From positions 200,365 through 264,364 of the forward strand of contig CANBBP010000001.1 of NCBI GenBank assembly GCA_947366895.1: DNA of 64,000 bases. The letters are read 5' to 3'. Position numbers and translations under genes: made by a program. Source of the DNA: an uncultured Clostridia bacterium (GTDB lineage Bacteria; Bacillota; Clostridia; Christensenellales; UBA1242). Shown here piece after piece: positions 1 through 64,000 of the stretch. Below the pieces are notes generated by a model. It saw only the letters and a list, made by a program, of their open reading frames with translations. It searched no databases and was not told the DNA's origin. Position 1 is the first letter of the stretch, and the number at the start of each line of letters is the position of its first letter.

Positions 1-1129
1 CATGTTTTAAAGCAAAAGAATTTTTTACATCATAATAGCTTCCATTATAATGGATAACTGAGTATGAACTATCATCACTACGAACAGCAACTATACCTCT
101 ATCAATAGGAGCACTACCTATAGTGTCATCTAAAATAAAATAATCTACAATGCCAGTAGTTGCATCATCTTGTATTTTATCAACTGTATACACTTTTTTA
201 TCTGAAGCTCTAAATGTAACTGATGAACATAAAATATTATCTTCTTTATAATAAACTCTATTATTTTTTACTGCTACTAATTTAATTTCTTTATCACTAT
301 TTATAATTAAAGGTTCTTCATTTCCATTTGATAAAGATTTACGATATAAAGAATATTCACTATTATTATTTTTTGTATAATAAACATATTTATTTACATT
401 ATCTATACTTCTATTATAATAGATATCTTCTTGAAGATAAGTTGCAAATGAAGAAGTTCCTGTAATTTTTTCATATCTTCCATGATTACCATCTTTTGCC
501 CAAATTACTTCAATATCTTTAGTTTCTTTACCATCTTGATTTTCATCATTGTTATTTTTTGCACCTTTATTGCCAAATATGGTTATATAGGTAGTTCCAT
601 CAATATAATTGATATTATAATCGCAATCAACAGTATATTCACCTTCAGATAATACTTCCCTATTTGTTCCATCAAGTTTTACTCTTTCAAATCTTAAATA
701 ACCTGTTGTAATTGAACTTTGTCCTGATAGGTTTACTGAATAAGGAGTTGTATAAAATAAATAATCACCGCAAATATATAAACTTGATTTTGAATAACCA
801 CATATTAAAGGCATTAAAAGTTCAGCACCTAGAGGAGTACCTTCCTCATTAACATCAACAGCACCAGAACCATTTAATTTTACACGATATATACCATAAG
901 TTTTTGTGTCACCTTCATTGTATTTATTATCGTTTATACCAAGTTCCTCATAATTTTTATAGGCATTAGCAAAATATAAATAATCACCTTTAACAACTGC
1001 AGGTCCACCGTTACCATAAACAGTATCAGCAAGGTTTGGTCCACCATTTAATTTTAAAGGTGAACATGCAAACAAACATGATGTACAAATAAGAACAAGG
1101 GCTAATAGCCAAAAGAATTTCTTTTTCAA
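1..1129 (-). CDS. putative secreted lipoprotein, beta-propeller-like repeat protein (C-terminal part runs off the window; TTG start)
   Basis: Absent from the ORF track because no stop lies inside the window. The minus-strand frame is open from nt 2 up to TTG at 1129-1127. That TTG is the first start codon after an in-frame TAA (1144-1142) and lies 8 nt after AAGAGG. The N-terminus (M)KKKFFWLLALVLICTSCLFAC is a signal peptide with lipobox L-F-A-C. The body has recurring GDYLYF / LYRKSL / VKLDG strands reminiscent of DUF5050/YWTD-like propeller lipoproteins; that family call is from memory and unverified. Confidence 0.6.
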   Translation of the reverse strand, partial: MKKKFFWLLALVLICTSCLFACSPLKLNGGPNLADTVYGNGGPAVVKGDYLYFANAYKNYEELGINDNKYNEGDTKTYGIYRVKLNGSGAVDVNEEGTPLGAELLMPLICGYSKSSLYICGDYLFYTTPYSVNLSGQSSITTGYLRFERVKLDGTNREVLSEGEYTVDCDYNINYIDGTTYITIFGNKGAKNNNDENQDGKETKDIEVIWAKDGNHGRYEKITGTSSFATYLQEDIYYNRSIDNVNKYVYYTKNNNSEYSLYRKSLSNGNEEPLIINSDKEIKLVAVKNNRVYYKEDNILCSSVTFRASDKKVYTVDKIQDDATTGIVDYFILDDTIGSAPIDRGIVAVRSDDSSYSVIHYNGSYYDVKNSFALKH

Positions 1130-1262
1130 TTTTTTAACCTCTTAGATTATGTTTTACAATACAAAAAATGATAACAAAAAAACACCTTTTTGTCAATCTA
1201 AAATACATATTATATTGATGCTTTCTTTTTATTAATTTTATCCTTTTTTTAATATTTAAAAC

Positions 1263-1297
1263 AAAAAAACATACTGAAATATGAGTATGTTTTTTTA
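1263..1297 (-). terminator. rho-independent terminator after the 410-aa ORF
   Basis: Stem ACATACT/AGTATGT (1269-1275 / 1284-1290) with an 8-nt loop, flanked by an A-run and a T-run. This allows hairpin plus U-tract on either strand. Confidence 0.6.
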
Positions 1298-1308
1298 TGT
1301 TTTACCTA

Positions 1309-2541
1309 TTATACAAAACTTACTTTTATTGTCTCTCCTGATTTTGCATCTTGATATACAATCCAATATCCTTTGGTTTTTGTTTCTGAATCCTCTAAAG
1401 GTAACCATTGAGCAAATTCTTTTAAATCTTCTGGAGGATTACTACTATCATTAGAAGGCATTCCATAAGAGATGTATTCTACTTCATTAAAGTTATCATC
1501 ATAAATTAAACCTAAAACATAATAATTATTTTCTTTATCGTAATCAATTCTAGCCCATTTAGAATTTGCTATTATATTTTGTAAATTTTGTTCCTGAGGA
1601 TATTTATTAAATAAACTATCTAATTGAGATTTAATTTGTTGATAAAATGTTTCAGAATCATTTTGTGAATTAAAATTATTTTCTTGTTCCATTAAATTTG
1701 TTGAACTGTTATTTGAATTAATTCTGATATTATTAGAATTATCATTTGTATTGTAACTATTTACATATTGATTTGGAACATTAGAAAAGTTTTGATTATT
1801 TTGTTCGTAGTTTGTTTGATAATTAGAAAATAAATTAATATTATTATTTACAAACTTATTAGCATTTTCTTTATAAATATTATTTCTTGAAACATTATTG
1901 GTAGCATTCCCATTAATAATATTTTGTGATTCATTCCGTTGAGAAAAACTATAATTTGATGGAGTTCTTAAATTAGAATTTTGAATATTATTTGAAGATT
2001 TTTCTACATTATCAAGTTTGCTTGAATTACTACATCCACAATTTCCACTTTCATAAAAAGCTTGTCGATACTTACAGTTTGAACAATTATCATAATAAGT
2101 TGATGAAGCATCTTCCTCAAGGTTTTTATCTATTAAAGCTTCTATTTGTTCTGTGTTATCTTCTTCATATAATACTGAATTATCTTCTGGCTTAGTTGGT
2201 ACAAATGCACTTTCGATTTTTGTATTTTCTATTTCACTATTTAAACTACCAGATAAAACAATTTCAGGGCAAAAAGCATTAGTTACATCAACAACCGCAC
2301 AAAACATTTTTTCATCTAAGTTTACATTATTAGGCAAAATAAATTCACAATTATTTTCACTTACTTGTAGTGGCACCTTTACTACATTTTGGCTTTGTTT
2401 AATACCTAATGCTAAACTTCTTCTTGATTGTGCTAGATTGTAGAATTTAATTAAACTAGGACTATCCAACTTCAAATTTAATACTGCCTTAAAACTTTTG
2501 TCTTGTTTATTGTTTAGTATCAGCATCTTTGCATTTTCCAT
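1309..2541 (-). CDS. hypothetical protein with a Cys cluster, an Asn/Gln/Tyr-rich low-complexity core and a conserved-looking C-terminal domain
   Basis: ORF track, 410 aa. It has the Cys cluster CSNCKYRQAFYESGNCGC, a ~125-aa N/Q/Y-rich core and a C-terminal YYVLGLIYDD...GYWIVYQDAKSGE segment. No family recognised. A hairpin terminator follows the stop. Confidence 0.7.
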   Translation of the reverse strand: MENAKMLILNNKQDKSFKAVLNLKLDSPSLIKFYNLAQSRRSLALGIKQSQNVVKVPLQVSENNCEFILPNNVNLDEKMFCAVVDVTNAFCPEIVLSGSLNSEIENTKIESAFVPTKPEDNSVLYEEDNTEQIEALIDKNLEEDASSTYYDNCSNCKYRQAFYESGNCGCSNSSKLDNVEKSSNNIQNSNLRTPSNYSFSQRNESQNIINGNATNNVSRNNIYKENANKFVNNNINLFSNYQTNYEQNNQNFSNVPNQYVNSYNTNDNSNNIRINSNNSSTNLMEQENNFNSQNDSETFYQQIKSQLDSLFNKYPQEQNLQNIIANSKWARIDYDKENNYYVLGLIYDDNFNEVEYISYGMPSNDSSNPPEDLKEFAQWLPLEDSETKTKGYWIVYQDAKSGETIKVSFV

Positions 2542-2770
2542 TTTTAACCTCTCTTAAAAAGTTTTTATTTCAATTACATATAACTTTATTATAAAAAGAT
2601 TTGTCTAAATAAATTATTCACTATAAAAATGTAAAATATAATCTTTATATTAAAAATCTTTATAGCAATTAATAATATATATAGTTAATCAAAATTATAA
2701 AATGCTTTAATTATAGATTTTTTAATAATATTGCTTAATCTATACTAACATACTTATTTTTGCAAAATTT

Positions 2771-2820
2771 GTAATAAAAAATAAAAACATATATATTTTT
2801 AATATATATATGCTTTTGTT
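2771..2820. terminator. hairpin terminator downstream of rsmA
   Basis: 9-bp stem CATATATAT/ATATATATG (2788-2796 / 2804-2812). T-rich tracts follow on both strands. The stem is nearly all A/T, so stability is modest. Confidence 0.45.
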
Positions 2821-2944
2821 TTTTAAAAAATTGATTAATTTTAAAATACTTTAATATTTTTTGCTGAAATTCTAAAACAAAATATAACAATTATGAGTAT
2901 TGAAGGATTAATGAAAATTTTATATTTTTATATATTTTATTACA

Positions 2945-3748
2945 CTAATAATTTAAAGATTTAAAAAGAGAAACAAATTGTTCAGCCTCTAAATTCTCTG
3001 GTCTTGATGTAACTGACAGTGATAAATTTGATATTTCATCAAGACATTTTTGCTTATTATAACCAGCACTTGTTAAATTGTTATATAAGGTTTTCCTTTT
3101 CATTTTAAAACAATTTGATACAAATTCTAAATATTTATTTTGATTAATTACATCAAACTTGGTTCTATCTAATTTTATACAAATTACACAAGAATCAACA
3201 TTTGGAACAGGAGTAAATACTGTTCTAGGAACATTCTTTACTATTTCACAACTACCAAAAGTATTTATCGTTACAGTAGGAATGCCATAAGCTTTAGTAG
3301 ATTTTTTAGCACAAAATCTCTCCCCCACTTCTTTTTGAACCATAACATACATAGAATTTATTTTTTTGCTCTCAAATAAAAATTTAAAAATAATTTGAGA
3401 AGTTATATAATAAGGTAAATTCGCAATAAGAATAAATTCTTTATCAAACATGTTATCAATTTTAGAAGTTTCCACTTTTAAAATATCTTCATAAATAAAA
3501 TTTAAATTATCATGACCTTCTTTGATATTTTCAAGATGTGAAATTAAGGTTTTATCAATTTCAAAACTTATAACCTTGCTAAAATTATCAGCCAAAACTT
3601 CTGTTAAAACTCCTGCTCCTGCTCCTATTTCTAAAATTTGACATTTTTTGTTTAAATTTAAATTTGTAATAATAGAAGAAATATAGTTTTTATCAAAAAT
3701 AAAGTTTTGACCAAATTGCTTTTTAAAATGAAAATTATTTAGTTCCAT
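2945..3748 (-). CDS. rsmA: 16S rRNA (adenine1518/1519-N6)-dimethyltransferase RsmA/KsgA
   Basis: FGQNFIFD start, SAM-binding ILEIGAGAGVLTE, NLPYYITS motif, QKEVGERF and PVPNVDS. 267 aa. The tatD-rsmA neighbourhood matches Bacillus. Confidence 0.93.
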   Translation of the reverse strand: MELNNFHFKKQFGQNFIFDKNYISSIITNLNLNKKCQILEIGAGAGVLTEVLADNFSKVISFEIDKTLISHLENIKEGHDNLNFIYEDILKVETSKIDNMFDKEFILIANLPYYITSQIIFKFLFESKKINSMYVMVQKEVGERFCAKKSTKAYGIPTVTINTFGSCEIVKNVPRTVFTPVPNVDSCVICIKLDRTKFDVINQNKYLEFVSNCFKMKRKTLYNNLTSAGYNKQKCLDEISNLSLSVTSRPENLEAEQFVSLFKSLNY

Positions 3749-3842
3749 CTTATTATCCTTTTAAACAACAAAAAAATCTCAATTTTAAAATTATAAGAAC
3801 TTATTTTTTATTATTTATAATAAGTAGTTATATTTTTAATAT

Positions 3843-4610
3843 TTATTTAATACTAAAAAATTTTTTTGCGTTTTGTGTTGTTATTTCTTTTACTTTTTCT
3901 ATATCAATATTTTTAATTTCTGCTATCTTTTTAGCCACTAATTCTACATATTCAGGTCTATTTGGTGCACCTCTATAAGGCACAGGGGTTAAATAAGGGC
4001 TGTCGGTTTCTATTAAAATATTTTCTAATGGTATAAATTTTACGACATCTAACATTTTATTTGCGTTTTTAAAAGTAATAATACCATTTATACCTATATA
4101 AAAATTATATTTTAAGTATATCTTAGCAGTTTCTATACTTCCACTAAAACTATGAATATACCCTTTAATTTTATATTTTTTATATAATTCTTTTATTAAG
4201 TTAAGAAAGTCTTTTGTTGCATCTCGCACATGGAATACACAAGGCAAGTTAACTTCACTTGCCAAAATAATTTGCTTTGATAATGCATTAATTTGTTCAC
4301 TTTTTTCAGTAAAATTATAATAATAGTCTAGCCCTATTTCTCCTATAGCAACTATCTTTGGAGAATTTAAAAGCAATTTAAGTTCTTTTATTGAATTATC
4401 ATTAAAATTTTTCGCTTCGTGTGGATGAATACCTACTGTCGCATAAACATTTTTATTTTGATTTGCTAAAAGTATACTTAGTTCTGAAGTTTCTATATTA
4501 TCTCCATTACAAATTGCAATTTGATTATCTTTTTGTAAATTTTTTAATATATCATCTCTTAATTCGTTTAATTTTTTATCATATAAATGACAATGTGAAT
4601 CTACTATCAT
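3843..4610 (-). CDS. tatD: TatD-family metal-dependent hydrolase/DNase
   Basis: N-terminal DSHCHL, then GEIGLDYYY, VFHVRDA, HSFSG and ETDSPYLTPVPYRG, which are typical TatD/YabD metal ligand motifs. 255 aa. Confidence 0.9.
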   Translation of the reverse strand: MIVDSHCHLYDKKLNELRDDILKNLQKDNQIAICNGDNIETSELSILLANQNKNVYATVGIHPHEAKNFNDNSIKELKLLLNSPKIVAIGEIGLDYYYNFTEKSEQINALSKQIILASEVNLPCVFHVRDATKDFLNLIKELYKKYKIKGYIHSFSGSIETAKIYLKYNFYIGINGIITFKNANKMLDVVKFIPLENILIETDSPYLTPVPYRGAPNRPEYVELVAKKIAEIKNIDIEKVKEITTQNAKKFFSIK

Positions 4611-4677
4611 AGACTTATTTTAACATAATTATATTAGAATTGCATACTTTTTTTACCTTATTCATAAACATTTATAT

Positions 4678-5253
4678 ATGAATAAAATTTGGTTTTGGCT
4701 TATTATAACAAGTATATGTATTTTGTTATACTTAAATCCTGAAATTGTATTACCTACAATGATGCAAGCAAGTGAAGATACACTAAAGCTTTGCCTTAGT
4801 TTATGTGCAATTTATTCTGTTTGGATGGGTATTTTACAAGTTATGGAAGATAGTGGGATTAATAAAAAATTGTCCAAATTGCTTTCTCCTTTTACTAAAA
4901 AAATATTTGGTAATGTAGATGAAGTTACAAATGAATTACTTTGTATGAATATTTCATGCAATATTTTAGGTATGGGAGGTGCTGCTACTCCACTAGGAAT
5001 GAAAGCAATGCAAAGACTTGATGATGGCAGTGGCAAAGCTAATAGACCAATGATTATGCTTATAATATTTGCTTCAACTTCTATGCAAATTCTTCCTACA
5101 ACAGTTATAGGTTTAAGAATAACCGCAGGAAGCGAAAGTGCTAGCAATATAATACTACCAACAATTATAGTTGCAATACTTACTACCTTTATTGGTATTG
5201 GACTAGCTTTAATAATTGAAAAACTTAAAAAAGGAAAGAAAAAAACCAAATGA
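4678..5253 (+). CDS. spmA: spore maturation protein A-like nucleoside-recognition membrane protein
   Basis: Polytopic membrane protein. NILGMGGAATPLGMKAMQ and ILPTTVIGLR align with B. subtilis SpmA (recalled from memory). The ATGA overlap with the next ORF suggests translational coupling. Confidence 0.85.
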   Translation: MNKIWFWLIITSICILLYLNPEIVLPTMMQASEDTLKLCLSLCAIYSVWMGILQVMEDSGINKKLSKLLSPFTKKIFGNVDEVTNELLCMNISCNILGMGGAATPLGMKAMQRLDDGSGKANRPMIMLIIFASTSMQILPTTVIGLRITAGSESASNIILPTIIVAILTTFIGIGLALIIEKLKKGKKKTK

Positions 5254-5756
5254 GTGTTTATCTTCTACCTGTATTAATTCTTTTAATTTTTGTTTATGCA
5301 AAAAGTAAAAAGGTGAATGTTTATAATAGTTTTATTAATGGTGCTAAACAAAGTGTAGGTATTGTTGTTAGCATATTTCCTTATTTAGTTACCATAATGA
5401 TTATGGTGCAATTTATTAAAATAAGTGGACTAGCTTCTCTACTTGCAAAATTAGTTTCTCCATTATTTAATTTAATTGGCATACCAACAGAGTTATGTGA
5501 ATTAGTATTATTAAAGCCTTTTAGTGGAAACGGAAGTTTAGCAATATTAAATGATATTTTTACTACTTATGGTGTTGATAGTTACATAGGCAGAAGTGCT
5601 AGTGTTATAGTTGGAAGTTGTGATACAGTGTTTTATGTTACAACATTATATTGTTCTCAAACCAAAGTTAAAAAATTATTATATGCCATTCCTGTAGCTC
5701 TTATAGCAACTTTAGCAGGTGCTATTCTAAGTTGTTTATTTTGTAGAATAATGTAA
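5250..5756 (+). CDS. spmB: spore maturation protein B-like membrane protein
   Basis: 168-aa membrane protein directly coupled to spmA by a 4-nt overlap. LKPFSGNGSLA motif. The pair arrangement is typical of spmAB. Confidence 0.8.
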   Translation: MSVYLLPVLILLIFVYAKSKKVNVYNSFINGAKQSVGIVVSIFPYLVTIMIMVQFIKISGLASLLAKLVSPLFNLIGIPTELCELVLLKPFSGNGSLAILNDIFTTYGVDSYIGRSASVIVGSCDTVFYVTTLYCSQTKVKKLLYAIPVALIATLAGAILSCLFCRIM

Positions 5757-5814
5757 TAAGCTTATTTAATACAGTAATTTAGCCAAAAAATTATTAAATT
5801 TTATGCCAACAAAA

Positions 5815-5848
5815 ATAGTACTATGTTTAAAAATTTGCATAGTACTAT
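5815..5848. terminator. bidirectional terminator between convergent spmB and the methyltransferase gene
   Basis: Perfect 11-bp stem ATAGTACTATG/CATAGTACTAT with a 12-nt loop. A-run upstream and T-rich sequence downstream. Confidence 0.65.
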
Positions 5849-5918
5849 TTATATTAAAAATAAATTAAAAGATTTTTTTAATGCAACAACTAATAAATAT
5901 TTTTAAAACTATTTATTT

Positions 5919-6626
5919 TTAATCCTTATTTTTATTATTATTTAATATTATTGGCTTTAAAATATTTGACCCCTTATTGCCACCTTTTGTAAACTTCATT
6001 AATATTAAATGACTTAATTCCTTTTGAGAGTTAGGATATACAAATTGAATTTCTTTACATACAAAATTATATTTATTTGCAATAGATAAAATATCTTGTA
6101 ATCTATCAGGTACATGAACCATATAAAACTTGCCGCCAAATTTTAAAATATCACAAGCGGTTTTAAAAATTTCATTTATGTTTGTTGCTACTTCATACTT
6201 TGTTAATTTATATTTTGGATTAATTGGTTTTGTTTCATCAAAAGGATAATATGGTGGATTACAAACAACAACATCAACTTTTCCATAACCTATCCAAGAA
6301 GTTGCAGATGCTAATGGTAAATTTAAAAAATCTATATTAGTAATATTATTATACTTTAAAGATTTTAAAGACATATCACATAATTGCTTTTGAATTTCAA
6401 AACCTATTATTTTTTTAGGATTATATATTTCGTTAAGTAAAATAGAAATTACTCCACAGCCTGAACAAAACTCTACTATAAAATCTTTCTTTCCACATTT
6501 TATAAAATTAGAAAGTAATATGCTATCACTAGAGAATCTGTAATCGTTTTTATTTTGAACAATTTTCAAATTATTAAGTTGTAAATCATCTAAAACTTCA
6601 TCTTTGTCTAAAAAGTTTTCTATCAT
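5919..6626 (-). CDS. SAM-dependent N6-adenine methyltransferase (YabB / tRNA m6A37 TrmN6-like)
   Basis: VVCNPPYYPF (NPPY catalytic motif) and the FCSGCGVISILL SAM loop. It sits downstream of holB-yaaT, as yabB does in Bacillus. Confidence 0.8.
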   Translation of the reverse strand: MIENFLDKDEVLDDLQLNNLKIVQNKNDYRFSSDSILLSNFIKCGKKDFIVEFCSGCGVISILLNEIYNPKKIIGFEIQKQLCDMSLKSLKYNNITNIDFLNLPLASATSWIGYGKVDVVVCNPPYYPFDETKPINPKYKLTKYEVATNINEIFKTACDILKFGGKFYMVHVPDRLQDILSIANKYNFVCKEIQFVYPNSQKELSHLILMKFTKGGNKGSNILKPIILNNNKNKD

Positions 6627-6635
6627 AATTTACCT

Positions 6636-7853
6636 TTATGCTTTTGCTTTGTCATTATTTTGTTGGTTATTCTTAGAATTTTTATGCTTTTGTTTCTTAT
6701 AAAAATTACTATTTGAATTCTGATTTACATTTACTTTATTTTTATTATTATTTTCTTTATTATTTATTTGTTTTTTATTTACTTCTTTTTTTGCTTTTTC
6801 GTTATTATTTTGATGATTTTTTTTATTATTAAAAGTTATGTCTTTTTTGTTAGGATTGTTGTTCTTTTTATGTTCTTGACTTTTTTGTGAATTTAGGTTT
6901 TCATTTTGTTTTATATCGTTATTAATTTTTGCACTTTTAACTTTATCCTGCTTATCCAATAATTTATTATTTTCGCTATCTTTGATTTGTTTATTTTCCT
7001 GTGCAAAATTTTTATAGTCTTTTATGCTGGAGTTAGAATTATTGCCTTCTATACTTTGCAAGACATCTAAAGAATAGTCTTTAACGGTAAAACTTCCATC
7101 TTTAGAAGTAATTTTAACTGATGCTATTTGTTTAAGAGCATTAGTATATAAAACAACTCCTATACCATCGGGTGTTTTAATATCTTTATTTAATTTAGGC
7201 ATTTTAGGATAAACTTCACTATAATAATTATCTTCATAAGCAAGACAACACATTAGTCTACCACAAGAACCACTAATTTTAGTTGGGTTTAATGCAAGTC
7301 CTTGATATTTTGCCATCTTTATAGATACTTTTTCAAAATCTTTTAAGTGTGCTGCACAACAACATACTCTACCACAAATTCCTATTCCACCAACCATTTT
7401 TGCTTGGTCTCTAATACCAATTTGTCTTAATTCTATTCTAGATTTTAATTTTGTAGCTAATTCTTTAACTAAATCTCTAAAGTCAACCCTATCTTCAGCT
7501 ATAAAATCAATAACTACTTTTGAACCATCTAAAGAATATTCAGCATTAACAACATTCATATCTAGTTTTAATTTTGTAGCAAGAGATTTAGTTTCTTGAA
7601 TTGCTATGCGTTCTTTTTCAAGCATTTTTTCATATTGTTCTTTATCTTCATTTGTTGCAATTCTTATAACTTTTTTAAGTTCTCTATTTTCTTTAGCTGG
7701 ATTATACTCTTCAATATTATCTACTTTACCATAGCCCAGTCCCAAAGATGTTTCTACAATAACAAAATCACCCACAGTTAAATTTAAATCTTCATTTAAA
7801 AAAGAATAAGCCTTAGCCCCTATTTTAAATTTAATGCCTATTTTTTGTTGCAT
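6636..7853 (-). CDS. ricT: PSP1-domain protein RicT/YaaT with a long Lys/Asn-rich C-terminal tail
   Basis: Cys clusters CGRVCCCAAHL and CGRLMCCLAYE are typical of the YaaT/PSP1 C-terminal domain. Overlaps holB by 16 nt. The last ~140 aa are K/N-rich low complexity. Confidence 0.88.
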   Translation of the reverse strand: MQQKIGIKFKIGAKAYSFLNEDLNLTVGDFVIVETSLGLGYGKVDNIEEYNPAKENRELKKVIRIATNEDKEQYEKMLEKERIAIQETKSLATKLKLDMNVVNAEYSLDGSKVVIDFIAEDRVDFRDLVKELATKLKSRIELRQIGIRDQAKMVGGIGICGRVCCCAAHLKDFEKVSIKMAKYQGLALNPTKISGSCGRLMCCLAYEDNYYSEVYPKMPKLNKDIKTPDGIGVVLYTNALKQIASVKITSKDGSFTVKDYSLDVLQSIEGNNSNSSIKDYKNFAQENKQIKDSENNKLLDKQDKVKSAKINNDIKQNENLNSQKSQEHKKNNNPNKKDITFNNKKNHQNNNEKAKKEVNKKQINNKENNNKNKVNVNQNSNSNFYKKQKHKNSKNNQQNNDKAKA

Positions 7854-8818
7854 AAAAATTTGACCTCCAAATAATATAATAAAAAGTTATCAACTAATAA
7901 AACATAATTACAATTAAATTCAAGTTGCTTTTTAATTTCATTTATTTTTTTTATTAATTTGTATGAAGCATCTGCTGTAAGAGCATTTGCATACAATTTA
8001 ATTTGTGGTAATAAAAAAGAATTTTTTAATAAACTCTCCTTCCCCACTCTTACAAGTAATACATCTCTAAAAATACATTCAAAAATTTCTAGAGCATATT
8101 CAAAGGATTTTTTTGATTTATTAAATTTAGTAGAATATTTAAGCAATTGTTTACTATCTTTTAAATTCGAAAGTGTGTCAACTACTTCCTTAGAGATTTG
8201 TAAAAAATCAGGATTAGATGAATAATTTTCTGCTTTTTCAAGGTTTCCATCTGCAATATTTAAAATAATGCTTTTACTATTCTCATCTAAACTCTTCCAT
8301 TCTAAATTACTAATTAGTTCTTTATTATTTAATTTATTAAGTCTTAATCTTTTACATCTAGAAAGAATGGTTGGCAAAACTTTATTAATATTATTTACAT
8401 TTAGGATAATATATGTATTTTTTGGTGGTTCTTCTAAAATCTTAAGAAGTTTATTTTGTACTTGAATGCTTGCAGTTGAAAAATTATTAAATATAAAAAC
8501 TTTTTTATCACTTTCTATCGGCATTAAATTTGCATTATCTATAAAGTCTTTAACATCTTCAACTAAAATATTTTTATTTGTTTTAGGATATACAATTAAA
8601 TCCGCTAAAACTAATCTTTCTACTTTTTGGCAATATAAGCAATTATTACAAGGTTTTTTATTATTAACACAAAATAAATATTTAGCAAAACAATAAGAAA
8701 AATTTTCTAGAAATAAATTATCTTCACTTTCAAATAAAAAAGAATTGCAATTAAGTGTTTGATTGCATATGTTTATAAATTGATTATTATTTAGTATTAA
8801 ATTTTGATATTGTATCAT
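7838..8818 (-). CDS. holB: DNA polymerase III subunit delta prime
   Basis: Zinc module CNNCLYCQKV, LLKILEEPP and TILSRC motifs. 326 aa. holB-yaaT synteny. Confidence 0.88.
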   Translation of the reverse strand: MIQYQNLILNNNQFINICNQTLNCNSFLFESEDNLFLENFSYCFAKYLFCVNNKKPCNNCLYCQKVERLVLADLIVYPKTNKNILVEDVKDFIDNANLMPIESDKKVFIFNNFSTASIQVQNKLLKILEEPPKNTYIILNVNNINKVLPTILSRCKRLRLNKLNNKELISNLEWKSLDENSKSIILNIADGNLEKAENYSSNPDFLQISKEVVDTLSNLKDSKQLLKYSTKFNKSKKSFEYALEIFECIFRDVLLVRVGKESLLKNSFLLPQIKLYANALTADASYKLIKKINEIKKQLEFNCNYVLLVDNFLLYYLEVKFLCNKK

Positions 8819-9069
8819 AGAAATTCTTTTTATTTAATGTAATTATAGTTTTTATTAATTCATTAATATTTTTTATATATTTTTAATTATTAATATAATA
8901 ATTTTAATAACTAATAATAGCTTTATTTTATCATATCATTAAAAAATAAACAACAAAAAAATATTTAGTAAAAATGTTTACCAAATATTCTTTTAAATTT
9001 AAAATGATTATTATAAAATTAATTAATATGCTTTTTTAAATAATGATTTATTTATTCTGAATGCTTTAT

Positions 9070-9552
9070 TTAAGCCCTGATACCTAATATTTTTAATCTT
9101 ATTGTAGCATTATTATTTTGTGGTAAAATAACTTGAACAGTTTCACCAACTTTTTTGCCTAAAAGAGCCTGCCCTACAGGACTAGTATTAGAAATTAATC
9201 CTTTTGCTGGGTCACTTTCAGTTGCCCCCACAATTTGATATTCAAATTCATCATCAAAATCTAAATCTTTTAATTTTACAAAGCAACCTGCATTTACACT
9301 GCTTGTATCTATTTTTTTCTGATTAATTATTTTGCCAAAACGCAATTTATTTTCTATTTCTGCAATTTCAGCTTCAACTTGTGCTTGTTCTTCTTTAGCA
9401 GCATCATATTCAGAATTTTCACTTAGGTCACCAAATTCTCTTGCTACACCTATTTTCTTTGAAATTTCTTCTCTTTTTGTTGATTTTAAATAATCTAATT
9501 TTTCTTGTAAAGCTTTATAGCCTTCTTTAGTCAAGTATATTTCATTTTCCAT
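9070..9552 (-). CDS. greA: transcription elongation factor GreA
   Basis: 160 aa. LTKEGYKALQEKLDYL, GDLSENSEYDAAKEEQ (acidic tip of the coiled coil) and C-terminal SNTSPVGQALLGKKVGE. Confidence 0.95.
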   Translation of the reverse strand: MENEIYLTKEGYKALQEKLDYLKSTKREEISKKIGVAREFGDLSENSEYDAAKEEQAQVEAEIAEIENKLRFGKIINQKKIDTSSVNAGCFVKLKDLDFDDEFEYQIVGATESDPAKGLISNTSPVGQALLGKKVGETVQVILPQNNNATIRLKILGIRA

Positions 9553-9826
9553 AATTATTTTACCTCTCGTATTAGTTTTCTGTATTTATTGTAATCTTAA
9601 CTTTTATGGCAAGTAAAGACCACTAGCAAGTAATAAAATTTACTTGCAAAATATAATCAATATTTAAAATATTATCAAAATACTTTTTTTGTGTATAGTT
9701 GATTATAATGATTATAATATTTTATGTCAACAAATTTTTTTTATTACAAAATTATTATAAATTATGCTTGCACAAAATTGATTTTTTAATTAAACTTTTA
9801 AATATAATTTAGCAGGAGAATATAAA

Positions 9827-10090
9827 ATGGTAAGAATTTGGGCAAAAGTATTAAAAGAAGAAAAAATATTAAAAGATACTATCTATGAAGACACTTCAAA
9901 TTTTGATAGTGATAATTTCTTTAACTACATTGCAGACATTTGCCAAACCCTAGATATTGCTACTCCTGTAATACTATCTAAACATCTTTTGCATTATGTA
10001 GAATTTAATACAGCAATCTTTCTACCACAAGACTTTCCTGAAGATGTTGAATTTGATAAATTTATAATAGAAGAAGCTTCTAACTATTAA
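9827..10090 (+). CDS. hypothetical small acidic protein
   Basis: ORF track, 87 aa. AGGAG lies 8 nt upstream of the ATG. Possible TTGCAC-17-TAAACT promoter upstream. No family recognised. Confidence 0.6.
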   Translation: MVRIWAKVLKEEKILKDTIYEDTSNFDSDNFFNYIADICQTLDIATPVILSKHLLHYVEFNTAIFLPQDFPEDVEFDKFIIEEASNY

Positions 10091-10179
10091 TATCTTTTCT
10101 ATTCCTAATAATAATTTTTTGATAAATAATTAAATTATTAATTTAATTATTTTTTTATTTCTATATAATATATTTACAT

Positions 10180-11151
10180 TTATGCTTTTGTATTTAATAA
10201 ATAAAATAAATTTAATAGTTCATAATTATAATTATATTCACAGTGTAAGGCATCATCAATATTTATTTCAAAGATGTTATTTCCCTTTATACCTATTGCT
10301 TTATTAAAAATTCCCTTTGTAATAAGTTCTACTGCTCTTACTCCAAATTGCATAGCAAGAATTTTGTCATAAACTGAAGGAGCCCCTCCTCTTTGAACAT
10401 AACCCACTACTGAATATTTAAATTCAATATTTGTTTCTTGATTTAATCTTTCAGTTATATGTTTAACATCATAAAGTTTTTCTGCAATAACAATAACTGG
10501 TGGTCTTTTATTAATAGCTATACTTTCTTTAACCTTTGCAACAAATTCATCTTCACCAGTTGGTTTTTCTGGAACTATTAATATATCACAAGCAGTTGCA
10601 GCTGCTGTATAAAGAGCAATATCTCCACAATATCTGCCCATAACTTCTATAATAACTCCCCTATCAAGAGCACTCATTGTTTGTTTTATATTTTGAACAT
10701 AATTGCTTGCGTTATTAACTGCAGTATCAAACCCTAAACATTTATCGGTATATCTTAAATCATTATCAATAGTACCTGGTATTGCAATTACATTAACACC
10801 TTTGTTCATAAGTGCCTTAGCTCCTTTAAATGAGCCATCACCACCTATAACAATTAAAGCATCAATATTGTGATCTTGTAAATTTTTAGCACATTTTTCA
10901 ACAATTGCATTTTCCTTAAACTCAGGGAATCTAGCAGTTTTAAGAATTGTGCCACCTAATGAAGAAATGTTTTCTACATTTGCATTATTTAATTTTACAA
11001 AACTACTATCATATAACCCCTTATAGCCTTGTTTAACACCATAAACATTTAAACCTTTCATTGTGGCAATTCTTACAACAATATTCAAAGTTGTATTCAT
11101 TCCTTGACAATCACCACCACTTGTTAATATCGCAATATTTTTAACTTCCAT
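10180..11151 (-). CDS. pfkA: ATP-dependent 6-phosphofructokinase
   Basis: ILTSGGDCQGMN, VIGGDGSF, PGTIDNDL, MGRYCGDIAL and GYVQRGG motifs. 323 aa. Confidence 0.95.
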   Translation of the reverse strand: MEVKNIAILTSGGDCQGMNTTLNIVVRIATMKGLNVYGVKQGYKGLYDSSFVKLNNANVENISSLGGTILKTARFPEFKENAIVEKCAKNLQDHNIDALIVIGGDGSFKGAKALMNKGVNVIAIPGTIDNDLRYTDKCLGFDTAVNNASNYVQNIKQTMSALDRGVIIEVMGRYCGDIALYTAAATACDILIVPEKPTGEDEFVAKVKESIAINKRPPVIVIAEKLYDVKHITERLNQETNIEFKYSVVGYVQRGGAPSVYDKILAMQFGVRAVELITKGIFNKAIGIKGNNIFEINIDDALHCEYNYNYELLNLFYLLNTKA

Positions 11152-11244
11152 TAATTAGTTCTCCTTAAAAAGCATACTAAGTTTAAAATTATTAAATTCC
11201 AAATTTTTATATTTTTATCATACTAAACAAATTTAGTAAACTAT

Positions 11245-14200
11245 TTATAGATATCTTATATTATCTTCTTCTAAAACAGCATATAGTTCATTGAATAAAT
11301 AATTACTTCCATTTACCTTATAACTTAATTTAAACGTTTTATCTAGCCCAGTACATTTAATAATTATAGGACTATAACCTGGATAACTTTTTACAATAGA
11401 TAAGATATTTTGATGTAAGATACTATTTGTTGTGTCATATTTTAGATACAAAGTTTTAACTATATTTTCAGGCTTTTTTTCCTCAAATTTAATTTCTTCC
11501 GAATTTTCTGTTCCTAAATTATCTAAATATTCTGCAATTATTAAAATAGAATTATCATCTTTAATACTTGCCTTACCTCTAATTTTTATAAGATTATCTT
11601 CTTGTAATTTATCTTTATATTTTTCATAAACATTTGGCACAACCATAACATCAAAAGTACCATACAAATCTTCTACCTTTATTATTGCCATTTCCTTATT
11701 GCCAACTTTGGTAAAGATTTTTCTTATTTCTTCTATACAACCCCCACAATCAACTCTATCGCCATCTTTAACTTGATCAATGTTTTCTTCTTCAACATTT
11801 TCAAAACTTTCTTCATCTTCATTACTTTCCATTCTTTCTTTTGGCATTAAAGAAGAATTAAATGAAAATTTGTTAAACTCAACCATGTAATTATCCAATG
11901 GATGACCTGATAAATAAATGCCAAGAACTTGTTTTTCAAACTTTAGTTTAGCTTGTTTTGCATACTCTTTTATATCTGGCATTTTTGAATAATTCTTATC
12001 GGTTGTTGAAAAACTTGCATCATCAAATAAACTAAACTGACCGCTAGCCTTATTTTTTTGATCCTTAGAAACTGTTTCAACTACAGATTCATATACACTC
12101 ATCATTTGTGACCTTGTTGCATTAAAGCAATCAAAGGCTCCACTTAAAATCATGCTTTCAAGGCATCTTTTATTTATTGCCCCTCCTTGCATTCTTTCAA
12201 TAAAATCATATAAATCCTTAAAGTCACCAAATTCTGTTCTATTTGCAATTATTTCTTCTACTACCCCAATACCTACATTTTTAAGTGCTGCTAATCCAAA
12301 ACGAATTTTATTATTCTCTACACTAAAATAGGTTTCACTTTTATTAATATTAGGTGGTAAAACTTCTATATTTTGTTGTTTAGCATATATAGTATATTTT
12401 TTAATTTCATCAATATTTGTAATTCTATTATTTAAAACAGCAACTAAAAATTCAACAGGATAATAACACTTTACATATGCTGTTTGATAACTTAAATAAG
12501 CATACGCAGCAGCATGAGATTTGTTAAAAGCATATTTAGCAAAGTCTTCCATATCACCAAAAACTTTTCTAGCAACTTCTTCGGAAACTCCCCTTTTTAA
12601 TGCACCATCTATACTTTTAACACCTTTAGGGTCTTGCCAACCAAAAATAAACTTTTCTTTTTCGGCAGCCATTTTTTCTACTTTCTTTTTACCCATAATA
12701 CGGCGAACCATATCCGCCTGACCTAAAGTATAACCTGCCATAGCTTGAACAATCTGCATAACTTGCTCTTGATAAACTATAATACCATATGTTGCTTTTA
12801 GAATAGGCTCTAAGCAAGGATGGTCGTAAACGATTTTAGAAGGGTTATGTTTGTTATTAACATACTGGTCGATATATTTCATAGGGCCAGGTCTATAAAG
12901 TGAAATACCAGCAATAATATCTTCCAAATTGTCTGGTTTTAATTTCTTCATGAAACTTTTCATTCCACCACTTTCCAATTGGAAAATAGCATCTGTATTG
13001 CCAGATGAAATTAATTTAAATACATTAACATCGTTATATTCCATATTATAAAAGTCAATATCAATATTATGTATTTTCTTTATTAACTTCAAAGTTTTAT
13101 CAATATCAGTTAAAGTTCTAAGCCCTAAAAAGTCCATTTTAAGAAGTCCTAAATCTTCAAGTTCTACCATGGAATATTGCGTAGCAATTTCATCGCCATT
13201 TCTTGCAAGGGGAACATAATTATCAACTGGTTCAGGTGCTATTAAAATCCCGCAAGCATGAGTTGAAGTTTGCCTAGGCATACCCTCTAATTTAATACTT
13301 AAATCAAGTACTCTTCTTATTCTTTCATCTTCATCATAAAGTTTTCTTAAACTAGGAATAATAAACTTATCATTTTCTGGTTTTCCAGTTGTTCCAAAAT
13401 AATATTTTAAAACAGGTGGTTTTTTAATTCCATCAGGTAATTTGAAAGGAATGTCTTTACAAATCTTATTAACATCAGGTAATGGCAATCTTAAAACTCT
13501 GCCAACATCTCTAATGGCATTCTTTGCAGCCATAGTACCAAAAGTACCTATATAAGCTACATTATCTTTACCATATTTTTGTTTTGCATACTCAATAACT
13601 TCATTTCGCCTATCATAACAAAAGTCTACATCGAAGTCTGGCATAGAAACTCTTTCACGATGAATAAATCTTTCAAAAAGCAAATTATATTTAATTGGGT
13701 CAACTCTTGTAATTCCTGAGGTATATGCAACAATACTACCTGCTCCGCTACCTCTACCTGGGCCAACAGGAATACCATTTTGTCGAGCAAAATTTATATA
13801 ATCCCAAACAACAAGGAAATATTCAACAAAACCTTGTTCTTTAATAATAGAAAGTTCATAATCAGCCCTTTCTTGTATTTCTGGTGTAATAATAGGATAT
13901 CTATCCTTTAATCCATCATAACATAATTTCTTAAGGAATTGATAAGAACTCATTCCATCTGGCTCATATTTAGGAATAAAATTTTCATTATCTCTAAGAG
14001 AACAATTATCTGGGATATTAGGAACTTCTTTATGACTTTTAGCTTTTATGGTAACAAAACATTTGTCTGCTATTTCATTAGTAGTGTCAAGAGCTTCAGG
14101 ATAAGCACCCAAAAATTGTTCCATTTCTTCACGAGTTTTTACATAAAATTCATCAGTAGAAAATTTTAGTCTATTTGTATCATCTAAAAATTTACCCATT

Positions 14201-14865
14201 TGAATACACATTAAAATATCTTGCATTTCCGCATCTTCTTTATTAATGTAATGAGCATCGTTCGTTGCTACAGTTTTAACACCTAATTTACGAGCAAGTT
14301 CACATAGTGGTTCTAAAATTTCTATTTGTTCAGATAGTCCATGATTTTGTAACTCAATATAAAAATCACCCTCATCAAACATAGCTTTTAATTTTTTACC
14401 CATTTCATAGGCTTCATCATATCTTCTATTTAAAAGTAAAGAAGGAATATGTCCAGCTAAGCATGCACTTAAGCATATTAGACCTTTTGAATGTTTTGCT
14501 AATACATCATAATCTATTCTAGGTTTATAATAAAAGCCCTCTTTACAAGCAATGGCATTTAATTTTAATAAATTTAAATATCCTTCATTATTTTTTGCAA
14601 GTAATATTAAGTGAGCATTATCGGGTTTACCCTGTTTATAAAACCTATCATGTGCCACATAAAACTCACAACCTATAATAGGTTTAATACCATTTTTATA
14701 GCATTCAGCAAAAAAAACAAGAGCCCCAGCCATTGTCCCGTGGTCAGTCATAGCAACTGCTTTTCCCCCACACTCTTTGACTTTTTGAACAAGGTTTTTA
14801 ACCTTTGCTACTCCATCTAATAAACTATATTCAGTATGAACATGCAAATGCACAAAATTTTTCAT
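11245..14865 (-). CDS. dnaE: DNA polymerase III alpha subunit, DnaE type
   Basis: N-terminal PHP domain FVHLHVHTEYSLLDG. Palm/fingers motifs GPGRGSGAGS, DFDVDF, FNKSHAAAYA. 1206 aa, with an acidic insertion near the OB-fold region. Confidence 0.95.
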   Translation of the reverse strand: MKNFVHLHVHTEYSLLDGVAKVKNLVQKVKECGGKAVAMTDHGTMAGALVFFAECYKNGIKPIIGCEFYVAHDRFYKQGKPDNAHLILLAKNNEGYLNLLKLNAIACKEGFYYKPRIDYDVLAKHSKGLICLSACLAGHIPSLLLNRRYDEAYEMGKKLKAMFDEGDFYIELQNHGLSEQIEILEPLCELARKLGVKTVATNDAHYINKEDAEMQDILMCIQMGKFLDDTNRLKFSTDEFYVKTREEMEQFLGAYPEALDTTNEIADKCFVTIKAKSHKEVPNIPDNCSLRDNENFIPKYEPDGMSSYQFLKKLCYDGLKDRYPIITPEIQERADYELSIIKEQGFVEYFLVVWDYINFARQNGIPVGPGRGSGAGSIVAYTSGITRVDPIKYNLLFERFIHRERVSMPDFDVDFCYDRRNEVIEYAKQKYGKDNVAYIGTFGTMAAKNAIRDVGRVLRLPLPDVNKICKDIPFKLPDGIKKPPVLKYYFGTTGKPENDKFIIPSLRKLYDEDERIRRVLDLSIKLEGMPRQTSTHACGILIAPEPVDNYVPLARNGDEIATQYSMVELEDLGLLKMDFLGLRTLTDIDKTLKLIKKIHNIDIDFYNMEYNDVNVFKLISSGNTDAIFQLESGGMKSFMKKLKPDNLEDIIAGISLYRPGPMKYIDQYVNNKHNPSKIVYDHPCLEPILKATYGIIVYQEQVMQIVQAMAGYTLGQADMVRRIMGKKKVEKMAAEKEKFIFGWQDPKGVKSIDGALKRGVSEEVARKVFGDMEDFAKYAFNKSHAAAYAYLSYQTAYVKCYYPVEFLVAVLNNRITNIDEIKKYTIYAKQQNIEVLPPNINKSETYFSVENNKIRFGLAALKNVGIGVVEEIIANRTEFGDFKDLYDFIERMQGGAINKRCLESMILSGAFDCFNATRSQMMSVYESVVETVSKDQKNKASGQFSLFDDASFSTTDKNYSKMPDIKEYAKQAKLKFEKQVLGIYLSGHPLDNYMVEFNKFSFNSSLMPKERMESNEDEESFENVEEENIDQVKDGDRVDCGGCIEEIRKIFTKVGNKEMAIIKVEDLYGTFDVMVVPNVYEKYKDKLQEDNLIKIRGKASIKDDNSILIIAEYLDNLGTENSEEIKFEEKKPENIVKTLYLKYDTTNSILHQNILSIVKSYPGYSPIIIKCTGLDKTFKLSYKVNGSNYLFNELYAVLEEDNIRYL

Positions 14866-14913
14866 AAGTTAATCCTATTAATGCGACTTTTTATTTTTTT
14901 AACTAAAAATAAT

Positions 14914-15933
14914 TTATTCATTATTTTCAGTTTCATTTTCCTTTTCATTATTAGCAAGTTCTTCTTTTACTAATCTTTCTGAAATTTTAATTAATCTTCT
15001 GAACTGATGACTAATACCACTCTTAGTTATAGAGGTTGATAATAATTTTGTCAAGTTGTCTAATGATTCTTCTGGATTGGCAAGACGAACAAGACATAAT
15101 TCTCGTAAATTCTTAGGCAACTTTTCAAAGCCCATTAATCTATCAATATTATTAATAGCATTTATTTGATTTATACTAGCATTTACGGTTTTAGTGATAT
15201 TAGCATTTAAACAGTTTGTTTGTCTATTTATATTATTTCTAACATCTCTTAATGCCATTTCATTTTGTAGTTTTAATAAACCTTTAAAAGCCCCTACAAT
15301 AGCAAAAAGGTCGCTAACTATTTCAGCTTCTTTTATATATAAAACAAATAAATTTTTTCGTCTGCTTTTTTTATTTGCAATACCTTGTGAAAATAATAAA
15401 TTAGAAAAATCATCAGCAAAAGCTTCACTTACAAAAACAAATTCCCAATGATAACCACTAAAAGAACGATTTGAAATTTTTTCGCCATTTAGAACAATGT
15501 TAGAAGTTGATGTTGTAGCAAAAACACCTCTTATATAATTTTTTGCACAACATTCGTTTTCAATAATATGTTCATCAATGCCTTGTATAATGGTAAATTC
15601 GTTATTCAAACTTAATTTTGCTATGCCACAATCAAACAATATTTGATTAGTGCAAGACTTAGGCAAACTAATAATATATCTAACTGCCTTATTTATATTA
15701 GTGTCATCATCAAGTCTAACTTCAGCATATTCACCATATAGAGTTTTTAAACAATCATTTACTATATCATAAACCTTATCTATATCTGTTTTAAGTTCCA
15801 AAAAGAACTCTTTACCACTCTTAGTTAATTCTCCGCATGAGTGAATTACAGCCGATAAAAAAGCAAGTTTGCAACATTCATTTTGAATATTGTTTTCTAA
15901 GACTTCTAGTTTTACATCATGTGCAAAAGACAT
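14914..15933 (-). CDS. whiA: DNA-binding sporulation/cell-division regulator WhiA
   Basis: MSFAHDVKLEV start, degenerate LAGLIDADG-like core, and a C-terminal HTH (LANPEESLDNLTKLL...SGISHQFRRL). 339 aa. Confidence 0.88.
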   Translation of the reverse strand: MSFAHDVKLEVLENNIQNECCKLAFLSAVIHSCGELTKSGKEFFLELKTDIDKVYDIVNDCLKTLYGEYAEVRLDDDTNINKAVRYIISLPKSCTNQILFDCGIAKLSLNNEFTIIQGIDEHIIENECCAKNYIRGVFATTSTSNIVLNGEKISNRSFSGYHWEFVFVSEAFADDFSNLLFSQGIANKKSRRKNLFVLYIKEAEIVSDLFAIVGAFKGLLKLQNEMALRDVRNNINRQTNCLNANITKTVNASINQINAINNIDRLMGFEKLPKNLRELCLVRLANPEESLDNLTKLLSTSITKSGISHQFRRLIKISERLVKEELANNEKENETENNE

Positions 15934-15994
15934 ATTTTATTTATATTACTCCTTTGTAAATTTATAATGGTATATATTTAAATATATAAAATAT

Positions 15995-16786
15995 TTACTT
16001 ATTATTAATTTTTCTTTTTAAATTTAAAAATTCAGGAAATTTATTTAAGTTTACAATTCTTTCTTCTGGAATGTTATATTTTTCAATTAAACTTTCCATT
16101 CGTTTAAACTTTCCAACTTTTTCAGGTCTATGAGCATCACTATCTACTAAAAACATACCACCTACATTAAGAATGTCTCTAACCTCTTTTTCTGTAAATG
16201 TACAATGTTTCTCATTTAATTCAATTAAGGTTCCTTTCTCAACTGCTTTTTTTGCTACTTCCAAAACATCACATTTCATTTTATTATTTAAATGAGTAAT
16301 AACATCTATAGAATTTTTCTCTATAGCATTTATAATCATTTGAGTATTTCTTTCTTTTAATTTTTTGCTTGTCCCAAAATAGTTGGCAAAAAAATTAGGA
16401 ACAAATATTTTAAACTTGTCCGATAATCTTTTAGGTTTTGCAAGTTTATGATATCCACATAAAACGATATCAAGATATTCCATATCTTTAGGAATAACAT
16501 CAATAGTCCCATCTTGTGATAGAAAGTTTGCCTCAACTCCTAAATAAACTTTTACATCATATTTTTGAGATAGTCTTAAAATTTCTTGTTTTGTAGAAAG
16601 CATTTTTTTTCTACTACAAGAAAAATATTTATGATTAAAACCATGGTCAGTTATAGCAAGTTCTTTCAACCCCATTTGTTTTGCAGCCTTAATATTATCT
16701 TCTAAAGTTCCTTTCGCATGATTAAATGGTAAAAAAGGTTTTCTAGAAAATATTGTATGAGTATGATAGTCACCAAAAAAATTCAT
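15995..16786 (-). CDS. PHP-domain phosphoesterase (histidinol-phosphatase family)
   Basis: GDYHTHT, ITDHG and DSDAH metal-ligand motifs. The ORF track starts at GTG 16795. I prefer ATG 16786, which is preceded by AAGGTGAT. Confidence 0.8.
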   Translation of the reverse strand: MNFFGDYHTHTIFSRKPFLPFNHAKGTLEDNIKAAKQMGLKELAITDHGFNHKYFSCSRKKMLSTKQEILRLSQKYDVKVYLGVEANFLSQDGTIDVIPKDMEYLDIVLCGYHKLAKPKRLSDKFKIFVPNFFANYFGTSKKLKERNTQMIINAIEKNSIDVITHLNNKMKCDVLEVAKKAVEKGTLIELNEKHCTFTEKEVRDILNVGGMFLVDSDAHRPEKVGKFKRMESLIEKYNIPEERIVNLNKFPEFLNLKRKINNK

Positions 16787-16791
16787 TATTA

Positions 16792-17709
16792 TCACCTTAA
16801 TATAATTATTTCTTCTTCTAGTATTATATCAAACTTTTTTGAAACTGTCTTTTTAATTTTAGTAATTATTTTAAAAACTTGATTAAATGTTGCTTGATTA
16901 TTTATATTAACAATAAAACCACAATGTTTTGTTGATATTTGTGCCCCTCCACACTTAAAACCCTTTAGACTGCATCTTTCTATTAAAACGGGGGCAAACT
17001 CATTCTTAGGCCTTTTAAACACGCTACCAGCACTTGGCAAATTATAAGGTTGCGTTTCTTGTCGCTTTTTAAAGTTTTGTAAACATAGTTTTTTTACCTG
17101 TTCTCCATCCCCTTTTTTTAAAGATATAATAACTTTTAAAATAACAAAATTATTGTTAGAAAAAAAACTTTTTCGATAAGAAAATTTAAGTCCTTTATTT
17201 GTTTTTTTGTATATTTTATTTCCATCCGTATAATAAACACATTCGGTCACAAAACTCATTTCCCCACCAAAAGAGCCAGCATTCATTTTTACTGCCCCGC
17301 CTAAACTTCCAGGGATACCAAAACTCCACTCCAGTCCAGTTAAGTTATTTTTAATTGCTATTTGATTAAGTTTAAATAAGCCAACACCAGCACCACAAAT
17401 TATTTTATTTCCTCTTACAGTTATAGAATTTAACATTATTTTTAATACTAAAAAATTACATGGTTTATCACTAACAAGTAAGTTACTTCCCTTGCCTAAG
17501 ATAAAATATTCAATATCATAATCCTTAATTAAATTTAACACTTTAAGTAAAATATCAATTTGCGTAATTTCAATTAATGCTTTTATTTTTCCACCTATTT
17601 TAAAGGTTGTTAAATCTTTAAAAGTGTAGTTTGTTTTTACTTGTATTTCAGGATATTTCTTATTTAGTATTTTTACAAAATTTGCTAATGTTACCTTTTG
17701 TTTATTCAT
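16792..17709 (-). CDS. murB: UDP-N-acetylenolpyruvoylglucosamine reductase
   Basis: TFKIGG, GKGSNLLV, GIPGSLGGAVKMNAGSFGGE, YRKSFF, PSAGSVFKRP and GGAQISTKHCGFIVN motifs. TGA stop. Confidence 0.93.
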   Translation of the reverse strand: MNKQKVTLANFVKILNKKYPEIQVKTNYTFKDLTTFKIGGKIKALIEITQIDILLKVLNLIKDYDIEYFILGKGSNLLVSDKPCNFLVLKIMLNSITVRGNKIICGAGVGLFKLNQIAIKNNLTGLEWSFGIPGSLGGAVKMNAGSFGGEMSFVTECVYYTDGNKIYKKTNKGLKFSYRKSFFSNNNFVILKVIISLKKGDGEQVKKLCLQNFKKRQETQPYNLPSAGSVFKRPKNEFAPVLIERCSLKGFKCGGAQISTKHCGFIVNINNQATFNQVFKIITKIKKTVSKKFDIILEEEIIILR

Positions 17710-17772
17710 ACTTTTATATATGAGTTTATGTAAAATTAAGTTAATGAATTTTACTATTATTTTTAATCTTAG

Positions 17773-18915
17773 TTAGTTAAATAAACTATTAAAACTTTTA
17801 TTTTTTTCTCTTTCAATTTGTTCTAAATTACTAAAAACATTGATGCTTGATAAGTTTCCACTTAAAGCATTTTCAAAATCACTCATATAATCACTTTCAT
17901 AAATTTTATTATTCGTAGTAGAAAATAACCCATAATTTTTTAATGCATTTTGACAAACATTTGAGGTTAAATAAGATGCAAAATCTTTAGCATATTTTTC
18001 TTTTATTCCATCTAAATTTTTTGATACACCTACATATTGTATTAAATCGCTATAATTAGAAAAATAATTATAATTGCATTCGCCAATTGAACCATTTAAT
18101 TCTCTATTTTTAATTCTTGCTACATCTCTAGCAGTACCTAAAAGAGAGATAAATTTGTTTGATAAAAAATTTGTATAAGCATTGTAAGTAGATGAACATT
18201 CAAAATAGTTATTTAAACTTTGATTGGAAATTGAATTTTCAATAAGAACTTTACTAGGATTAATACTACTTGTAGAAGAAAAACCTACACCTTTAACTTC
18301 TTTTTTGTTTATCGTTTTTGACTGAATCAAATTAATAATTTGGCTATTATCACTTACCATATTAGCATGACTTATTAAAGCATAACCTGATAAAATATAT
18401 GGATAAGCATATATCTTATTAATTAACTTTGAATACTCTTGTAAATCTTTACGAACTTCATTATTTTTAGGTAACTCATTTAATTCATTTGTTAACATAT
18501 ATCCCGAACCTATTCCAAAGGAATAAACATCAGCAAAATTATTGGATTGCAAGTTTAAATATAGTTGTTCTTCAGTTAAACTTTTAACCGAAACAAAACA
18601 ATTATTATTTTGTTTATTAAATTTGATAGCTTGATTTTCCAAATACATTTTCCTACTATTGGTGCCACCTTCAAAGGTTTCAATGTGCCACAATTCCAAA
18701 ACTATCTTTTCTTTATTTGTTAAATTCATATATTCATCTAAAGAAATTTGATAATTTGATTTGTTAAAAATAAAACCTGGTGCAAAAATCAAAAATAAAA
18801 TACTAGCAACACATAAAGTTGCTTTAAATACTTTTTTATTAAATATTTTTTCATTTAATTTAATTAAGAAATTTTTAAATTTTAATGAAAGACTATTATT
18901 ATGAAAATTTCTCAT
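17773..18915 (-). CDS. hypothetical membrane-anchored extracytoplasmic protein
   Basis: ORF track, 380 aa. One N-terminal TM helix (ATLCVASILFLIFAPGFIF), then a soluble domain. Faint resemblance to solute-binding folds only. No family recognised. Confidence 0.6.
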   Translation of the reverse strand: MRNFHNNSLSLKFKNFLIKLNEKIFNKKVFKATLCVASILFLIFAPGFIFNKSNYQISLDEYMNLTNKEKIVLELWHIETFEGGTNSRKMYLENQAIKFNKQNNNCFVSVKSLTEEQLYLNLQSNNFADVYSFGIGSGYMLTNELNELPKNNEVRKDLQEYSKLINKIYAYPYILSGYALISHANMVSDNSQIINLIQSKTINKKEVKGVGFSSTSSINPSKVLIENSISNQSLNNYFECSSTYNAYTNFLSNKFISLLGTARDVARIKNRELNGSIGECNYNYFSNYSDLIQYVGVSKNLDGIKEKYAKDFASYLTSNVCQNALKNYGLFSTTNNKIYESDYMSDFENALSGNLSSINVFSNLEQIEREKNKSFNSLFN

Positions 18916-19037
18916 AATTATTTATATGACAGTATAACTATTATTTAGGACAACTTTATTTGTCTAAATATAAAAAAATCATTTTTATTTTTTTATTAAA
19001 TTTTTAAAACCTTATTTAATTTAATAATGTTTAAATA

Positions 19038-19070
19038 AAAATATGACTAGAATAAATCCAGTCATATTTT
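19038..19070 (-). terminator. terminator after uvrC
   Basis: Stem AAAATATGACT/AGTCATATTTT with an 11-nt loop. T-rich tail on the minus strand. Confidence 0.55.
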
Positions 19071-19093
19071 TTATTAGTGTTTTTAAAATCTAT

Positions 19094-20911
19094 TTATTCA
19101 ATTTCTTCTAGTTTTTTCATAATATCACTTGCTAGTTTAGGAGTTATACCACTTACCTGCATAAGTTCTTCAGCACTTGCCTTTTTCATTCGTTTTACAC
19201 TCTTAAATTTTGAAATTAAATTTTCTCTTTTAACCTTACCTAGTCCTTCTATTTCATCAAGTATACTTTTAACTTGCTTTTTCTTTCTTAATTTTCTATG
19301 AAAAGTTATAGCAAATCTATGTGCTTCATCTCTTACTTTTTGTAATAATTTTAGTTCATCATCATCTTTTGATAATTTTATAGATAATGGACTTTCCTCA
19401 ACAAAAATCTCTTCTTGTTTTTTTGCTAAACTTATAACATCTATATTTTGATTATAGCTTTTAATGATATCACGACAAGTATTTATTTGCCCCTTTCCAC
19501 CATCTATTAATATAACATCTGGCACAGAAGAAAAACTTATATCATCACTATTGATTTTTTCAAGTCTACGAATAATACTTTCTTTTAAGCTCTCAAAATC
19601 ATTAGGACCTACAACTTCTTTAATCTTAAATTTACGATAATGCTTTGATGCCTTAGCACCATTTATAAAAACAACCATACTGCAAACACTGCTTGTTCCA
19701 GAAATATTAGAAATATCATATCCTTCAATTCTAAGAGGTAAATTCTTAAGCCCTAATTTTTGTTGTATTCCTAATAAAACATCTAATTTTTTAGATTTCT
19801 TTTTCATCTCAAATTCACAATTTTTAGTTAAATATTCATTAGCATTTGCATTAGCTTGGTCAATTAATTTTTTATTAAGGGCTTTATTAGGTATTAAAAC
19901 CTCTAATTTCTTGCCAAGTTGATTGGAAAGGGATTTAAATAAAGCATCTTCTAAATCCACTTCAAAAGGTAAAAATATCTTTTCAGGAAGCATAATATTT
20001 TGTGCATAGTACTGTGTCATAAAAGAAATTAACATTTGTTCATCATCAATTAAAACATTATCAAAACTATAATTTTTAGCCCCCATCATTTTGCCTTGTC
20101 TAATAATTAGAACTGAAAACACTACAAAATTATCACTTTTTGCAAAACCAAAAACATCAATATTTGCAGTGTTTGGTAATGCTGCGATTGTTTTTTCCCT
20201 TAATTTCAAAAGCATAAATCTTAAGTCTCTTAATTTTATCGCTAATTCAAAATTTTCTATTGATACCGCTTGTTCCATTTTTTTAGAGATTATTTCATAT
20301 ACCGCACTATCTTTACCATTAAGGAACTCATAAACCTTTGGTAATAAACTAGCATAATCTTCTTTAGTAACTTTACACATACAAGGTGCTGAACATAATC
20401 CTAATGAATAATTTAAACAACCTTTTGACATTTTATTATTTGCCTTAATTTTCTTATCACAAGTTCTTATAGGATATGCATAATTTACTGCATTAACTAT
20501 TTCATATGCATTAGTACCAAAAAAATAAGGTCCAAAATATTTTGCTCCATCTTTTTTTACTTTTCTAACAATTTCTAGTTTTGGAAAATCCTCTTTAACA
20601 TTGATTTTAATATAAGGATAGGCTTTTCCATCTTTTAATAAAATATTATAAAAAGGTTGGTGTTTTTTTATTAAATTACTTTCCAAAACTAAAGCATCTA
20701 ATTCAGAGTTAGTTAAAATATAGTCAAAATCAGCAACTTGAGAAACCATACTTTTAACTTTATCAGGATGATTTTTATTTAAAAAATATTGACTTACCCT
20801 ATTTTTTAGTTTTCTTGCCTTGCCTATATAAATAATGTTACCAAAACGGTCTTTCATTATATATACACCTGGTGTAAGTGGTAAAGTTGTTAACTTTTCT
20901 TTAATATCCAT
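19094..20911 (-). CDS. uvrC: excinuclease ABC subunit C
   Basis: GIY-YIG N-terminus (PGVYIMKDRFGNIIYIGKARKLKNRVSQYF), a Cys cluster, the RNase H-like endonuclease region, and C-terminal (HhH)2. 605 aa. Confidence 0.95.
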   Translation of the reverse strand: MDIKEKLTTLPLTPGVYIMKDRFGNIIYIGKARKLKNRVSQYFLNKNHPDKVKSMVSQVADFDYILTNSELDALVLESNLIKKHQPFYNILLKDGKAYPYIKINVKEDFPKLEIVRKVKKDGAKYFGPYFFGTNAYEIVNAVNYAYPIRTCDKKIKANNKMSKGCLNYSLGLCSAPCMCKVTKEDYASLLPKVYEFLNGKDSAVYEIISKKMEQAVSIENFELAIKLRDLRFMLLKLREKTIAALPNTANIDVFGFAKSDNFVVFSVLIIRQGKMMGAKNYSFDNVLIDDEQMLISFMTQYYAQNIMLPEKIFLPFEVDLEDALFKSLSNQLGKKLEVLIPNKALNKKLIDQANANANEYLTKNCEFEMKKKSKKLDVLLGIQQKLGLKNLPLRIEGYDISNISGTSSVCSMVVFINGAKASKHYRKFKIKEVVGPNDFESLKESIIRRLEKINSDDISFSSVPDVILIDGGKGQINTCRDIIKSYNQNIDVISLAKKQEEIFVEESPLSIKLSKDDDELKLLQKVRDEAHRFAITFHRKLRKKKQVKSILDEIEGLGKVKRENLISKFKSVKRMKKASAEELMQVSGITPKLASDIMKKLEEIE

Positions 20912-20986
20912 TAAATTTTACCTTTTAATATATATATTATAGTTAATAAATATTATAATTCTTTTATAATTTTATTTAACTATAGC

Positions 20987-21028
20987 AAAAAAGTGATAAA
21001 TCTATATTATAAATTTACCACTTTTTTT
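20987..21028 (-). terminator. terminator after the ArsR-family gene
   Basis: 11-bp stem AAGTGATAAAT/ATTTACCACTT with one mismatch, flanked by A4 and T7 runs. Confidence 0.55.
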
Positions 21029-21054
21029 AATTTTAATCAAACATATAAATAACA

Positions 21055-21396
21055 TTAACCTAAAATGTAGTCAACCCCATTTGTCATTATGTCGTTTATT
21101 TTATTATTTCCTAAACTATAAACAACTACCTTTCCCATTCTTCTATCAGTTACAGCATTAAAGTTTTTAAGAAGCCTTAATTGATGACTTAAAGTTGTTT
21201 GGTTAATATTCAAATATTTTGACAAATCATTAACACACATTTCACTTAAAGCTAAAGCAGATAATATTTTAAGTCTAGTAAAATCAGCAAAAATACTAAA
21301 AGTATCTGCAAGTTGTCGCAAAGTTTCTGCTTCTGGCATATAATACTGCATATTTGATAAGGTGTTATTATCAATATTTACATAATGTGAACTCAT
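21055..21396 (-). CDS. ArsR/SmtB-family metalloregulator-like transcriptional repressor
   Basis: FADFTRLKILSALALSEMCVNDLSKYLNINQTTLSHQLRLLK is the ArsR winged-HTH signature. It has a single Cys at the alpha-3 site. Confidence 0.85.
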   Translation of the reverse strand: MSSHYVNIDNNTLSNMQYYMPEAETLRQLADTFSIFADFTRLKILSALALSEMCVNDLSKYLNINQTTLSHQLRLLKNFNAVTDRRMGKVVVYSLGNNKINDIMTNGVDYILG

Positions 21397-21534
21397 TTGT
21401 TTCCCCCTTTTTAATATTAAAATCTATTTATTAATAGTTTAAATTAAAAAGATGAAATTACAAAACATATGAATTTACGAATTTTTGATAAAAAGATTAC
21501 AAAAAAATTAATTTTGGAAAATTAAGGAGGTTTT

Positions 21535-21708
21535 ATGAATAACACTTTATATATCTTGATAGTTTTGTTCCTATCAATTTTTGCTTCTGCTACCGATACA
21601 AATCTTAACACAAATACTAACTTTTTACTTTTGTTATTGCTAGCATTAGGCGGAACAAATTCAAACCATTCATGTTGTCACAATAATTGTCCAAACATGA
21701 TATTTTAG
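21535..21708 (+). CDS. small (57 aa) hydrophobic peptide with a Cys/His-rich C-terminus; unannotated in the ORF track
   Basis: AAGGAGG lies 5 nt upstream of the ATG. Read by hand as MNNTLYILIVLFLSIFASATDTNLNTNTNFLLLLLLALGGTNSNHSCCHNNCPNMIF, ending at TAG 21706-21708. A hairpin terminator follows. It is divergent from the ArsR gene across 138 nt. Confidence 0.55.
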   Translation: MNNTLYILIVLFLSIFASATDTNLNTNTNFLLLLLLALGGTNSNHSCCHNNCPNMIF

Positions 21709-21756
21709 ATAAAAAAAATAAAACACTTTTTTGATAAAATTAATTTATTATAATAA

Positions 21757-21788
21757 AAAGACCTTTTAGCAGTTTCTAAGAGGTCTTT
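21757..21788. terminator. bidirectional terminator between the 57-aa ORF and trpS
   Basis: 12-bp stem AAAGACCTTTTA/TAAGAGGTCTTT (one G-U pair) with an 8-nt loop. A/T runs on both sides. Confidence 0.65.
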
Positions 21789-21825
21789 TAAAATAATATT
21801 TCTAATTATAAATTATATATTAGCT

Positions 21826-22824
21826 TTATTTAGATAGTGGGGTTACTAGTCCTATTTTTTTATAAACTTTTTCAAGAGTTTCTTTTGCAATTTTAGAAGC
21901 CCTTTCTGCTCCCTTTTGCATTAATTCATCTAGATAAGAACGGTTGTTTTTTAATTCCTGCATTTTGTCCCTTATAGGTCCTATAACATCAATAACAGCT
22001 TGTGCTGTTTTAACTTTAAGGTCACCATACCCACAGCCTTCAAAATCCTTTTCCGCTTGTTCTATAGTAACTTTTTTCATGGCAGAATATATAGTAAGTA
22101 AATTTGATACTCCAGGTTGTTCATCACAAAATTTAATTCTATTTAAACTATCTGTTACTGCTCTTTTAAATTTACGCATAATTGTATCATTATCATCATC
22201 TAAATAAATTACATCATTATCATTGTCACCTGACTTAGCCATTTTTTTTGTAGGATTTAATAATCCATAAATTTTGGCTCCTGTTTTTGAAATAACACCT
22301 TTAGGTAAAACAAAAGTTTCTCCATATTTTGAATTAAATCGGCTTGCAATATCACGACAAATTTCAACATGTTGCATTTGATCCACACCTACTGGAACAA
22401 CCTTTGTATTGTATAATAAAATATCTGCCGACATAAGCATAGGATAGGCAAATAGACCTACTGATATATTTTTATTTTTAGCATTTGCATCTTTAAATTG
22501 AGTCATTCTACTTGCTTCACCAAAATAGGTATTACAATTCATTATCCAAGCAAGTTCACTATGTTCCTTTACATGAGACTGGCAATAAATAATACTTTTA
22601 TCAGGGTCAAGACCTGCAGCCAAAAAAGTTGCAAACTGACTATAAGTATTATCCGTTAATTCTTTACTATCAATATCAATAGTAAGTGAATGTAAATCAG
22701 CAATACCAAAAATACAATCATAGTTTTCTTGCATTTCTTGCCAGTTTTTAATTGCTCCTATATAATTGCCTAGTGTTAGTTTTCCAGTTGGCTTTGTAGC
22801 ACTATATAAAATTTCTTTTGACAT
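21826..22824 (-). CDS. trpS: tryptophan--tRNA ligase
   Basis: Class I signature PTGKLTLGNYIG (HIGH-like) and KMAKS (KMSKS). VPVGVDQMQHVE motif. 332 aa. Confidence 0.93.
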   Translation of the reverse strand: MSKEILYSATKPTGKLTLGNYIGAIKNWQEMQENYDCIFGIADLHSLTIDIDSKELTDNTYSQFATFLAAGLDPDKSIIYCQSHVKEHSELAWIMNCNTYFGEASRMTQFKDANAKNKNISVGLFAYPMLMSADILLYNTKVVPVGVDQMQHVEICRDIASRFNSKYGETFVLPKGVISKTGAKIYGLLNPTKKMAKSGDNDNDVIYLDDDNDTIMRKFKRAVTDSLNRIKFCDEQPGVSNLLTIYSAMKKVTIEQAEKDFEGCGYGDLKVKTAQAVIDVIGPIRDKMQELKNNRSYLDELMQKGAERASKIAKETLEKVYKKIGLVTPLSK

Positions 22825-22861
22825 TGTAATCTTCCTCCCTTAAAATATTATTTTTTAAAAT

Positions 22862-22897
22862 AAATTTGCTGTTGAGAATTCTCTCTACAGCAAATTT
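22862..22897 (-). terminator. terminator of the AI-2E transporter gene, overlapping the trpS promoter
   Basis: AAATTTGCTGT...ACAGCAAATTT 11-bp outer stem plus an inner GAG/CTC stem around an AATT loop. On the minus strand it is followed by ATTTTAAAAAA. Confidence 0.55.
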
Positions 22898-22925
22898 ATT
22901 ATACTACCTTTATTTATAAAATCAA
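22898..22925 (-). promoter_or_regulatory. candidate promoter for trpS
   Basis: Minus strand: TTGATT (22925-22920), 16 nt, TATAAT (22903-22898). The -10 box abuts the terminator hairpin, so initiation would fall inside its 5' arm. Confidence 0.4.
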
Positions 22926-22978
22926 AATGAAAATAAATATTATTTTTGCATAGTAGTTTTAAACATTTTTATTGTAAT

Positions 22979-24571
22979 TTATTTATCTTTATTGTCCTTT
23001 TTATCTTCATTAGACAATTTTTTAGCCACTTTTTTTGAAGTTTTTGTGCCAAAGGCATTTTTTTCTTTTACTAAATTATCCTCTTTTTGTTTTGTCTCTT
23101 TCTTATCTTGTGTTTCTTTTTCCAACTCATCTTTATTATTTAAATCTTTATTATCTTCAGTAATATTTTCTTTTTTACCCTCGTTATTTTCTTCCTTTTT
23201 ATTTGATAAATCCTCTTTATCTTTACTATCAGGTAATTTATTATTATTTACACTTTGAACTTCTCCTAAAGGCATAATGCCCAGTTGTTCTTTTTCATCT
23301 TGCATATTCTTCTCTCTTGCCTTATTAAGTTCCATTACATATTTCATATGATTTTCTTTTAATTCTATGTTACCTGAAATAACTACACTGATAAGAGCAA
23401 ATATAGGAGGTGCAAACAACATACCCACTATACCAAACATTGCTCCACCAATTATAATTGAACTTATAACAATTAACGCACTAACTTTTAATCTTGAACT
23501 AGTAATAATTGGAATAATAATATTAAATTCTATTGTCGTTATTATTACCGTTGCAATTAGCATATACAAAGTTAAATTTACTGAATTAAATATTAAGGTT
23601 ATAAGTGCTGCCACTGCTGCACCAATATAAATACCAAAGTAAGGAATAAAGTTAAACATACCTATTAATAAAGCAAGTTCCCAGGTAAACTCTAACCCTA
23701 AAATCATATAAATAATACCTAATGAAACAAATATAATTGCAAATTCAATAATTTTACAAATTACATAATTATATAAAATTTTACTAGCATTATTTGTAAT
23801 AACACATATTTCATCAGCTCTTTCTTTCTTAAAATGAGTATATGAATATCTTCTACAAAATCTTGAAATCTTTTCCTTATCTTTAAGTAATAATATAGCA
23901 ATTAGCATTCCTAATAGAACATTTAACAAACCTGATATAACATTAAGAGATAATGCAAATACATCATTAAGTTGACCTACAGTGGCCATAAAAGATTCAA
24001 ACACATTATTTAAAACATCTTTTATGCTTTCTTGAGATACTTCTGCACCAAACCATCTTTGAGCAATATTACAAATTTCATTTACAACATTATTATATAT
24101 TTGAGTTCCACCATCACCACTGCCTGCTGTTAATCTTTGAACAACTTCAATAACCTTAGGAATCAAAATAGATAATACTATAGTTAAAATCCCCACTATA
24201 ACTAAAAGGACAATAAAAATAGATATACTTCTTTTTATTGCAAATTTATAAGGACTATTTACAAATAAATTTTTTAATACTACTCTTTCAATAAAGTCTA
24301 CCAAACGATAAAATATAAAGGCTACAACCATACCTATTAATAGTGGTGTAATACCTGATAATAAACCGCTAATAATTTGTGAAAAATAAGGACTTAAAAC
24401 ATTACTAATAGCCATAGCAAAGAAAAAAGCCCAAAACATAGCAACAAAAAGTCCGAACGACCTTCCCCTAGGAACAAAGTTTTTTGAGCCATTTACATTA
24501 AAATCATATTTATCGTTTTTATCTAATTTCTCCATATAAAGTATTATATCTTTTTTATATTTTTTTAGCAA
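22979..24571 (-). CDS. AI-2E family (PerM/YtvI-like) transporter with a Lys/Glu/Asp-rich C-terminal tail
   Basis: Eight or so TM segments. The pattern GLEFTWELALLIGMFNFIPYFG is typical of AI-2E. The start is ambiguous: TTG at 24571, or ATG at 24535, which has a TATAAT 7 nt upstream and could be leaderless. The last ~115 aa are low complexity. Confidence 0.8.
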   Translation of the reverse strand: MLKKYKKDIILYMEKLDKNDKYDFNVNGSKNFVPRGRSFGLFVAMFWAFFFAMAISNVLSPYFSQIISGLLSGITPLLIGMVVAFIFYRLVDFIERVVLKNLFVNSPYKFAIKRSISIFIVLLVIVGILTIVLSILIPKVIEVVQRLTAGSGDGGTQIYNNVVNEICNIAQRWFGAEVSQESIKDVLNNVFESFMATVGQLNDVFALSLNVISGLLNVLLGMLIAILLLKDKEKISRFCRRYSYTHFKKERADEICVITNNASKILYNYVICKIIEFAIIFVSLGIIYMILGLEFTWELALLIGMFNFIPYFGIYIGAAVAALITLIFNSVNLTLYMLIATVIITTIEFNIIIPIITSSRLKVSALIVISSIIIGGAMFGIVGMLFAPPIFALISVVISGNIELKENHMKYVMELNKAREKNMQDEKEQLGIMPLGEVQSVNNNKLPDSKDKEDLSNKKEENNEGKKENITEDNKDLNNKDELEKETQDKKETKQKEDNLVKEKNAFGTKTSKKVAKKLSNEDKKDNKDK

Positions 24572-24593
24572 ACAAAACTAGATTAATAAATAA

Positions 24594-24623
24594 AAAAGAT
24601 GTAATATATTTATTACATCTTTT
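24594..24623 (-). terminator. terminator after tuf
   Basis: Perfect 12-bp stem AAAAGATGTAAT/ATTACATCTTTT with a 6-nt loop. T-rich tail on the minus strand. Confidence 0.7.
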
Positions 24624-24646
24624 AAAAGATTACTTATTTTTTTTAA

Positions 24647-25849
24647 TTATTCAATAATAGAAGCAACAACACCTGAGCCAACTGTTCTGCCACCTTCACG
24701 GATAGCAAATCTTAAACCTTGTTCAATAGCAATAGGAGTTATAAGAGAAATTGTCATGCTAACATTGTCGCCAGGCATAACCATTTCAACACCTTTAGCA
24801 AGTTCAATTGAACCTGTAACATCAGTTGTTCTGAAGTAGAATTGTGGACGATAACCATTAAAGAATGGAGTATGTCTTCCGCCTTCTTCTTTCTTTAATA
24901 CATAAACTTCAGCTGTAAATTTTGTATGTGGGTGAATTGAACCTGGTTTGCAAAGAACTTGACCTCTTTCAATATCTGTTCTTTGGATACCACGAAGAAG
25001 AACACCAATATTATCACCAGCTTGTGCTTCATCAAGAAGTTTTCTAAACATTTCAACACCAGTAACAACACTTTGTTTGTCTGAACCCATACCAACGATA
25101 GCAACGTTGTCGTTAAGTTTAACAACACCTCTTTCAACTCTACCAGTAGCAACTGTTCCACGACCTGTGATTGTGAATACATCTTCAACAGGCATTAAGA
25201 ATGGTTGATCGGTTGCTCTTGTAGGTTGTGGAATAAATGTATCAACAGCTTCAAGAAGTTCTTGAATACATTTGCATGCTGGATCTTCTGGTTTTCCTGC
25301 TTGTGCAGCTTCTAAAGCTTTTAATGCAGAACCTTTAATAATTGGGGTGTCATCTCCTGGGAAACCATATTCACTAAGAAGATCACGAATATCCATTTCA
25401 ACAAGTTCAAGTAATTCTGGATCATCAACTTGATCTACTTTGTTCATGAATACTACGATATAAGGAACACCAACTTGACGAGCAAGAAGAATATGTTCTC
25501 TTGTTTGAGGCATAGGACCATCAGTTGCAGCAACAACAAGGATAGCACCATCCATTTGTGCAGCACCTGTAATCATATTTTTAACATAATCTGCGTGTCC
25601 TGGGCAGTCTACGTGTGCATAGTGTCTTTTTTCAGTTTGATATTCAACGTGTGAAGTATTAATTGTAATACCTCTAGCTCTTTCTTCTGGAGCTTTGTCA
25701 ATATCCTCATATTTCATTTTTTCAGCATAACCTTTTGCAGCACTCCACATTGTGATAGCAGCTGTTAAAGTTGTTTTACCATGATCAACGTGTCCGATAG
25801 TACCGATGTTGATATGTGGCTTAGACCTGTCAAATTTTGCTTTTGCCAT
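24647..25849 (-). CDS. tuf: elongation factor Tu
   Basis: [17 protein letters not shown] and NKVD G-motifs. 400 aa. Near-universal sequence. Confidence 0.98.
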
Positions 25850-25881
25850 AATATAAAAATCCTCCTAAAAATTACAAATAT

Positions 25882-25910
25882 ATATTATAAATTTTTGATA
25901 TAATTGTCAA
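25882..25910 (-). promoter_or_regulatory. candidate sigma-A promoter P1 for tuf
   Basis: Minus strand: TTGACA (25910-25905), 17 nt, TAATAT (25887-25882), about 30 nt upstream of the tuf RBS. Confidence 0.45.
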
Positions 25911-25914
25911 ACGC

Positions 25915-25943
25915 ATTTTACAATTTTTTTTTGTTAATGTCAA
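25915..25943 (-). promoter_or_regulatory. candidate sigma-A promoter P2 for tuf
   Basis: Minus strand: TTGACA (25943-25938), 17 nt, TAAAAT (25920-25915). It lies in tandem with P1. Confidence 0.45.
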
Positions 25944-26121
25944 ACAAAAATCATTAATTGTTAATTTGCTGTTTTACCTAATTAGTCTTGCCAATTGGCA
26001 AGTTTTAGTTTATTTTTAGTTAAAACTAACAATAAACTAAAGTATTTCTTATATAATAGAATTATTTACTATTATATAGAACTTTATATAATTATTAATA
26101 CAATAAATTAAATACTAATAA

Positions 26122-28203
26122 TTATTTATTTTTTTCTCTTTCACCAACAATTTTTTCAGCAATGCTCTTTGGAACTTCTGAATAATGAGAAAATTCCATA
26201 TTGAAAGAACCTCTGCCTTGTGTTGAAGAACGAAGTGCAGTAGCATAACCAAACATTTCAGCTAGTGGCACTTCTGCATTGATAATAACTGAGCCATTTC
26301 TTGATTCAGTACCTTGTAAAACACCACGGCGACTTGTTAAGTTACCCATAACAGTACCTAAATAATCATCAGGTAATTCAACTTGAACTTTCATGATAGG
26401 TTCAAGTAAAACCGGATTTGCTTTTTTAGCAGCTTCTTTAAATGCCATTGAACCTGCAATTTTGTAAGCCATTTCAGAAGAGTCAACATCATGGTATGAA
26501 CCATCAAAAACAGTTATTCTAAAATCAACTGTTTCATATCCTGCTACAACACCATTTTGTTTTGCTTCTTGGATACCTGCATCAATTGCTGGAATATATT
26601 CTTTTGGAATAACACCTCCAACAATTTGGTCTACGAATTCATAACCCTTTCCTGCTTCAAGTGGTTCAATCTTAATCCAGCAATGTCCGTATTGTCCATG
26701 GCCGCCAGTTTGGCGAATGTATTTTCCTTCAGCTTCTACAGTACCTTTAATAGTTTCTCTATAACTAACTTGTGGACGTCCTACATTAACATCAACTTTA
26801 AATTCTCTTTTTAATCTATCAACAATAATATCTAAGTGAAGTTCACCCATTCCAGCAATAATTGTTTGACCAGATTCTTTATCAGTCCATGTTTTAAAAG
26901 TTGGGTCTTCTTCTGCTAATTTAATTAAAGCATTAACCATTTTTTCTTGAGCTTGTTTTGTTGTAGGTTCTATAGCTATATTAATAACTGGTTCTGGGAA
27001 TTCCATACTTTCAAGTATGATAGCATGGTCAGGGTCGCAAAGAGTATTTCCTGTAGTAGTATCTTTAAGACCTACAATAGCAACAATATCACCTGCAAAT
27101 GCTTCTTCTACATCTTCTCTATGATTTGCATGCATGCGAAGTAGTCTTCCAATTCTTTCCTTACTATCCTTTGTAGAATTATAAACGTAAGAACCTGCTT
27201 TTAAAACACCTGAATATATTCTAAAGAAAGTGATTTTACCAACAAATGGGTCAGTTGCAACCTTAAAAGCAAGACCAGCAAGAGGTTCTTTATCATCAGC
27301 TTTTCTATCTTCTTCAGTTACTCCATCCATTTTTGTACCACGAATAGCTTCAATATCAGTTGGAGAAGGCATATAATCAACAACAGCATCTAATAATTTT
27401 TGAACACCTTTATTTTTGAAAGAACTTCCACAAACTACAGGAGTCATTGCAAGACCTAAAGTTGCTTTTCTTATACCTTTTTTAATTTCTTCAATGCTAA
27501 GTTCTTCACCAGCAAAGAATTTTTCAAGAAGTGCATCATCAGTTTCAGCAACAGCTTCAATTAATTGGTCATGATATTTTTGTGCATCTGCTTTCATATC
27601 CTCAGGGATATCAGTTTCTTCCATATCTTTACCCAAATCATCTTTATAAATTGTTGCCTTCATTTCAACTAAGTCAACAATACCCCTAAAACTAGCATCT
27701 TGACCAATTGGTAATTGAATAGGAACAGGATTTGCTTTTAATCTATCTCTCATCATTTGGATAGTTCTAAAAAAGTTTGCATCATCTCTATCCATTTTAT
27801 TAATATATGCAATTCTTGGAACTTTGTACTTATTGGCTTGACGCCAAACTGTTTCTGATTGAGGTTGTACACCACCTCTTGCACAAAATACTGCAACAGC
27901 TCCATCTAATACTTTCAAACTTCTTTCAACTTCAACAGTAAAGTCAACGTGTCCTGGAGTATCAATAATATTGATACAATGGTTTTTCCATGAAGCAGTA
28001 GTACAAGCACTGGTAATTGTAATACCTCTTTCTTGTTCTTGTTCCATCCAGTCCATTGTGGCAGAACCATCGTGAACTTCACCTATTTTGTGAGTTTTGC
28101 CAGTATAGAAAAGAATTCTTTCAGTAGTTGTTGTTTTACCAGCATCAATGTGAGCCATAATACCTATGTTTCTATATTTATCTAATGTAAAACTTCTTGG
28201 CAT
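26122..28203 (-). CDS. fusA: elongation factor G
   Basis: [20 protein letters not shown] and NKMD motifs. 693 aa. rpsG-fusA-tuf order. Confidence 0.98.
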
Positions 28204-28241
28204 AATTTCTCCTTTTTATTTTTATATTTATAAATTAAAAA

Positions 28242-28715
28242 TTACCACTTAAAATGGGCAAATGCTTTATTTGCTTCTGCCATTCTGTGCATTTCATCTT
28301 TTTTCTTAATTGCTCCACCAGCATTGTTGTAAGCATCTATAATTTCACCAGCAAGTTTTTTATCCATTTCTTTTTCAGAGCCACGTTTTCTTGCATAAGT
28401 AACTAACCATCTTATAGCTAATGTTTGACGGCGGTCTGGTCTTATTTCCATAGGTACTTGATATGTTGCACCACCTACTCTTCTTGACTTTGTTTCAAGC
28501 ACAGGTTTAATGTTTTCTAATGCTTGAGTAAAAATAGTCATTGGTTCTTCATTCATTTTTTCTTTTATAATATTAAATGCATCATAAACGATACCAAAAG
28601 CTATGCCTTTTTTACCATCTAACATAACTTGATTAACTAATTTTGTTACAACAGTTGAGTTATACATAGGGTCTGGCAATACTTCTCTTTTTGTTGCACG
28701 ATTTCTTCTAGACAT
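28242..28715 (-). CDS. rpsG: 30S ribosomal protein S7
   Basis: [16 protein letters not shown] start, 157 aa, str-operon position. Confidence 0.97.
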
Positions 28716-28991
28716 AATTTCCTCCTTGACTAAAATTTTTATTTATTAATTTATTACCTTTATATATTTCTTAATAACTAATATAAAAATTCACTATTAA
28801 AATATAAAAATAAAAGTAATAACAAATTTATTATTAAGACAACTTTTTACTTTCCACAATTTATAAACAAATTGTAAATATAAATAATATATTAAAAATT
28901 TATTTTAATTACATAAAAAAAGAAAAGCAAAAAGAGTGCCAAAATTTTTCAATTATAAGATAATCTAAATATATTAAAAAATTCTAACTAA

Positions 28992-29363
28992 TTATTTTGC
29001 TTTTTTAGCACCATACTTAGAACGAGCTTGTTTTCTCTTTGCTACACCAGCAGCATCAAGAGTACCTCTAATAATATGGTATCTTACACCTGGTAAATCT
29101 TTAACTTTTCCACCACGAATTAAAACAACACTATGTTCTTGTAAATTATGACCTTCACCAGGAATATATGTTGTACCTTCTTGACCGTTTGATAATTTAA
29201 CCCTTGCAATTTTTCTTAAAGCAGAGTTAGGTTTTTTAGGTGAAGTTGTGGTAACTGAAAGACAAACACCTCTTTTTTGTGGATTTTGTTCCAAAATAGG
29301 TGCTTGAGATTTTCTTGTTTGTTGTGTTCTACCGTGCCTTACTAGTTGATTAATTGTAGGCAT
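28992..29363 (-). CDS. rpsL: 30S ribosomal protein S12
   Basis: MPTINQLVR start, [10 protein letters not shown] loop, 123 aa. AAGGAGGAAG RBS. Confidence 0.97.
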
Positions 29364-29934
29364 ATCTTCCTCCTTAAAATTAGGTTGATTAGTTAATTCT
29401 TAAAATTGCAACCGATAAAGAATTAACAAAAAGTTAATTTTTATTTATTTATATAAAAACTGGAATGTATTTTTATAAAAACAATAAAAACTGAACTTAT
29501 GGCAAGCAAAATGCTTGTGCTAGAATTTAATTTATTTTGCGTTCCAAACAAATAAATTTTAGTTATAAAGCAAAAAAATCCTTTAATTTTATTTAAAGAC
29601 AGCATTTAGCAATATAACAAAAATATTCTACCAAACCCAATATAAAAAGTCAATGATTATTTTTAATTTACCTTATAATTTTTAATAGATATATTTATTA
29701 AAAAAATATAAAACAAAATAAAATTTATCAAAATTTAAATATTAAAAAAAGTAAAATAAAAAAATAAAAATGAAAATAAATTTATTTTTGAGATATAATT
29801 AATAGGTATAAACACACCATATAAGAAATTTAGATTATTAAGTAAAATTATGGTAAATTCTTTTGAATTTTTTTTTAATTGTGGTAAAATTCATTTATTA
29901 AATATGTATTTATTTTAAGGAGATTCAACTAAAA

Positions 29935-31473
29935 ATGGCAAAAAAATCTAATTATGTTTTTCCGATAGAACGCAATACAGCCCTTGAAGTATTAAAGATA
30001 ATAAAAAACTTCTATTTACTTGAAGGAGCAAGTGGTGAAGAATTATTAGAAAAAAGAAAAGGTCTTTCTACAAAACTTTTATTAGGGGGGTTAGCAGAAG
30101 ATGTTTTCACACAAGAATTATTAAATGAAATTTATGCTAACATAAATAATGAAGAAGTTTTAATAAGTTTAATAAAAGATAAGTTTCAATCAGTAGACTA
30201 TGAGAGTGCATTATTTTTATTAAGATGGACAAAAGATAGTCAAAGCCCATACTACCCTCGTATGCAAGGCGACAAACCTGTTGAACAATTTAACGAAGAT
30301 TATGAATTTGCTAAAAATTTGCTTATAGCATATATCAATGACCATGGCTTAACATCAATTAAAAACCTACCTGGTAGAGTTATAAGAGTGCAAAAGGATT
30401 TAATTAAAGAAATGGCAAATGGATTTAGGTCAGTTGCTATAGATGAAGCAAGAAAAACATTAACCTCAAATCAAGAAGCACTTGTAGAACTTAGAGCATC
30501 TATTAAAGAACAAAAACAAAAAATAGCCGATTTAAAGGCAGCAAATCCTGATGCACAAACTCAAGAACTAGAATTAAAATTAAAAGAAGATAGACAATCT
30601 GCAATAGAAAAATATAAGGTAGTTAAAGGTCAAAGAAGAAGTTTAAGAGATACTCTTGAAGAAAGAGCAATTTTAAATAGAGACTTTTCTGAAGTTGTAG
30701 GTGGAAGAACTATTTCTAAAGCTCAATTTGATGCTGAACGAGAAGAACATGATGAAAAATTATCACTATTAAAAAAGGTATTGGATATTGTTAAAAAAGC
30801 TCCTAATACTTTTGCTGATATTACTCAAACAATGGCAACCGTTACACTTAATATTAAGGGCAAATTCAATGAAAAAGAAATTAAAGAACTTTTAGGTGAA
30901 GATACTGAAGATAATACTTATACATCCCCTACTCAAAATCAATATGTTCAAAATGATGAAATAGAAAATAATTTAGAAAACAATCAGGATTATACATCTA
31001 ATGGAAATTATATAAATGACAATAATGATACAAATCAAGAACAAATAAATAATAATTCTGATATTCAAGAAGCAAACACATCAAATGAAGTTACTAATGC
31101 TATTCAAACTGAAGCATTAGATAATACAACAACTACTAACAATATGGTTGACAATAATTCTGATAGTAACACCGACAACATAACAAGTACTACAACTACT
31201 GATACTTCAGATAATACTGGAGATAATGGACAAGAAATGTTTAATCAGATTTATAATGAAGCCTTAGAAGAAACCGAATCACAAGAACAACAAAATCAAG
31301 AAAATAACATACAAAATGAATATAATCAACAACAAAATTTTCAGCAAGTTGAACAACAACCTACTGAACAAATAAATCAAACTATTCAAAATAATATTCC
31401 AAATGCACAATATCAACAAACTATAGTTCCTAATGCTACATCTAATAATGATGATACAACAAATAATAACTAA
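29935..31473 (+). CDS. hypothetical coiled-coil protein with a ~190-aa Gln/Asn/Thr-rich tail
   Basis: ORF track, 512 aa. AAGGAG RBS. The central K/E heptad-like stretch (LVELRASIKEQKQKIADLKA...) suggests a coiled coil. The C-terminus is Q/N/T/D low complexity. No family recognised. Confidence 0.7.
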   Translation: MAKKSNYVFPIERNTALEVLKIIKNFYLLEGASGEELLEKRKGLSTKLLLGGLAEDVFTQELLNEIYANINNEEVLISLIKDKFQSVDYESALFLLRWTKDSQSPYYPRMQGDKPVEQFNEDYEFAKNLLIAYINDHGLTSIKNLPGRVIRVQKDLIKEMANGFRSVAIDEARKTLTSNQEALVELRASIKEQKQKIADLKAANPDAQTQELELKLKEDRQSAIEKYKVVKGQRRSLRDTLEERAILNRDFSEVVGGRTISKAQFDAEREEHDEKLSLLKKVLDIVKKAPNTFADITQTMATVTLNIKGKFNEKEIKELLGEDTEDNTYTSPTQNQYVQNDEIENNLENNQDYTSNGNYINDNNDTNQEQINNNSDIQEANTSNEVTNAIQTEALDNTTTTNNMVDNNSDSNTDNITSTTTTDTSDNTGDNGQEMFNQIYNEALEETESQEQQNQENNIQNEYNQQQNFQQVEQQPTEQINQTIQNNIPNAQYQQTIVPNATSNNDDTTNNN

Positions 31474-31497
31474 TTTAAAATAAGGAGAGATATAAAT

Positions 31498-31731
31498 ATG
31501 GAAGAATTAACTGCAGAAGAAATCTTCGAAAAAGAATATGAAGATGTAATGTTAGCAAATGAACAAGAACAAAATGAATTTGAAGCATTCTATTCTAAAA
31601 ATGAAGAAGATTATAAAAGAAATGTTTTAGAAACTATAGAGGATTATTGTAATGATTTAGATAGATTATATAGGTCAGATGATAAAAAATTAGATGATCT
31701 ACTTGCTAAAATTAATAAAAGAATAGGTTAA
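31498..31731 (+). CDS. hypothetical small acidic protein
   Basis: ORF track, 77 aa. AAGGAGAG RBS. It starts 24 nt after the preceding stop, so it is likely co-transcribed. A bidirectional terminator follows. Confidence 0.65.
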   Translation: MEELTAEEIFEKEYEDVMLANEQEQNEFEAFYSKNEEDYKRNVLETIEDYCNDLDRLYRSDDKKLDDLLAKINKRIG

Positions 31732-31753
31732 ATAATTAAATTTGAAAAAAATA

Positions 31754-31782
31754 AAAAGCACTAATTAATTTAGTGCTTTTTT
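31754..31782. terminator. bidirectional terminator between the 77-aa ORF and the HicB-like gene
   Basis: 10-bp stem AAAAGCACTA/TAGTGCTTTT with a 7-nt loop. A-run and T-run flanks. Confidence 0.65.
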
Positions 31783-31819
31783 ATATATATTTTTTTGTTA
31801 TTTGATAAAGAAAATTTAA

Positions 31820-32107
31820 TTAATCTTCTTCACCTTTTTTAGGATTTTTAACCTCTGCATCTATTAATAATACGATGTCATTTTTATGTATTTCTCTAGC
31901 TTCTAAATAAGTACGAGGTTTTTCTTGTACTTGCCCAAACATTTTTATCGATAATCTACAAAAATCTTTTAAATATTTTTTTGCAGTCCAATAAGCTTCT
32001 TCAATGGTTTTACCTAAACAATAAACTTGAACATCATCAAATGCTACTATATAATTATCATTTTCTTCATCTCTATAAAAAGTTGCAGGAAAAATATATT
32101 GCTCCAT
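31820..32107 (-). CDS. HicB-like antitoxin-fold protein (orphan; no HicA partner seen)
   Basis: YIFPATFYRDEENDNYIVAFDDVQVYCLGKTIEEAYWTAKKYLKDF follows the HicB N-terminal pattern (YxxPaxF..e.ggY.v.fpD..g..t.G.t.eEA...a.e.L). 95 aa. No RHH/HTH tail. Confidence 0.6.
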   Translation of the reverse strand: MEQYIFPATFYRDEENDNYIVAFDDVQVYCLGKTIEEAYWTAKKYLKDFCRLSIKMFGQVQEKPRTYLEAREIHKNDIVLLIDAEVKNPKKGEED

Positions 32108-32203
32108 AGCCTAAACACTCTCCAATATAATCTTATGTCAATCATTTTAACATAAAAATAAATTCATGTAAAACAATTTTATATAAAAATTACTACAATA
32201 ATA

Positions 32204-33106
32204 TTAATTTAATGCTCCAGACATAATTCTAAATTTAGAATTATTATTCCATATTTCCAATATTTTATCAAAGTTTCTATCTGGATCTAACAATAAGTTT
32301 GCTAATTCATCCAATTCCTTATACTCTTCTTCTGATAATTCAAAATTCTTTTCTTTTATAAATTTTGGTAAATGAAGAAAGATTGTTTCATTATTCATAA
32401 GACAATGAAAATCATAAAACAACGAACGCAAACTTGCTTTTATCCCAAATACTGGCGGAGCTGATGAATAAATAATTTCATCCTCTTTATATTTACCCTG
32501 TCTTATGCCTAAATATGCCTCTGCACCAAAAATAAATTTATCTCTAGGAATATCATTAATATCAAAATTTAATTCATGATCTGGACAATGTTCATCAGCA
32601 TCAACTAATATCCATCTATTTTTATTTTCATCAAAATATTCTGTTATCCAATGGTCATAATTTTTTCCATCAGTTTTAATATATGTTCCATAACCACTTC
32701 TTACTCTTGCAGAATAACCCTTTGCCTTTAGAATACTTGTCAATAAAATAGCTTGTCCTCTACAAGTAATATGAATTTTATCTTCAGCCTTCCTATTTAT
32801 ATTATAATTAATATCTTTCCTTAACAATTCATTTAACATGGCTGAAGCAGTAGGAAATAAATCATCTTCATAATTTAATCTTGTAATTGGAACTTTTGTC
32901 ATGTCTCCCCAAAAACACTTATTTTGTTTTCTGATTTCAGAATTTTTATAAGCAATTGGGTGAATTATTTGCTTTCTTTGGAGAATACATAATTCATCAA
33001 TATCATCAGTTAATTTTTTTGCAAAATAACTATACAAACCTAAATGGGTATAAATACTTGTTTGCTTGTAAAAATCTTTAATTTTTTTATTCACCACATT
33101 AATCAT
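32204..33106 (-). CDS. transglutaminase-like superfamily Cys protease-fold protein
   Basis: Candidate Cys-His-Asp triad in canonical order and spacing: ITCRGQAILLTSILKAKGYSARVRSGY ... DHWITEYF ... RWILVDAD. 300 aa. Confidence 0.7.
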   Translation of the reverse strand: MINVVNKKIKDFYKQTSIYTHLGLYSYFAKKLTDDIDELCILQRKQIIHPIAYKNSEIRKQNKCFWGDMTKVPITRLNYEDDLFPTASAMLNELLRKDINYNINRKAEDKIHITCRGQAILLTSILKAKGYSARVRSGYGTYIKTDGKNYDHWITEYFDENKNRWILVDADEHCPDHELNFDINDIPRDKFIFGAEAYLGIRQGKYKEDEIIYSSAPPVFGIKASLRSLFYDFHCLMNNETIFLHLPKFIKEKNFELSEEEYKELDELANLLLDPDRNFDKILEIWNNNSKFRIMSGALN

Positions 33107-33335
33107 ATTTTCTCCTAAGTATTGCTTGTTTTATCTAAAACTTTATAGCAAATTAAATTTTTAACTTTGTAATCTTCGCATGAAAAATAAAAATTAATAT
33201 TATTTTTTATTTATAAACCTTAATAAATAATAATAGTAATTTTACTATATATTTATATATTATAAAAAATTAATTTTTATGAATTGTTTGATATTTTTTA
33301 TTAAAACTTATTATTTAAAATAAAGCCAAAAATAC

Positions 33336-33365
33336 AAAAAACACCCAAAAATTTAGGTGTTTTTT
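33336..33365 (-). terminator. terminator after the 102-aa ORF
   Basis: AACACC/GGTGTT core stem extended by A/T pairs, with a 10-nt loop. T-rich tail on the minus strand. Confidence 0.5.
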
Positions 33366-33377
33366 ATACTATTTTTG

Positions 33378-33686
33378 TTAACAAAAAGCAGGTTCCATTC
33401 CCCCATCCCCTTCCTGCAAAGCAGTGAATGTAGCTTCTGAAGTGTTTTGTTTTTCTGATAATAAACTTATACTTTCTTCTTCTCTAGAATGTAAAATTTC
33501 TTGTAATCTATTAAAAGCATCAGGGTCACCAAAGCAACCAGTACCAAATTCAACAGGCTCAACACATGTAAATTCTTGTACACTAGGAGCTTGAGTATTT
33601 GCTGCCGCAACCTTAAATTTTTCTAAATCAAAACCCATAGGATTAATTACTAATTTATTACTTTCATCAATATTGATAGCCTTCAT
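33378..33686 (-). CDS. small acidic Cys-containing protein (102 aa), unknown function
   Basis: The ORF track starts at 33758, but that ATG lies inside a TTGACA-17-TGaTAAACT promoter. ATG 33686 is preceded by GAGGAGG. The sequence is MKAINIDES...TALQEGDGGMEPAFC with Cys41, Cys51 and a terminal Cys102. A terminator hairpin lies downstream. Confidence 0.6.
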   Translation of the reverse strand: MKAINIDESNKLVINPMGFDLEKFKVAAANTQAPSVQEFTCVEPVEFGTGCFGDPDAFNRLQEILHSREEESISLLSEKQNTSEATFTALQEGDGGMEPAFC

Positions 33687-33729
33687 TGTATTATACCTCC
33701 TCGTAGTTTTTATCTTTACTGACACTAAA

Positions 33730-33758
33730 AGTTTATCATAATAAATACTTTTTGTCAA
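33730..33758 (-). promoter_or_regulatory. strong candidate promoter for the 102-aa ORF
   Basis: Minus strand: TTGACA (33758-33753), 17 nt with a TG at the extended -10 position, TAAACT (33735-33730). Confidence 0.55.
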
Positions 33759-33852
33759 TAGAAGTTTACTATTAAATAAACTTCACCATTAAAAAATTAC
33801 ATAAACACCAATAATATTTTTAACAAAAAACAAACTACAAAAACATAAAATA

Positions 33853-33885
33853 ATGGCAGTTAGAATTTGATTATCTAACTACCAT
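33853..33885 (-). terminator. terminator after rpoC
   Basis: 12-bp stem ATGGCAGTTAGA/TCTAACTACCAT (11/12 paired) with a 9-nt loop. On the minus strand it is followed by TATTTTATGTTTTTG. Confidence 0.6.
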
Positions 33886-34036
33886 TAGTATAGCATAATT
33901 TAAATATTTAAGCAAGTGACATTTGATTAATTTTGAATGTTTTATACAAAATATACAAAGAAAAATATTTATTAAAATTTATATTTTATTTAAAATAATC
34001 GTTATTAAGACTATAAAATATTTAATAACTTATAAA

Positions 34037-37000
34037 TTATACCATAGGATTAACTTCTTGATTTTCTTTTTCTTGCCATGCTTTTGAAATAGATGGATAA
34101 CTATCTCTATATTGTCTCATACCAGTTCCAGCAGGTATTAGTTTTCCTATCATAACATTTTCTTTTAATCCTAATAAATTATCAACCTTACCCTTAATAG
34201 CAGCTTCTGTTAATACACTTGAAGTTTCTTGGAAGGATGCAGCAGATAAGAATGATTCTGTAGATAAAGAAGCTTTTGTTATGCCTAATAAAATTCTCTT
34301 TGCTGTTGCTGGTCTACCACCATTCATTAATATTTCATTATTAATTTCTTCATATTGTTGTAAATCTAAAATATTTCCTGGAAGTAAATCAGAATCACCC
34401 GGTTCTTCAATTTTAACTTTTCTTAACATTTGGCGAATAATAATCTCAACGTGTTTAGCATTTATTCTAACATCTTGTAAACGATATACACCTAGAACTT
34501 CTTTAAGTAAATACTCTTGAACTCCTTTAAGACCAATAACCCTTAAAATATCGTTAGGATAAATTGAACCTGATGTTAAGCATTGACCTACCTCTACTAC
34601 ATCACCAGTTTTAACAGCTAAAACTGCTTTGTTTTTTGGAGGGGTCATATATTCTACATCGCCTTCACTTGTTGAAGAAACAGTAATTTTATATCTTTCT
34701 CCAGATTCTTCAACTTTAACTTTACCTGCAACTTCAGATATAATTGCTTCGCCTTTAGGTCTACGAGCTTCAAAAATTTCTTCTACACGTGGAAGACCTT
34801 TTGTAATATCAGCTTCGGCAGTAACACCACCAGTGTGGAAAGTTCTCATTGTAAGCTGAGTACCAGGTTCACCAATACTTTGTGCAGCAATTACACCAAC
34901 AGCTTCACCAACATTGACCATTTGATTACCAGCCATATTTCTACCATAACATTTAGCACATACACCATGTTTTGATTTACAAGTAAGTAATGTACGAATA
35001 TTAACATGAGTAATACCACAATCAACTATTGCTTTTGCTTGAGTAGGAGTAATCATTTCATTTGATTTTACTATTAGTTCACCAGTCTTAGGATTAATAA
35101 TCTCATCAACTGCTACTCTACCTGAAATTCTATCTTCAAGTTTTTCTACAACTGTTTTATCTTCAATAAGGTCACTTACAACCATTCCTTTTGGTTTTTC
35201 ACCTAAAGTTGCAAAGCAATCTTCTTCATTAACAACAACTTCTTGAGCAACATCAACAAGTCTTCTTGTTAAATAACCTGAGTCAGCAGTTTTAAGAGCT
35301 GTATCAGCAAGACCTTTACGACCACCACGAGAAGATAAGAAATAGTCAATAGGAGTTAACCCTGTTCTAAAACATGATTTAACAGGAATATCAATTTTAA
35401 TACCTGATGCACTAGCCATAACACCACGCATTCCACATAACTGGTTAATTTGTCCTGGGTTACCACGAGCTCCGGAAACAGCCATCATTTTAACAGGATT
35501 TAACTTATCTAAACTATCCATAACAGCTTGTTTAACTTTTTCTGTTGTTTCATTCCAAATAGAAATATTTTTTGAAATTTTTTCATCAAAAGCAATAAGT
35601 CCACGGCGGTAAGCTTTTTCATTTTCTAAAACTTTTGCATCTGCTTCTGCAACTAATTCTTTCTTTTCTTTTGGTTCTTTCATATCAAAAACATTGATAG
35701 TTAAAGCACCAATTGTTGAATATTTATATCCTAATTCTTTAACTTTATCAAGCATTATAACTGTTGGAGTTGAACCTAAAGTATTAAATGTTTGGAAAAC
35801 AATTTTACCTAATAACTTTTTATCTACAGTTCCTTCAACTTCGTATCTTAAAGCATTTTCTTTCTTAGATCTATCAATAAATCCGATATTTTGAGGGATA
35901 CAACGATTAAATAAAATTCTACCGACAGTTGTACTTACTCTACCAGTAATTTCTTCTCCATTAAATTCTACAGTTCTTCTAACAGTAATTTTAGATTGAA
36001 GTTCTATATTTTTTGTTTGATAAGCCATAATTGCTTCATCTTCATCTTTAAAGTTTGCACCTTCATTTAAAGCATTTGGTTTATCAATTGTCATATAATA
36101 ACAACCTATAACAATATCTTGTGCAGGAGTCATAACAGGTTGACCATCTGCAGGTTTTAAAACATTGTTTGAAGAAAGCATAATCATTCTTGCTTCTGCT
36201 CTTGCTTCAAGAGAAAGAGGAACGTGAACAGGCATTTGGTCACCATCGAAGTCTGCGTTAAAGCCTACGCAAACAAGCGGATGTAATCTAATAGCTCTAC
36301 CTTCACATAATACTGGTTCAAAAGCTTGAATACCTAATCTATGCAAAGTAGGAGCACGGTTTAATAATACAGGATGGTCTTTAATAACTTCATCTAATAC
36401 ATCCCAAACAATTGGTTTTTCTCTTTCAATAATTCTTTTTGCACTTTTTATGTTATGAGATTCATTCATCTCAACAAGTCTCTTCATAATAAATGGTTTA
36501 AATAATTCAAGAGCCATTTCTTTTGGTAAGCCACATTGATAAATTTTAAGTTCTGGGCCAACAACAATAACGGAACGACCTGAATAGTCTACCCTCTTAC
36601 CTAACAAGTTTTGACGGAAACGACCTTGTTTACCTCTTAACATTGCTGTTAAACTCTTTAAATCTCTTGCCTTAGGTCCTTGAACTGCTTTACCTCTTTT
36701 TCCATTTTCAATTAAAGCATCAACAGATTCCTGTAACATACGTTTTTCATTTCTAATGATAACTTCAGGAGCACCTAATTCTATTAACTTTTTAAGACGA
36801 TTATTACGATTAATAACTCTACGATATAAATCATTTAAATCACTAGTAGCAAATCTTCCTCCATCAAGTTGAACCATAGGTCTTAAATCTGGTGGTAAAA
36901 CAGGAATAACATCCATTACCATCCATTCAGGTTTATTGCCACTTTTAATAAAATCATCAACTATTTCTATTCTTTTAATAGCTTTTAGTTTCTTTTGACC

Positions 37001-37600
37001 TTTACTTGTTTTAACTATTTCTTTAAGTTCTGCATAATCTTTTTGAAGGTCAATTTCAGTTAGAAGTTGTTTAATAGCTTCAGCACCCATACCAGCCTTA
37101 AAAGAATTTTCGCCATACATATCAATAGCATCACGATATTCTTTATCGCTTATAATTTGTTTATATGTGAAAGGAGTATTTTTAGGGTCTAAAACAATAT
37201 AATTAACATAATATAAAACTTGTTCTAGAGCTTTTGGAGTAATATCTAATATAACACCTATACGAGAAGGAATGCCTCTAAAAAACCAAATATGACTTAC
37301 TGGAGTAGCAAGTTCAATATGCCCCATTCTTTCACGTCTTACTTTAGAGTGAGTTACCTCAACACCACATTTATCGCAGATAACACCTTTATAGCGAATC
37401 CTTTTATATTTTCCGCAATGACACTCCCAGTTTTTTCTAGGTCCAAAAATGCGTTCACAAAAAAGGCCATCTCTCTCTGGTTTTAATGTCCTATAATTTA
37501 TAGTTTCTGGTTTTGTTACTTCGCCATAACTCCATTCCCTAATTTTTTCTGGGGAAGCAATACCAATACGCATAGAGTCAAAATTGTTTAGTTCAAACAT
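34037..37600 (-). CDS. rpoC: DNA-directed RNA polymerase subunit beta prime
   Basis: Zn-finger [23 protein letters not shown] and catalytic NADFDGDQM. 1187 aa. Confidence 0.98.
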
Positions 37601-37711
37601 AAAAATCTCCTTAAAATTTTTACATGCTGTCTTTACATTTGCTAGTTAATTGTTAGTACTTATTAATTAATAAACTAACAAGTACTTAAACAAGCTTAGT
37701 TTAAAAAACTA

Positions 37712-40700
37712 TTATTCAAAATCATCAAAAAGTGAATTTTCATCAAATTCAAAAATATCATTTTCAGGTTGTTCTTGAGAATCTGATTCAGTTTCTACTC
37801 CATTATCCAAATCTAATTCAATGTCTTGAACTGCATCTTTTGGTTTAATAACAAATGGAGTTGTTTCAGTTTCATCATTAGTTAATTCACTAATTGAAAC
37901 TTCTTGTTTTTCCTCTGTTAAAATCTTTACATCAAGACCTAAACTTTGGAATTCTTTAATAGTAACTTTAAATGATTCTGGAATACCTGGTTCTTGAATT
38001 GGAGCACCTTTAACAATAGCTTCATAAGTTTTATTTCTACCTACAACATCATCAGACTTAACGGTTAACATTTCTTGTAATAATCTTGAAACACCATAAG
38101 CTTCTAAAGCCCAAACTTCCATTTCACCAAATCTTTGTCCACCAAACATAGCTTTACCGCCAAGAGGTTGTTGAGTAACTAATGAATAAGGTCCAGTAGA
38201 ACGAGCATGCATTTTGCTATCTACCATGTGGTCAAGTTTTAACATATACATAGTACCAACTGTTACACGATTTTCAAAAGGCTCACCTGTTCTGCCATCA
38301 TATAATACCATTTTTCCATCTTCTTCAAGATCATTATCTTTGAATAGTTGGAAAATTTCAGTTTCATTAATACAATCAAATACAGGAACAGCTACTTTCC
38401 AGTTTAATGCTCTTGCAACTTTACCTAATAAAACTTCTAGCACCTGTCCTACATTCATACGACTTGGAATACCAAGAGGATTTAAAACAATATCAACTGG
38501 TTTACCATTTTCCATATAAGGTAAATCTGCCATAGGAAGTACACGACTAACAACACCTTTGTTACCATGACGACCAGCCATTTTATCACCAACGGAAAGT
38601 TTTCTTTTTTGAGCAACATAAACTTTAACCATTGTATTAACACCTGGTTCTAGTTCATCTTTGTTCTTTCTTGTGAAAACTTGAACATCAACAACTATAC
38701 CACCTCTACCATGTTGAACACGAAGTGAAGTGTCTCTAACTTCTCTAGCTTTTTCACCAAAAATTGCACGAAGAAGTCTTTCTTCTGGAGTAAGTTCAGT
38801 TTCTCCTTTTGGAGTAACCTTACCAACTAAAATATCTCCTGGACGAACTTCTGCACCAACTCTTACGATGCCATTTTCATCTAAGTTCTTTAATGCATCA
38901 TCACCCAAGTTTGGTATATCACGAGTAATTTCCTCATCACCTAATTTTGTGCTACGAGCCTTGCTTTCTTCAACTTTCAAAGTAATAGAAGTGAAAACAT
39001 CTTCTCTTACAAGTCTTTCAGAAATAAGTATAGCATCTTCGTAGTTATAACCTTCCCAGTTCATGTAAGCGATAGTCATGTTTTTACCTAATGCTAACTC
39101 TCCATCTTTAGTAGAGAAACCATCTGCTAAAACATCACCTTTTTCAACTCTTTGATTTTTAATTACTGCTGGCTTTTGGTTAATACATGTATCTTGATTT
39201 GTTTTTGTAAATTTTGTTAAGAAATAACTATCAGTTTGTCCGTTATCATTTTTAACTCTAATTTCAGTTGCTGAAACATAAGTTACATATCCTGCATTTT
39301 TGCAAAGTATCATAGCACCACTATCAACTGCTATTTTATGTTCGATACCTGTACCTATAATAGGTGCTTCAGTAGTTAAAAGAGGAACTGCTTGTCGTTG
39401 CATGTTCGAGCCCATAAGAGCACGAGATGTATCATCATTAGCAAGGAATGGAATAAGAGATGTTGCAGCAGAAATTAATTGTCTAGGAGAAACATCAACA
39501 TAATCAACATCACTTGATGGGACCTCAATTACACTTTCTTTACGTCTAACAATAACTCTAGAATTTACAAATTTTCCTTCTGATGTTAATGGTTCAATGG
39601 CTTGAGCAATACAGCAATTCTCTTCTTCATCAGCCATTAGATAAACAACTTCGTTTGTAACAACACCATTCTTTTTATCAACAACTTTTAAAGGAGAAAG
39701 TAAGAAACCATATTCGTTAATTCTTCCATATGTTGCAAGTGAGTTAATAAGACCAATGCCTTGACCTTCTGGGGTTTCAATAGCACAAATTCTGCCATAA
39801 TGTGAATAGTGAATATCACGAACTTCTGCAGTTGCTCTTTCTTTCTTTACACCGCCAGGTCCAACAGCAGAAATTTTACGTTTTTGAGTAAGTTCACTTA
39901 CAGGATTTACTTGATCCATTAATTGTGATAATTGTGAACTTGCTAAGAAATCTTTTAAAGCTTTATTAATAGGTCTAGCATTTATAACACTTGAAGGATT
40001 AACAGTTGTTAAATCTTGAGCCTGCAAAGTTTCACGAATAACACCAGCAAGTTTATTAACACCACTTCTAAATGCTCCTGCCATAAGTTCACCAACAGTT
40101 GCAATTCTTCTATTTGCTAAATGGTCTATATTATCAATTTCACCTATTCCATTATTAAGGTCTAAATGATAACTGATTGTAGCTATGATATCATCCATTG
40201 TTAATTGGAAGTTCATAAGTTGTTTTGCGTTTTCTCTTATTGCTTGAAGTTTGTCTTCTTTTGTTTTGTTTTCATTTAAAATTTTCATTAATGTTGGATA
40301 ATGAACTTTTTCTAATATACCAAGTTCTGCCTCATCACATGGGAAAATAGCAGATAAATCAACAGTGTTATTTCCAACAACTTTATGACCAACAAATTTG
40401 TCATTTACAACTTTAAAATCACCTCTTAAAGTTTTTGCTCTAAGCCAAACTTCGTTGATACCAGCATTGCCTATTTCTTTTGCAATTTCTCTATCTATTA
40501 TTTCGCCATCTTTTACAACAACTTTATCATTAATTTTAATATCACCAAAAGCAGTTTGTCCTGTAATACGAGAAGCAATACTTAATTTTTTGTTTAGTTT
40601 ATATCTACCTACCCTTGCCAAGTTATAATATTGATGAGTAAAGAAAAGGGAATTTATAAAATTATATGTGGCTTCAGCACTAGGAACTTCAGTAGGACGC

Positions 40701-41431
40701 ATTTTTTTACTTAATTCAATCAATGCTTCTTCCTGAGTTTCTTGCATTTCTTTTTCAAGAGTACTTTTTATAATAGGATTATTTCCAAATACTTCTATAA
40801 TTTGATCTGAAGTAAAGCCAAAACACTTTAGGAAAATACCTAAAGTTACTTTACTACTTCTATCTATAACAACCCTTAAAACATCATTTACATTTTGTTC
40901 AACTTCTATCCATGTTCCACGAGTTGGAATAATTGTTCCATTAAAAAGCCATTTACCAGTTTTATCTTGTTCTTTCGCAAAATAAGCACTAGGAGAACGA
41001 ACAATTTGACTTACAACTACCCTTTCAATACCATTGAATATAAAAGAACCTTCTTCAGTCATAAGAGGAACATCACCTAAGAAAACTTCCTGTTGAATAA
41101 CTTCACCATCTTCTTTTCTTACAAGTCTTGCTTTTGCCCTTAAACTTACAGCATAGGTAATACCTTTTCTTTTACACTCACTTTTAGAATACTTTGTAGT
41201 GGCGTCTAGAGTATAATCATCAAAGTATATTTCTGCCTTACCACTATAGTCGGTAATTGGCGAAAATTCTTCTAAAATTTCTCCAATACCTTTTTCTAAA
41301 AATTGCTTGTATGAATCCTTCTGAATAGCAAGAAGATAAGGCATTTCAATAGGTTCTTCAATTTTTGAAAAATTAACTCTTTCAACCTTGCCATATTTAG
41401 TTTTCTTAAATGTAGGATAAGATTGTGTCAT
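37712..41431 (-). CDS. rpoB: DNA-directed RNA polymerase subunit beta
   Basis: Universal motifs (GRHGNKGVVS, MNVGQ, the rifampicin-cluster region FFGSSQLSQF-like SSQLSQLMDQ). I prefer ATG 41431 (GGGAGAG upstream; aligns with Bacillus MTGQ...) over the ORF-track TTG at 41452. It has an acidic C-terminal tail. Confidence 0.97.
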   Translation of the reverse strand: MTQSYPTFKKTKYGKVERVNFSKIEEPIEMPYLLAIQKDSYKQFLEKGIGEILEEFSPITDYSGKAEIYFDDYTLDATTKYSKSECKRKGITYAVSLRAKARLVRKEDGEVIQQEVFLGDVPLMTEEGSFIFNGIERVVVSQIVRSPSAYFAKEQDKTGKWLFNGTIIPTRGTWIEVEQNVNDVLRVVIDRSSKVTLGIFLKCFGFTSDQIIEVFGNNPIIKSTLEKEMQETQEEALIELSKKMRPTEVPSAEATYNFINSLFFTHQYYNLARVGRYKLNKKLSIASRITGQTAFGDIKINDKVVVKDGEIIDREIAKEIGNAGINEVWLRAKTLRGDFKVVNDKFVGHKVVGNNTVDLSAIFPCDEAELGILEKVHYPTLMKILNENKTKEDKLQAIRENAKQLMNFQLTMDDIIATISYHLDLNNGIGEIDNIDHLANRRIATVGELMAGAFRSGVNKLAGVIRETLQAQDLTTVNPSSVINARPINKALKDFLASSQLSQLMDQVNPVSELTQKRKISAVGPGGVKKERATAEVRDIHYSHYGRICAIETPEGQGIGLINSLATYGRINEYGFLLSPLKVVDKKNGVVTNEVVYLMADEEENCCIAQAIEPLTSEGKFVNSRVIVRRKESVIEVPSSDVDYVDVSPRQLISAATSLIPFLANDDTSRALMGSNMQRQAVPLLTTEAPIIGTGIEHKIAVDSGAMILCKNAGYVTYVSATEIRVKNDNGQTDSYFLTKFTKTNQDTCINQKPAVIKNQRVEKGDVLADGFSTKDGELALGKNMTIAYMNWEGYNYEDAILISERLVREDVFTSITLKVEESKARSTKLGDEEITRDIPNLGDDALKNLDENGIVRVGAEVRPGDILVGKVTPKGETELTPEERLLRAIFGEKAREVRDTSLRVQHGRGGIVVDVQVFTRKNKDELEPGVNTMVKVYVAQKRKLSVGDKMAGRHGNKGVVSRVLPMADLPYMENGKPVDIVLNPLGIPSRMNVGQVLEVLLGKVARALNWKVAVPVFDCINETEIFQLFKDNDLEEDGKMVLYDGRTGEPFENRVTVGTMYMLKLDHMVDSKMHARSTGPYSLVTQQPLGGKAMFGGQRFGEMEVWALEAYGVSRLLQEMLTVKSDDVVGRNKTYEAIVKGAPIQEPGIPESFKVTIKEFQSLGLDVKILTEEKQEVSISELTNDETETTPFVIKPKDAVQDIELDLDNGVETESDSQEQPENDIFEFDENSLFDDFE

Positions 41432-41740
41432 ATAAAGGCTCTCCCATAACAATTAAATTTTTTGTTTTTCTCTAGCACTTTTTATTGAAAAATTGATAAC
41501 TTTTTTTTGCAAATTTAAATTTTTTTACTATTTAATTTTATAAAATTTTAAGAGTTTTTTAATAATTGAAACTTAATTTTAAAAATAAAAGCAAAAAAAC
41601 ATTATGCTAATAACCCTTTAATCTTTTTTAATCACATTAACTAAGAATAAACAATTATGTAACATAATTTCTCTCAACTATTCTACCCTCTTTTTACAAA
41701 AAAAACAAAACGCATAATTTAACAACATAAAGTATTTTAA

Positions 41741-41769
41741 ATATTATCACAAGCCATTTTTTAAGTCAA
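41741..41769 (-). promoter_or_regulatory. candidate promoter for rpoB (about 300-nt leader)
   Basis: Minus strand: TTGACT (41769-41764), 17 nt ending in TGa, TAATAT (41746-41741). Confidence 0.45.
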
Positions 41770-42185
41770 TACTTTTTGAAAAAAATTTTTTATAATTTTT
41801 TAAAACTAGTTAAAAAAATGCAAAATTAGACACTAAAAAGATTTTAAAAAATAAAAACTTAATATATTAATTAAAGTTAAATTCTATTTAAACATAATTC
41901 TTAATAAAATATAATTTAAATATATAAATATAATAACATTTTTAATTAAAAAAATAAATAGGCAATTTAAACAATTTAATAAAAAATTTAACCTTAAAAC
42001 TGATACAAGCGATTATAGGCAAACTAACTATTGTGAAACCTTTGCAGAAACTTTTGCAGAATAAAATGGCAATAAAACACCTAGCACTTTTACAAAAGCA
42101 ATAGGTATTTTACTTAATAAAAAATTAAAAAAAACATTGACAATTAATTTTTTAAAATTTAAAGTTAAAATAAGAGGTAATTAAT

Positions 42186-42473
42186 ATGCTATTAGATAGA
42201 CCATATTTTATGGAAAATGAAGATTGGTATAAAATTGTTGACATTGGGCATTGGGAATTAACGGAACTAGGGGAATCTATTCCAGAGGTTGCTAAAAGTT
42301 TTGAAGAATATCAAAAACAACTTAATGATTACGACCCATTCCCAGATATGACTAGACAAATGATAAAGGATGCCGAAAGTTCTTTGCGTGAAGACTACAC
42401 AAAACAAGGTTTAACACTAGAAGAAATAGAGAAAAAAGTTCAAGAATGGAAATACAAAATAACTCATAATTAA
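42186..42473 (+). CDS. hypothetical small acidic protein
   Basis: ORF track, 95 aa. AAGAGG RBS. A TTGACA box lies ~45 nt upstream. Ends before a bidirectional terminator shared with the giant ORF. Confidence 0.6.
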   Translation: MLLDRPYFMENEDWYKIVDIGHWELTELGESIPEVAKSFEEYQKQLNDYDPFPDMTRQMIKDAESSLREDYTKQGLTLEEIEKKVQEWKYKITHN

Positions 42474-42552
42474 ACTACTTGCTAAAAAGCTCTCACATAG
42501 AACTTTTATTTTAAACTGAATAATTCCTTTAAAAAAATAAATAAATTATAAT

Positions 42553-42589
42553 AAAAAAACAAATCCCAAAAAATAGGATTTGTTTTTTT
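42553..42589. terminator. bidirectional terminator between the 95-aa ORF and the giant ORF
   Basis: ACAAATCC/GGATTTGT core extended by an A7/T8 run, with a 9-nt loop. Confidence 0.7.
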
Positions 42590-42611
42590 TAAAATAAATT
42601 TATAACTTTTA

Positions 42612-45600
42612 TTAAGTTACTTGAATTAATTCTACAAAACAATATAAAATTTTGTTTGCATTAATGTCATTATCAATTAAAGCAGAACTAATTACACTTT
42701 TTAAATTAAATGTATTAGATGTTATAGAAACCTTTTTGTAGAAATAGTCTCCGTTTACATCTCGACCTGCAATAACAAGTTCATCACCTTGAACGTTGGA
42801 GCCATTGGCATAACCTAAAGTTACAGAACTAAAATCACGAACAGTTATTCCATCTTCAGATAATTCTTTATTTACATTAACCCCATCTGCAGAAATAACA
42901 ATAAGATTAGAGCCATTTCCTTTAATTAAAATAGAATTACTAATTAGTTCACCATTTTTCCAAATTAAAGGTTTAAATCCGTTTGAAGCAGAAATATTTG
43001 AAAATTGGGAAGAATAAGCTCTATTAATTTCTTCTTCAGGGTTTTCTGCAATACCGCTTGTTTCATAATAGCCTATAGCATCACAAATATAATTTTGACT
43101 ATTATATATTAGATATTCATCTTTACTAAAGCCTCTACCACGAGAGAAACCTATAATACCGCCAACATGAGCATTGTTTTCGTACTTACTATTAGCAGTC
43201 ATTCTACCATTATTAACACAACGAGATAAAATACCATTAGTTTCAATCATAGCAACTATTCCGCCTAGTCTACTAATTATATGATTATCAAAATCCTGAC
43301 AAGGTTCTAGGTATCCATTAAAGTAAGCATTTGAAATATAAGAATTATTCATATAACCTACAATTCCACCTACAAAATCATATTGATTTGTAAATGTCTT
43401 AACAATTCCACTGCTTTTAACACTTTCAAACTTAACTGTTTCAAGTGCATATCCAACAACACCACCTGCATAACTTCTTGAAGCATTTGATTTTGTTACA
43501 CCTGCAATATTAACATCACTAAAAGCACATTCAATTGTGTTTGGAATATTGTCTATATTAATATTGCCATCATCATTAATAGTTTTCCCTGCAACATAAC
43601 CTGCCACGCCACCTATATAAACATTTCCACCTTCTGAGAATGCACCTAAACCTATCTTTGATTTATCATCACTATCAATAACTCCTTCCGGTTTGCCTTC
43701 GGCATTTCGTTTTTCAACAACTTGATTATAATAAGGTTTTATATCTATATATCTTGCATATTTTGTAGATGTTGAACCTTCTTTTTTGTTATATGTTTTT
43801 TCTACATATACATTATTTAATATATAATCTTGACCTGTCATAGAGCCTATAGCTCCACCAACAAATATAGCAGAATTTGAAGTTACTGATATTGCTGTAG
43901 AAACATAAACATTTTCAATAGAAGTGTTAATACCTCTACCTACTATTGCTCCTGCATAAACATTAGTTTGATTACTACTTGAAACAATTTTAATAAATGA
44001 ATCAGTAATATCACCATTTACAATTTTTGCACCATTAGTATAACCAAATAATCCACCATAATTAAGCACTGAACTATCTATTGTTAAGCCCTTAATTCTA
44101 TGGCCATTCATATTAAATATTCCTTGGAATTGATATACTGAAGTTGAGCCTATAGGTGTCCAATATTTTCCGCTTAAATCTAAATCATTTAATAAAATAA
44201 ATTCAGCATTTGCAGTTAATAAACTTCCATTATTTACATTTGAAGATACCCATGCAAGTTCTTCTTCAGTAGCAACAAGATAATAAGTTTTTTTATAGCC
44301 TATACTATCGGAATTTTTATCTTTATAAAGACTTACCATCGTTTCAGTTATAATGCCATCATCTATATATCTTTGAACATAAATTGCGATATCTTCAACA
44401 TTTTCATAATTAATAGCAACAAGTGCTTCGCTTTCAGTGTTTTTCCAGTTGCCACCTAATCCACGAATTGAAGGATAATAAACTCCCTTAACAGGCTTGT
44501 TTAATGTATATTCATTCTCTTGAGTCCAAATTGAACTAAGATTATTATTATCATCAATCAAGTTTTCAAAAAGAGGTTTGTCTTCTTCAGCATTTCCTGT
44601 TGGTAAAATAATTCGTAAATATTCACCATTTTCCTTTACGCAATAAATTCTAGGATCTATTTCAGCAGTAGCACCAGAACCATCTACAAAATTAGATGCT
44701 AAATTAAATACATTTATTAATGAACAATTTCCTTTTGCAATACCTGCAATCACATTTCCGCAATCTCTAGGATTGCTACCTTCATATAAGGCAGTAGTAA
44801 AGATATTACCATTAACATTATTATAACTGTTACTAATTGAAGAATTTTCTAAATTACCTACTAGTCCACCAGTTGCCACTACTTCACTTGATACTCCTGT
44901 TGTTTTAATAGGTAGATTATTAAAACTATAATATATACCTTTTGTTATGTCATCAGTTTCAACCGAAGAACAATTTAAAGCATTATAAACAATTCCACCT
45001 GCTCCTTTGATACCAGAAATAACAGCATCTAAACTTTCTTCTGCTCCATCGGTATATATTCTTGAAATTCTAGTATTTTTAGCTTGATAAACAAGACCTG
45101 AAGCATAAGAGACATTTTGAACGATAGTATTTTCTAATCCAACATCATTAATAGTTGCATTTTCACAAACACCAAATAAGCCACCGAATTCTTTATTTTC
45201 TATAAATGCTCCATCTATAGTTAAATTTCTAATAACATATCCATTACCATCAAATGTACCTTTAAAAGGATTGTCAAGAGTACCTATAGGTGTCCAATAT
45301 CTATTTGATAAATCAATAAAGTTAATTAAACGAATAGTAATGTTTGTAGTATCTAATTCACCTGAATTTATTGCACTTGATAGATATGCTAACTCTTCTG
45401 CAGATTTAACAACAAAACTTCCATTTTCTTGTGCAACTTCTTCCTGTTTATCACTCCACATTGAAGAAGCATTATTATCTTTTAATGAAGGATACCATGT
45501 ATCATAGAATTGTTGCCAAACACCTTCGCCTGTTTCTTCATTAACAAAATTCCATTCGCTATCATAAGTATTTTTATTTTTTAAACTAGTTATTAATTTA

Positions 45601-48600
45601 GGATAATTAGAATCTCCATCCTCAGTATAAAAATCTTTACCTTCTTCATCAGTTTTATTTTCATCAAGTAAACAATAAGCTTTATAAATAGTATTACCAC
45701 TATAAGCAGAATCTCTTAAATAATAGTTTGATGTAAATTGCATATTAAAGTTTGCATAACCTGCTATTGCTCCTAATCCATTATAGAATTTTTCAATAGC
45801 AACAATACTTATGTATCCTACATTTAAACTTGTATTAACAGATAATTTATTTTCGGTTCTAATATTTCTAAATATAATTTCTCTACCTGAAGAAACATCT
45901 TCATAATAAGAAGCCCCAACAATACCACCAACGTATAACCAACTGCTACTTGTAACTTGAATATCACCTGAATTATAGCAATCGTTAATTTCTCTACTTC
46001 CTCTAGTAATATTTGTTCCGCCTGCAACACCACCTACTATAACACTTGCAGTTCTTCTAGTAATTGTATAAACCTCTATATTATTTGCATTATAACTACG
46101 TTCTATATTAGCACTTGTAGAACCTACTACACCACCAATTGATATAAATGAACTGGAAGTTGTACTTAGGTTGAAGTCTATTTTACCTTCATTTCCACAA
46201 TTTATAATATCATCTTTTGCCCAACCCACAATTCCACCAACAAAGGCCGAAGCAGTATTTATGTTACTTAAACCAACACTATATATATTGTTATATACAA
46301 TACTTATAGTTGCATAATTTTTGGAATCTACAACTTGAGTTTGTTTTTGAGTTATACCTACTATTCCACCGACATTTAATAAATGAGCATTAGAATTTAT
46401 GGTTATATTTCCATAATTATTTAAGTTAATAAAGTTATTACCAATTAAATCTATATCACCAACAATTCCAGAAACATTAAGTTCAATTTTAATAGAACTT
46501 GAAGAATAGTTAGTACTTGTATTTACTGCACTAATATCTCCAAAGTTAGTTAAACCACTAAACATATAATTAGTAACATCACTTTCGATATGTCCTATTA
46601 CTCCACCTAAATTAATTTGTTGATTTTGATTAAAATCAATATTTAAGTGGTCAATATCACCATAGTTTACACTATCTATAATATTTATAGTTTGAACCCT
46701 ATTTGTAGTAATTATTTTACCTATTATTCCACCGCCAGTTTCTTCAGCAGTTACATTATTACGATTTAGCACATTTTCAACGTTTGTTGTTCCTTCTGCT
46801 ATTGCAATAATTCCACCTGCAGTTACACCATAAATATCTCCACCGAAAGTTGATAAATTAATAATAGATGCATTTCTTACATATCCAAATAATCCGCCTA
46901 TTGAACCTGTTAATTCGTTAGATATTTCATTAACTGTTGTATATTTAATAGTGTGACCATTACCATTGAAAGTTCCTTCAAATGCATTTTCTTCACTACC
47001 AATAGGTACCCAGAACTTACCACTTAAATCAACATCATTTTCTAGAGTAATAGTTTTACCAACAAACCCATTACCAGCATTAACCATATTAGCAAACATG
47101 GCAAGTTGTTCAGGAGTTGATATTGTTAAATTGCCTGAATTAATTTCTTCTTCAGTCCACTCTTCACTTGCAAAAGTATTCCATAAATAAACATCAGCAT
47201 ATTCTAAGTTTATTAAATATTTATCAGCTTCATCGTATGCGGCATTTTTAAAGAAATTATCAGGTACTTTCCAATATCCATTACCAATAAAACTATTATA
47301 AATAACTTGTTTACTACTTAAGTCTAAAAGATAAGTATAATTTAAATTACTACCATTTGGAGTTCTTACACTAATATAATTTTTAGATGTATCGTATTCA
47401 TAGGTAATATCTATTGAAGAAACTTCCCAACATCTTTGAGTGTTTTCAGTATTATCTAAATGTAATTCTTTTTGTGTAACATTTATTGATAGTTTTATTA
47501 TTCTAGTATTGTTTGGTAAAGAAAAATCAATATTGCCATAAACCATACGATAATCAATAGTATCTGCATTACCTGTTGATTCAGTAATATCACCTAAATT
47601 GTTTATTTCTAAACCATTTATATAAACACTTGTAATATTTTGTAAATCTTCAAAACTCTTAAACGTATACTCATTATTTACTTTACTACCTGTAGAACGA
47701 GAAGTATTTATTACAACATCGTTTATACCATTTGTAGGATATTGAGTAGTTTTTACAAACTTTTGTAATCTTCTATAACGAATATAATATAAATCTCTAT
47801 TTTCTTGTTCATAATAAATTTTAAATTGAGATTCACTTCCTATTTTTTCAAAAACACCAATATCATTTTTAATATAAATTATTCCAAAATGTTGAATATA
47901 TTCATCATAGTCTTTTGGTATATTGCTAATAGTCCACTCTATACCATTATCTATCCAGAAAGTATCTGTAAAATCTATTTTAACATAAAAGTCTTCAGGA
48001 TTTTCAACATTCCATTTTATCAAATCAAAAATATAATCAACGCAAGGAGTTCCTATTTTATCGCCACCCTTATTTTCAGTTTCCTTCATTGTATAACTTA
48101 TATTAGTGTTAGTATCTTCATAATAAGCTTCTCTAGTTGAATATGGGAAAACTGCTTGACTTCCATCAGTACCTGTTAAAATACTTTTAATACCAGTTCT
48201 AACATCTGCAATAATATCCATTGTATTTGAAAAATATGCAACTTTAAGATATTTTTGGGGAGTTACAGCATTAGTTGAAGTATAAAGAGTGTTTGTATAA
48301 AAATTAAAATTATCAAATTCAATAAAATTATCTTTTGAAGCTGAATTTGCAATTAAACCTATAAATCCACCAATAGGATTATTATTAATTAATAAATATT
48401 CATATTGCCAATAATCAATAGCTAACCAGTTATTTGCAGCTACGCAATTTCTAATTATGGTTTTTTCTTCACCATCAACTGAAGTTGTTGCAATGGCTTC
48501 TTCACTATAACCCGATTTTATAACAAGCATGCTATCATTAGCTGTTCCTATAAGTCCACCTATAATGCCTTTAGACATTACAGAACCTGTAGCAATAACA

Positions 48601-51600
48601 TTTTCTAATGTGCCTGTAATCATTCTTCCTACGGCACCACCAGAAATTTTAGTATTATTATCTCTTACATCAACTGTAGAAATTGAATTGGATAATAATC
48701 CACCATTGTTAAGTCCTACAAGGCCACCACTTGCAACAGCACTATCGCTACCTGCACTAGAACGGAATAATAAATTTTCAATTAAATTTGATGAAGCAAC
48801 TTTAACTGATGAATAACTTTCTAATTCTCTATAACTTACTGAACTACTATAAATCTTGCCTCTATTTTCGCCAACAAGACCACCTGCATAAACACTGGCT
48901 TCAATATAATTATTTGGAGTATTTGCAATGTCGACATTAGCATAATTTACTATACTATCTCTACCAACAAGACCAAATACCATACCAACAACACCACCAG
49001 TAATATGAACATTACCATAGGTGTGAATATTACTTGCGTTATATTTTCGTTGAGTAGAATCATCTATAACTTCGTTACAATCTAATATACCCGCTACTCC
49101 GCCTGCATAAGCAATATTTTTTATATCTTTATTTTCAGTATAAAGAACATTTTTTACATTTCCACTTGATACATCTTTTGTAGCATTAACATTTGCAGAA
49201 ACAGTAATATCTTTAATTATAACGTCACCAAGAATAATACCAGCAAGGCCACCAGCCACATTTTTGCCTTGAATATAAGCATTCCTTGAATCCATACCAT
49301 TAATATTAATATTGTTTAGTATAAGTTTGGTGCCTGTATTTTTTGTTTTATCTGTATGAATTATACCAGCTAATGCTCCTACTCTTTCATGTGTATTAGA
49401 TAAAACTTCCACAATATTTAAAGAAAGGTTTGAAATAACAGTATTAAAGTTTTTAATATCAGGTACAGTACTTATTGAACTAAATAATCCAAAGGCTTCT
49501 TGGTCATCTACAATAAAATCATCACCTGGAGTTATATTTCCATTTAGGTAATTTACATAAGAAATTGATATTTCATTTAATGACATGTAATTTCCTTGTA
49601 AGCAACCTTGGAAATTTGAATAAACTGTTTTAGGTAAGAAATATCCTTCTTTACCAATAAAGTCAATATCTTTAATAATTCTATAAAAATTACCTGCTGT
49701 ATTTTCTTTTAAGTAATATTCAAAAGACTTATAATCGTTAATAATTTTAGGATTTGTTCTTGCACCTTTAGGAGCAGTATTTTGAGAACTACTACTATAA
49801 TAATAAGATGCGTTTTCCAACTCTTTATAATCTATATGACTAATAATGCCTTTATCATTAAACTCTAATTCAATAGTATCATTTGCTCTAAAATTATTAT
49901 CTTCAATATGAGATGAGCCTTCTTGATAACTAACATCTAACACTTCAGTACCATATTGAGCTGAAATAAGTTTTTTACTTTTTATTTCACCATTTTCTAA
50001 ATCTATTTTAAATACAATGGTTATAGCCTCATTTTTTTCGGTTGTATTTGCTTTTTCTATTGTTTCGCTATTTTCATTAGAACCTTTTTTCTTAGAGAAA
50101 TAATAAGTAAAAGTATTTTTTCTATTATCTTGAATTGTATAGAAAATCAATTCATTTTCTGTTAAATATGGAATATCTAAGCCTTTTGGATTTGAATAAT
50201 AATTTGTTCTTATTCTATCTAAACCAATATTAACCGGAGTTGAAGAAACAAAATTAACAACTTGTTTTTCATCATAATATGTGTATATATCTTTTTTGTA
50301 ATTTTTGGTTTTACCTAAGTATTCACATTGACTAATAGTTTTAATTAAAGTTGAAACTATAACAGGCTTACCTTCTATAATAACCCATGTATATCCATCA
50401 ACATAACTATAAGTTTCTTCACTATCAGCATAAGTTAAATCATCATTATAAACAAGAGATAAATCAAAACTTACAAAATTAGTATGAGTAGAAAATTCAT
50501 CAAGAGTTAATTTTTTTGCTGTCTTTTGTTCATTTGTACTTGCCCATTGAACATTAGTCCAAGTTTCACCAGTCAAGTAATAGCAATTATTTAACACCCC
50601 ATTTATGGTTATTTTATAATCTGCAGAATTAGTACCAGCAAATGGTGAAGCAATTCTACTATTATCCGAACTTGATTTGTAACTTATTGAATAACATCTT
50701 GAGATTTCACTTGATGAAGTTTCTCCATACACAAAGCCAGCTAAGGTACTTGATGATTGTAAAGATATGTTTGAATAACAATCAGAAATTTTTCCACTAT
50801 TATTATAAGCAAAGCCACCCACATCACCTTTTGCAACTATACCTAAACCTGTATTTCTTATATCATTGTCATTATTTGCCCTATAACCTTGAACATAGCA
50901 CTCATTTATTGTAGCACTATTGTTATAAACAAAGCCTGCAGTAACATCACTTGATTCATTTATTATAGAACTTTCATTTAAGAAAGTAGAAACTATCTTT
51001 CCGTTATTAATTCCAACTACACCGCCTGTTATACCATAACAAGAAAAATCAAAATTAAATATAGAAGAATTTGTAATATATCCTGTAACACTATTTGTAG
51101 CAACTAAGCCACCATTTAAAGCTTGAGGTATTGTTCCTACATTAACATTATTATTAAGAACAATATTTAATTTTCCAGTTACTTTACAATTTGTTAAAAC
51201 ACCATCATTTGTCCCCGCTATTCCTCCAAATGTCATTGATTTTACATACAATTGTGTAACATTTAAAGGTGAGGAACTAGGCACTAGTCTTGTTGCTCCA
51301 TTTGTATTTATAATCCTATCGGTGAAATAAACTGTAACATTGCATAGTAAGGATTTTTCACTAACATTATCAAATAATCCTAATACACATTTATCATCAT
51401 AGCTACTATCATATCCAAAACTTGTAATATAGATATTATAATTATTACCATCTAAACTAGCAATAGCAGTTGATATAGGTGTGTAGTTGCTTAACTCGAT
51501 ATCGTTTACTAATCTATAATCAAAGCCTTCTTGCATATTTAAAAATTCTTCAGGAGTAGAAATAGGAATAGCATTTATTAAATCTGATTTATAAATAAAG

Positions 51601-54600
51601 TTTAAAATAAAATTATCTTCAAATTTAAATGTAGTATCAAAGGTTGAATCTATCATTGAAATAGAATAATGATAAACATTTGGTATACCATTAACTTCTA
51701 CTAACTTATTACCGCCACCCTCATTGTTTGTATAAGAAATGTTAGTACGCAATGAAATTTTAGAATTTCTATCTATTTGATAGCCATACACAGCAATATA
51801 TTCATTATATTGTTCTACACCAAAAGTAGAATTGTTGTAATCTTTGCTAACTTGTAAGTAACCTGAATCATTATTATTTGAATCGTAGAACCATACACCA
51901 GAAACTTTAGTTGAAGCACTATTTTCTTTATAGTTATAACTTGCCTTTGCTATAGCATTTGATAACTGAATAAAATATCTTGAGAAGTATCTTTCAATTT
52001 CATAACCGCAAGCTGTAAGATATTTATATAACATATCACTTGCATCGTTAGTTTCTCCATGATATTTATACCATCTTGAATACCAGTTATCGCCATCTGC
52101 TGTATTTACTAAAGATTCATCATATAATACATCTAAATTTACTAATAATGGAGTTGTTGTAGACATAGGAATTGTCATATAACCGTTTGATACATTCTGA
52201 GCTGTTACACCAGTTACAGTAAATAAAGTAACCACAAAAGTTTGACTAAATGAATATGTCCTTTCATTATCTCTTATAGTAGCAGTTATAGTAAAATGCT
52301 TTCCTATACAATTAGTAGAAAGAACATTGTCAGCCGACATATTACCATCATATTTAAATACTCTTAATTCGTATTCACCTTCATCATTTTTATAAGGTGT
52401 TAAAACATCTTTTTCATTTTGAGTTAAAATATGGTCTTTAGAAGAAACATTCCATGTAATATCCCCTTCATAATTAACTAAATTTATTTTCATATTTTGT
52501 TTAGTATTTATAGGTAGATAATATAAATCATTAGAACCTTTTAATTTTTCATCAAAAGTGTAAGTAATTGAAGGTTGAACAATAGTTGTAAAATTATAAG
52601 TGTATGTTTCAATTATTGTGCCATCACGATTTAAGAATTCTACATAAAAAGTAAAATTAGTTTTATCAGGAACATCAGTACCAGCAAGCAAACTAAAGAA
52701 ATATATTTTGCTATAAGAATAGGTACCATTTGTATTTAATAAGTAACTATCTTGACCACTTGACTTTTCAACTTTCATAATATCAGACATGTCAAGGATA
52801 GAACCTGAATCTGGATAATTTGTTAAGAATTGACCAGATGCTCCAGTAATATCATAACTAAGTTGAGTTACCAAGAGAGGATATGAACTAGGATTTCTAT
52901 AATAAACCCTCATACTATTATAATTACTAAAATATGGATAAACTTCTATAGAAAGCACTCCAACCTGACCATTATAAATAACGGAATTTTTATTTGGATT
53001 TTGTGGGAAATCGCTAATCTTAGTATACATAGTGCCATAAACTTGATTAATTTTATCCTGACTAACGATAACAAACTTTAATGAAGTTTTTATTGTTGGG
53101 TCGCTAACAGCCCAAAATTCAAACATATATAATAAATCATTTTCCACAGCATTAAGTTTATCTTTATAATTAATAGTATATGTAGCAGAGATACTTTCTA
53201 GAGTTTTATTTGTATCATCAGTGTAATTATAAGTAATGTTACTTTTTACTATAGATAATAAATTATCAGCATTTGCTATTGAAAAATTATCTAAAATTTC
53301 ATCAAACTCATAATCTGTAAATAATGTTACAGTAAAAGTATGAGTTTCTAACTGAGAAATTTCCACTGATTGAGAAACATCAATATTATTTTCTAAAATA
53401 ATATCTGTAGCCCCTTTAATTAAAGAAAGGGTGAAGCTACCAGAAAATTTTTCTAACATTATTGTAGACTCTATAGTATTAAAAATAGATTTTATATATG
53501 GTATATATTCTATCTTTAATTTATGATTTTCTGCCATTGCAATTAAAGGAGTTATAACAGGATTTCTACCGCTTGATATATCAACATACCAGTATTCACC
53601 ATCATATAGCCAAGTATCACCATTAAATTTAAATAAACTATTAATATCTACTTCATCTAAGTCTTCTAAAATTTTATCTAAACTAGTAATGCCATTATTA
53701 GCATCTTCTTCACTAACTCCAGAAGCAACTCTAAATCTTATTCCCACATCATTGGAAGATTTTAATTTAGCATCTTTTTCATGCTCTAAGTCACGATAAT
53801 AATCTACTTCAACAAATAAAGTTTGAGTACGAGATTTTAATAATTCAATATCTCTTCCATTTAAACTAATGTTAGCGGAAATATTGTCATAAACATTAAC
53901 TTCTCTAACTCCGTATTTAACAACAATAAAAATTTCAGCTTTATAATTTGCATTTAACTTAGAAGATATTGTTAATGTAACCTTACCCTCACCCATTATT
54001 TTTAATGTTCCATTAGAGTTAATAGATATAACCTTAGAATTACTTGTTGCGATATCAAGCCTTGCACTTTTACTTGTGGTAGGTAAAACATACAAATTAA
54101 TAAAATCTAAGAAACTAACAATATTAAGTTTATTAATATCTTCAGCAAGATATCTAGTTAAATAATCATAGTTAAAGAACATAATTAAGGAATTGTCTTT
54201 ATCTCTTATATAACTAATAAACTCTTTTTCATCACTTTTAACAATAGCAGAAACATTAATAGGAGTGGTTGCAAATAAAGGTTCTATTCTACCAGAAGAA
54301 AAGGTTATTGTTAAATAAGGTAATCCGCTGTTTGTTCTTGAATCAATCTCCCAGCCATTAGTTGCAGTAAAATTAGAAATAATTTGTTCTGCTGTTATGT
54401 TTTGATTAGGACTAATACTATCCCTAATAGTAACAGCATTTGCTTTTGTGTCACTAGCAATATAGTAATAATAACCTTGAATATTAGGATTAATTAAATT
54501 ATGACTTATTCCATTATTTGCATAGCCATATCCTATAACAAATACATCACTTATATTCATGGTTGAGTTATTAGGTTGTAGTATAAATAAATCGGCTGTT

Positions 54601-57600
54601 TCTTCTCCACGAACATTTACAAAACTTGAACTATTTTTTATAGATGTATTACTTGATAGTCCAATAAAACCGCCAACATTATTTCCAACAATATCATAAC
54701 CAACTTCTTCAACTTTTGTATCTACTAATGGCATACAATCAAAGTAACTAACTACATAACAATATTGAATATTTGCAAATGCCGAGTTGCCTGCAAAGCC
54801 ACCAACATTATCTCGACCATTAACAAAAATTCTAGCATAATTTGAAGATGTTGCATAATTTTCGGCACTAACATAATTTAAATTTATTGTAGAAGTTGAA
54901 TTAACCCCATTAATGCTTCCAATAGCACCCCCAACAAAATCATTACCTGATACATTAGCAATTGAATATGAACTATCTATACTATAAACATCTTCCGCAT
55001 TATAATCTTTATCATATTCAGCACTACCAACAAGACCACCTACATAATTGTATTTTGGAGCATTAATACTACCTTTTATTGAAACATTTTTTAATAGACC
55101 ATAATTTGTTCCAACTGCTCCACCTATACTTGAATTTGTTATATAGCCTTGAACATCTACATCTATATCTGCAATAATATTTAAATTAGAATTAAACCCT
55201 GCATCATTAAAAGTAAATTCTACATCTTTATCGGTAACAACACTACCTAAAATTTCACCGCGATTTATACCAACAAGACCACCAATAACATAATTGGAAT
55301 TAATATTTTGAGCAACTAATCTTACTGTTCCACTAAGTCCAACATTGGATAATTTATCATTTACAATTCTGCCTTTGTTTTCACCAACTAGCCCGCCTAT
55401 TGTAGTTTTATAACTTGTAGTAATAGTAAAATTATCAAAAGAAGTTATACAATTTTCAATATAGCCATTATTAGTTACACTAATACCACCAAAGGTATAA
55501 GTATCGTTTATAGAAGGTCTAAACACACCATAACCTACAGTCATATCTAAAACTCTTCCAGCAAGACCAATATTTGAGATAAATCCAGAATAATTTTTAT
55601 TTTCTATGCCTTCAAAAGATATTCCTGAAACTTTGTAAAAGCTATCAACAATTTGATTTGTTTTAACATTTTCATAAGAATACTTTCCAGATAACTCTCC
55701 GTTAAATCCATAAGCATAGTAAACTTCTTCACTTGAATATGTGGTAGCTTCTAAATATGTTTGACCATCATAAATATATAGGTTGCTATTAGAAAATTCA
55801 TCTTGAGACACCTTGCCTACTAAGTAATAGTTCCCAATAGATTCCCAGTTTTCAGTTGAATTAACTAAAATGTCTTTAGTTAAAACATATCTTTTAATTA
55901 CACTATCTTCATTTAAAGATATTTCTTTTAATTCATCATAAGAAGATATTTGATAAGGTATTTTAACTCCATCTGCTACAGTCATATAAAATACTAAACA
56001 ATGAGTCCAAAGTTCTATAACTTTATTTAAATTTGTTGTATAAGCATAATAATTTGTTCCTTCAACAAATTCTGTTGCTAAAATATAATCTGCACCATGT
56101 TTAGTATAAAATATACCATCAATAAATTCTTCTTTAGAAATTGCTACTTGCTTATAAACTTTTTGAGTAAATATATCATAATCATTTTTTGTAATTATTT
56201 TATCTTCAGGCATGACAATAATTACAGATTTTCCAGCCACATTAGGAGCAACCTTTAAATTAAATTGAGAAGATGTTTTACCTGGCTCAATTATTGCTTC
56301 AGAAACACTACTTATATTATTGCTATCATTACCAACTAAATCATAATAAAAATTTCTGCCATCTATAGTAAACATGTCATAAGTTTTTACTAATAAATTT
56401 TTATTAAAAGAAGTATCTTTAACAACTTGTATGTCAATTTGTTTATCTTGTGAATAACCTTGTTTGTAATAAAGTTGTTCATCTGTGTAAGTAACAAGAG
56501 TGGAAACATTTTCGGCATCTACAGTCCTAAAAGAATTAGTTTGAGTAAACCACATTCCTAATTGTTCTATTTGAATTGAATAGAATATTGAACCCACTAC
56601 ATTACTAAAATCATAATTTTCGTTTAATTTAAACCAGTAATATCCTTCCCCATCAGGATACTCATTAATAAGATTTAATAAACTATTTTCATCACTTGAA
56701 TTTGTAACAAGTCTACCATTAGAACAATTAAAAACCATTTGTTGAATATTATTAACAAAAATAAGTATTCTTCCATTGTTTTTAAAAGTATATGTTGGTT
56801 CACTATCTTTGCTATCTGCCAATGTTTGTATTTTTAAACCAAACACTGATGGGTCATTTATATCTTGTGATTTTGATAAATAAGATATTGTATTTGGATT
56901 ATAAACTAATCTGCTTGTCACATCAGTTTTAATAGTTTTTATAGGAACATAACTTTCTATTTCAAAAGACTTAGTTATAACAGAACCATCTAAATTAGTT
57001 AATTTTATTACAATAGTATAAAGTTTTCCAACAGAGTTATCCGTTCTAAAAATAAACGAGCATGCATTCTTATTACCATCACTAGCACAAGTAAACATAA
57101 GATCGGCATCTCCGATAATATTTACAGAAGAAGATGCTTCACCCTTATAATCAATAGAATAACTTCTTAAAAGAGTGCCACCATTTAAAGAACCCAAATA
57201 TGCAGAAAACTCAATAGAAAATTGATTTGATGTTACAGGAGTGGTAGATAAATTTAAATATATTTGTTTACGAACTTGAACAACACTAGAAACTATATCG
57301 TTTTCCTCATTAACAGTATATTTACCTATACCTGCAGAAACTGAGGTTGAATTTAATCTTATATTAAAATTTGATATAGGATTGTAAACATTAACAGCTA
57401 TTGCATACTTAACATCTTTTAAATGGGAAACGGTAATATAAACAAACTCTTGACCTATACCATGAGCAGTAATATAAAAAACATTTTTTTCATTTTCGTT
57501 TCTCTTTATTTCAAGAACTTTTTCATTACTACTTGTAATAGTTATATTATTTAAACTTGCTCCAGCAGGTAAATAATTTAAAATAACAGTTGCATTAAAA

Positions 57601-59525
57601 CCACTTGATAAATCAAGATTAATGTTATCTTTACTTACTAGCGAATCATCAAAACTCATTTTACCACTAAATGATTCTACAACTTTTTCACCCGTTACAG
57701 GGTCAATAACATATTCACCAGTAGTACTATCAACTTTATATTGTGAATAGGAATAATCAAAATTATTAAATGCTTCAACTCCTTGCACAACATTCATTTT
57801 AATACTTGCTTTTGCTTGCTTGTCCTCTCTATCAAAAGGTTTTTCAGCAGTTACTACAAGATAAAATATATCGCCTAATTTAACATTATCCTCTTGAATT
57901 ACATTAGGAACAAAATAAAAGGTTGAATTGCAATCATAAACTCCAGCAAAGTTATCAATAACATTTACTAAATTAGTGCTTTGACCAACACCTTTTTTAA
58001 CTGTAAAGTATCTAGATAAACTTGATGTTATTTCTTCACATTGTAATGTAATAGGATTATATTTAAATAAAGATAAAGTAAATTTTTTATTTGCTTGTAA
58101 AATAGAATCGGTATTACCTACATTAATATTAAATGGAGTTCCATCAACATCACCAGAAGAATTAATATAAACTTCACTATCATATGGAGTTTTATTAGGA
58201 TTTTCTACAATAGAAAAGTTTTCTACAACATCGCCATTTATTGAAAAACTAGTAATTAAATTATCATTTTTAACAACAAAATCATTTATTAAAGGATAAT
58301 TATCAACTTTATAATTATTATATTCGCAAGAAAACTTAACTGCATATGTACCTGATGGATATCTATCATTTAGAGTAGTTTTTGTTGATGAGCAAACTTT
58401 TATAAAACATAAACAATAGGTAGCATTTTTATAATACCCATTAGTTTCTGCATCATATATAGAAAGAGTTTCTCCATCTTGTGCAAAATATTGTGTTGTG
58501 AAATTACTATTAGGAAAATAAACTGGTAAATCGCTATCTCTTAAATAATTAAAATTAACTTCTTCACCATTTGACCTTACTTTTAAAATAATATCTTTAT
58601 CACTAAGACCTTCTATATTAACAATTAAATCATTAATATCTCCGCTTGTAATCAAGTTTTCAGGCACCTTTGCATCTTTTGCACTTGTTCCGTTATAAAT
58701 TTCAAAATTTGTTAAAGCATTAACCACATTTACTTTTGTTATTGCAGTTAAATTGTCCCCCACAGGATTATCATAAGTTGCCATAACATAAAAGTTTTTC
58801 TTATTTAAATTACGGATATCAAAAACATCTAATACAGAAGTTCTTCTATTAAATCTTAAACCATTAGCAAGTAACTGGCTATCACTCCATGAAATAAAGA
58901 TATTATCTTTATCTAATTCTCCAATACTATAACTTATGTTTGTTAAAGAACTTGTTTCAGGAGTAAGCAAAATAACTTCATTATTTAAAGTTAAAGTACT
59001 ACCTTCTGCACCAACAATAGCAAGACTTTTATCTATAAAAGCCATACTTGAAGCAACTTCAACTACATCAATTACAACTTTATCTCTTTTTCCACTTTCT
59101 ACATTAATAAAAGTTAATTCCGTTCTACCCTTCGAATTTGCAGTTATTTCTCTCTTTAACCCTGATGAAGTAGGAATTACATTATTTGAAACACTTAAAA
59201 TTTCCGTACTTAAACTATGAGTTACTTGATAATTAAAATCATTAGGAGTACCTTCAAAAGTTGCTTGTACAGTTGCTGTTGTTTTTGTGTTTGTATCACT
59301 TACTATATAAAATGTATAAGAACCATCTAAGTGGTCATCAAAAGCACCACCATTTTTTAATGTTACTCGCTTGTAACCATTATCTAAATCTTCAACCTTT
59401 GTTGCTCCATCATAACTAACTTCAATAGAAAAAGTTAGGTTGGCATATTTATCTCCACAACCATAAAAAAGACCACAACACACAAGGCATGTTAATATAA
59501 AAAATATACTAAAAAATCTTTTCAT
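42612..59525 (-). CDS. giant (5,637 aa) secreted, probably lipid-anchored surface protein: Ig-like/beta-sandwich regions plus six GLUG-motif beta-helix modules
   Basis: A single uninterrupted 16,914-nt ORF. GAGGG lies just upstream of the ATG. The N-terminus is MKRFFSIFFILTCLVCCGLFYGC. I counted about 47 GG[LIVF][VIA]G (GLUG-type) turns by eye. Six entry motifs resembling EELxxxxxxVNxGxxxxxxxxLxxDxDLSxxxWxPIGxxxxxFxGxFxGNGHxI are present. A Big_2-like segment reads VISINSNGTLKIMGEGKVTLTISS. No LPXTG, SLH or enzyme domain recognised. Confidence 0.85.
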   Translation of the reverse strand: MKRFFSIFFILTCLVCCGLFYGCGDKYANLTFSIEVSYDGATKVEDLDNGYKRVTLKNGGAFDDHLDGSYTFYIVSDTNTKTTATVQATFEGTPNDFNYQVTHSLSTEILSVSNNVIPTSSGLKREITANSKGRTELTFINVESGKRDKVVIDVVEVASSMAFIDKSLAIVGAEGSTLTLNNEVILLTPETSSLTNISYSIGELDKDNIFISWSDSQLLANGLRFNRRTSVLDVFDIRNLNKKNFYVMATYDNPVGDNLTAITKVNVVNALTNFEIYNGTSAKDAKVPENLITSGDINDLIVNIEGLSDKDIILKVRSNGEEVNFNYLRDSDLPVYFPNSNFTTQYFAQDGETLSIYDAETNGYYKNATYCLCFIKVCSSTKTTLNDRYPSGTYAVKFSCEYNNYKVDNYPLINDFVVKNDNLITSFSINGDVVENFSIVENPNKTPYDSEVYINSSGDVDGTPFNINVGNTDSILQANKKFTLSLFKYNPITLQCEEITSSLSRYFTVKKGVGQSTNLVNVIDNFAGVYDCNSTFYFVPNVIQEDNVKLGDIFYLVVTAEKPFDREDKQAKASIKMNVVQGVEAFNNFDYSYSQYKVDSTTGEYVIDPVTGEKVVESFSGKMSFDDSLVSKDNINLDLSSGFNATVILNYLPAGASLNNITITSSNEKVLEIKRNENEKNVFYITAHGIGQEFVYITVSHLKDVKYAIAVNVYNPISNFNIRLNSTSVSAGIGKYTVNEENDIVSSVVQVRKQIYLNLSTTPVTSNQFSIEFSAYLGSLNGGTLLRSYSIDYKGEASSSVNIIGDADLMFTCASDGNKNACSFIFRTDNSVGKLYTIVIKLTNLDGSVITKSFEIESYVPIKTIKTDVTSRLVYNPNTISYLSKSQDINDPSVFGLKIQTLADSKDSEPTYTFKNNGRILIFVNNIQQMVFNCSNGRLVTNSSDENSLLNLINEYPDGEGYYWFKLNENYDFSNVVGSIFYSIQIEQLGMWFTQTNSFRTVDAENVSTLVTYTDEQLYYKQGYSQDKQIDIQVVKDTSFNKNLLVKTYDMFTIDGRNFYYDLVGNDSNNISSVSEAIIEPGKTSSQFNLKVAPNVAGKSVIIVMPEDKIITKNDYDIFTQKVYKQVAISKEEFIDGIFYTKHGADYILATEFVEGTNYYAYTTNLNKVIELWTHCLVFYMTVADGVKIPYQISSYDELKEISLNEDSVIKRYVLTKDILVNSTENWESIGNYYLVGKVSQDEFSNSNLYIYDGQTYLEATTYSSEEVYYAYGFNGELSGKYSYENVKTNQIVDSFYKVSGISFEGIENKNYSGFISNIGLAGRVLDMTVGYGVFRPSINDTYTFGGISVTNNGYIENCITSFDNFTITTSYKTTIGGLVGENKGRIVNDKLSNVGLSGTVRLVAQNINSNYVIGGLVGINRGEILGSVVTDKDVEFTFNDAGFNSNLNIIADIDVDVQGYITNSSIGGAVGTNYGLLKNVSIKGSINAPKYNYVGGLVGSAEYDKDYNAEDVYSIDSSYSIANVSGNDFVGGAIGSINGVNSTSTINLNYVSAENYATSSNYARIFVNGRDNVGGFAGNSAFANIQYCYVVSYFDCMPLVDTKVEEVGYDIVGNNVGGFIGLSSNTSIKNSSSFVNVRGEETADLFILQPNNSTMNISDVFVIGYGYANNGISHNLINPNIQGYYYYIASDTKANAVTIRDSISPNQNITAEQIISNFTATNGWEIDSRTNSGLPYLTITFSSGRIEPLFATTPINVSAIVKSDEKEFISYIRDKDNSLIMFFNYDYLTRYLAEDINKLNIVSFLDFINLYVLPTTSKSARLDIATSNSKVISINSNGTLKIMGEGKVTLTISSKLNANYKAEIFIVVKYGVREVNVYDNISANISLNGRDIELLKSRTQTLFVEVDYYRDLEHEKDAKLKSSNDVGIRFRVASGVSEEDANNGITSLDKILEDLDEVDINSLFKFNGDTWLYDGEYWYVDISSGRNPVITPLIAMAENHKLKIEYIPYIKSIFNTIESTIMLEKFSGSFTLSLIKGATDIILENNIDVSQSVEISQLETHTFTVTLFTDYEFDEILDNFSIANADNLLSIVKSNITYNYTDDTNKTLESISATYTINYKDKLNAVENDLLYMFEFWAVSDPTIKTSLKFVIVSQDKINQVYGTMYTKISDFPQNPNKNSVIYNGQVGVLSIEVYPYFSNYNSMRVYYRNPSSYPLLVTQLSYDITGASGQFLTNYPDSGSILDMSDIMKVEKSSGQDSYLLNTNGTYSYSKIYFFSLLAGTDVPDKTNFTFYVEFLNRDGTIIETYTYNFTTIVQPSITYTFDEKLKGSNDLYYLPINTKQNMKINLVNYEGDITWNVSSKDHILTQNEKDVLTPYKNDEGEYELRVFKYDGNMSADNVLSTNCIGKHFTITATIRDNERTYSFSQTFVVTLFTVTGVTAQNVSNGYMTIPMSTTTPLLVNLDVLYDESLVNTADGDNWYSRWYKYHGETNDASDMLYKYLTACGYEIERYFSRYFIQLSNAIAKASYNYKENSASTKVSGVWFYDSNNNDSGYLQVSKDYNNSTFGVEQYNEYIAVYGYQIDRNSKISLRTNISYTNNEGGGNKLVEVNGIPNVYHYSISMIDSTFDTTFKFEDNFILNFIYKSDLINAIPISTPEEFLNMQEGFDYRLVNDIELSNYTPISTAIASLDGNNYNIYITSFGYDSSYDDKCVLGLFDNVSEKSLLCNVTVYFTDRIINTNGATRLVPSSSPLNVTQLYVKSMTFGGIAGTNDGVLTNCKVTGKLNIVLNNNVNVGTIPQALNGGLVATNSVTGYITNSSIFNFDFSCYGITGGVVGINNGKIVSTFLNESSIINESSDVTAGFVYNNSATINECYVQGYRANNDNDIRNTGLGIVAKGDVGGFAYNNSGKISDCYSNISLQSSSTLAGFVYGETSSSEISRCYSISYKSSSDNSRIASPFAGTNSADYKITINGVLNNCYYLTGETWTNVQWASTNEQKTAKKLTLDEFSTHTNFVSFDLSLVYNDDLTYADSEETYSYVDGYTWVIIEGKPVIVSTLIKTISQCEYLGKTKNYKKDIYTYYDEKQVVNFVSSTPVNIGLDRIRTNYYSNPKGLDIPYLTENELIFYTIQDNRKNTFTYYFSKKKGSNENSETIEKANTTEKNEAITIVFKIDLENGEIKSKKLISAQYGTEVLDVSYQEGSSHIEDNNFRANDTIELEFNDKGIISHIDYKELENASYYYSSSSQNTAPKGARTNPKIINDYKSFEYYLKENTAGNFYRIIKDIDFIGKEGYFLPKTVYSNFQGCLQGNYMSLNEISISYVNYLNGNITPGDDFIVDDQEAFGLFSSISTVPDIKNFNTVISNLSLNIVEVLSNTHERVGALAGIIHTDKTKNTGTKLILNNININGMDSRNAYIQGKNVAGGLAGIILGDVIIKDITVSANVNATKDVSSGNVKNVLYTENKDIKNIAYAGGVAGILDCNEVIDDSTQRKYNASNIHTYGNVHITGGVVGMVFGLVGRDSIVNYANVDIANTPNNYIEASVYAGGLVGENRGKIYSSSVSYRELESYSSVKVASSNLIENLLFRSSAGSDSAVASGGLVGLNNGGLLSNSISTVDVRDNNTKISGGAVGRMITGTLENVIATGSVMSKGIIGGLIGTANDSMLVIKSGYSEEAIATTSVDGEEKTIIRNCVAANNWLAIDYWQYEYLLINNNPIGGFIGLIANSASKDNFIEFDNFNFYTNTLYTSTNAVTPQKYLKVAYFSNTMDIIADVRTGIKSILTGTDGSQAVFPYSTREAYYEDTNTNISYTMKETENKGGDKIGTPCVDYIFDLIKWNVENPEDFYVKIDFTDTFWIDNGIEWTISNIPKDYDEYIQHFGIIYIKNDIGVFEKIGSESQFKIYYEQENRDLYYIRYRRLQKFVKTTQYPTNGINDVVINTSRSTGSKVNNEYTFKSFEDLQNITSVYINGLEINNLGDITESTGNADTIDYRMVYGNIDFSLPNNTRIIKLSINVTQKELHLDNTENTQRCWEVSSIDITYEYDTSKNYISVRTPNGSNLNYTYLLDLSSKQVIYNSFIGNGYWKVPDNFFKNAAYDEADKYLINLEYADVYLWNTFASEEWTEEEINSGNLTISTPEQLAMFANMVNAGNGFVGKTITLENDVDLSGKFWVPIGSEENAFEGTFNGNGHTIKYTTVNEISNELTGSIGGLFGYVRNASIINLSTFGGDIYGVTAGGIIAIAEGTTNVENVLNRNNVTAEETGGGIIGKIITTNRVQTINIIDSVNYGDIDHLNIDFNQNQQINLGGVIGHIESDVTNYMFSGLTNFGDISAVNTSTNYSSSSIKIELNVSGIVGDIDLIGNNFINLNNYGNITINSNAHLLNVGGIVGITQKQTQVVDSKNYATISIVYNNIYSVGLSNINTASAFVGGIVGWAKDDIINCGNEGKIDFNLSTTSSSFISIGGVVGSTSANIERSYNANNIEVYTITRRTASVIVGGVAGGTNITRGSREINDCYNSGDIQVTSSSWLYVGGIVGASYYEDVSSGREIIFRNIRTENKLSVNTSLNVGYISIVAIEKFYNGLGAIAGYANFNMQFTSNYYLRDSAYSGNTIYKAYCLLDENKTDEEGKDFYTEDGDSNYPKLITSLKNKNTYDSEWNFVNEETGEGVWQQFYDTWYPSLKDNNASSMWSDKQEEVAQENGSFVVKSAEELAYLSSAINSGELDTTNITIRLINFIDLSNRYWTPIGTLDNPFKGTFDGNGYVIRNLTIDGAFIENKEFGGLFGVCENATINDVGLENTIVQNVSYASGLVYQAKNTRISRIYTDGAEESLDAVISGIKGAGGIVYNALNCSSVETDDITKGIYYSFNNLPIKTTGVSSEVVATGGLVGNLENSSISNSYNNVNGNIFTTALYEGSNPRDCGNVIAGIAKGNCSLINVFNLASNFVDGSGATAEIDPRIYCVKENGEYLRIILPTGNAEEDKPLFENLIDDNNNLSSIWTQENEYTLNKPVKGVYYPSIRGLGGNWKNTESEALVAINYENVEDIAIYVQRYIDDGIITETMVSLYKDKNSDSIGYKKTYYLVATEEELAWVSSNVNNGSLLTANAEFILLNDLDLSGKYWTPIGSTSVYQFQGIFNMNGHRIKGLTIDSSVLNYGGLFGYTNGAKIVNGDITDSFIKIVSSSNQTNVYAGAIVGRGINTSIENVYVSTAISVTSNSAIFVGGAIGSMTGQDYILNNVYVEKTYNKKEGSTSTKYARYIDIKPYYNQVVEKRNAEGKPEGVIDSDDKSKIGLGAFSEGGNVYIGGVAGYVAGKTINDDGNINIDNIPNTIECAFSDVNIAGVTKSNASRSYAGGVVGYALETVKFESVKSSGIVKTFTNQYDFVGGIVGYMNNSYISNAYFNGYLEPCQDFDNHIISRLGGIVAMIETNGILSRCVNNGRMTANSKYENNAHVGGIIGFSRGRGFSKDEYLIYNSQNYICDAIGYYETSGIAENPEEEINRAYSSQFSNISASNGFKPLIWKNGELISNSILIKGNGSNLIVISADGVNVNKELSEDGITVRDFSSVTLGYANGSNVQGDELVIAGRDVNGDYFYKKVSITSNTFNLKSVISSALIDNDINANKILYCFVELIQVT
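43130..44276 (-). repeat. giant ORF module 6: entry motif (VATEEELAWVSSNVNNGSLLTANAEFILLNDLDLSGKYWTPIGSTSVYQFQGIFNMNGHRIKGLTIDS) plus GLUG block (about 8 turns)
   Basis: The entry motif is encoded at 44071-44276. Turns include NYGGLFGY, FVGGAIGS, YIGGVAGY, YAGGVVGY, FVGGIVGY, RLGGIVAM and HVGGIIGF (the last at 43141-43172). Confidence 0.55.
44700..45410 (-). repeat. giant ORF module 5: entry motif (VKSAEELAYLSSAINSGELDTTNITIRLINFIDLSNRYWTPIGTLDNPFKGTFDGNGYVIRNLTIDG) plus a short GLUG block (about 5 turns)
   Basis: The entry motif is encoded at 45211-45410. It shares the 18-nt string cctataggtgtccaatat (45283-45300) with module 6 (44149-44166). Confidence 0.55.
45700..47123 (-). repeat. giant ORF module 4: entry motif (ISTPEQLAMFANMVNAGNGFVGKTITLENDVDLSGKFWVPIGSEENAFEGTFNGNGHTIKY) plus GLUG block (about 11 turns)
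   Basis: The entry motif is encoded at 46941-47123. Turns include SIGGLFGY, TAGGIIAI, TGGGIIGK, NLGGVIGH, NVGGIVGI, FVGGIVGW, SIGGVVGS, IVGGVAGG and YVGGIVGA. Confidence 0.55.
48330..49742 (-). repeat. giant ORF module 3: entry motif (INDYKSFEYYLKENTAGNFYRIIKDIDFIGKEG...) plus GLUG block (about 9 turns); boundaries approximate
   Basis: Turns read as VAGGLAGIILG, YAGGVAGIL, ITGGVVGMV, YAGGLVGENRG, ASGGLVGLNNG, ISGGAVGRM, IIGGLIGT and PIGGFIGL. Confidence 0.5.
50470..51563 (-). repeat. giant ORF module 2: entry motif (ISTPEEFLNMQEGFDYRLVNDIELS...) plus GLUG block (about 6 turns); boundaries approximate
   Basis: Turns read as TFGGIAGTNDG, NGGLVATN, ITGGVVGINNG, VTAGFVYNN, DVGGFAYNN and TLAGFVYGE (the last at ~50700-50750). 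Confidence 0.5.
54300..55949 (-). repeat. giant ORF module 1: entry motif (ISSYDELKEISLNED...) plus GLUG beta-helix block (about 8 turns); boundaries approximate
   Basis: Turns read as TFGGISV, TIGGLVGENKG, VIGGLVGINRG, SIGGAVGTNYG, YVGGLVGS, FVGGAIGS, NVGGFAGN and NVGGFIGL (the last at 54661-54680). Confidence 0.5.
59457..59525 (-). other. signal peptide with a possible lipobox (L-F-Y-G-C23) of the giant protein
   Basis: MKR n-region, an 18-aa hydrophobic core, then G-C. The -2 Tyr is non-canonical, so lipidation is uncertain. Needs SignalP/LipoP. Confidence 0.55.
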
Positions 59526-59673
59526 ATTCCCTCGCTTTTATAAAGCCAAATTCTAATCAAGCCAACAAATCTTTTTCCAAAATATTATTTTTTCTCTTCT
59601 TATGTATTTAAAATCTTAAGTAATTTTAATTAAATAAATTAACTAAAAATTTTGTAAAATTATGTAATAAGTA

Positions 59674-59702
59674 ATTATACAATATAAAGCATGTTTTGTT
59701 AA
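59674..59702 (-). promoter_or_regulatory. candidate promoter for the giant ORF
   Basis: Minus strand: TTAACA (59702-59697), 17 nt, TATAAT (59679-59674). This gives a ~140-nt 5' UTR. Confidence 0.4.
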
Positions 59703-59708
59703 ACTTTT

Positions 59709-59860
59709 AACCAACTTTTGAGAATAGTTTTTAACTTATTTTTTATTAATCTAATAATTAATAAAAACACAATTTCTTTAAAATAAACAAAATAATAATT
59801 TATTAAAAAAATATTTATTTAACATAATTGTTAATAAAAAACTACTCTCAAAAAGTGGTT
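59709..59860. repeat. 24-nt imperfect inverted repeat pair flanking a 104-nt spacer
   Basis: Arm A is 59709-59732 (AACCAACTTTTGAGAATAGTTTTT). The reverse complement of arm B (59837-59860) is AACCACTTTTTGAGAGTAGTTTTT. 21 of 24 positions are identical. Confidence 0.6.
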
Positions 59861-59868
59861 TAGGTTTC

Positions 59869-59898
59869 GGTTAGAATTAAATTTTTTTAATTCTAACC
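59869..59898. promoter_or_regulatory. perfect 13-4-13 palindrome (possible operator or RNA hairpin)
   Basis: GGTTAGAATTAAA-TTTT-TTTAATTCTAACC. No U-tract follows on either strand, so it is not a canonical terminator. Confidence 0.5.
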
Positions 59899-60013
59899 TA
59901 CTATCTTCTCCACTAAAAACTAAAATTAGTTTTTAATTTTTAAGATGTTTATTAAATTGATTTTTGTAAAAAAAACATTATACAAATCTTACTCATAATC
60001 AATTTAAAAATTC

Positions 60014-60560
60014 TTAATTTCTTTTCCAGTTCATTAAACCATAACCCTTAATAGTTTTATCATTAACACTATAGGATTTGTCATAGCAATAGCCTGGATA
60101 AGCCCAGCCTTTCCCTGGTTGGCTTGTGTTTCCTTCAATTGTGTATACTCTACCATTTTCAACCTTAACGACAATACCTACATGGGAAGCCGTAGCCCCT
60201 GCTATAGTAGGCATAAAGAATATAGTATCGCCAGGTGCAACATATTTATAATGCTCACGAGTAACAACTTGACCAGCAGGAGCAAAGTAACTCTTCCAAA
60301 GATGTCCTGCCCCTAACGTATTGCCAGGTGTAGAATTAGCCTTTTGAGCTTTAATTTCAGGGACCCCATTATAACACCATGAAACAAAGGCTGCACACCA
60401 ATATTGATATTCATTTCCGAAAACTCTCCAAAATTTTTCTCCACCCTTATTACCAATATACTTTCTAGCTTCAGCAACAACAGCTGGATTACCATATCTT
60501 ATGCCTTCTCCAGTTTCTTCATCAACTTCATCAAATGTAACATTTGCCATTGAAGATGGT
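60014..60560 (-). other. CHAP domain of the upstream giant ORF
   Basis: Candidate nucleophile Cys codon TGT at 60395-60397 (WCAAFVSW). Candidate His codon at 60182-60184 (SHVGIV). Polar third residue in TIEGN (Glu codon 60134-60136). A Gly-rich linker GYGGEEGNGGEIGGSTGSGS precedes the domain. Confidence 0.75.
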
Positions 60561-63500
60561 ACATTAATCGCAGAACCTGATCCTGTTGAGCCACCTATTT
60601 CTCCACCATTACCTTCTTCTCCACCATAACCTGTTTCTGTTTCATATATTATGGATCCTATACCAGATTCGCTACCATCACAAGGTCCACAAATTTCGTA
60701 CAATGAAACTACTGCTAACATTTTGCTTACTTTTCTTCGTGCACTTGTATCTAGATTACCACTAGTTTTAGTAACAGTTCCTCCGCAATCTTGAAGATCT
60801 AAACCTCTTATATCCCTAGTATCGTCAGTAGCATCTATTATTGTTACATTTGTGGTTGTAACTTTGAACACAACTACAACTGAAGCAAAGTTACCCTCGC
60901 CACCAAACATTCCATTAGTATCATCATCAAAGAAAACAAGCATTCCAGCATTATTAACAGTAATTTTCTTTGTTTCAGTACTTTGACCTATCTTATCTGC
61001 AATATGTTTTTTGGCTTCGTTATATGTTGCTTGAGAAACAGTTGTAGATGTTTCCGACCCTTTCCAAACACCCATAATACTATTATCACCACCTGCTAAT
61101 ACTCCACCACCCCAGAAGTGACGAGGATTCCAATATGAACGAGTGTCATAACTAATAAGTTCAGCAAAAGAACGAACATTACTACTTACTTTAGATTGCG
61201 ATAATTTAGTAAATTTCTTAACTTCCTCTCTATATCTGTGTGTGCCATATCCTTTAGAGCCATCTTCTTGTCTATTATCTAAATGTTGAAGGTCAAACCC
61301 TTCATAACTCATTTCAAATGGATTTCTTTCTCCATAATCGCGATAGTTAACACTAAAAACAGCATCTTCATTTATATAATATTTTTCTTTTAAAACCATA
61401 TCCCAAAGAACATGATCAGGGTTAGTACTAACAAATGCTACTGCATGATATTTTGTACCAGCATCGTCTTCTGTTGAAGAGCCTGGAGTCCCTGCTACAC
61501 CTGATATTGTATAACCTAAGGTATGTCCATCTAAATTTTCAACCTTTACACTATCATTACCTTTACTTCCAAGAATCTTACCCCTATTATCAGTAATAGT
61601 TGCAGAACTTTCACTTGAAACATAACTAACATCATTAGAAACATTTCTATTTGCTCTACCAGTTACTTCACCTGACGTTGCTCTACCTACAATACCACCT
61701 GCAGAAGATTGAACACTAGAAGATGAATTTGCTTTTTCAAATAAATTTCCTACCTGATTTGTTTTTGTACTTGATGCTGTTGATATTGCACCTGTATTAT
61801 CACAATTAGTAACATTACCACTGGATAAGCCTGCAATACCTCCAACATAAACAATTGTACCATCAGCAGTTATACTTCCAGTATTTGAACAATCACTAAT
61901 TTTATTAGAATTGTTTCCAACTATACCACCAACATTTGTTGCTTTAACATTTACTGAAATATTATTAGAACAATCTTCAATAGTTCCACTATTAACAAAA
62001 GCTATAACACCAAAACTATCTCTAAATGGATTACCACTTTCTGCAATTTTTATAGTGCCTCTAACTTTAAAGCCCTGTATTGTTCCTCTATTTTCTTGTA
62101 CAAGTCCTACTCCATTTACATTTAATGTTACTTGAATACTACTACCAGTTATTGTTCCATTGTCTAATTTATAAATAAATGCTCCATATTGTGTAGTATT
62201 TTTAAAATCGATAGTTAAAGCAATATCATTTATAATTTCTAATTCACTTCCAACAAATTCTCCTACAAGTCCACCTGCAAGCCCTGTGGTATCTATTGTA
62301 CAAGTAACCCTATTACAATTAACAATTACCGATCCTCTACCTATAATTCCGCCAACAGCAGTTCCTGCTCTTGCTTGAGGTGTTTGTTCTTCTGGAGCCC
62401 CAGTCTTAATTGTTCCCCCAGTACGATTTATAGAAACTTCTACATCTGAAATTTTACTTTCTCCAATAACTCCACCTACATAAGTAGCACCATACACATC
62501 ATTATTAATTGATGAATCATTACTAAATGTTAATGAACTTCTTCCTGTAATTTGTCCTACAACACCGCCTGCTATACCACCTTTAGAATGAACTACTTTA
62601 TGTGGTCGGCAACTTCCTGAAACAGTAGTATCAGACATTATTCCCACTAAACCACCTACTTGGTTACTACCTTCAACTTTTTCTCCTGCAGATGAGCCTC
62701 CAGATATAGTTGATTCTTCAATTTCTCCAGTTTCTTCGTTTTTATAAACTCTAGATGTTCCTACATAACCACCAGTGGAGGCATTGCCACCATACACCTC
62801 TTTTGAACCTGAACTTGAACTAATTGAACTGCCAACTAAAACACCCACAATACCACCACAAGAATTTCCTCTACCTGTTACTTTTCCCCCAGCAATGCAA
62901 TTTTCTATTTTTGATCTTTCTGCCCATGCGACAATTCCTCCAGCATATCCTTGTTCAGCTTCAACCTCTTTAGCACCTCGACAATTTGAATTTACAGTTG
63001 AACCAAATGTTCCTCCAGCAACACCACCAGCTTGATAAGTTGATGTTACCTTTGCTCCAGCGATACAAGTTGAAATAGTACTTCCTACATCATAACCAAC
63101 AATACCACCTGCACATCTATAAGCATTTACATTATCAGCTCCTGTAACATTAGAAATAGAACAAATAGCTTTTACATCTTCTGTTTTACCAGCATATCCA
63201 ACAACACCACCAGTTGAAAATCCATCTATCTTTTTAACAACTTTTGCAGAGCCTCCACTAATTTGACATCCATCTAATATAACTCCAGCAATTCCTCCGG
63301 CACAACCAAATGCCTTAAATATTGTATCGCTTCCAGTAATGCCAATGTTTCTTTCTGATATAACTTCCTCTGCCTTTCCAGTACAGTCAGAGATATATGT
63401 ATTCTCATTAGAAAATCCTATAACACCACCTGCTGCAATGGAACCATTTATTTTACCAGCTGAACCATTAGCTCTGGAAATATTTCCTCCGTCATTATAA

Positions 63501-64000
63501 CCTATAGCTCCACCACTATAACTACCTATTACTATTTTTGATGCAGTTCCACCAGAGAAAGTTGCCCTAGTGAAATAGCCCACAATTCCCCCTGCACATT
63601 CTTTTTTAGGGAATGTTTTTAATTCATCAAGATTTTCTCCATCTTTAGGTACAGTTTGAGATGTTACTACTTTAACGTTTTGTTCTCCACCGCTCTCAAC
63701 TGTTCCGCCTTCCATCCAACCAATTACTCCACCTGCAGCAATACTAGCATTTACAACAATTTTAGGCTCAGGATTTTCTTCCGGTTGCTCATCTGCTGTA
63801 GTAGTAGGATTCTTTTCTATAAATATAGGTTTTCCACCTTGAACATATCCACCACTCATCCAACCAACAACACCACCAGCATAATTAGCAGTACCTTCTA
63901 ATCCACCTTGACCACCTTTTACATAACCATCTAGCATTTCTCCAACTAAACCACCTAACTTTTCACCACAACTTGCTGAGCCACCAGAACCAGATTTAAC
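60014..64000 (-). CDS. partial (>1,328 aa, N-terminus beyond the window) GLUG-repeat protein with an unknown central domain and a C-terminal CHAP peptidoglycan amidase/peptidase domain
   Basis: The frame stays open through 63938-64000 (VKSGSGGSASCGEKLGGLVGE), so the ORF-track Met at 63937 is internal. I counted about 21 GG[LIV][VI]G turns. The C-terminus reads YQYWCAAFVSWCY ... PGDTIFF ... ASHVGIVV ... TIEGNTS, matching the CHAP Cys/His pattern. Confidence 0.85.
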   Translation of the reverse strand, partial: VKSGSGGSASCGEKLGGLVGEMLDGYVKGGQGGLEGTANYAGGVVGWMSGGYVQGGKPIFIEKNPTTTADEQPEENPEPKIVVNASIAAGGVIGWMEGGTVESGGEQNVKVVTSQTVPKDGENLDELKTFPKKECAGGIVGYFTRATFSGGTASKIVIGSYSGGAIGYNDGGNISRANGSAGKINGSIAAGGVIGFSNENTYISDCTGKAEEVISERNIGITGSDTIFKAFGCAGGIAGVILDGCQISGGSAKVVKKIDGFSTGGVVGYAGKTEDVKAICSISNVTGADNVNAYRCAGGIVGYDVGSTISTCIAGAKVTSTYQAGGVAGGTFGSTVNSNCRGAKEVEAEQGYAGGIVAWAERSKIENCIAGGKVTGRGNSCGGIVGVLVGSSISSSSGSKEVYGGNASTGGYVGTSRVYKNEETGEIEESTISGGSSAGEKVEGSNQVGGLVGIMSDTTVSGSCRPHKVVHSKGGIAGGVVGQITGRSSLTFSNDSSINNDVYGATYVGGVIGESKISDVEVSINRTGGTIKTGAPEEQTPQARAGTAVGGIIGRGSVIVNCNRVTCTIDTTGLAGGLVGEFVGSELEIINDIALTIDFKNTTQYGAFIYKLDNGTITGSSIQVTLNVNGVGLVQENRGTIQGFKVRGTIKIAESGNPFRDSFGVIAFVNSGTIEDCSNNISVNVKATNVGGIVGNNSNKISDCSNTGSITADGTIVYVGGIAGLSSGNVTNCDNTGAISTASSTKTNQVGNLFEKANSSSSVQSSAGGIVGRATSGEVTGRANRNVSNDVSYVSSESSATITDNRGKILGSKGNDSVKVENLDGHTLGYTISGVAGTPGSSTEDDAGTKYHAVAFVSTNPDHVLWDMVLKEKYYINEDAVFSVNYRDYGERNPFEMSYEGFDLQHLDNRQEDGSKGYGTHRYREEVKKFTKLSQSKVSSNVRSFAELISYDTRSYWNPRHFWGGGVLAGGDNSIMGVWKGSETSTTVSQATYNEAKKHIADKIGQSTETKKITVNNAGMLVFFDDDTNGMFGGEGNFASVVVVFKVTTTNVTIIDATDDTRDIRGLDLQDCGGTVTKTSGNLDTSARRKVSKMLAVVSLYEICGPCDGSESGIGSIIYETETGYGGEEGNGGEIGGSTGSGSAINVPSSMANVTFDEVDEETGEGIRYGNPAVVAEARKYIGNKGGEKFWRVFGNEYQYWCAAFVSWCYNGVPEIKAQKANSTPGNTLGAGHLWKSYFAPAGQVVTREHYKYVAPGDTIFFMPTIAGATASHVGIVVKVENGRVYTIEGNTSQPGKGWAYPGYCYDKSYSVNDKTIKGYGLMNWKRN

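Follow-up and report, generated by a model that had tools for sequence, protein, structure and literature searches.

The rpoC-rpsL interval

We analyzed a window of 64,000 nucleotides of contig CANBBP010000001.1, from an uncultured, low-GC Clostridia bacterium of the Christensenellales, in which the rpoC ORF (34037..37600, - strand) and rpsL (28992..29363, - strand) are separated by 4,673 nt. This gap holds five ORFs (E, D300, C95, B77, and A512), all judged to be real genes; each is preceded by a Shine-Dalgarno sequence and is conserved in relatives. The boundaries, the length, and the number of ORFs given in an earlier note on this DNA were exact. Only the start of E was corrected, from a mechanically assigned TTG at 33758 to an ATG at 33686 with GAGGAGG ahead of it, and the resulting 102-aa product has an exact match in the protein collection. 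From the rpoC side to the rpsL side, the features are:

33851..33887, - strand: rpoC intrinsic terminator, a 14-bp hairpin followed by a U-rich tail
33730..33758, - strand: promoter-like site of gene E (TTGACA, 17 nt, TAAACT, with TG ahead), from the consensus scan only
33378..33686, - strand: gene E, 102 aa, very acidic and fast-evolving
33331..33370, - strand: gene E intrinsic terminator (-20.2 kcal/mol, z -5.9)
32193..33330, - strand: genome-specific indel with D300, between the E terminator and the C95 promoter
32204..33106, - strand: D300, 300 aa, transglutaminase-like, putative triad Cys115-His152-Asp169
32144..32172, - strand: C95 promoter (TTTACA, 17 nt, TG-n-TAAAAT), from the scan and a five-species alignment
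31820..32107, - strand: C95, 95 aa, predicted HicB N-terminal-domain fold alone, str-operon-linked
31753..31781, both strands: bidirectional intrinsic terminator serving C95 (- strand) and B77 (+ strand) (-12.8 and -13.2 kcal/mol, z about -4.9)
31498..31731, + strand: B77, 77-aa acidic orphan, second gene of the A512-B77 pair
29935..31473, + strand: A512, 512-aa orphan, directed against the flanking operons
29625..29653, - strand: rpsL-operon promoter (TTGACT, 17 nt, TAGAAT, with TG ahead), conserved
29364..29618, - strand: structured 5′ leader of the rpsL operon, conserved

The earlier note had given every ORF its own promoter-like and terminator-like signals, and part of this held. Three intrinsic terminators, after rpoC, after E, and between C95 and B77, folded far better than shuffled sequences (for rpoC, -18.3 kcal/mol and z -4.2, matched by 0 of 200 shuffles). 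The number of promoter-like sites in the consensus scan was at chance level, with 45 found and 45.3 expected from shuffled sequence. Despite this, the C95 and rpsL promoters are conserved across species, and in the five-species alignment the C95 promoter is followed by a short 5′ UTR and a ribosome-binding site that are likewise conserved.

About 290 nt of the gap (29364..29653) consist of the rpsL promoter and leader; they lie outside any island and are part of the str operon. In the leader, positions 29529-29556 form a hairpin block of 28 nt that is invariant; the leader also has a CATTCCA box and, just ahead of the ribosome-binding site (~29392-29427), a hairpin with covarying stems. Rfam gave no match, for the leader at E≤1.

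In line with the earlier note, searches with Pfam and for repeats revealed no integrase-like match among the five products and no convincing flanking repeats. The window contains no tRNA gene, the interval had no defence-system, phage, or virus match, and none of the five genes has a housekeeping annotation in Pfam or NCBIfam. Comparison of the interval with its flanks, which the note had proposed, gave no sign of foreign origin: GC3 (0.09-0.16) resembled that of the remaining window, and 4-mer distance ranked 14th of 60, although composition is uninformative on transfer, as the donors are equally low in GC.

The junction in related genomes

The comparison took in about 40 related loci of Christensenellales-like MAGs and metagenomes. 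These were 29 species-representative loci, 10 metagenome loci, and the Logan contigs L049 and L050, examined by tblastn and as ORF maps. Gain and loss were called by parsimony, with rpoC identity in place of a species tree. In the family baseline, rpoC is followed by a terminator, E, a second terminator, C95, a third terminator, the rpsL promoter, a leader of about 260 nt, and rpsL-rpsG-fusA-tuf. The rpoC-to-rpsL span of this baseline is 1.2-1.6 kb, and the gap in the window is 3-4 times as long. In most family members, rpoC is followed first by an E-like ORF. C95 lies downstream of rpoC in 18 loci, and in about 15 rpsL follows C95 within about 1.3 kb. Most relatives have only E and C95 in the gap. 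L049 and L050 carry A512, B77, C95, and E without D300, and L049 otherwise matches the window gene for gene.

The junction had been described as otherwise invariant, which fails in this clade: gene order in these loci indicates that the rpoC-rpsL link is often broken in this order. Among the loci that extend for 10 kb, no rpsL lies within that distance in relatives with 64-71% identity at the C terminus of rpoC. In L008 and L010 the whole str block is gone, and directly after rpoC-E comes the gene for the AI-2E transporter, which in the window is located after tuf. In L043 the order is C95-rpsL-rpsG-fusA-tuf, with rpoC not upstream. Since E goes with rpoC and C95 with the str operon in the rearranged lineages, a natural seam lies between the E terminator and the C95 promoter.

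In Bacillus subtilis-type genomes, the order is rpoB-rpoC-ybxF (rplGB, L7Ae family)-rpsL-rpsG-fusA-tufA. The window resembles this type in that rpoBC is followed by same-strand small genes and then the str operon, and three relatives (L013, L016, and L017) keep an L7Ae-family, ybxF-like gene (PF01248) directly before rpsL. In these older relatives it occurs together with X190, a gene of 185-190 aa in the slot between the C95 terminator and the rpsL promoter. No L7Ae gene or remnant was found in the window, which has E, C95, and later insertions instead, and by parsimony both X190 and the L7Ae gene appear to have been lost from its lineage. Also unlike the Bacillus subtilis type, rpoC in the window is followed by a terminator and rpsL starts from a promoter of its own, and the gene before rpoB encodes a 5637-aa GLUG-motif protein, where rplJ-rplL would be expected.

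Residents and later arrivals

Gene E evolves very fast: where rpoC is 95% identical, E is only 58% identical. Homologs at the same position were 58% (L018), 52% (L049), 51% (L052), and 40% (L003) identical, and a profile search extended to L005 and L006 (E 1e-7). No match to E was found in Pfam, NCBIfam, PHROG, or PADLOC. E is native to the junction and stays with rpoC upon rearrangement, still adjoining it in L008 and L010.

C95 is, by its model, a HicB-fold protein. The AlphaFold2 model has a pLDDT of 90, and the best Foldseek match was 6g1c, the N-terminal domain of HicB (TM 0.75-0.84, rmsd 2.2 Å over 87 residues). The predicted fold superposes on this domain in type II HicAB systems (6g1c, 6g1n, and 6g26 from Burkholderia pseudomallei; 5yrz; 4p78). 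Unlike those proteins, C95 lacks the C-terminal DNA-binding domain and an adjacent hicA, is transcribed alone, and is inherited vertically beside a housekeeping operon. Stand-alone HicB-like/UPF0150 proteins (PF21748; 2yzt from Thermus thermophilus) are likewise short, single-domain, and HicB-fold, but the match of C95 to 2yzt is weak (E 0.85), and C95 forms a small distinct family, with 96 representatives among 1.84 billion proteins matching full-length over about 90 residues. C95 itself is below every Pfam HicB threshold. Its homologs between rpoC and rpsL are 49-97% identical, and others lie directly upstream of rpsL at 57% (L043 and L044) and 36% (L045 and L046) identity. The family alignment has a mean column identity of 66%, pointing to clear purifying selection. 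Together, these comparisons indicate that C95 is native to the junction and stays with the rpsL/str operon upon rearrangement. Since E and C95 occupy the junction across this family of gut Clostridia, they are not recent insertions there.

Among the junction loci, D300 occurs only in the window and in an identical contig, L001. DNA homology with L049 ends at 32192 and picks up again inside E at 33476; the E-side edge of the indel (~33330) is approximate, having been set at the base of the E terminator. Relatives have an unrelated spacer of 200-560 nt at this site. D300 has more than 1000 homologs, the nearest non-self one being 77% identical, and one near homolog is in a low-GC Bacilli MAG. 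DNA identity to homologs is 79-80% and limited to the coding sequence. At all nine other loci examined (L031-L035 and L061-L064), the homolog overlaps an upstream nitroreductase gene, of which no remnant was found in the window. Neighbors include a serine recombinase and Mob_Pre in L035 and conjugation ATPases in L061. The simplest reading of these alignments is that D300 is a recent single-gene acquisition, brought in as a 1.1-kb indel at the E/C95 seam. D300 would then be one half of a widespread module, made up of a nitroreductase and a transglutaminase-like protein, and the nitroreductase half was not copied along with it. D300 could have moved within the genome instead of arriving by horizontal transfer.

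D300 scores just above the Pfam Transglut_core cut-off (23.5 bits, cut-off 23). This superfamily (PF01841) includes PNGase, the pseudomurein endoisopeptidases PeiW and PeiP, and arylamine N-acetyltransferases. Cys115, His152, and Asp169 are invariant across the D300 family alignment, as in the superfamily, and distant plasmid homologs are annotated as transglutaminase domain-containing. Unlike other members, D300 has no solved structural relative detectable by sequence, and its structure model is poor (pLDDT 54), with weak fold matches that all fall within the transglutaminase-like superfamily. Thus, the marginal Pfam score and the conserved triad suggest that D300 is a Cys-His-Asp transglutaminase-fold enzyme.

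A512 has only five homolog clusters among 5.8 billion, at 75-79% identity, and occupies the same position in L018, L049, and L050. No match was found in Pfam, NCBIfam, PADLOC, PDB, phage, or viral contigs. Reading of its sequence suggests a globular N-terminal part, a charged middle that is probably helical, and an N/Q/T-rich low-complexity tail. B77, which matched no family in Pfam, NCBIfam, PHROG, or PADLOC, was found only beside A512 (78% identity in L018, 76% in L049 and L050). The pair is restricted to loci in which the rpoC C terminus is at least 93% identical to that of the window, consistent with an orphan pair gained only in the closest relatives; more distant relatives could carry it elsewhere in their genomes. 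Other cargo in this second slot comprises a 156-aa ORF in L002 and, in L018, a surface protein longer than 2000 aa on the far side of A504.

Explanations for the interval

A model that fits most of these data, to which we assign a probability of about 0.78, is that the interval is a mosaic of independently transcribed units of different age, not a functional five-gene island. E and C95 are inherited residents, to which D300 and A512-B77 would later have been added as two unrelated pieces, D300 in a first slot between the E terminator and the C95 promoter and A512-B77 in a second between the C95 terminator and the rpsL promoter. With a promoter and terminator for each housekeeping operon, the spacers may be transcriptionally insulated and tolerate insertion. 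We infer that such spacers could form an ordinary local hotspot of gene gain and loss through recombination, without a dedicated mobile element.

The earlier note had favored a single foreign island of five genes, inserted as a unit and perhaps exploiting high local transcription. Such an island would account for the excess length of the gap, the absence of three of the five genes from most relatives, and the lack of housekeeping annotation for all five. D300 and A512-B77 are indeed accessory DNA, present in this genome only and in the nearest relatives only, and resemble genomic islands and integrative elements in being present in some close relatives and absent from others. The remaining two genes are conserved residents. 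The four-gene loci that lack D300 and the many with E and C95 alone imply at least three separate gene histories, and genomic islands differ further from the interval, which has ordinary composition and no recombinase, flanking direct repeats, or tRNA target. A benefit from local transcription is also unlikely, because terminators insulate each unit, including from rpoBC transcription, and A512-B77 points against the flanking operons. Both of the outcomes that the note had named as refuting were seen in part, with E and C95 fixed at the junction and the other three genes having independent histories. The comparative data contradict insertion as one unit, which we regard as very improbable.

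The two residents raise other readings. E and C95 might be a degenerate HicA/HicB-like toxin-antitoxin pair, or C95 an orphan antitoxin against a toxin encoded elsewhere, with the pair kept by addiction. This would suit the predicted fold of C95, that of the toxin-binding domain of HicB, as well as its weak PHROG match to HicB-like proteins and the distant relatives that pass the Pfam HicB_lk_antitox threshold. The small gene E lies directly upstream on the same strand, and hicA-then-hicB is the usual gene order. However, HicA toxins are basic RNA-binding proteins, and E is strongly acidic, with no HicA_toxin match even at E≤1. A strong terminator and the conserved C95 promoter separate the two genes, D300 was inserted between them with both retained, and each occurs without the other (C95 in L043, E in L008 and L010). 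Solved HicB structures (~135-150 residues) have the C-terminal domain that C95 lacks. A search with four query sequences, a weak test, detected nothing HicA-like in the window or the junction loci. We consider a toxin-antitoxin pair improbable; C95 is probably a solitary HicB-fold protein that does not act as a classical antitoxin. Somewhat less unlikely, though still doubtful, is a housekeeping role for C95, and possibly for E, as lineage-specific accessory factors, C95 acting on the translation apparatus or the rpsL leader and E on RNA polymerase. Part of the "island" would then belong to the rpoBC and str operons, as an extension of them that had gone unrecognised, which is compatible with a mosaic for the other three genes. 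C95 remains directly upstream of rpsL at identities as low as 36%, including loci without the link to rpoC. This argues for such a role, as do the purifying selection on C95 and its conserved promoter, the structured leader between C95 and rpsL, and the persistence of E beside rpoC in loci that have lost the str block. In Foldseek, C95 additionally gave partial matches to dsRNA-binding domains, at low probability, and the HicB N-terminal domain has been described as related to RNase H-like folds. On the other side, C95 has a transcript of its own, with a terminator behind the gene, and is thus outside the rpsL transcript; in the window this terminator also serves B77, and in L029 a separate hairpin resembling a terminator follows C95. 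C95 lies 2.4 kb to more than 8 kb from rpsL in the window, L049, and L018, and family members at 42% identity or less are not beside rpsL. The linkage could be mere inherited gene order within one bacterial order, and the rapid divergence of E also fits an accessory factor poorly.

The retention of C95 beside rpsL over deep divergence nonetheless hints at a functional tie, which a pure hotspot picture leaves unexplained. Both this linkage and the structured rpsL leader RNA, for which Rfam has no match, are possibly worth following.

Genes and signals of the rpoC-rpsL interval

The interval between rpoC and rpsL spans 4,673 nt and holds five ORFs, at exactly the coordinates reported in the earlier note (rpoC ending at 34037, rpsL starting at 29363). 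Every one is preceded by a ribosome-binding site and is conserved beyond this genome, which marks all five as real genes. The start of E is the ATG at 33686, which is preceded by a GAGGAGG ribosome-binding site, and its 102-aa product matches an entry of the protein collection exactly; the mechanical ORF list put the start at a TTG at 33758.

Features of the window (position, strand, description)
28992..29363, minus: rpsL
29625-29653, minus: conserved rpsL-operon promoter
29935..31473, plus: A512, 512 aa
31498..31731, plus: B77, 77 aa
31753-31781: bidirectional terminator of C95 and B77, scored by folding against shuffles
31820..32107, minus: C95, 95 aa
32204..33106, minus: D300, 300 aa
33331-33370: E terminator, -20.2 kcal/mol, z -5.9
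33378..33686, minus: E, 102 aa
33851-33887: rpoC terminator, -18.3 kcal/mol, z -4.2
34037..37600, minus: rpoC ORF
42612-59525, minus: 5637-aa ORF with GLUG motif, upstream of rpoB
60014-63937, minus: 1307-aa protein with CHAP domain, upstream of rpoB

Each gene had also been credited with its own promoter-like and terminator-like signals. Three intrinsic terminators have folding energies well beyond those of shuffled sequence. A consensus scan found no more promoter-like sites than expected from shuffled sequence (45 found, 45.3 expected), and we relied only on promoters with cross-species conservation. The signs of GC skew and AT skew both flip across A512-B77 (window 29750-31250), which fits these being the only plus-strand genes of the region and is no indication of foreign composition.

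The gap shows no mobile-element machinery. The earlier note had seen neither an integrase nor flanking direct repeats, and this was borne out: searches of the five products against Pfam, NCBIfam and PHROGs revealed no integrase, recombinase or transposase, and a search for att sites recovered only imperfect AT-rich repeats. The window contains no tRNA genes, Rfam gave no match at E<=1, and none of the five products matched a PADLOC anti-phage model at E<=0.1. Composition is ordinary. In a window of 28% GC, the gap genes have GC3 values of 0.09-0.16, similar to the rest of the window, their codon-usage divergence falls inside the spread seen for the window's other genes, and by 4-mer distance the 4.7-kb block comes 14th among 60 windows of its size. 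Thus, the contrast with the flanks that an island might have shown in its GC and k-mer profile was not seen, in a test of low power: the genomes with the closest D300 homologs are as AT-rich as the window, so composition cannot detect transfer of D300 from such donors.

The junction in related genomes

We compared 29 species-representative loci, fetched with the C-terminal 400 residues of RpoC, together with extra loci obtained through exact-protein look-ups and a single metagenome scan (made with C95 alignment A2, the narrower of two). All 29 are from MAGs labelled Clostridia, Christensenella or Christensenellales, with RpoC C-termini 64-95% identical to that of the window. The baseline junction in this family, as judged from tblastn and ORF maps, is 1.2-1.6 kb long and consists of rpoC, a small E-like ORF, C95 and the str block rpsL-rpsG-fusA-tuf (for example, in loci L005, L007, L029, L056 and L058); the window junction exceeds it by 3 kb. 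In 18 loci a C95 homolog, 49-97% identical, lies downstream of rpoC, and the first ORF past rpoC is E-like in relatives. Homology of E is clear by sequence in L018, L049, L052, L002, L003 and L029, and an E profile picks up L005/L006 (E about 1e-7) and, at the margin, L008-L010; beyond L005-L010, conservation of E is by position only.

E and C95 are shared by nearly all relatives, A512-B77 is limited to three lineages and D300 to one. The earlier note, which took the five genes as one unit, had itself named clade-wide residence and independent distribution as arguments against that reading. With some genes resident across the clade and the others not travelling as a set, a single genomic island or mobile element is refuted; among relatives, the five genes are not present or absent as one block. 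Instead, synteny across relatives reveals a layered gene history, and comparative sequence evidence supports a mosaic in which inherited E and C95 were later joined by the unrelated A512-B77 pair and then by D300. The earlier proposal that accessory DNA was inserted at the junction therefore holds for A512-B77 and D300 and fails for the residents E and C95. Overall, its observation is confirmed and its interpretation partly supported. A long gap between conserved operons, seen in one genome, resembles an island; relatives reveal layers, with old lineage-specific residents and recent insertions of unrelated genes at seams where transcription is probably insulated.

Nor is the junction otherwise invariant in this clade, as had been supposed. 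In L019-L030 (RpoC 64-71%), rpsL was not found downstream of rpoC within the available sequence, which is 10 kb in several; the C95-to-tuf block is gone from L008/L010; and L043 carries C95-rpsL-rpsG-fusA-tuf without rpoC upstream, as is likewise the case for C95 in L055. In L008/L010, rpoC and the E-like ORF run directly into the AI-2E transporter gene that, with a class I (Trp/Tyr-type) tRNA synthetase gene, follows tuf in the window. The whole C95-to-tuf block has been excised or moved from this site, and the break coincides with the E/C95 seam (between the E terminator and the C95 promoter) at which D300 is inserted in the window. These gene orders place a seam between E, which stays with rpoC, and C95, which keeps to the str operon.

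Features of comparison loci (locus, position, description)
L008, 5371-7831: rpoC, E-like ORF, AI-2E transporter and class I (Trp/Tyr-type) tRNA synthetase genes
L010, 9292-11709: the same genes
L013, 8206-9356: 185-190-aa gene (X190) and L7Ae/ybxF-like gene
L016, 12491-13568: the same pair
L017, 13468-14473: the same pair
L031-L035 and L061-L064, about 6001-6894 or equivalent position: D300 homolog, second gene of an overlapping pair

In Bacillus, L7Ae/YbxF usually occupies the position between rpoC and rpsL. Three older relatives (L013, L016 and L017; RpoC 78-82%) carry a 185-190-aa gene without a Pfam family and an L7Ae-family gene (PF01248, the match being confirmed for L013 and L017) between C95 and rpsL. 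None of the five gap products matches PF01248, and tblastn detected no remnant of the relatives' L7Ae gene in the window; the window lineage has lost both genes and keeps no trace of either. We found no indexed paper naming ybxF, rpsL and rpoC together. L017 also has a 333-aa DUF6273 lipoprotein-like gene between rpoC and the small ORF at the E position.

In the window, rpoB is not preceded by rplJ-rplL. Because the GLUG ORF and the CHAP protein lie upstream instead, the usual ribosomal/RNA polymerase gene supercluster is fragmented in this organism.

Cargo at the two slots

Besides the window, the A512-B77 pair was found only in L018 (RpoC 95%) and L049/L050 (93.5%), in the same slot, between the C95 terminator and the rpsL promoter, and in the same opposing orientation. 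A512 homologs form only five clusters among 5.8 billion proteins, at 75-79% identity. Neither A512 nor B77 matched Pfam, NCBIfam or PADLOC, with weak PHROGs matches to families of unknown function, and A512 had no match in the PDB or in phage or viral contigs. This second slot holds a 156-aa ORF on the opposite strand in L002. In L018, the nearest relative at species level, where rpsL is >10 kb away from rpoC, the A512 homolog (A504) is followed by an ORF of >2000 aa (12295-18302, plus strand) that runs off the end of the locus and is called a surface protein, with a hydrophobic stretch at its N-terminus and a membrane anchor at its C-terminus. This ORF again indicates that the slot can take up large cargo.

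D300 was not found in any other junction locus. L049 corresponds to the window gene for gene, minus D300, and since DNA homology between the two ends at 32192, just beyond the C95 promoter, and resumes inside E, D300 lies in an indel of ~1.1 kb exactly at the E/C95 seam. The protein passes the Transglut_core threshold (PF01841) by a small margin and over the C-terminal half of the model only (23.5 bits, cut-off 23). C115, H152 and D169 are invariant in 14 D300-family sequences and, from residue order and motif context, are predicted to form a catalytic triad. Foldseek matches to PNGase, PeiW/PeiP and arylamine N-acetyltransferases, which all fall within the transglutaminase-like superfamily, are weak (E>=0.04, TM<=0.2) and derive from a poor AlphaFold2 model (pLDDT 54); profile and sequence searches of the PDB were empty.

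More than 1000 D300 homologs exist, the nearest non-self at 77% identity. In nine of nine other loci (L031-L035 and L061-L064), the homolog shares 8-11 nt with the end of a 188-aa nitroreductase gene upstream; the window has no nitroreductase or remnant of one, and its DNA identity to these homologs (79-80%) is restricted to the coding sequence. A 162-aa gene, an acetyltransferase in L035, often precedes the pair. The pair is downstream of rplJ-rplL, another ribosomal gene cluster edge, in L031-L034, and adjoins a serine recombinase and Mob_Pre in L035 and conjugation ATPases in L061. The nitroreductase and overlapping transglutaminase-like genes are a module that recurs in gut bacteria, twice by mobile-element genes. 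We rejected a phage, plasmid or viral source: D300, like A512, had no phage match and no relative in viral contigs, and the plasmid matches of D300 were to distant chromosomal-type transglutaminase-domain proteins (about 28% identity).

The additions occupy spacers bounded by terminators and promoters, and we propose that this insulation makes the spacers tolerant of insertion and rearrangement. Such tolerance would explain why relatives carry different cargo in the same two slots. The rpoC-rpsL gap is an ordinary gene gain/loss hotspot, not a novel system. The nitroreductase module, the link of C95 to rpsL and the rpsL leader are of modest wider interest and change no major question.

C95, E and the rpsL leader

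Of the Foldseek comparisons suggested by the earlier note, that of C95 was informative, while those of D300 gave the weak matches described. The C95 AlphaFold2 model (pLDDT 90) best matched 6g1c, the N-terminal domain of Burkholderia pseudomallei HicB (E 4.7e-5, TM 0.75-0.84, rmsd 2.2 A), and other HicB structures also superpose on it. Thus, C95 is predicted to have the HicB N-terminal domain fold. Pfam HicB thresholds were not reached, with no match to PF15919 at E<=1; C95 scored 19.3 bits with PHD_like (cut-off 27) and matched phrog_497 (HicB-like) at E 9.6e-5, and more distant family members (P0169, P0171, P0190 and P0230) pass the PF15919 threshold. While solved HicB proteins with a DNA-binding domain have 132-150 residues, C95 has 95 aa, an N-terminal domain with a short charged tail, and its model contains no ribbon-helix-helix or helix-turn-helix C-terminal DNA-binding domain.

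The C95 family has few members: 96 representatives, mostly full-length matches, in 1.84 billion proteins. Homologs lie directly upstream of rpsL in L043/44 (57% identity) and L045/46 (36%), and other homologs, at 42% identity or less, sit elsewhere, not beside rpsL. P0171, one of the more distant homologs, precedes a 190-aa gene just as C95 does in L013, L016 and L017, but the two 190-aa proteins are not homologous and we discarded the idea of a conserved pair.

E has no match in Pfam, NCBIfam or PADLOC and weak PHROGs matches to families of unknown function. It is very acidic, with a conserved MKxINID N-terminus and an EPxxFGxGCFGxPxAFNxLQ core. An FGxGCFG motif is present in the family, which comprises E of the window (33378-33686, minus strand) and its homologs in L018, L049, L052, L002 and L003. 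From the motif to the C-terminus the sequence is acidic and variable in length, such that whole proteins range from 87 to 136 aa, and five of seven close members aligned have a C-terminal Cys (e.g., EPAFC, EPMFC, EPTC).

Given its predicted fold, C95 could be the antitoxin of a HicAB-type toxin-antitoxin system with E as the toxin. We consider this unlikely, as E is acidic and without a HicA_toxin match, a terminator separates the two genes, and each is found without the other in some relatives. HicAB systems have an adjacent, co-transcribed hicA, whereas C95 lacks one and is flanked by a promoter and a terminator of its own; both the extended -10 promoter and the 5′ UTR of C95 are conserved between species. 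HicA_toxin matched none of the neighbors E, D300 and B77, and tblastn, a weak test, detected no HicA-like sequence in the window or the junction loci. C95 might have a housekeeping role linked to the str operon. It is a long shot that C95 is a HicB-fold protein recruited as a lineage-specific partner of that operon rather than an antitoxin, acting for instance on the ribosome or the rpsL leader RNA, and that E is a lineage-specific partner of RNA polymerase. If so, two unrecognised small housekeeping factors would flank the inter-operon seam in Christensenellales-like gut bacteria. A solitary HicB-fold family kept beside rpsL across deep divergence is a testable lead to a HicB function outside toxin-antitoxin systems.

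About 290 nt of the gap (window 29364-29653, minus strand) are the rpsL operon's own promoter and leader. The leader is structured, about 260 nt long, and contains a CATTCCA box. A hairpin block of 28 nt (29529-29556) shows no variation among six species, and all 11 aligned leaders change in it only where G-U pairing is kept. Just 5′ of the ribosome-binding site, a second hairpin (about 29392-29427) has a conserved GGUUGCAA-type loop and a stem of 10-15 bp whose sequence differs between lineages while pairing is kept in the 11 leaders, with strong covariation over the 11 species. The leader matched no Rfam family at E<=1, and none of the 20 new ribosomal-leader candidates listed in one publication is for the rpsL/S12 operon (PMC7247131). 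It may be a ribosomal-protein autoregulatory RNA that has yet to be described. The mechanical 54-aa ORF inside it (29441..29605) is probably not a gene. We also considered a decayed L7Ae/ybxF gene as its source and rejected this, since Smith-Waterman scores against the ybxF regions of L013, L016 and L017 did not exceed those of shuffles and tblastn gave no remnant. Short motifs of the leader recur in L013 in the same order.

Follow-up and report, generated by a model that had tools for sequence, protein, structure and literature searches.

The 488-nt spacer at positions 59526–60013, between two minus-strand genes of an uncultured Clostridia bacterium, has in our estimate about an even chance of being an ordinary gene junction, in which hairpins end the transcript of the upstream gene and are followed by the conserved promoter of a giant gene. 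The promoter is kept upstream of homologous giant genes, and the strongest local hairpin of the spacer sits where the relatives carry a terminator. A long inverted repeat between the two lends itself to several other readings, which are weighed below. The spacer was analysed within a stretch of 64,000 nucleotides (64 kb), referred to here as the window.

The window is very A/T-rich, with a G+C content of 22–38% across 2-kb windows and mostly 25–29%, and almost all of its genes lie on the minus strand. Pfam assigns a set of housekeeping genes (S12, S7, EF-G, EF-Tu, dnaE, whiA, murB, uvrC, greA, and pfk), while rpoB and rpoC were called from ORF translation, size, and position rather than by Pfam. 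It is part of a source contig of 385,941 bp, and the genomes nearest to it are two bins assembled from metagenomes and labeled 'uncultured Clostridia bacterium'.

On the upstream side, the spacer is bounded by the stop codon (60014–60016, minus strand) of an ORF that has GLUG repeats and, at its C-terminus, a CHAP peptidase domain, and that continues past the window end at 64000. On the downstream side lies the giant ORF (42612–59525, minus strand), encoding a protein of 5637 amino acids whose signal peptide is of the lipoprotein type (…LFYGC) and which contains GLUG-like repeats. The 3′ end of the giant gene carries a canonical terminator, composed of an A-tract, a hairpin, and a U-tract (42553–42589), and canonical terminators are found elsewhere in the window (for example at 1263, 24594, 31753, and 33336, besides that at 42553). 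The spacer contains no ORF longer than 23 amino acids. No Rfam family reached its gathering threshold in the whole window, and the matches that a permissive threshold let through in the spacer all had E-values between 2.7 and 5.5. A search for tRNA and tmRNA returned none.

A conserved promoter and an unstructured leader

The minus strand carries the sequence TTAACA-17-TATAAT at 59702–59674 (P1), which agrees with the consensus at 11 of 12 positions. Related loci were collected by a profile search (exhaustive, representatives) in which residues 1–600 of the giant protein served as the query. The exhaustive profile search yielded 19 homologues with 27–54% identity, several of them 5,600–5,900 amino acids long, and other searches for homologous proteins gave no matches. 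Contigs were obtained for 8 of the 19. Two further loci came instead from a genome scan, which returned only L001 (76% protein identity) and L002 (41%); a scan of metagenomes for related loci gave nothing.

The −35 and −10 elements of P1 and their 17-nt spacing align in all eight loci compared (the window, L002, L004, L005, L006, L009, L010, and L011). The −35 element of the relatives is TTAGACA-like, against TTTAACA in the window, and the −10 element reads TATAAT or TAAAAT. A block of A-tracts just upstream of −35 also aligns across the eight loci and resembles an UP element. Since −35, −10, and the spacing between them are common to the seven related loci, P1 is the predicted sigma-70-type promoter of the giant gene. 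Outside the promoter, the spacers of the relatives do not align with that of the window, as seen for L002, because protein identity is 54% or less.

P1 is followed by a predicted leader of about 142 nt (59526–59667, minus strand), which ends in the ribosome-binding site GAGGG (59529–59533, minus strand) before the ATG. The leader is unstructured: the fold from the predicted transcription start to the ATG (59668–59520) has a z-score of 0.11, against −5.5 for the fold of the whole spacer, the latter value being owed to positions 59709–59935. The original prediction of a densely structured 488-nt spacer is therefore borne out for the spacer as a whole, but all significant structure is confined to 59709–59935, upstream of P1, and the z-score of the leader places the predicted structure outside it. 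Given their position between the upstream stop codon and P1, these structures belong to the 3′ region of the upstream gene or to a read-through transcript. An intercistronic RNA structure for processing or insulation, the second choice of the original prediction, is thus the proposal closest to the evidence, but it is not part of the 5′ leader of the giant gene.

A palindrome in the position of a terminator

The sole significant local hairpin of the spacer is formed by a perfect 13-4-13 palindrome, GGTTAGAATTAAA-TTTT-TTTAATTCTAACC, at 59869–59898. None of 300 dinucleotide shuffles of the spacer reached its score. As RNA, the hairpin has a predicted folding energy of −14.3 kcal/mol (z −5.0) in the gene sense and −16.0 kcal/mol (z −6.5) in the antisense. 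Its 13-bp stem contains four G-C pairs and lies 116–145 nt after the upstream stop codon. No T/U run follows the palindrome on either strand, the tail being GAAACCUAAACC in the gene sense and UACUAUCUUCUC in the antisense; a terminator scan of the gene strand of the spacer found no candidate, and neither did a separate scan for a hairpin plus U-run. The symmetry, the coordinates, and the lack of an adjacent U-tract are all as originally described.

Four related loci (L002, L004, L010, and L011) have DNA that reaches the end of the preceding gene across a long spacer, of about 300–595 nt against 488 nt in the window, and these were used for the comparison of terminators. The upstream gene of L002 has no detectable homology to the CHAP domain of the window. 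Each of the four spacers contains a single significant local hairpin, which is a canonical terminator, with an A-tract, a G+C-containing stem, and a T-tract, just after the preceding gene (0 of 150 shuffles in each case). These terminators lie about 10–45 nt from the stop codon, against 116 nt for the palindrome. The palindrome occupies the same slot but has no U-tract. This is a real departure from the norm, since the genome does have canonical terminators, including the one after the giant gene.

A similar arrangement exists in the same window between fusA and tuf, where a stop codon is followed by hairpins without a U-tract, a strong internal promoter, and the next gene; the giant-gene spacer differs in being longer and in having the extra 24-nt long-range repeat. 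The position in the terminator slot, the terminators of the relatives, and the fusA–tuf layout together suggest that the palindrome acts as a gene-end RNA hairpin. Like the Rho-independent terminators of Firmicutes with a low G+C content, it forms a stable hairpin (13 bp, −14 kcal/mol) downstream of a gene; unlike them, it has neither a U-tract nor a preceding A-tract, its A/T runs being inside the hairpin, by the loop. Perfect pairing over all 13 positions would be expected more of a hairpin under selection than of a site bound by a protein. There are counterpoints to this assignment: the terminator role is a prediction for a hairpin that stands 116 nt from the stop codon and has no U-tract, and a protein site or a recombination core could also have so perfect a 13-bp symmetry.

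Between the stop codon and the palindrome, the minus strand has an all-A/U hairpin at 59914–59935, a perfect 10-2-10 palindrome consisting of A5, a 3-bp core, and U5. A weak hairpin had been predicted at 59915–59934 and is indeed present, although it is not statistically significant (dG −8.6, z −2.3; 24 of 150 shuffles score as high). Possibly it is what remains of a canonical terminator that has degenerated.

A third copy of the palindrome half-site, AATTCTAATC, had been reported between the promoter and the ribosome-binding site. It is located at 59549–59558, within the leader, but such copies occur at chance level. For the 8-mer AATTCTAA or its complement, about 16 occurrences are expected in the window and 21 are present; for the 13-mer half-site with up to two mismatches, 9.5 matches are expected and 7 are present. 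The third copy is a chance match.

The long inverted repeat

The two 24-nt arms of the inverted repeat are located at 59709–59732 (proximal) and 59837–59860 (distal). They are complementary at 21 of 24 positions and exactly 104 nt apart, the segment between them (59733–59836) being almost all A/T and not folding significantly by itself (z −1.0 and −1.3). The gene-side half of the proximal arm overlaps the conserved A-tracts upstream of −35. The distal arm lies 8 nt from the palindrome, and GGTT/AACC ends are common to both elements. Three tandem GGTT hexamers (GGTTTA GGTTTC GGTTAG; 59857–59874, plus strand) span the distal arm to the palindrome; in a spacer of this composition, GGTT would be expected about 0.3 times.

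Two of the three mismatches between the arms become G·U in the minus-sense RNA, so that 23 of 24 positions pair, against 21 of 24 for the other strand. The positions, complementarity, and spacing of the arms had been predicted correctly, but with one G·U pair rather than two. In the gene sense, the 171-nt repeat region folds with a dG of −40.1 (z −5.9), with a predicted stem of 23 pairs out of 24.

No shuffle of the spacer (0 of 300) reached the score of the inverted repeat, which also outranks every other repeat of the window whose gap is below 150 nt. When the whole window is scored in the same way, however, three other repeats equal or exceed it, with gaps of 452–623 nt and all in coding sequence, which makes the spacer repeat only modestly surprising at the level of the window. 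It is a real possibility, if short of an even one, that the long-range repeat is a functionless chance match in very A/T-rich DNA, which would leave the palindrome hairpin and the promoter as the only functional elements. By simple arithmetic, the coding-region rate corresponds to about 0.5 such repeats in the intergenic DNA of the window; the long repeat is missing from the spacers of the relatives, and no functional read-out is predicted for it. The shuffles and the short-gap ranking speak against chance, as does the presence of two G·U pairs among three mismatches in the transcribed sense, an outcome with a chance probability of about one in four. A repeat that adjoins both the promoter and the palindrome and has GGTT/AACC ends in common with the latter also looks more organized than chance.

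No further copy of the arms or of the palindrome was found in the window, the 11 fetched loci, JGI metagenomes, IMG/VR, plasmids, or phages, and the arm sequence is absent elsewhere in the window at up to three mismatches. The search for further copies that accompanied the original prediction as a proposed check was thus negative in the window and in these collections. Alignment of the spacer among relatives, proposed alongside it, recovered the promoter in seven loci but neither the palindrome nor the arms; relatives at 27–54% identity are too distant for this alignment to test the repeats.

These searches bear on whether the repeat is the relic of a mobile element, a 152-bp MITE-like insertion with 24-bp terminal inverted repeats and an A/T core, with the palindrome either unrelated or an associated extragenic repeat. 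We regard such an origin as very doubtful. Terminal inverted repeats around a short non-coding core do correspond to a MITE-like layout, the repeat is lineage-specific, as a MITE relic might be, and the same species has an active IS30-family element (strain locus L003). Shifting the repeat boundaries by one base would allow a 3-bp TAA duplication, but in DNA with 17% G+C a 3-bp A/T duplication is a weak sign, indistinguishable from chance, and no second copy of the unit was found in the 64-kb window, the related loci, or the metagenome, IMG/VR, plasmid, and phage data. The IS30 ends were also considered as the source of the arms and rejected, as a fuzzy search at up to five substitutions found no arm copy in L003. 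A partial resemblance to the arm near the end of the IS30-family gene of that locus is accordingly below threshold.

An operator set for a dimeric regulator was the first choice of the original prediction. The palindrome would then be the operator itself, or the arms, at −36 to −60 and about −164 to −188, would loop the A/T-rich DNA between them to control P1. The dyad symmetry of the palindrome is perfect, the centers of the arms are 128 bp apart, which corresponds to about 12 helical turns, and GGTT/AACC motifs cluster at the ends of arms and palindrome. The proximal arm, moreover, is situated where class-I activators and UP elements act, and overlaps conserved sequence. The palindrome, however, lies 167–196 bp upstream of the −35 element of P1, its half-site recurs in the window no more often than by chance, and the arms have no internal dyad. 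Palindrome and arms are missing from every related locus examined, and none of the adjacent genes encodes a regulator, as the helix-turn-helix gene closest by (ArsR family) is 38 kb away. We therefore judge control by protein binding at these sites improbable, and find no support for the operator set.

The CIRCE operator of HrcA, TTAGCACTC-N9-GAGTGCTAA, is an example of a palindrome bound by a dimeric repressor. We take the likeness of the spacer palindrome to it to consist in a perfect intergenic inverted repeat with TTAG…CTAA outer bases. The palindrome differs in its core, in its distance from the promoter, and in having no recurrence, conservation, or cognate regulator gene. Of the known sites, those of CodY, the ARG box, CIRCE, and dif/Xer presumably do not fit the spacer.

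The geometry of the repeat also raises the question of an inverton, the third choice of the original prediction, in which a distant recombinase would flip the 104-bp segment between the 24-bp arms and thereby switch expression of the giant surface lipoprotein. Repeats of 10–40 nt have been described for invertons (PMC11892184), a range that includes the 24-nt arms around this short intergenic segment, and a giant surface protein is a typical target of phase variation. The absence of an equal score among the 300 spacer shuffles would be in keeping with a functional repeat. The contig of L001, the closest relative, ends 27 nt upstream of the ATG, inside the intergenic region; assembly breaks are possible at sites of mixed orientation, which makes this a weak indication.

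The closest known counterparts are the RecV-dependent cwpV and flgB switches of Clostridioides difficile. In the cwpV switch, imperfect repeats of 21 bp separated by 195 bp precede the gene of a large cell-wall protein, with a promoter outside the invertible segment, and RecV-type recombinases act on distant sites (PMC2784873). The spacer resembles these systems in having imperfect repeats of about 21–24 bp upstream of a very large surface-protein gene in Clostridia, and no recombinase gene adjacent. The arrangement differs from cwpV, which has its promoter upstream of the switch and a terminator that arises in the OFF orientation: in the spacer, the promoter lies downstream of the repeat, neither orientation gives a terminator or a better promoter, and the interior measures 104 bp instead of 195 bp.

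Because the repeat lies upstream of the conserved P1 and its arms are nearly identical, inversion would leave P1 and the proximal upstream sequence essentially unchanged. Folding of both orientations showed that no terminator-like hairpin is gained or lost, and an orientation-dependent terminator of the cwpV type was rejected on this basis. An orientation-dependent promoter was likewise rejected after in silico inversion, which alters only chance-level 9/12 matches and neither creates nor destroys any promoter better than 9/12. Pfam finds no recombinase among the ORFs of the 64-kb window, although recombinases can act from afar. A promoter outside the segment and a window without a recombinase had already been raised against inversion; the conserved promoter does lie outside the segment, on the gene side. 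An interior of 104 bp is short for recombinase synapsis. No significant long-range repeat is present in the four related spacers (L002, L004, L010, and L011), and three equally strong repeats arise by chance in the coding regions of the window. Inversion of this segment therefore appears very unlikely.

Taken together as functional DNA sites next to P1, whether as a 152-bp miniature inverton or as a looped operator pair, the 24-bp arms remain an unlikely proposition. A miniature inverton might be unusually small, with a read-out that is neither a promoter nor a terminator. A looped pair might bring the arms together across an interior made up of A/T alone, and the perfect palindrome beside them might serve as an accessory site.

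Proposed transcription-unit layout at the giant-gene locus

In the junction reading, which we favor, two separately promoted minus-strand surface-protein genes would meet at the spacer. Past its stop at 60014, the GLUG/CHAP gene would have a 3′ untranslated RNA with the weak A/U hairpin (59935–59914) and then the strong perfect hairpin (59898–59869), the latter in the position of the canonical terminator of the relatives but without its U-tract. For a hairpin of this kind a weak, pausing, or protective role at the 3′ end is most likely: it would pause RNA polymerase, terminate weakly, or shield the transcript from 3′ exonucleases. Efficient termination would be improbable, so that some read-through might occur. 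The A/T-rich upstream region would come next, followed by the conserved sigma-70-type P1, from which the giant lipoprotein gene would be transcribed through its unstructured leader of about 142 nt and translated from a strong ribosome-binding site.

The lineage-specific repeat would be superimposed on this layout, with its proximal arm on the conserved A-tracts upstream of −35 and its distal arm as an inverted copy 104 nt upstream. It could be a neutral inverted duplication or a chance match, or it could form a 23-bp long-range stem in read-through RNA, which might act as a processing or insulation site. Such a stem would resemble the RNase III stems of rRNA flanks and of intercistronic sites in phage and bacterial operons, being a predicted 23-bp duplex of substrate length around 104 nt between cistrons; it differs from them in having no match to a known family in Rfam.

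If either version of the arms as functional DNA sites were true, the giant adhesin-like gene would be switchable. Inversion, if real, would add one more giant adhesin-like gene to those under phase variation, with a switch of atypically small size, which would be of moderate interest for the study of phase variation in the gut. As matters stand, the useful outcome is a negative one, namely that the repeats are no operator set and that the predicted structure lies outside the leader of the gene. Otherwise the finding as it is means little beyond indicating how transcription units are arranged at one giant surface-protein locus of an uncultured gut lineage with a low G+C content, labeled Clostridia in database records, where the promoter is conserved, the region upstream of it is long and A/T-rich, and a non-canonical hairpin lies at the end of the preceding gene.

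Repeated motifs in the spacer and elsewhere in the window

The spacer upstream of the giant lipoprotein gene (59526-60013) contains three tandem GGTT hexamers (GGTTTA GGTTTC GGTTAG) at 59857-59874, which bridge the distal arm of the 24-nt inverted repeat and the perfect 13-4-13 palindrome. The motif, as AACC or GGTT, is also found at the ends of both repeat arms and of both palindrome halves, and the expected count of GGTT in this G-poor spacer is only about 0.3.

Another perfect palindrome, 11-0-11 (ATAATTCTAAATTTAGAATTAT), is located at 32223-32244, within the final codons of a transglutaminase-like ORF (32204..33106, minus strand). It shares the half-sites TAATTCTAA/TTAGAATTA with the palindrome at 59869-59898, in the opposite, converging arrangement. 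Since the half-site 8-mers and 9-mers occur at chance frequency, this likeness may be a coincidence.

The same layout as in the spacer under study is observed between fusA and tuf (25850-26121). The fusA-tuf spacer contains two hairpins, at 26050-26078 and 25987-26002, neither of which is followed by a U-tract in the gene sense. Its internal promoter, located at 25943..25915, is strong (TTGACA-17-TAAAAT).

Comparison with the closest relatives

In the closest relative (L001, 76% protein identity), the contig stops 27 nt upstream of the ATG. Alignment of L001 1-30 with window 59526-59570 reveals about 14 extra nucleotides in the window (…TTTGGCTTTATAAA…), directly 5' of the ribosome-binding site, which form a small GCUUU/AAAGC hairpin.

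A same-species strain (L003, Logan SRR28172667) carries an IS30-family transposase gene (HTH_38 and rve domains; L003 1-1470), which separates the 95-aa gene from the rpoB upstream region. No IS30-family insertion is found at the equivalent site of the window (~41750-42190).

On the other side of the spacer, the upstream GLUG/CHAP ORF (60014-64000) has a G+C content of 36-38%, compared with 25-29% in most of the window. This elevation likely results from its glycine-rich GGxVG repeats and not from a foreign origin.

The giant lipoprotein family and ORFs without a Pfam match

Five ORFs of 95-512 aa (1309-2541, 17773-18915, 29935-31473, 33378-33758, and 42186-42473) gave no match in the Pfam search, and the cluster of the 95-aa ORF has a single member in a 15-billion-protein collection. 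The giant lipoprotein itself (42612-59525) shows a borderline GLUG match, with most of the protein otherwise lacking a Pfam match.

For queries on which the exhaustive representative search detected homologues with E-values as low as 1e-120, the word-indexed homologue search returned zero matches. Negatives from the indexed search should not count as absence in this lineage.

The giant lipoprotein and its counterparts at loci L002 and L004-L011 make up part of a small family, with 19 representatives at 50% clustering and members of up to 5930 aa. At L010, the gene preceding the giant lipoprotein gene itself encodes 4267 aa. Conservation in the family encompasses the N-terminal 600 residues and the promoter.
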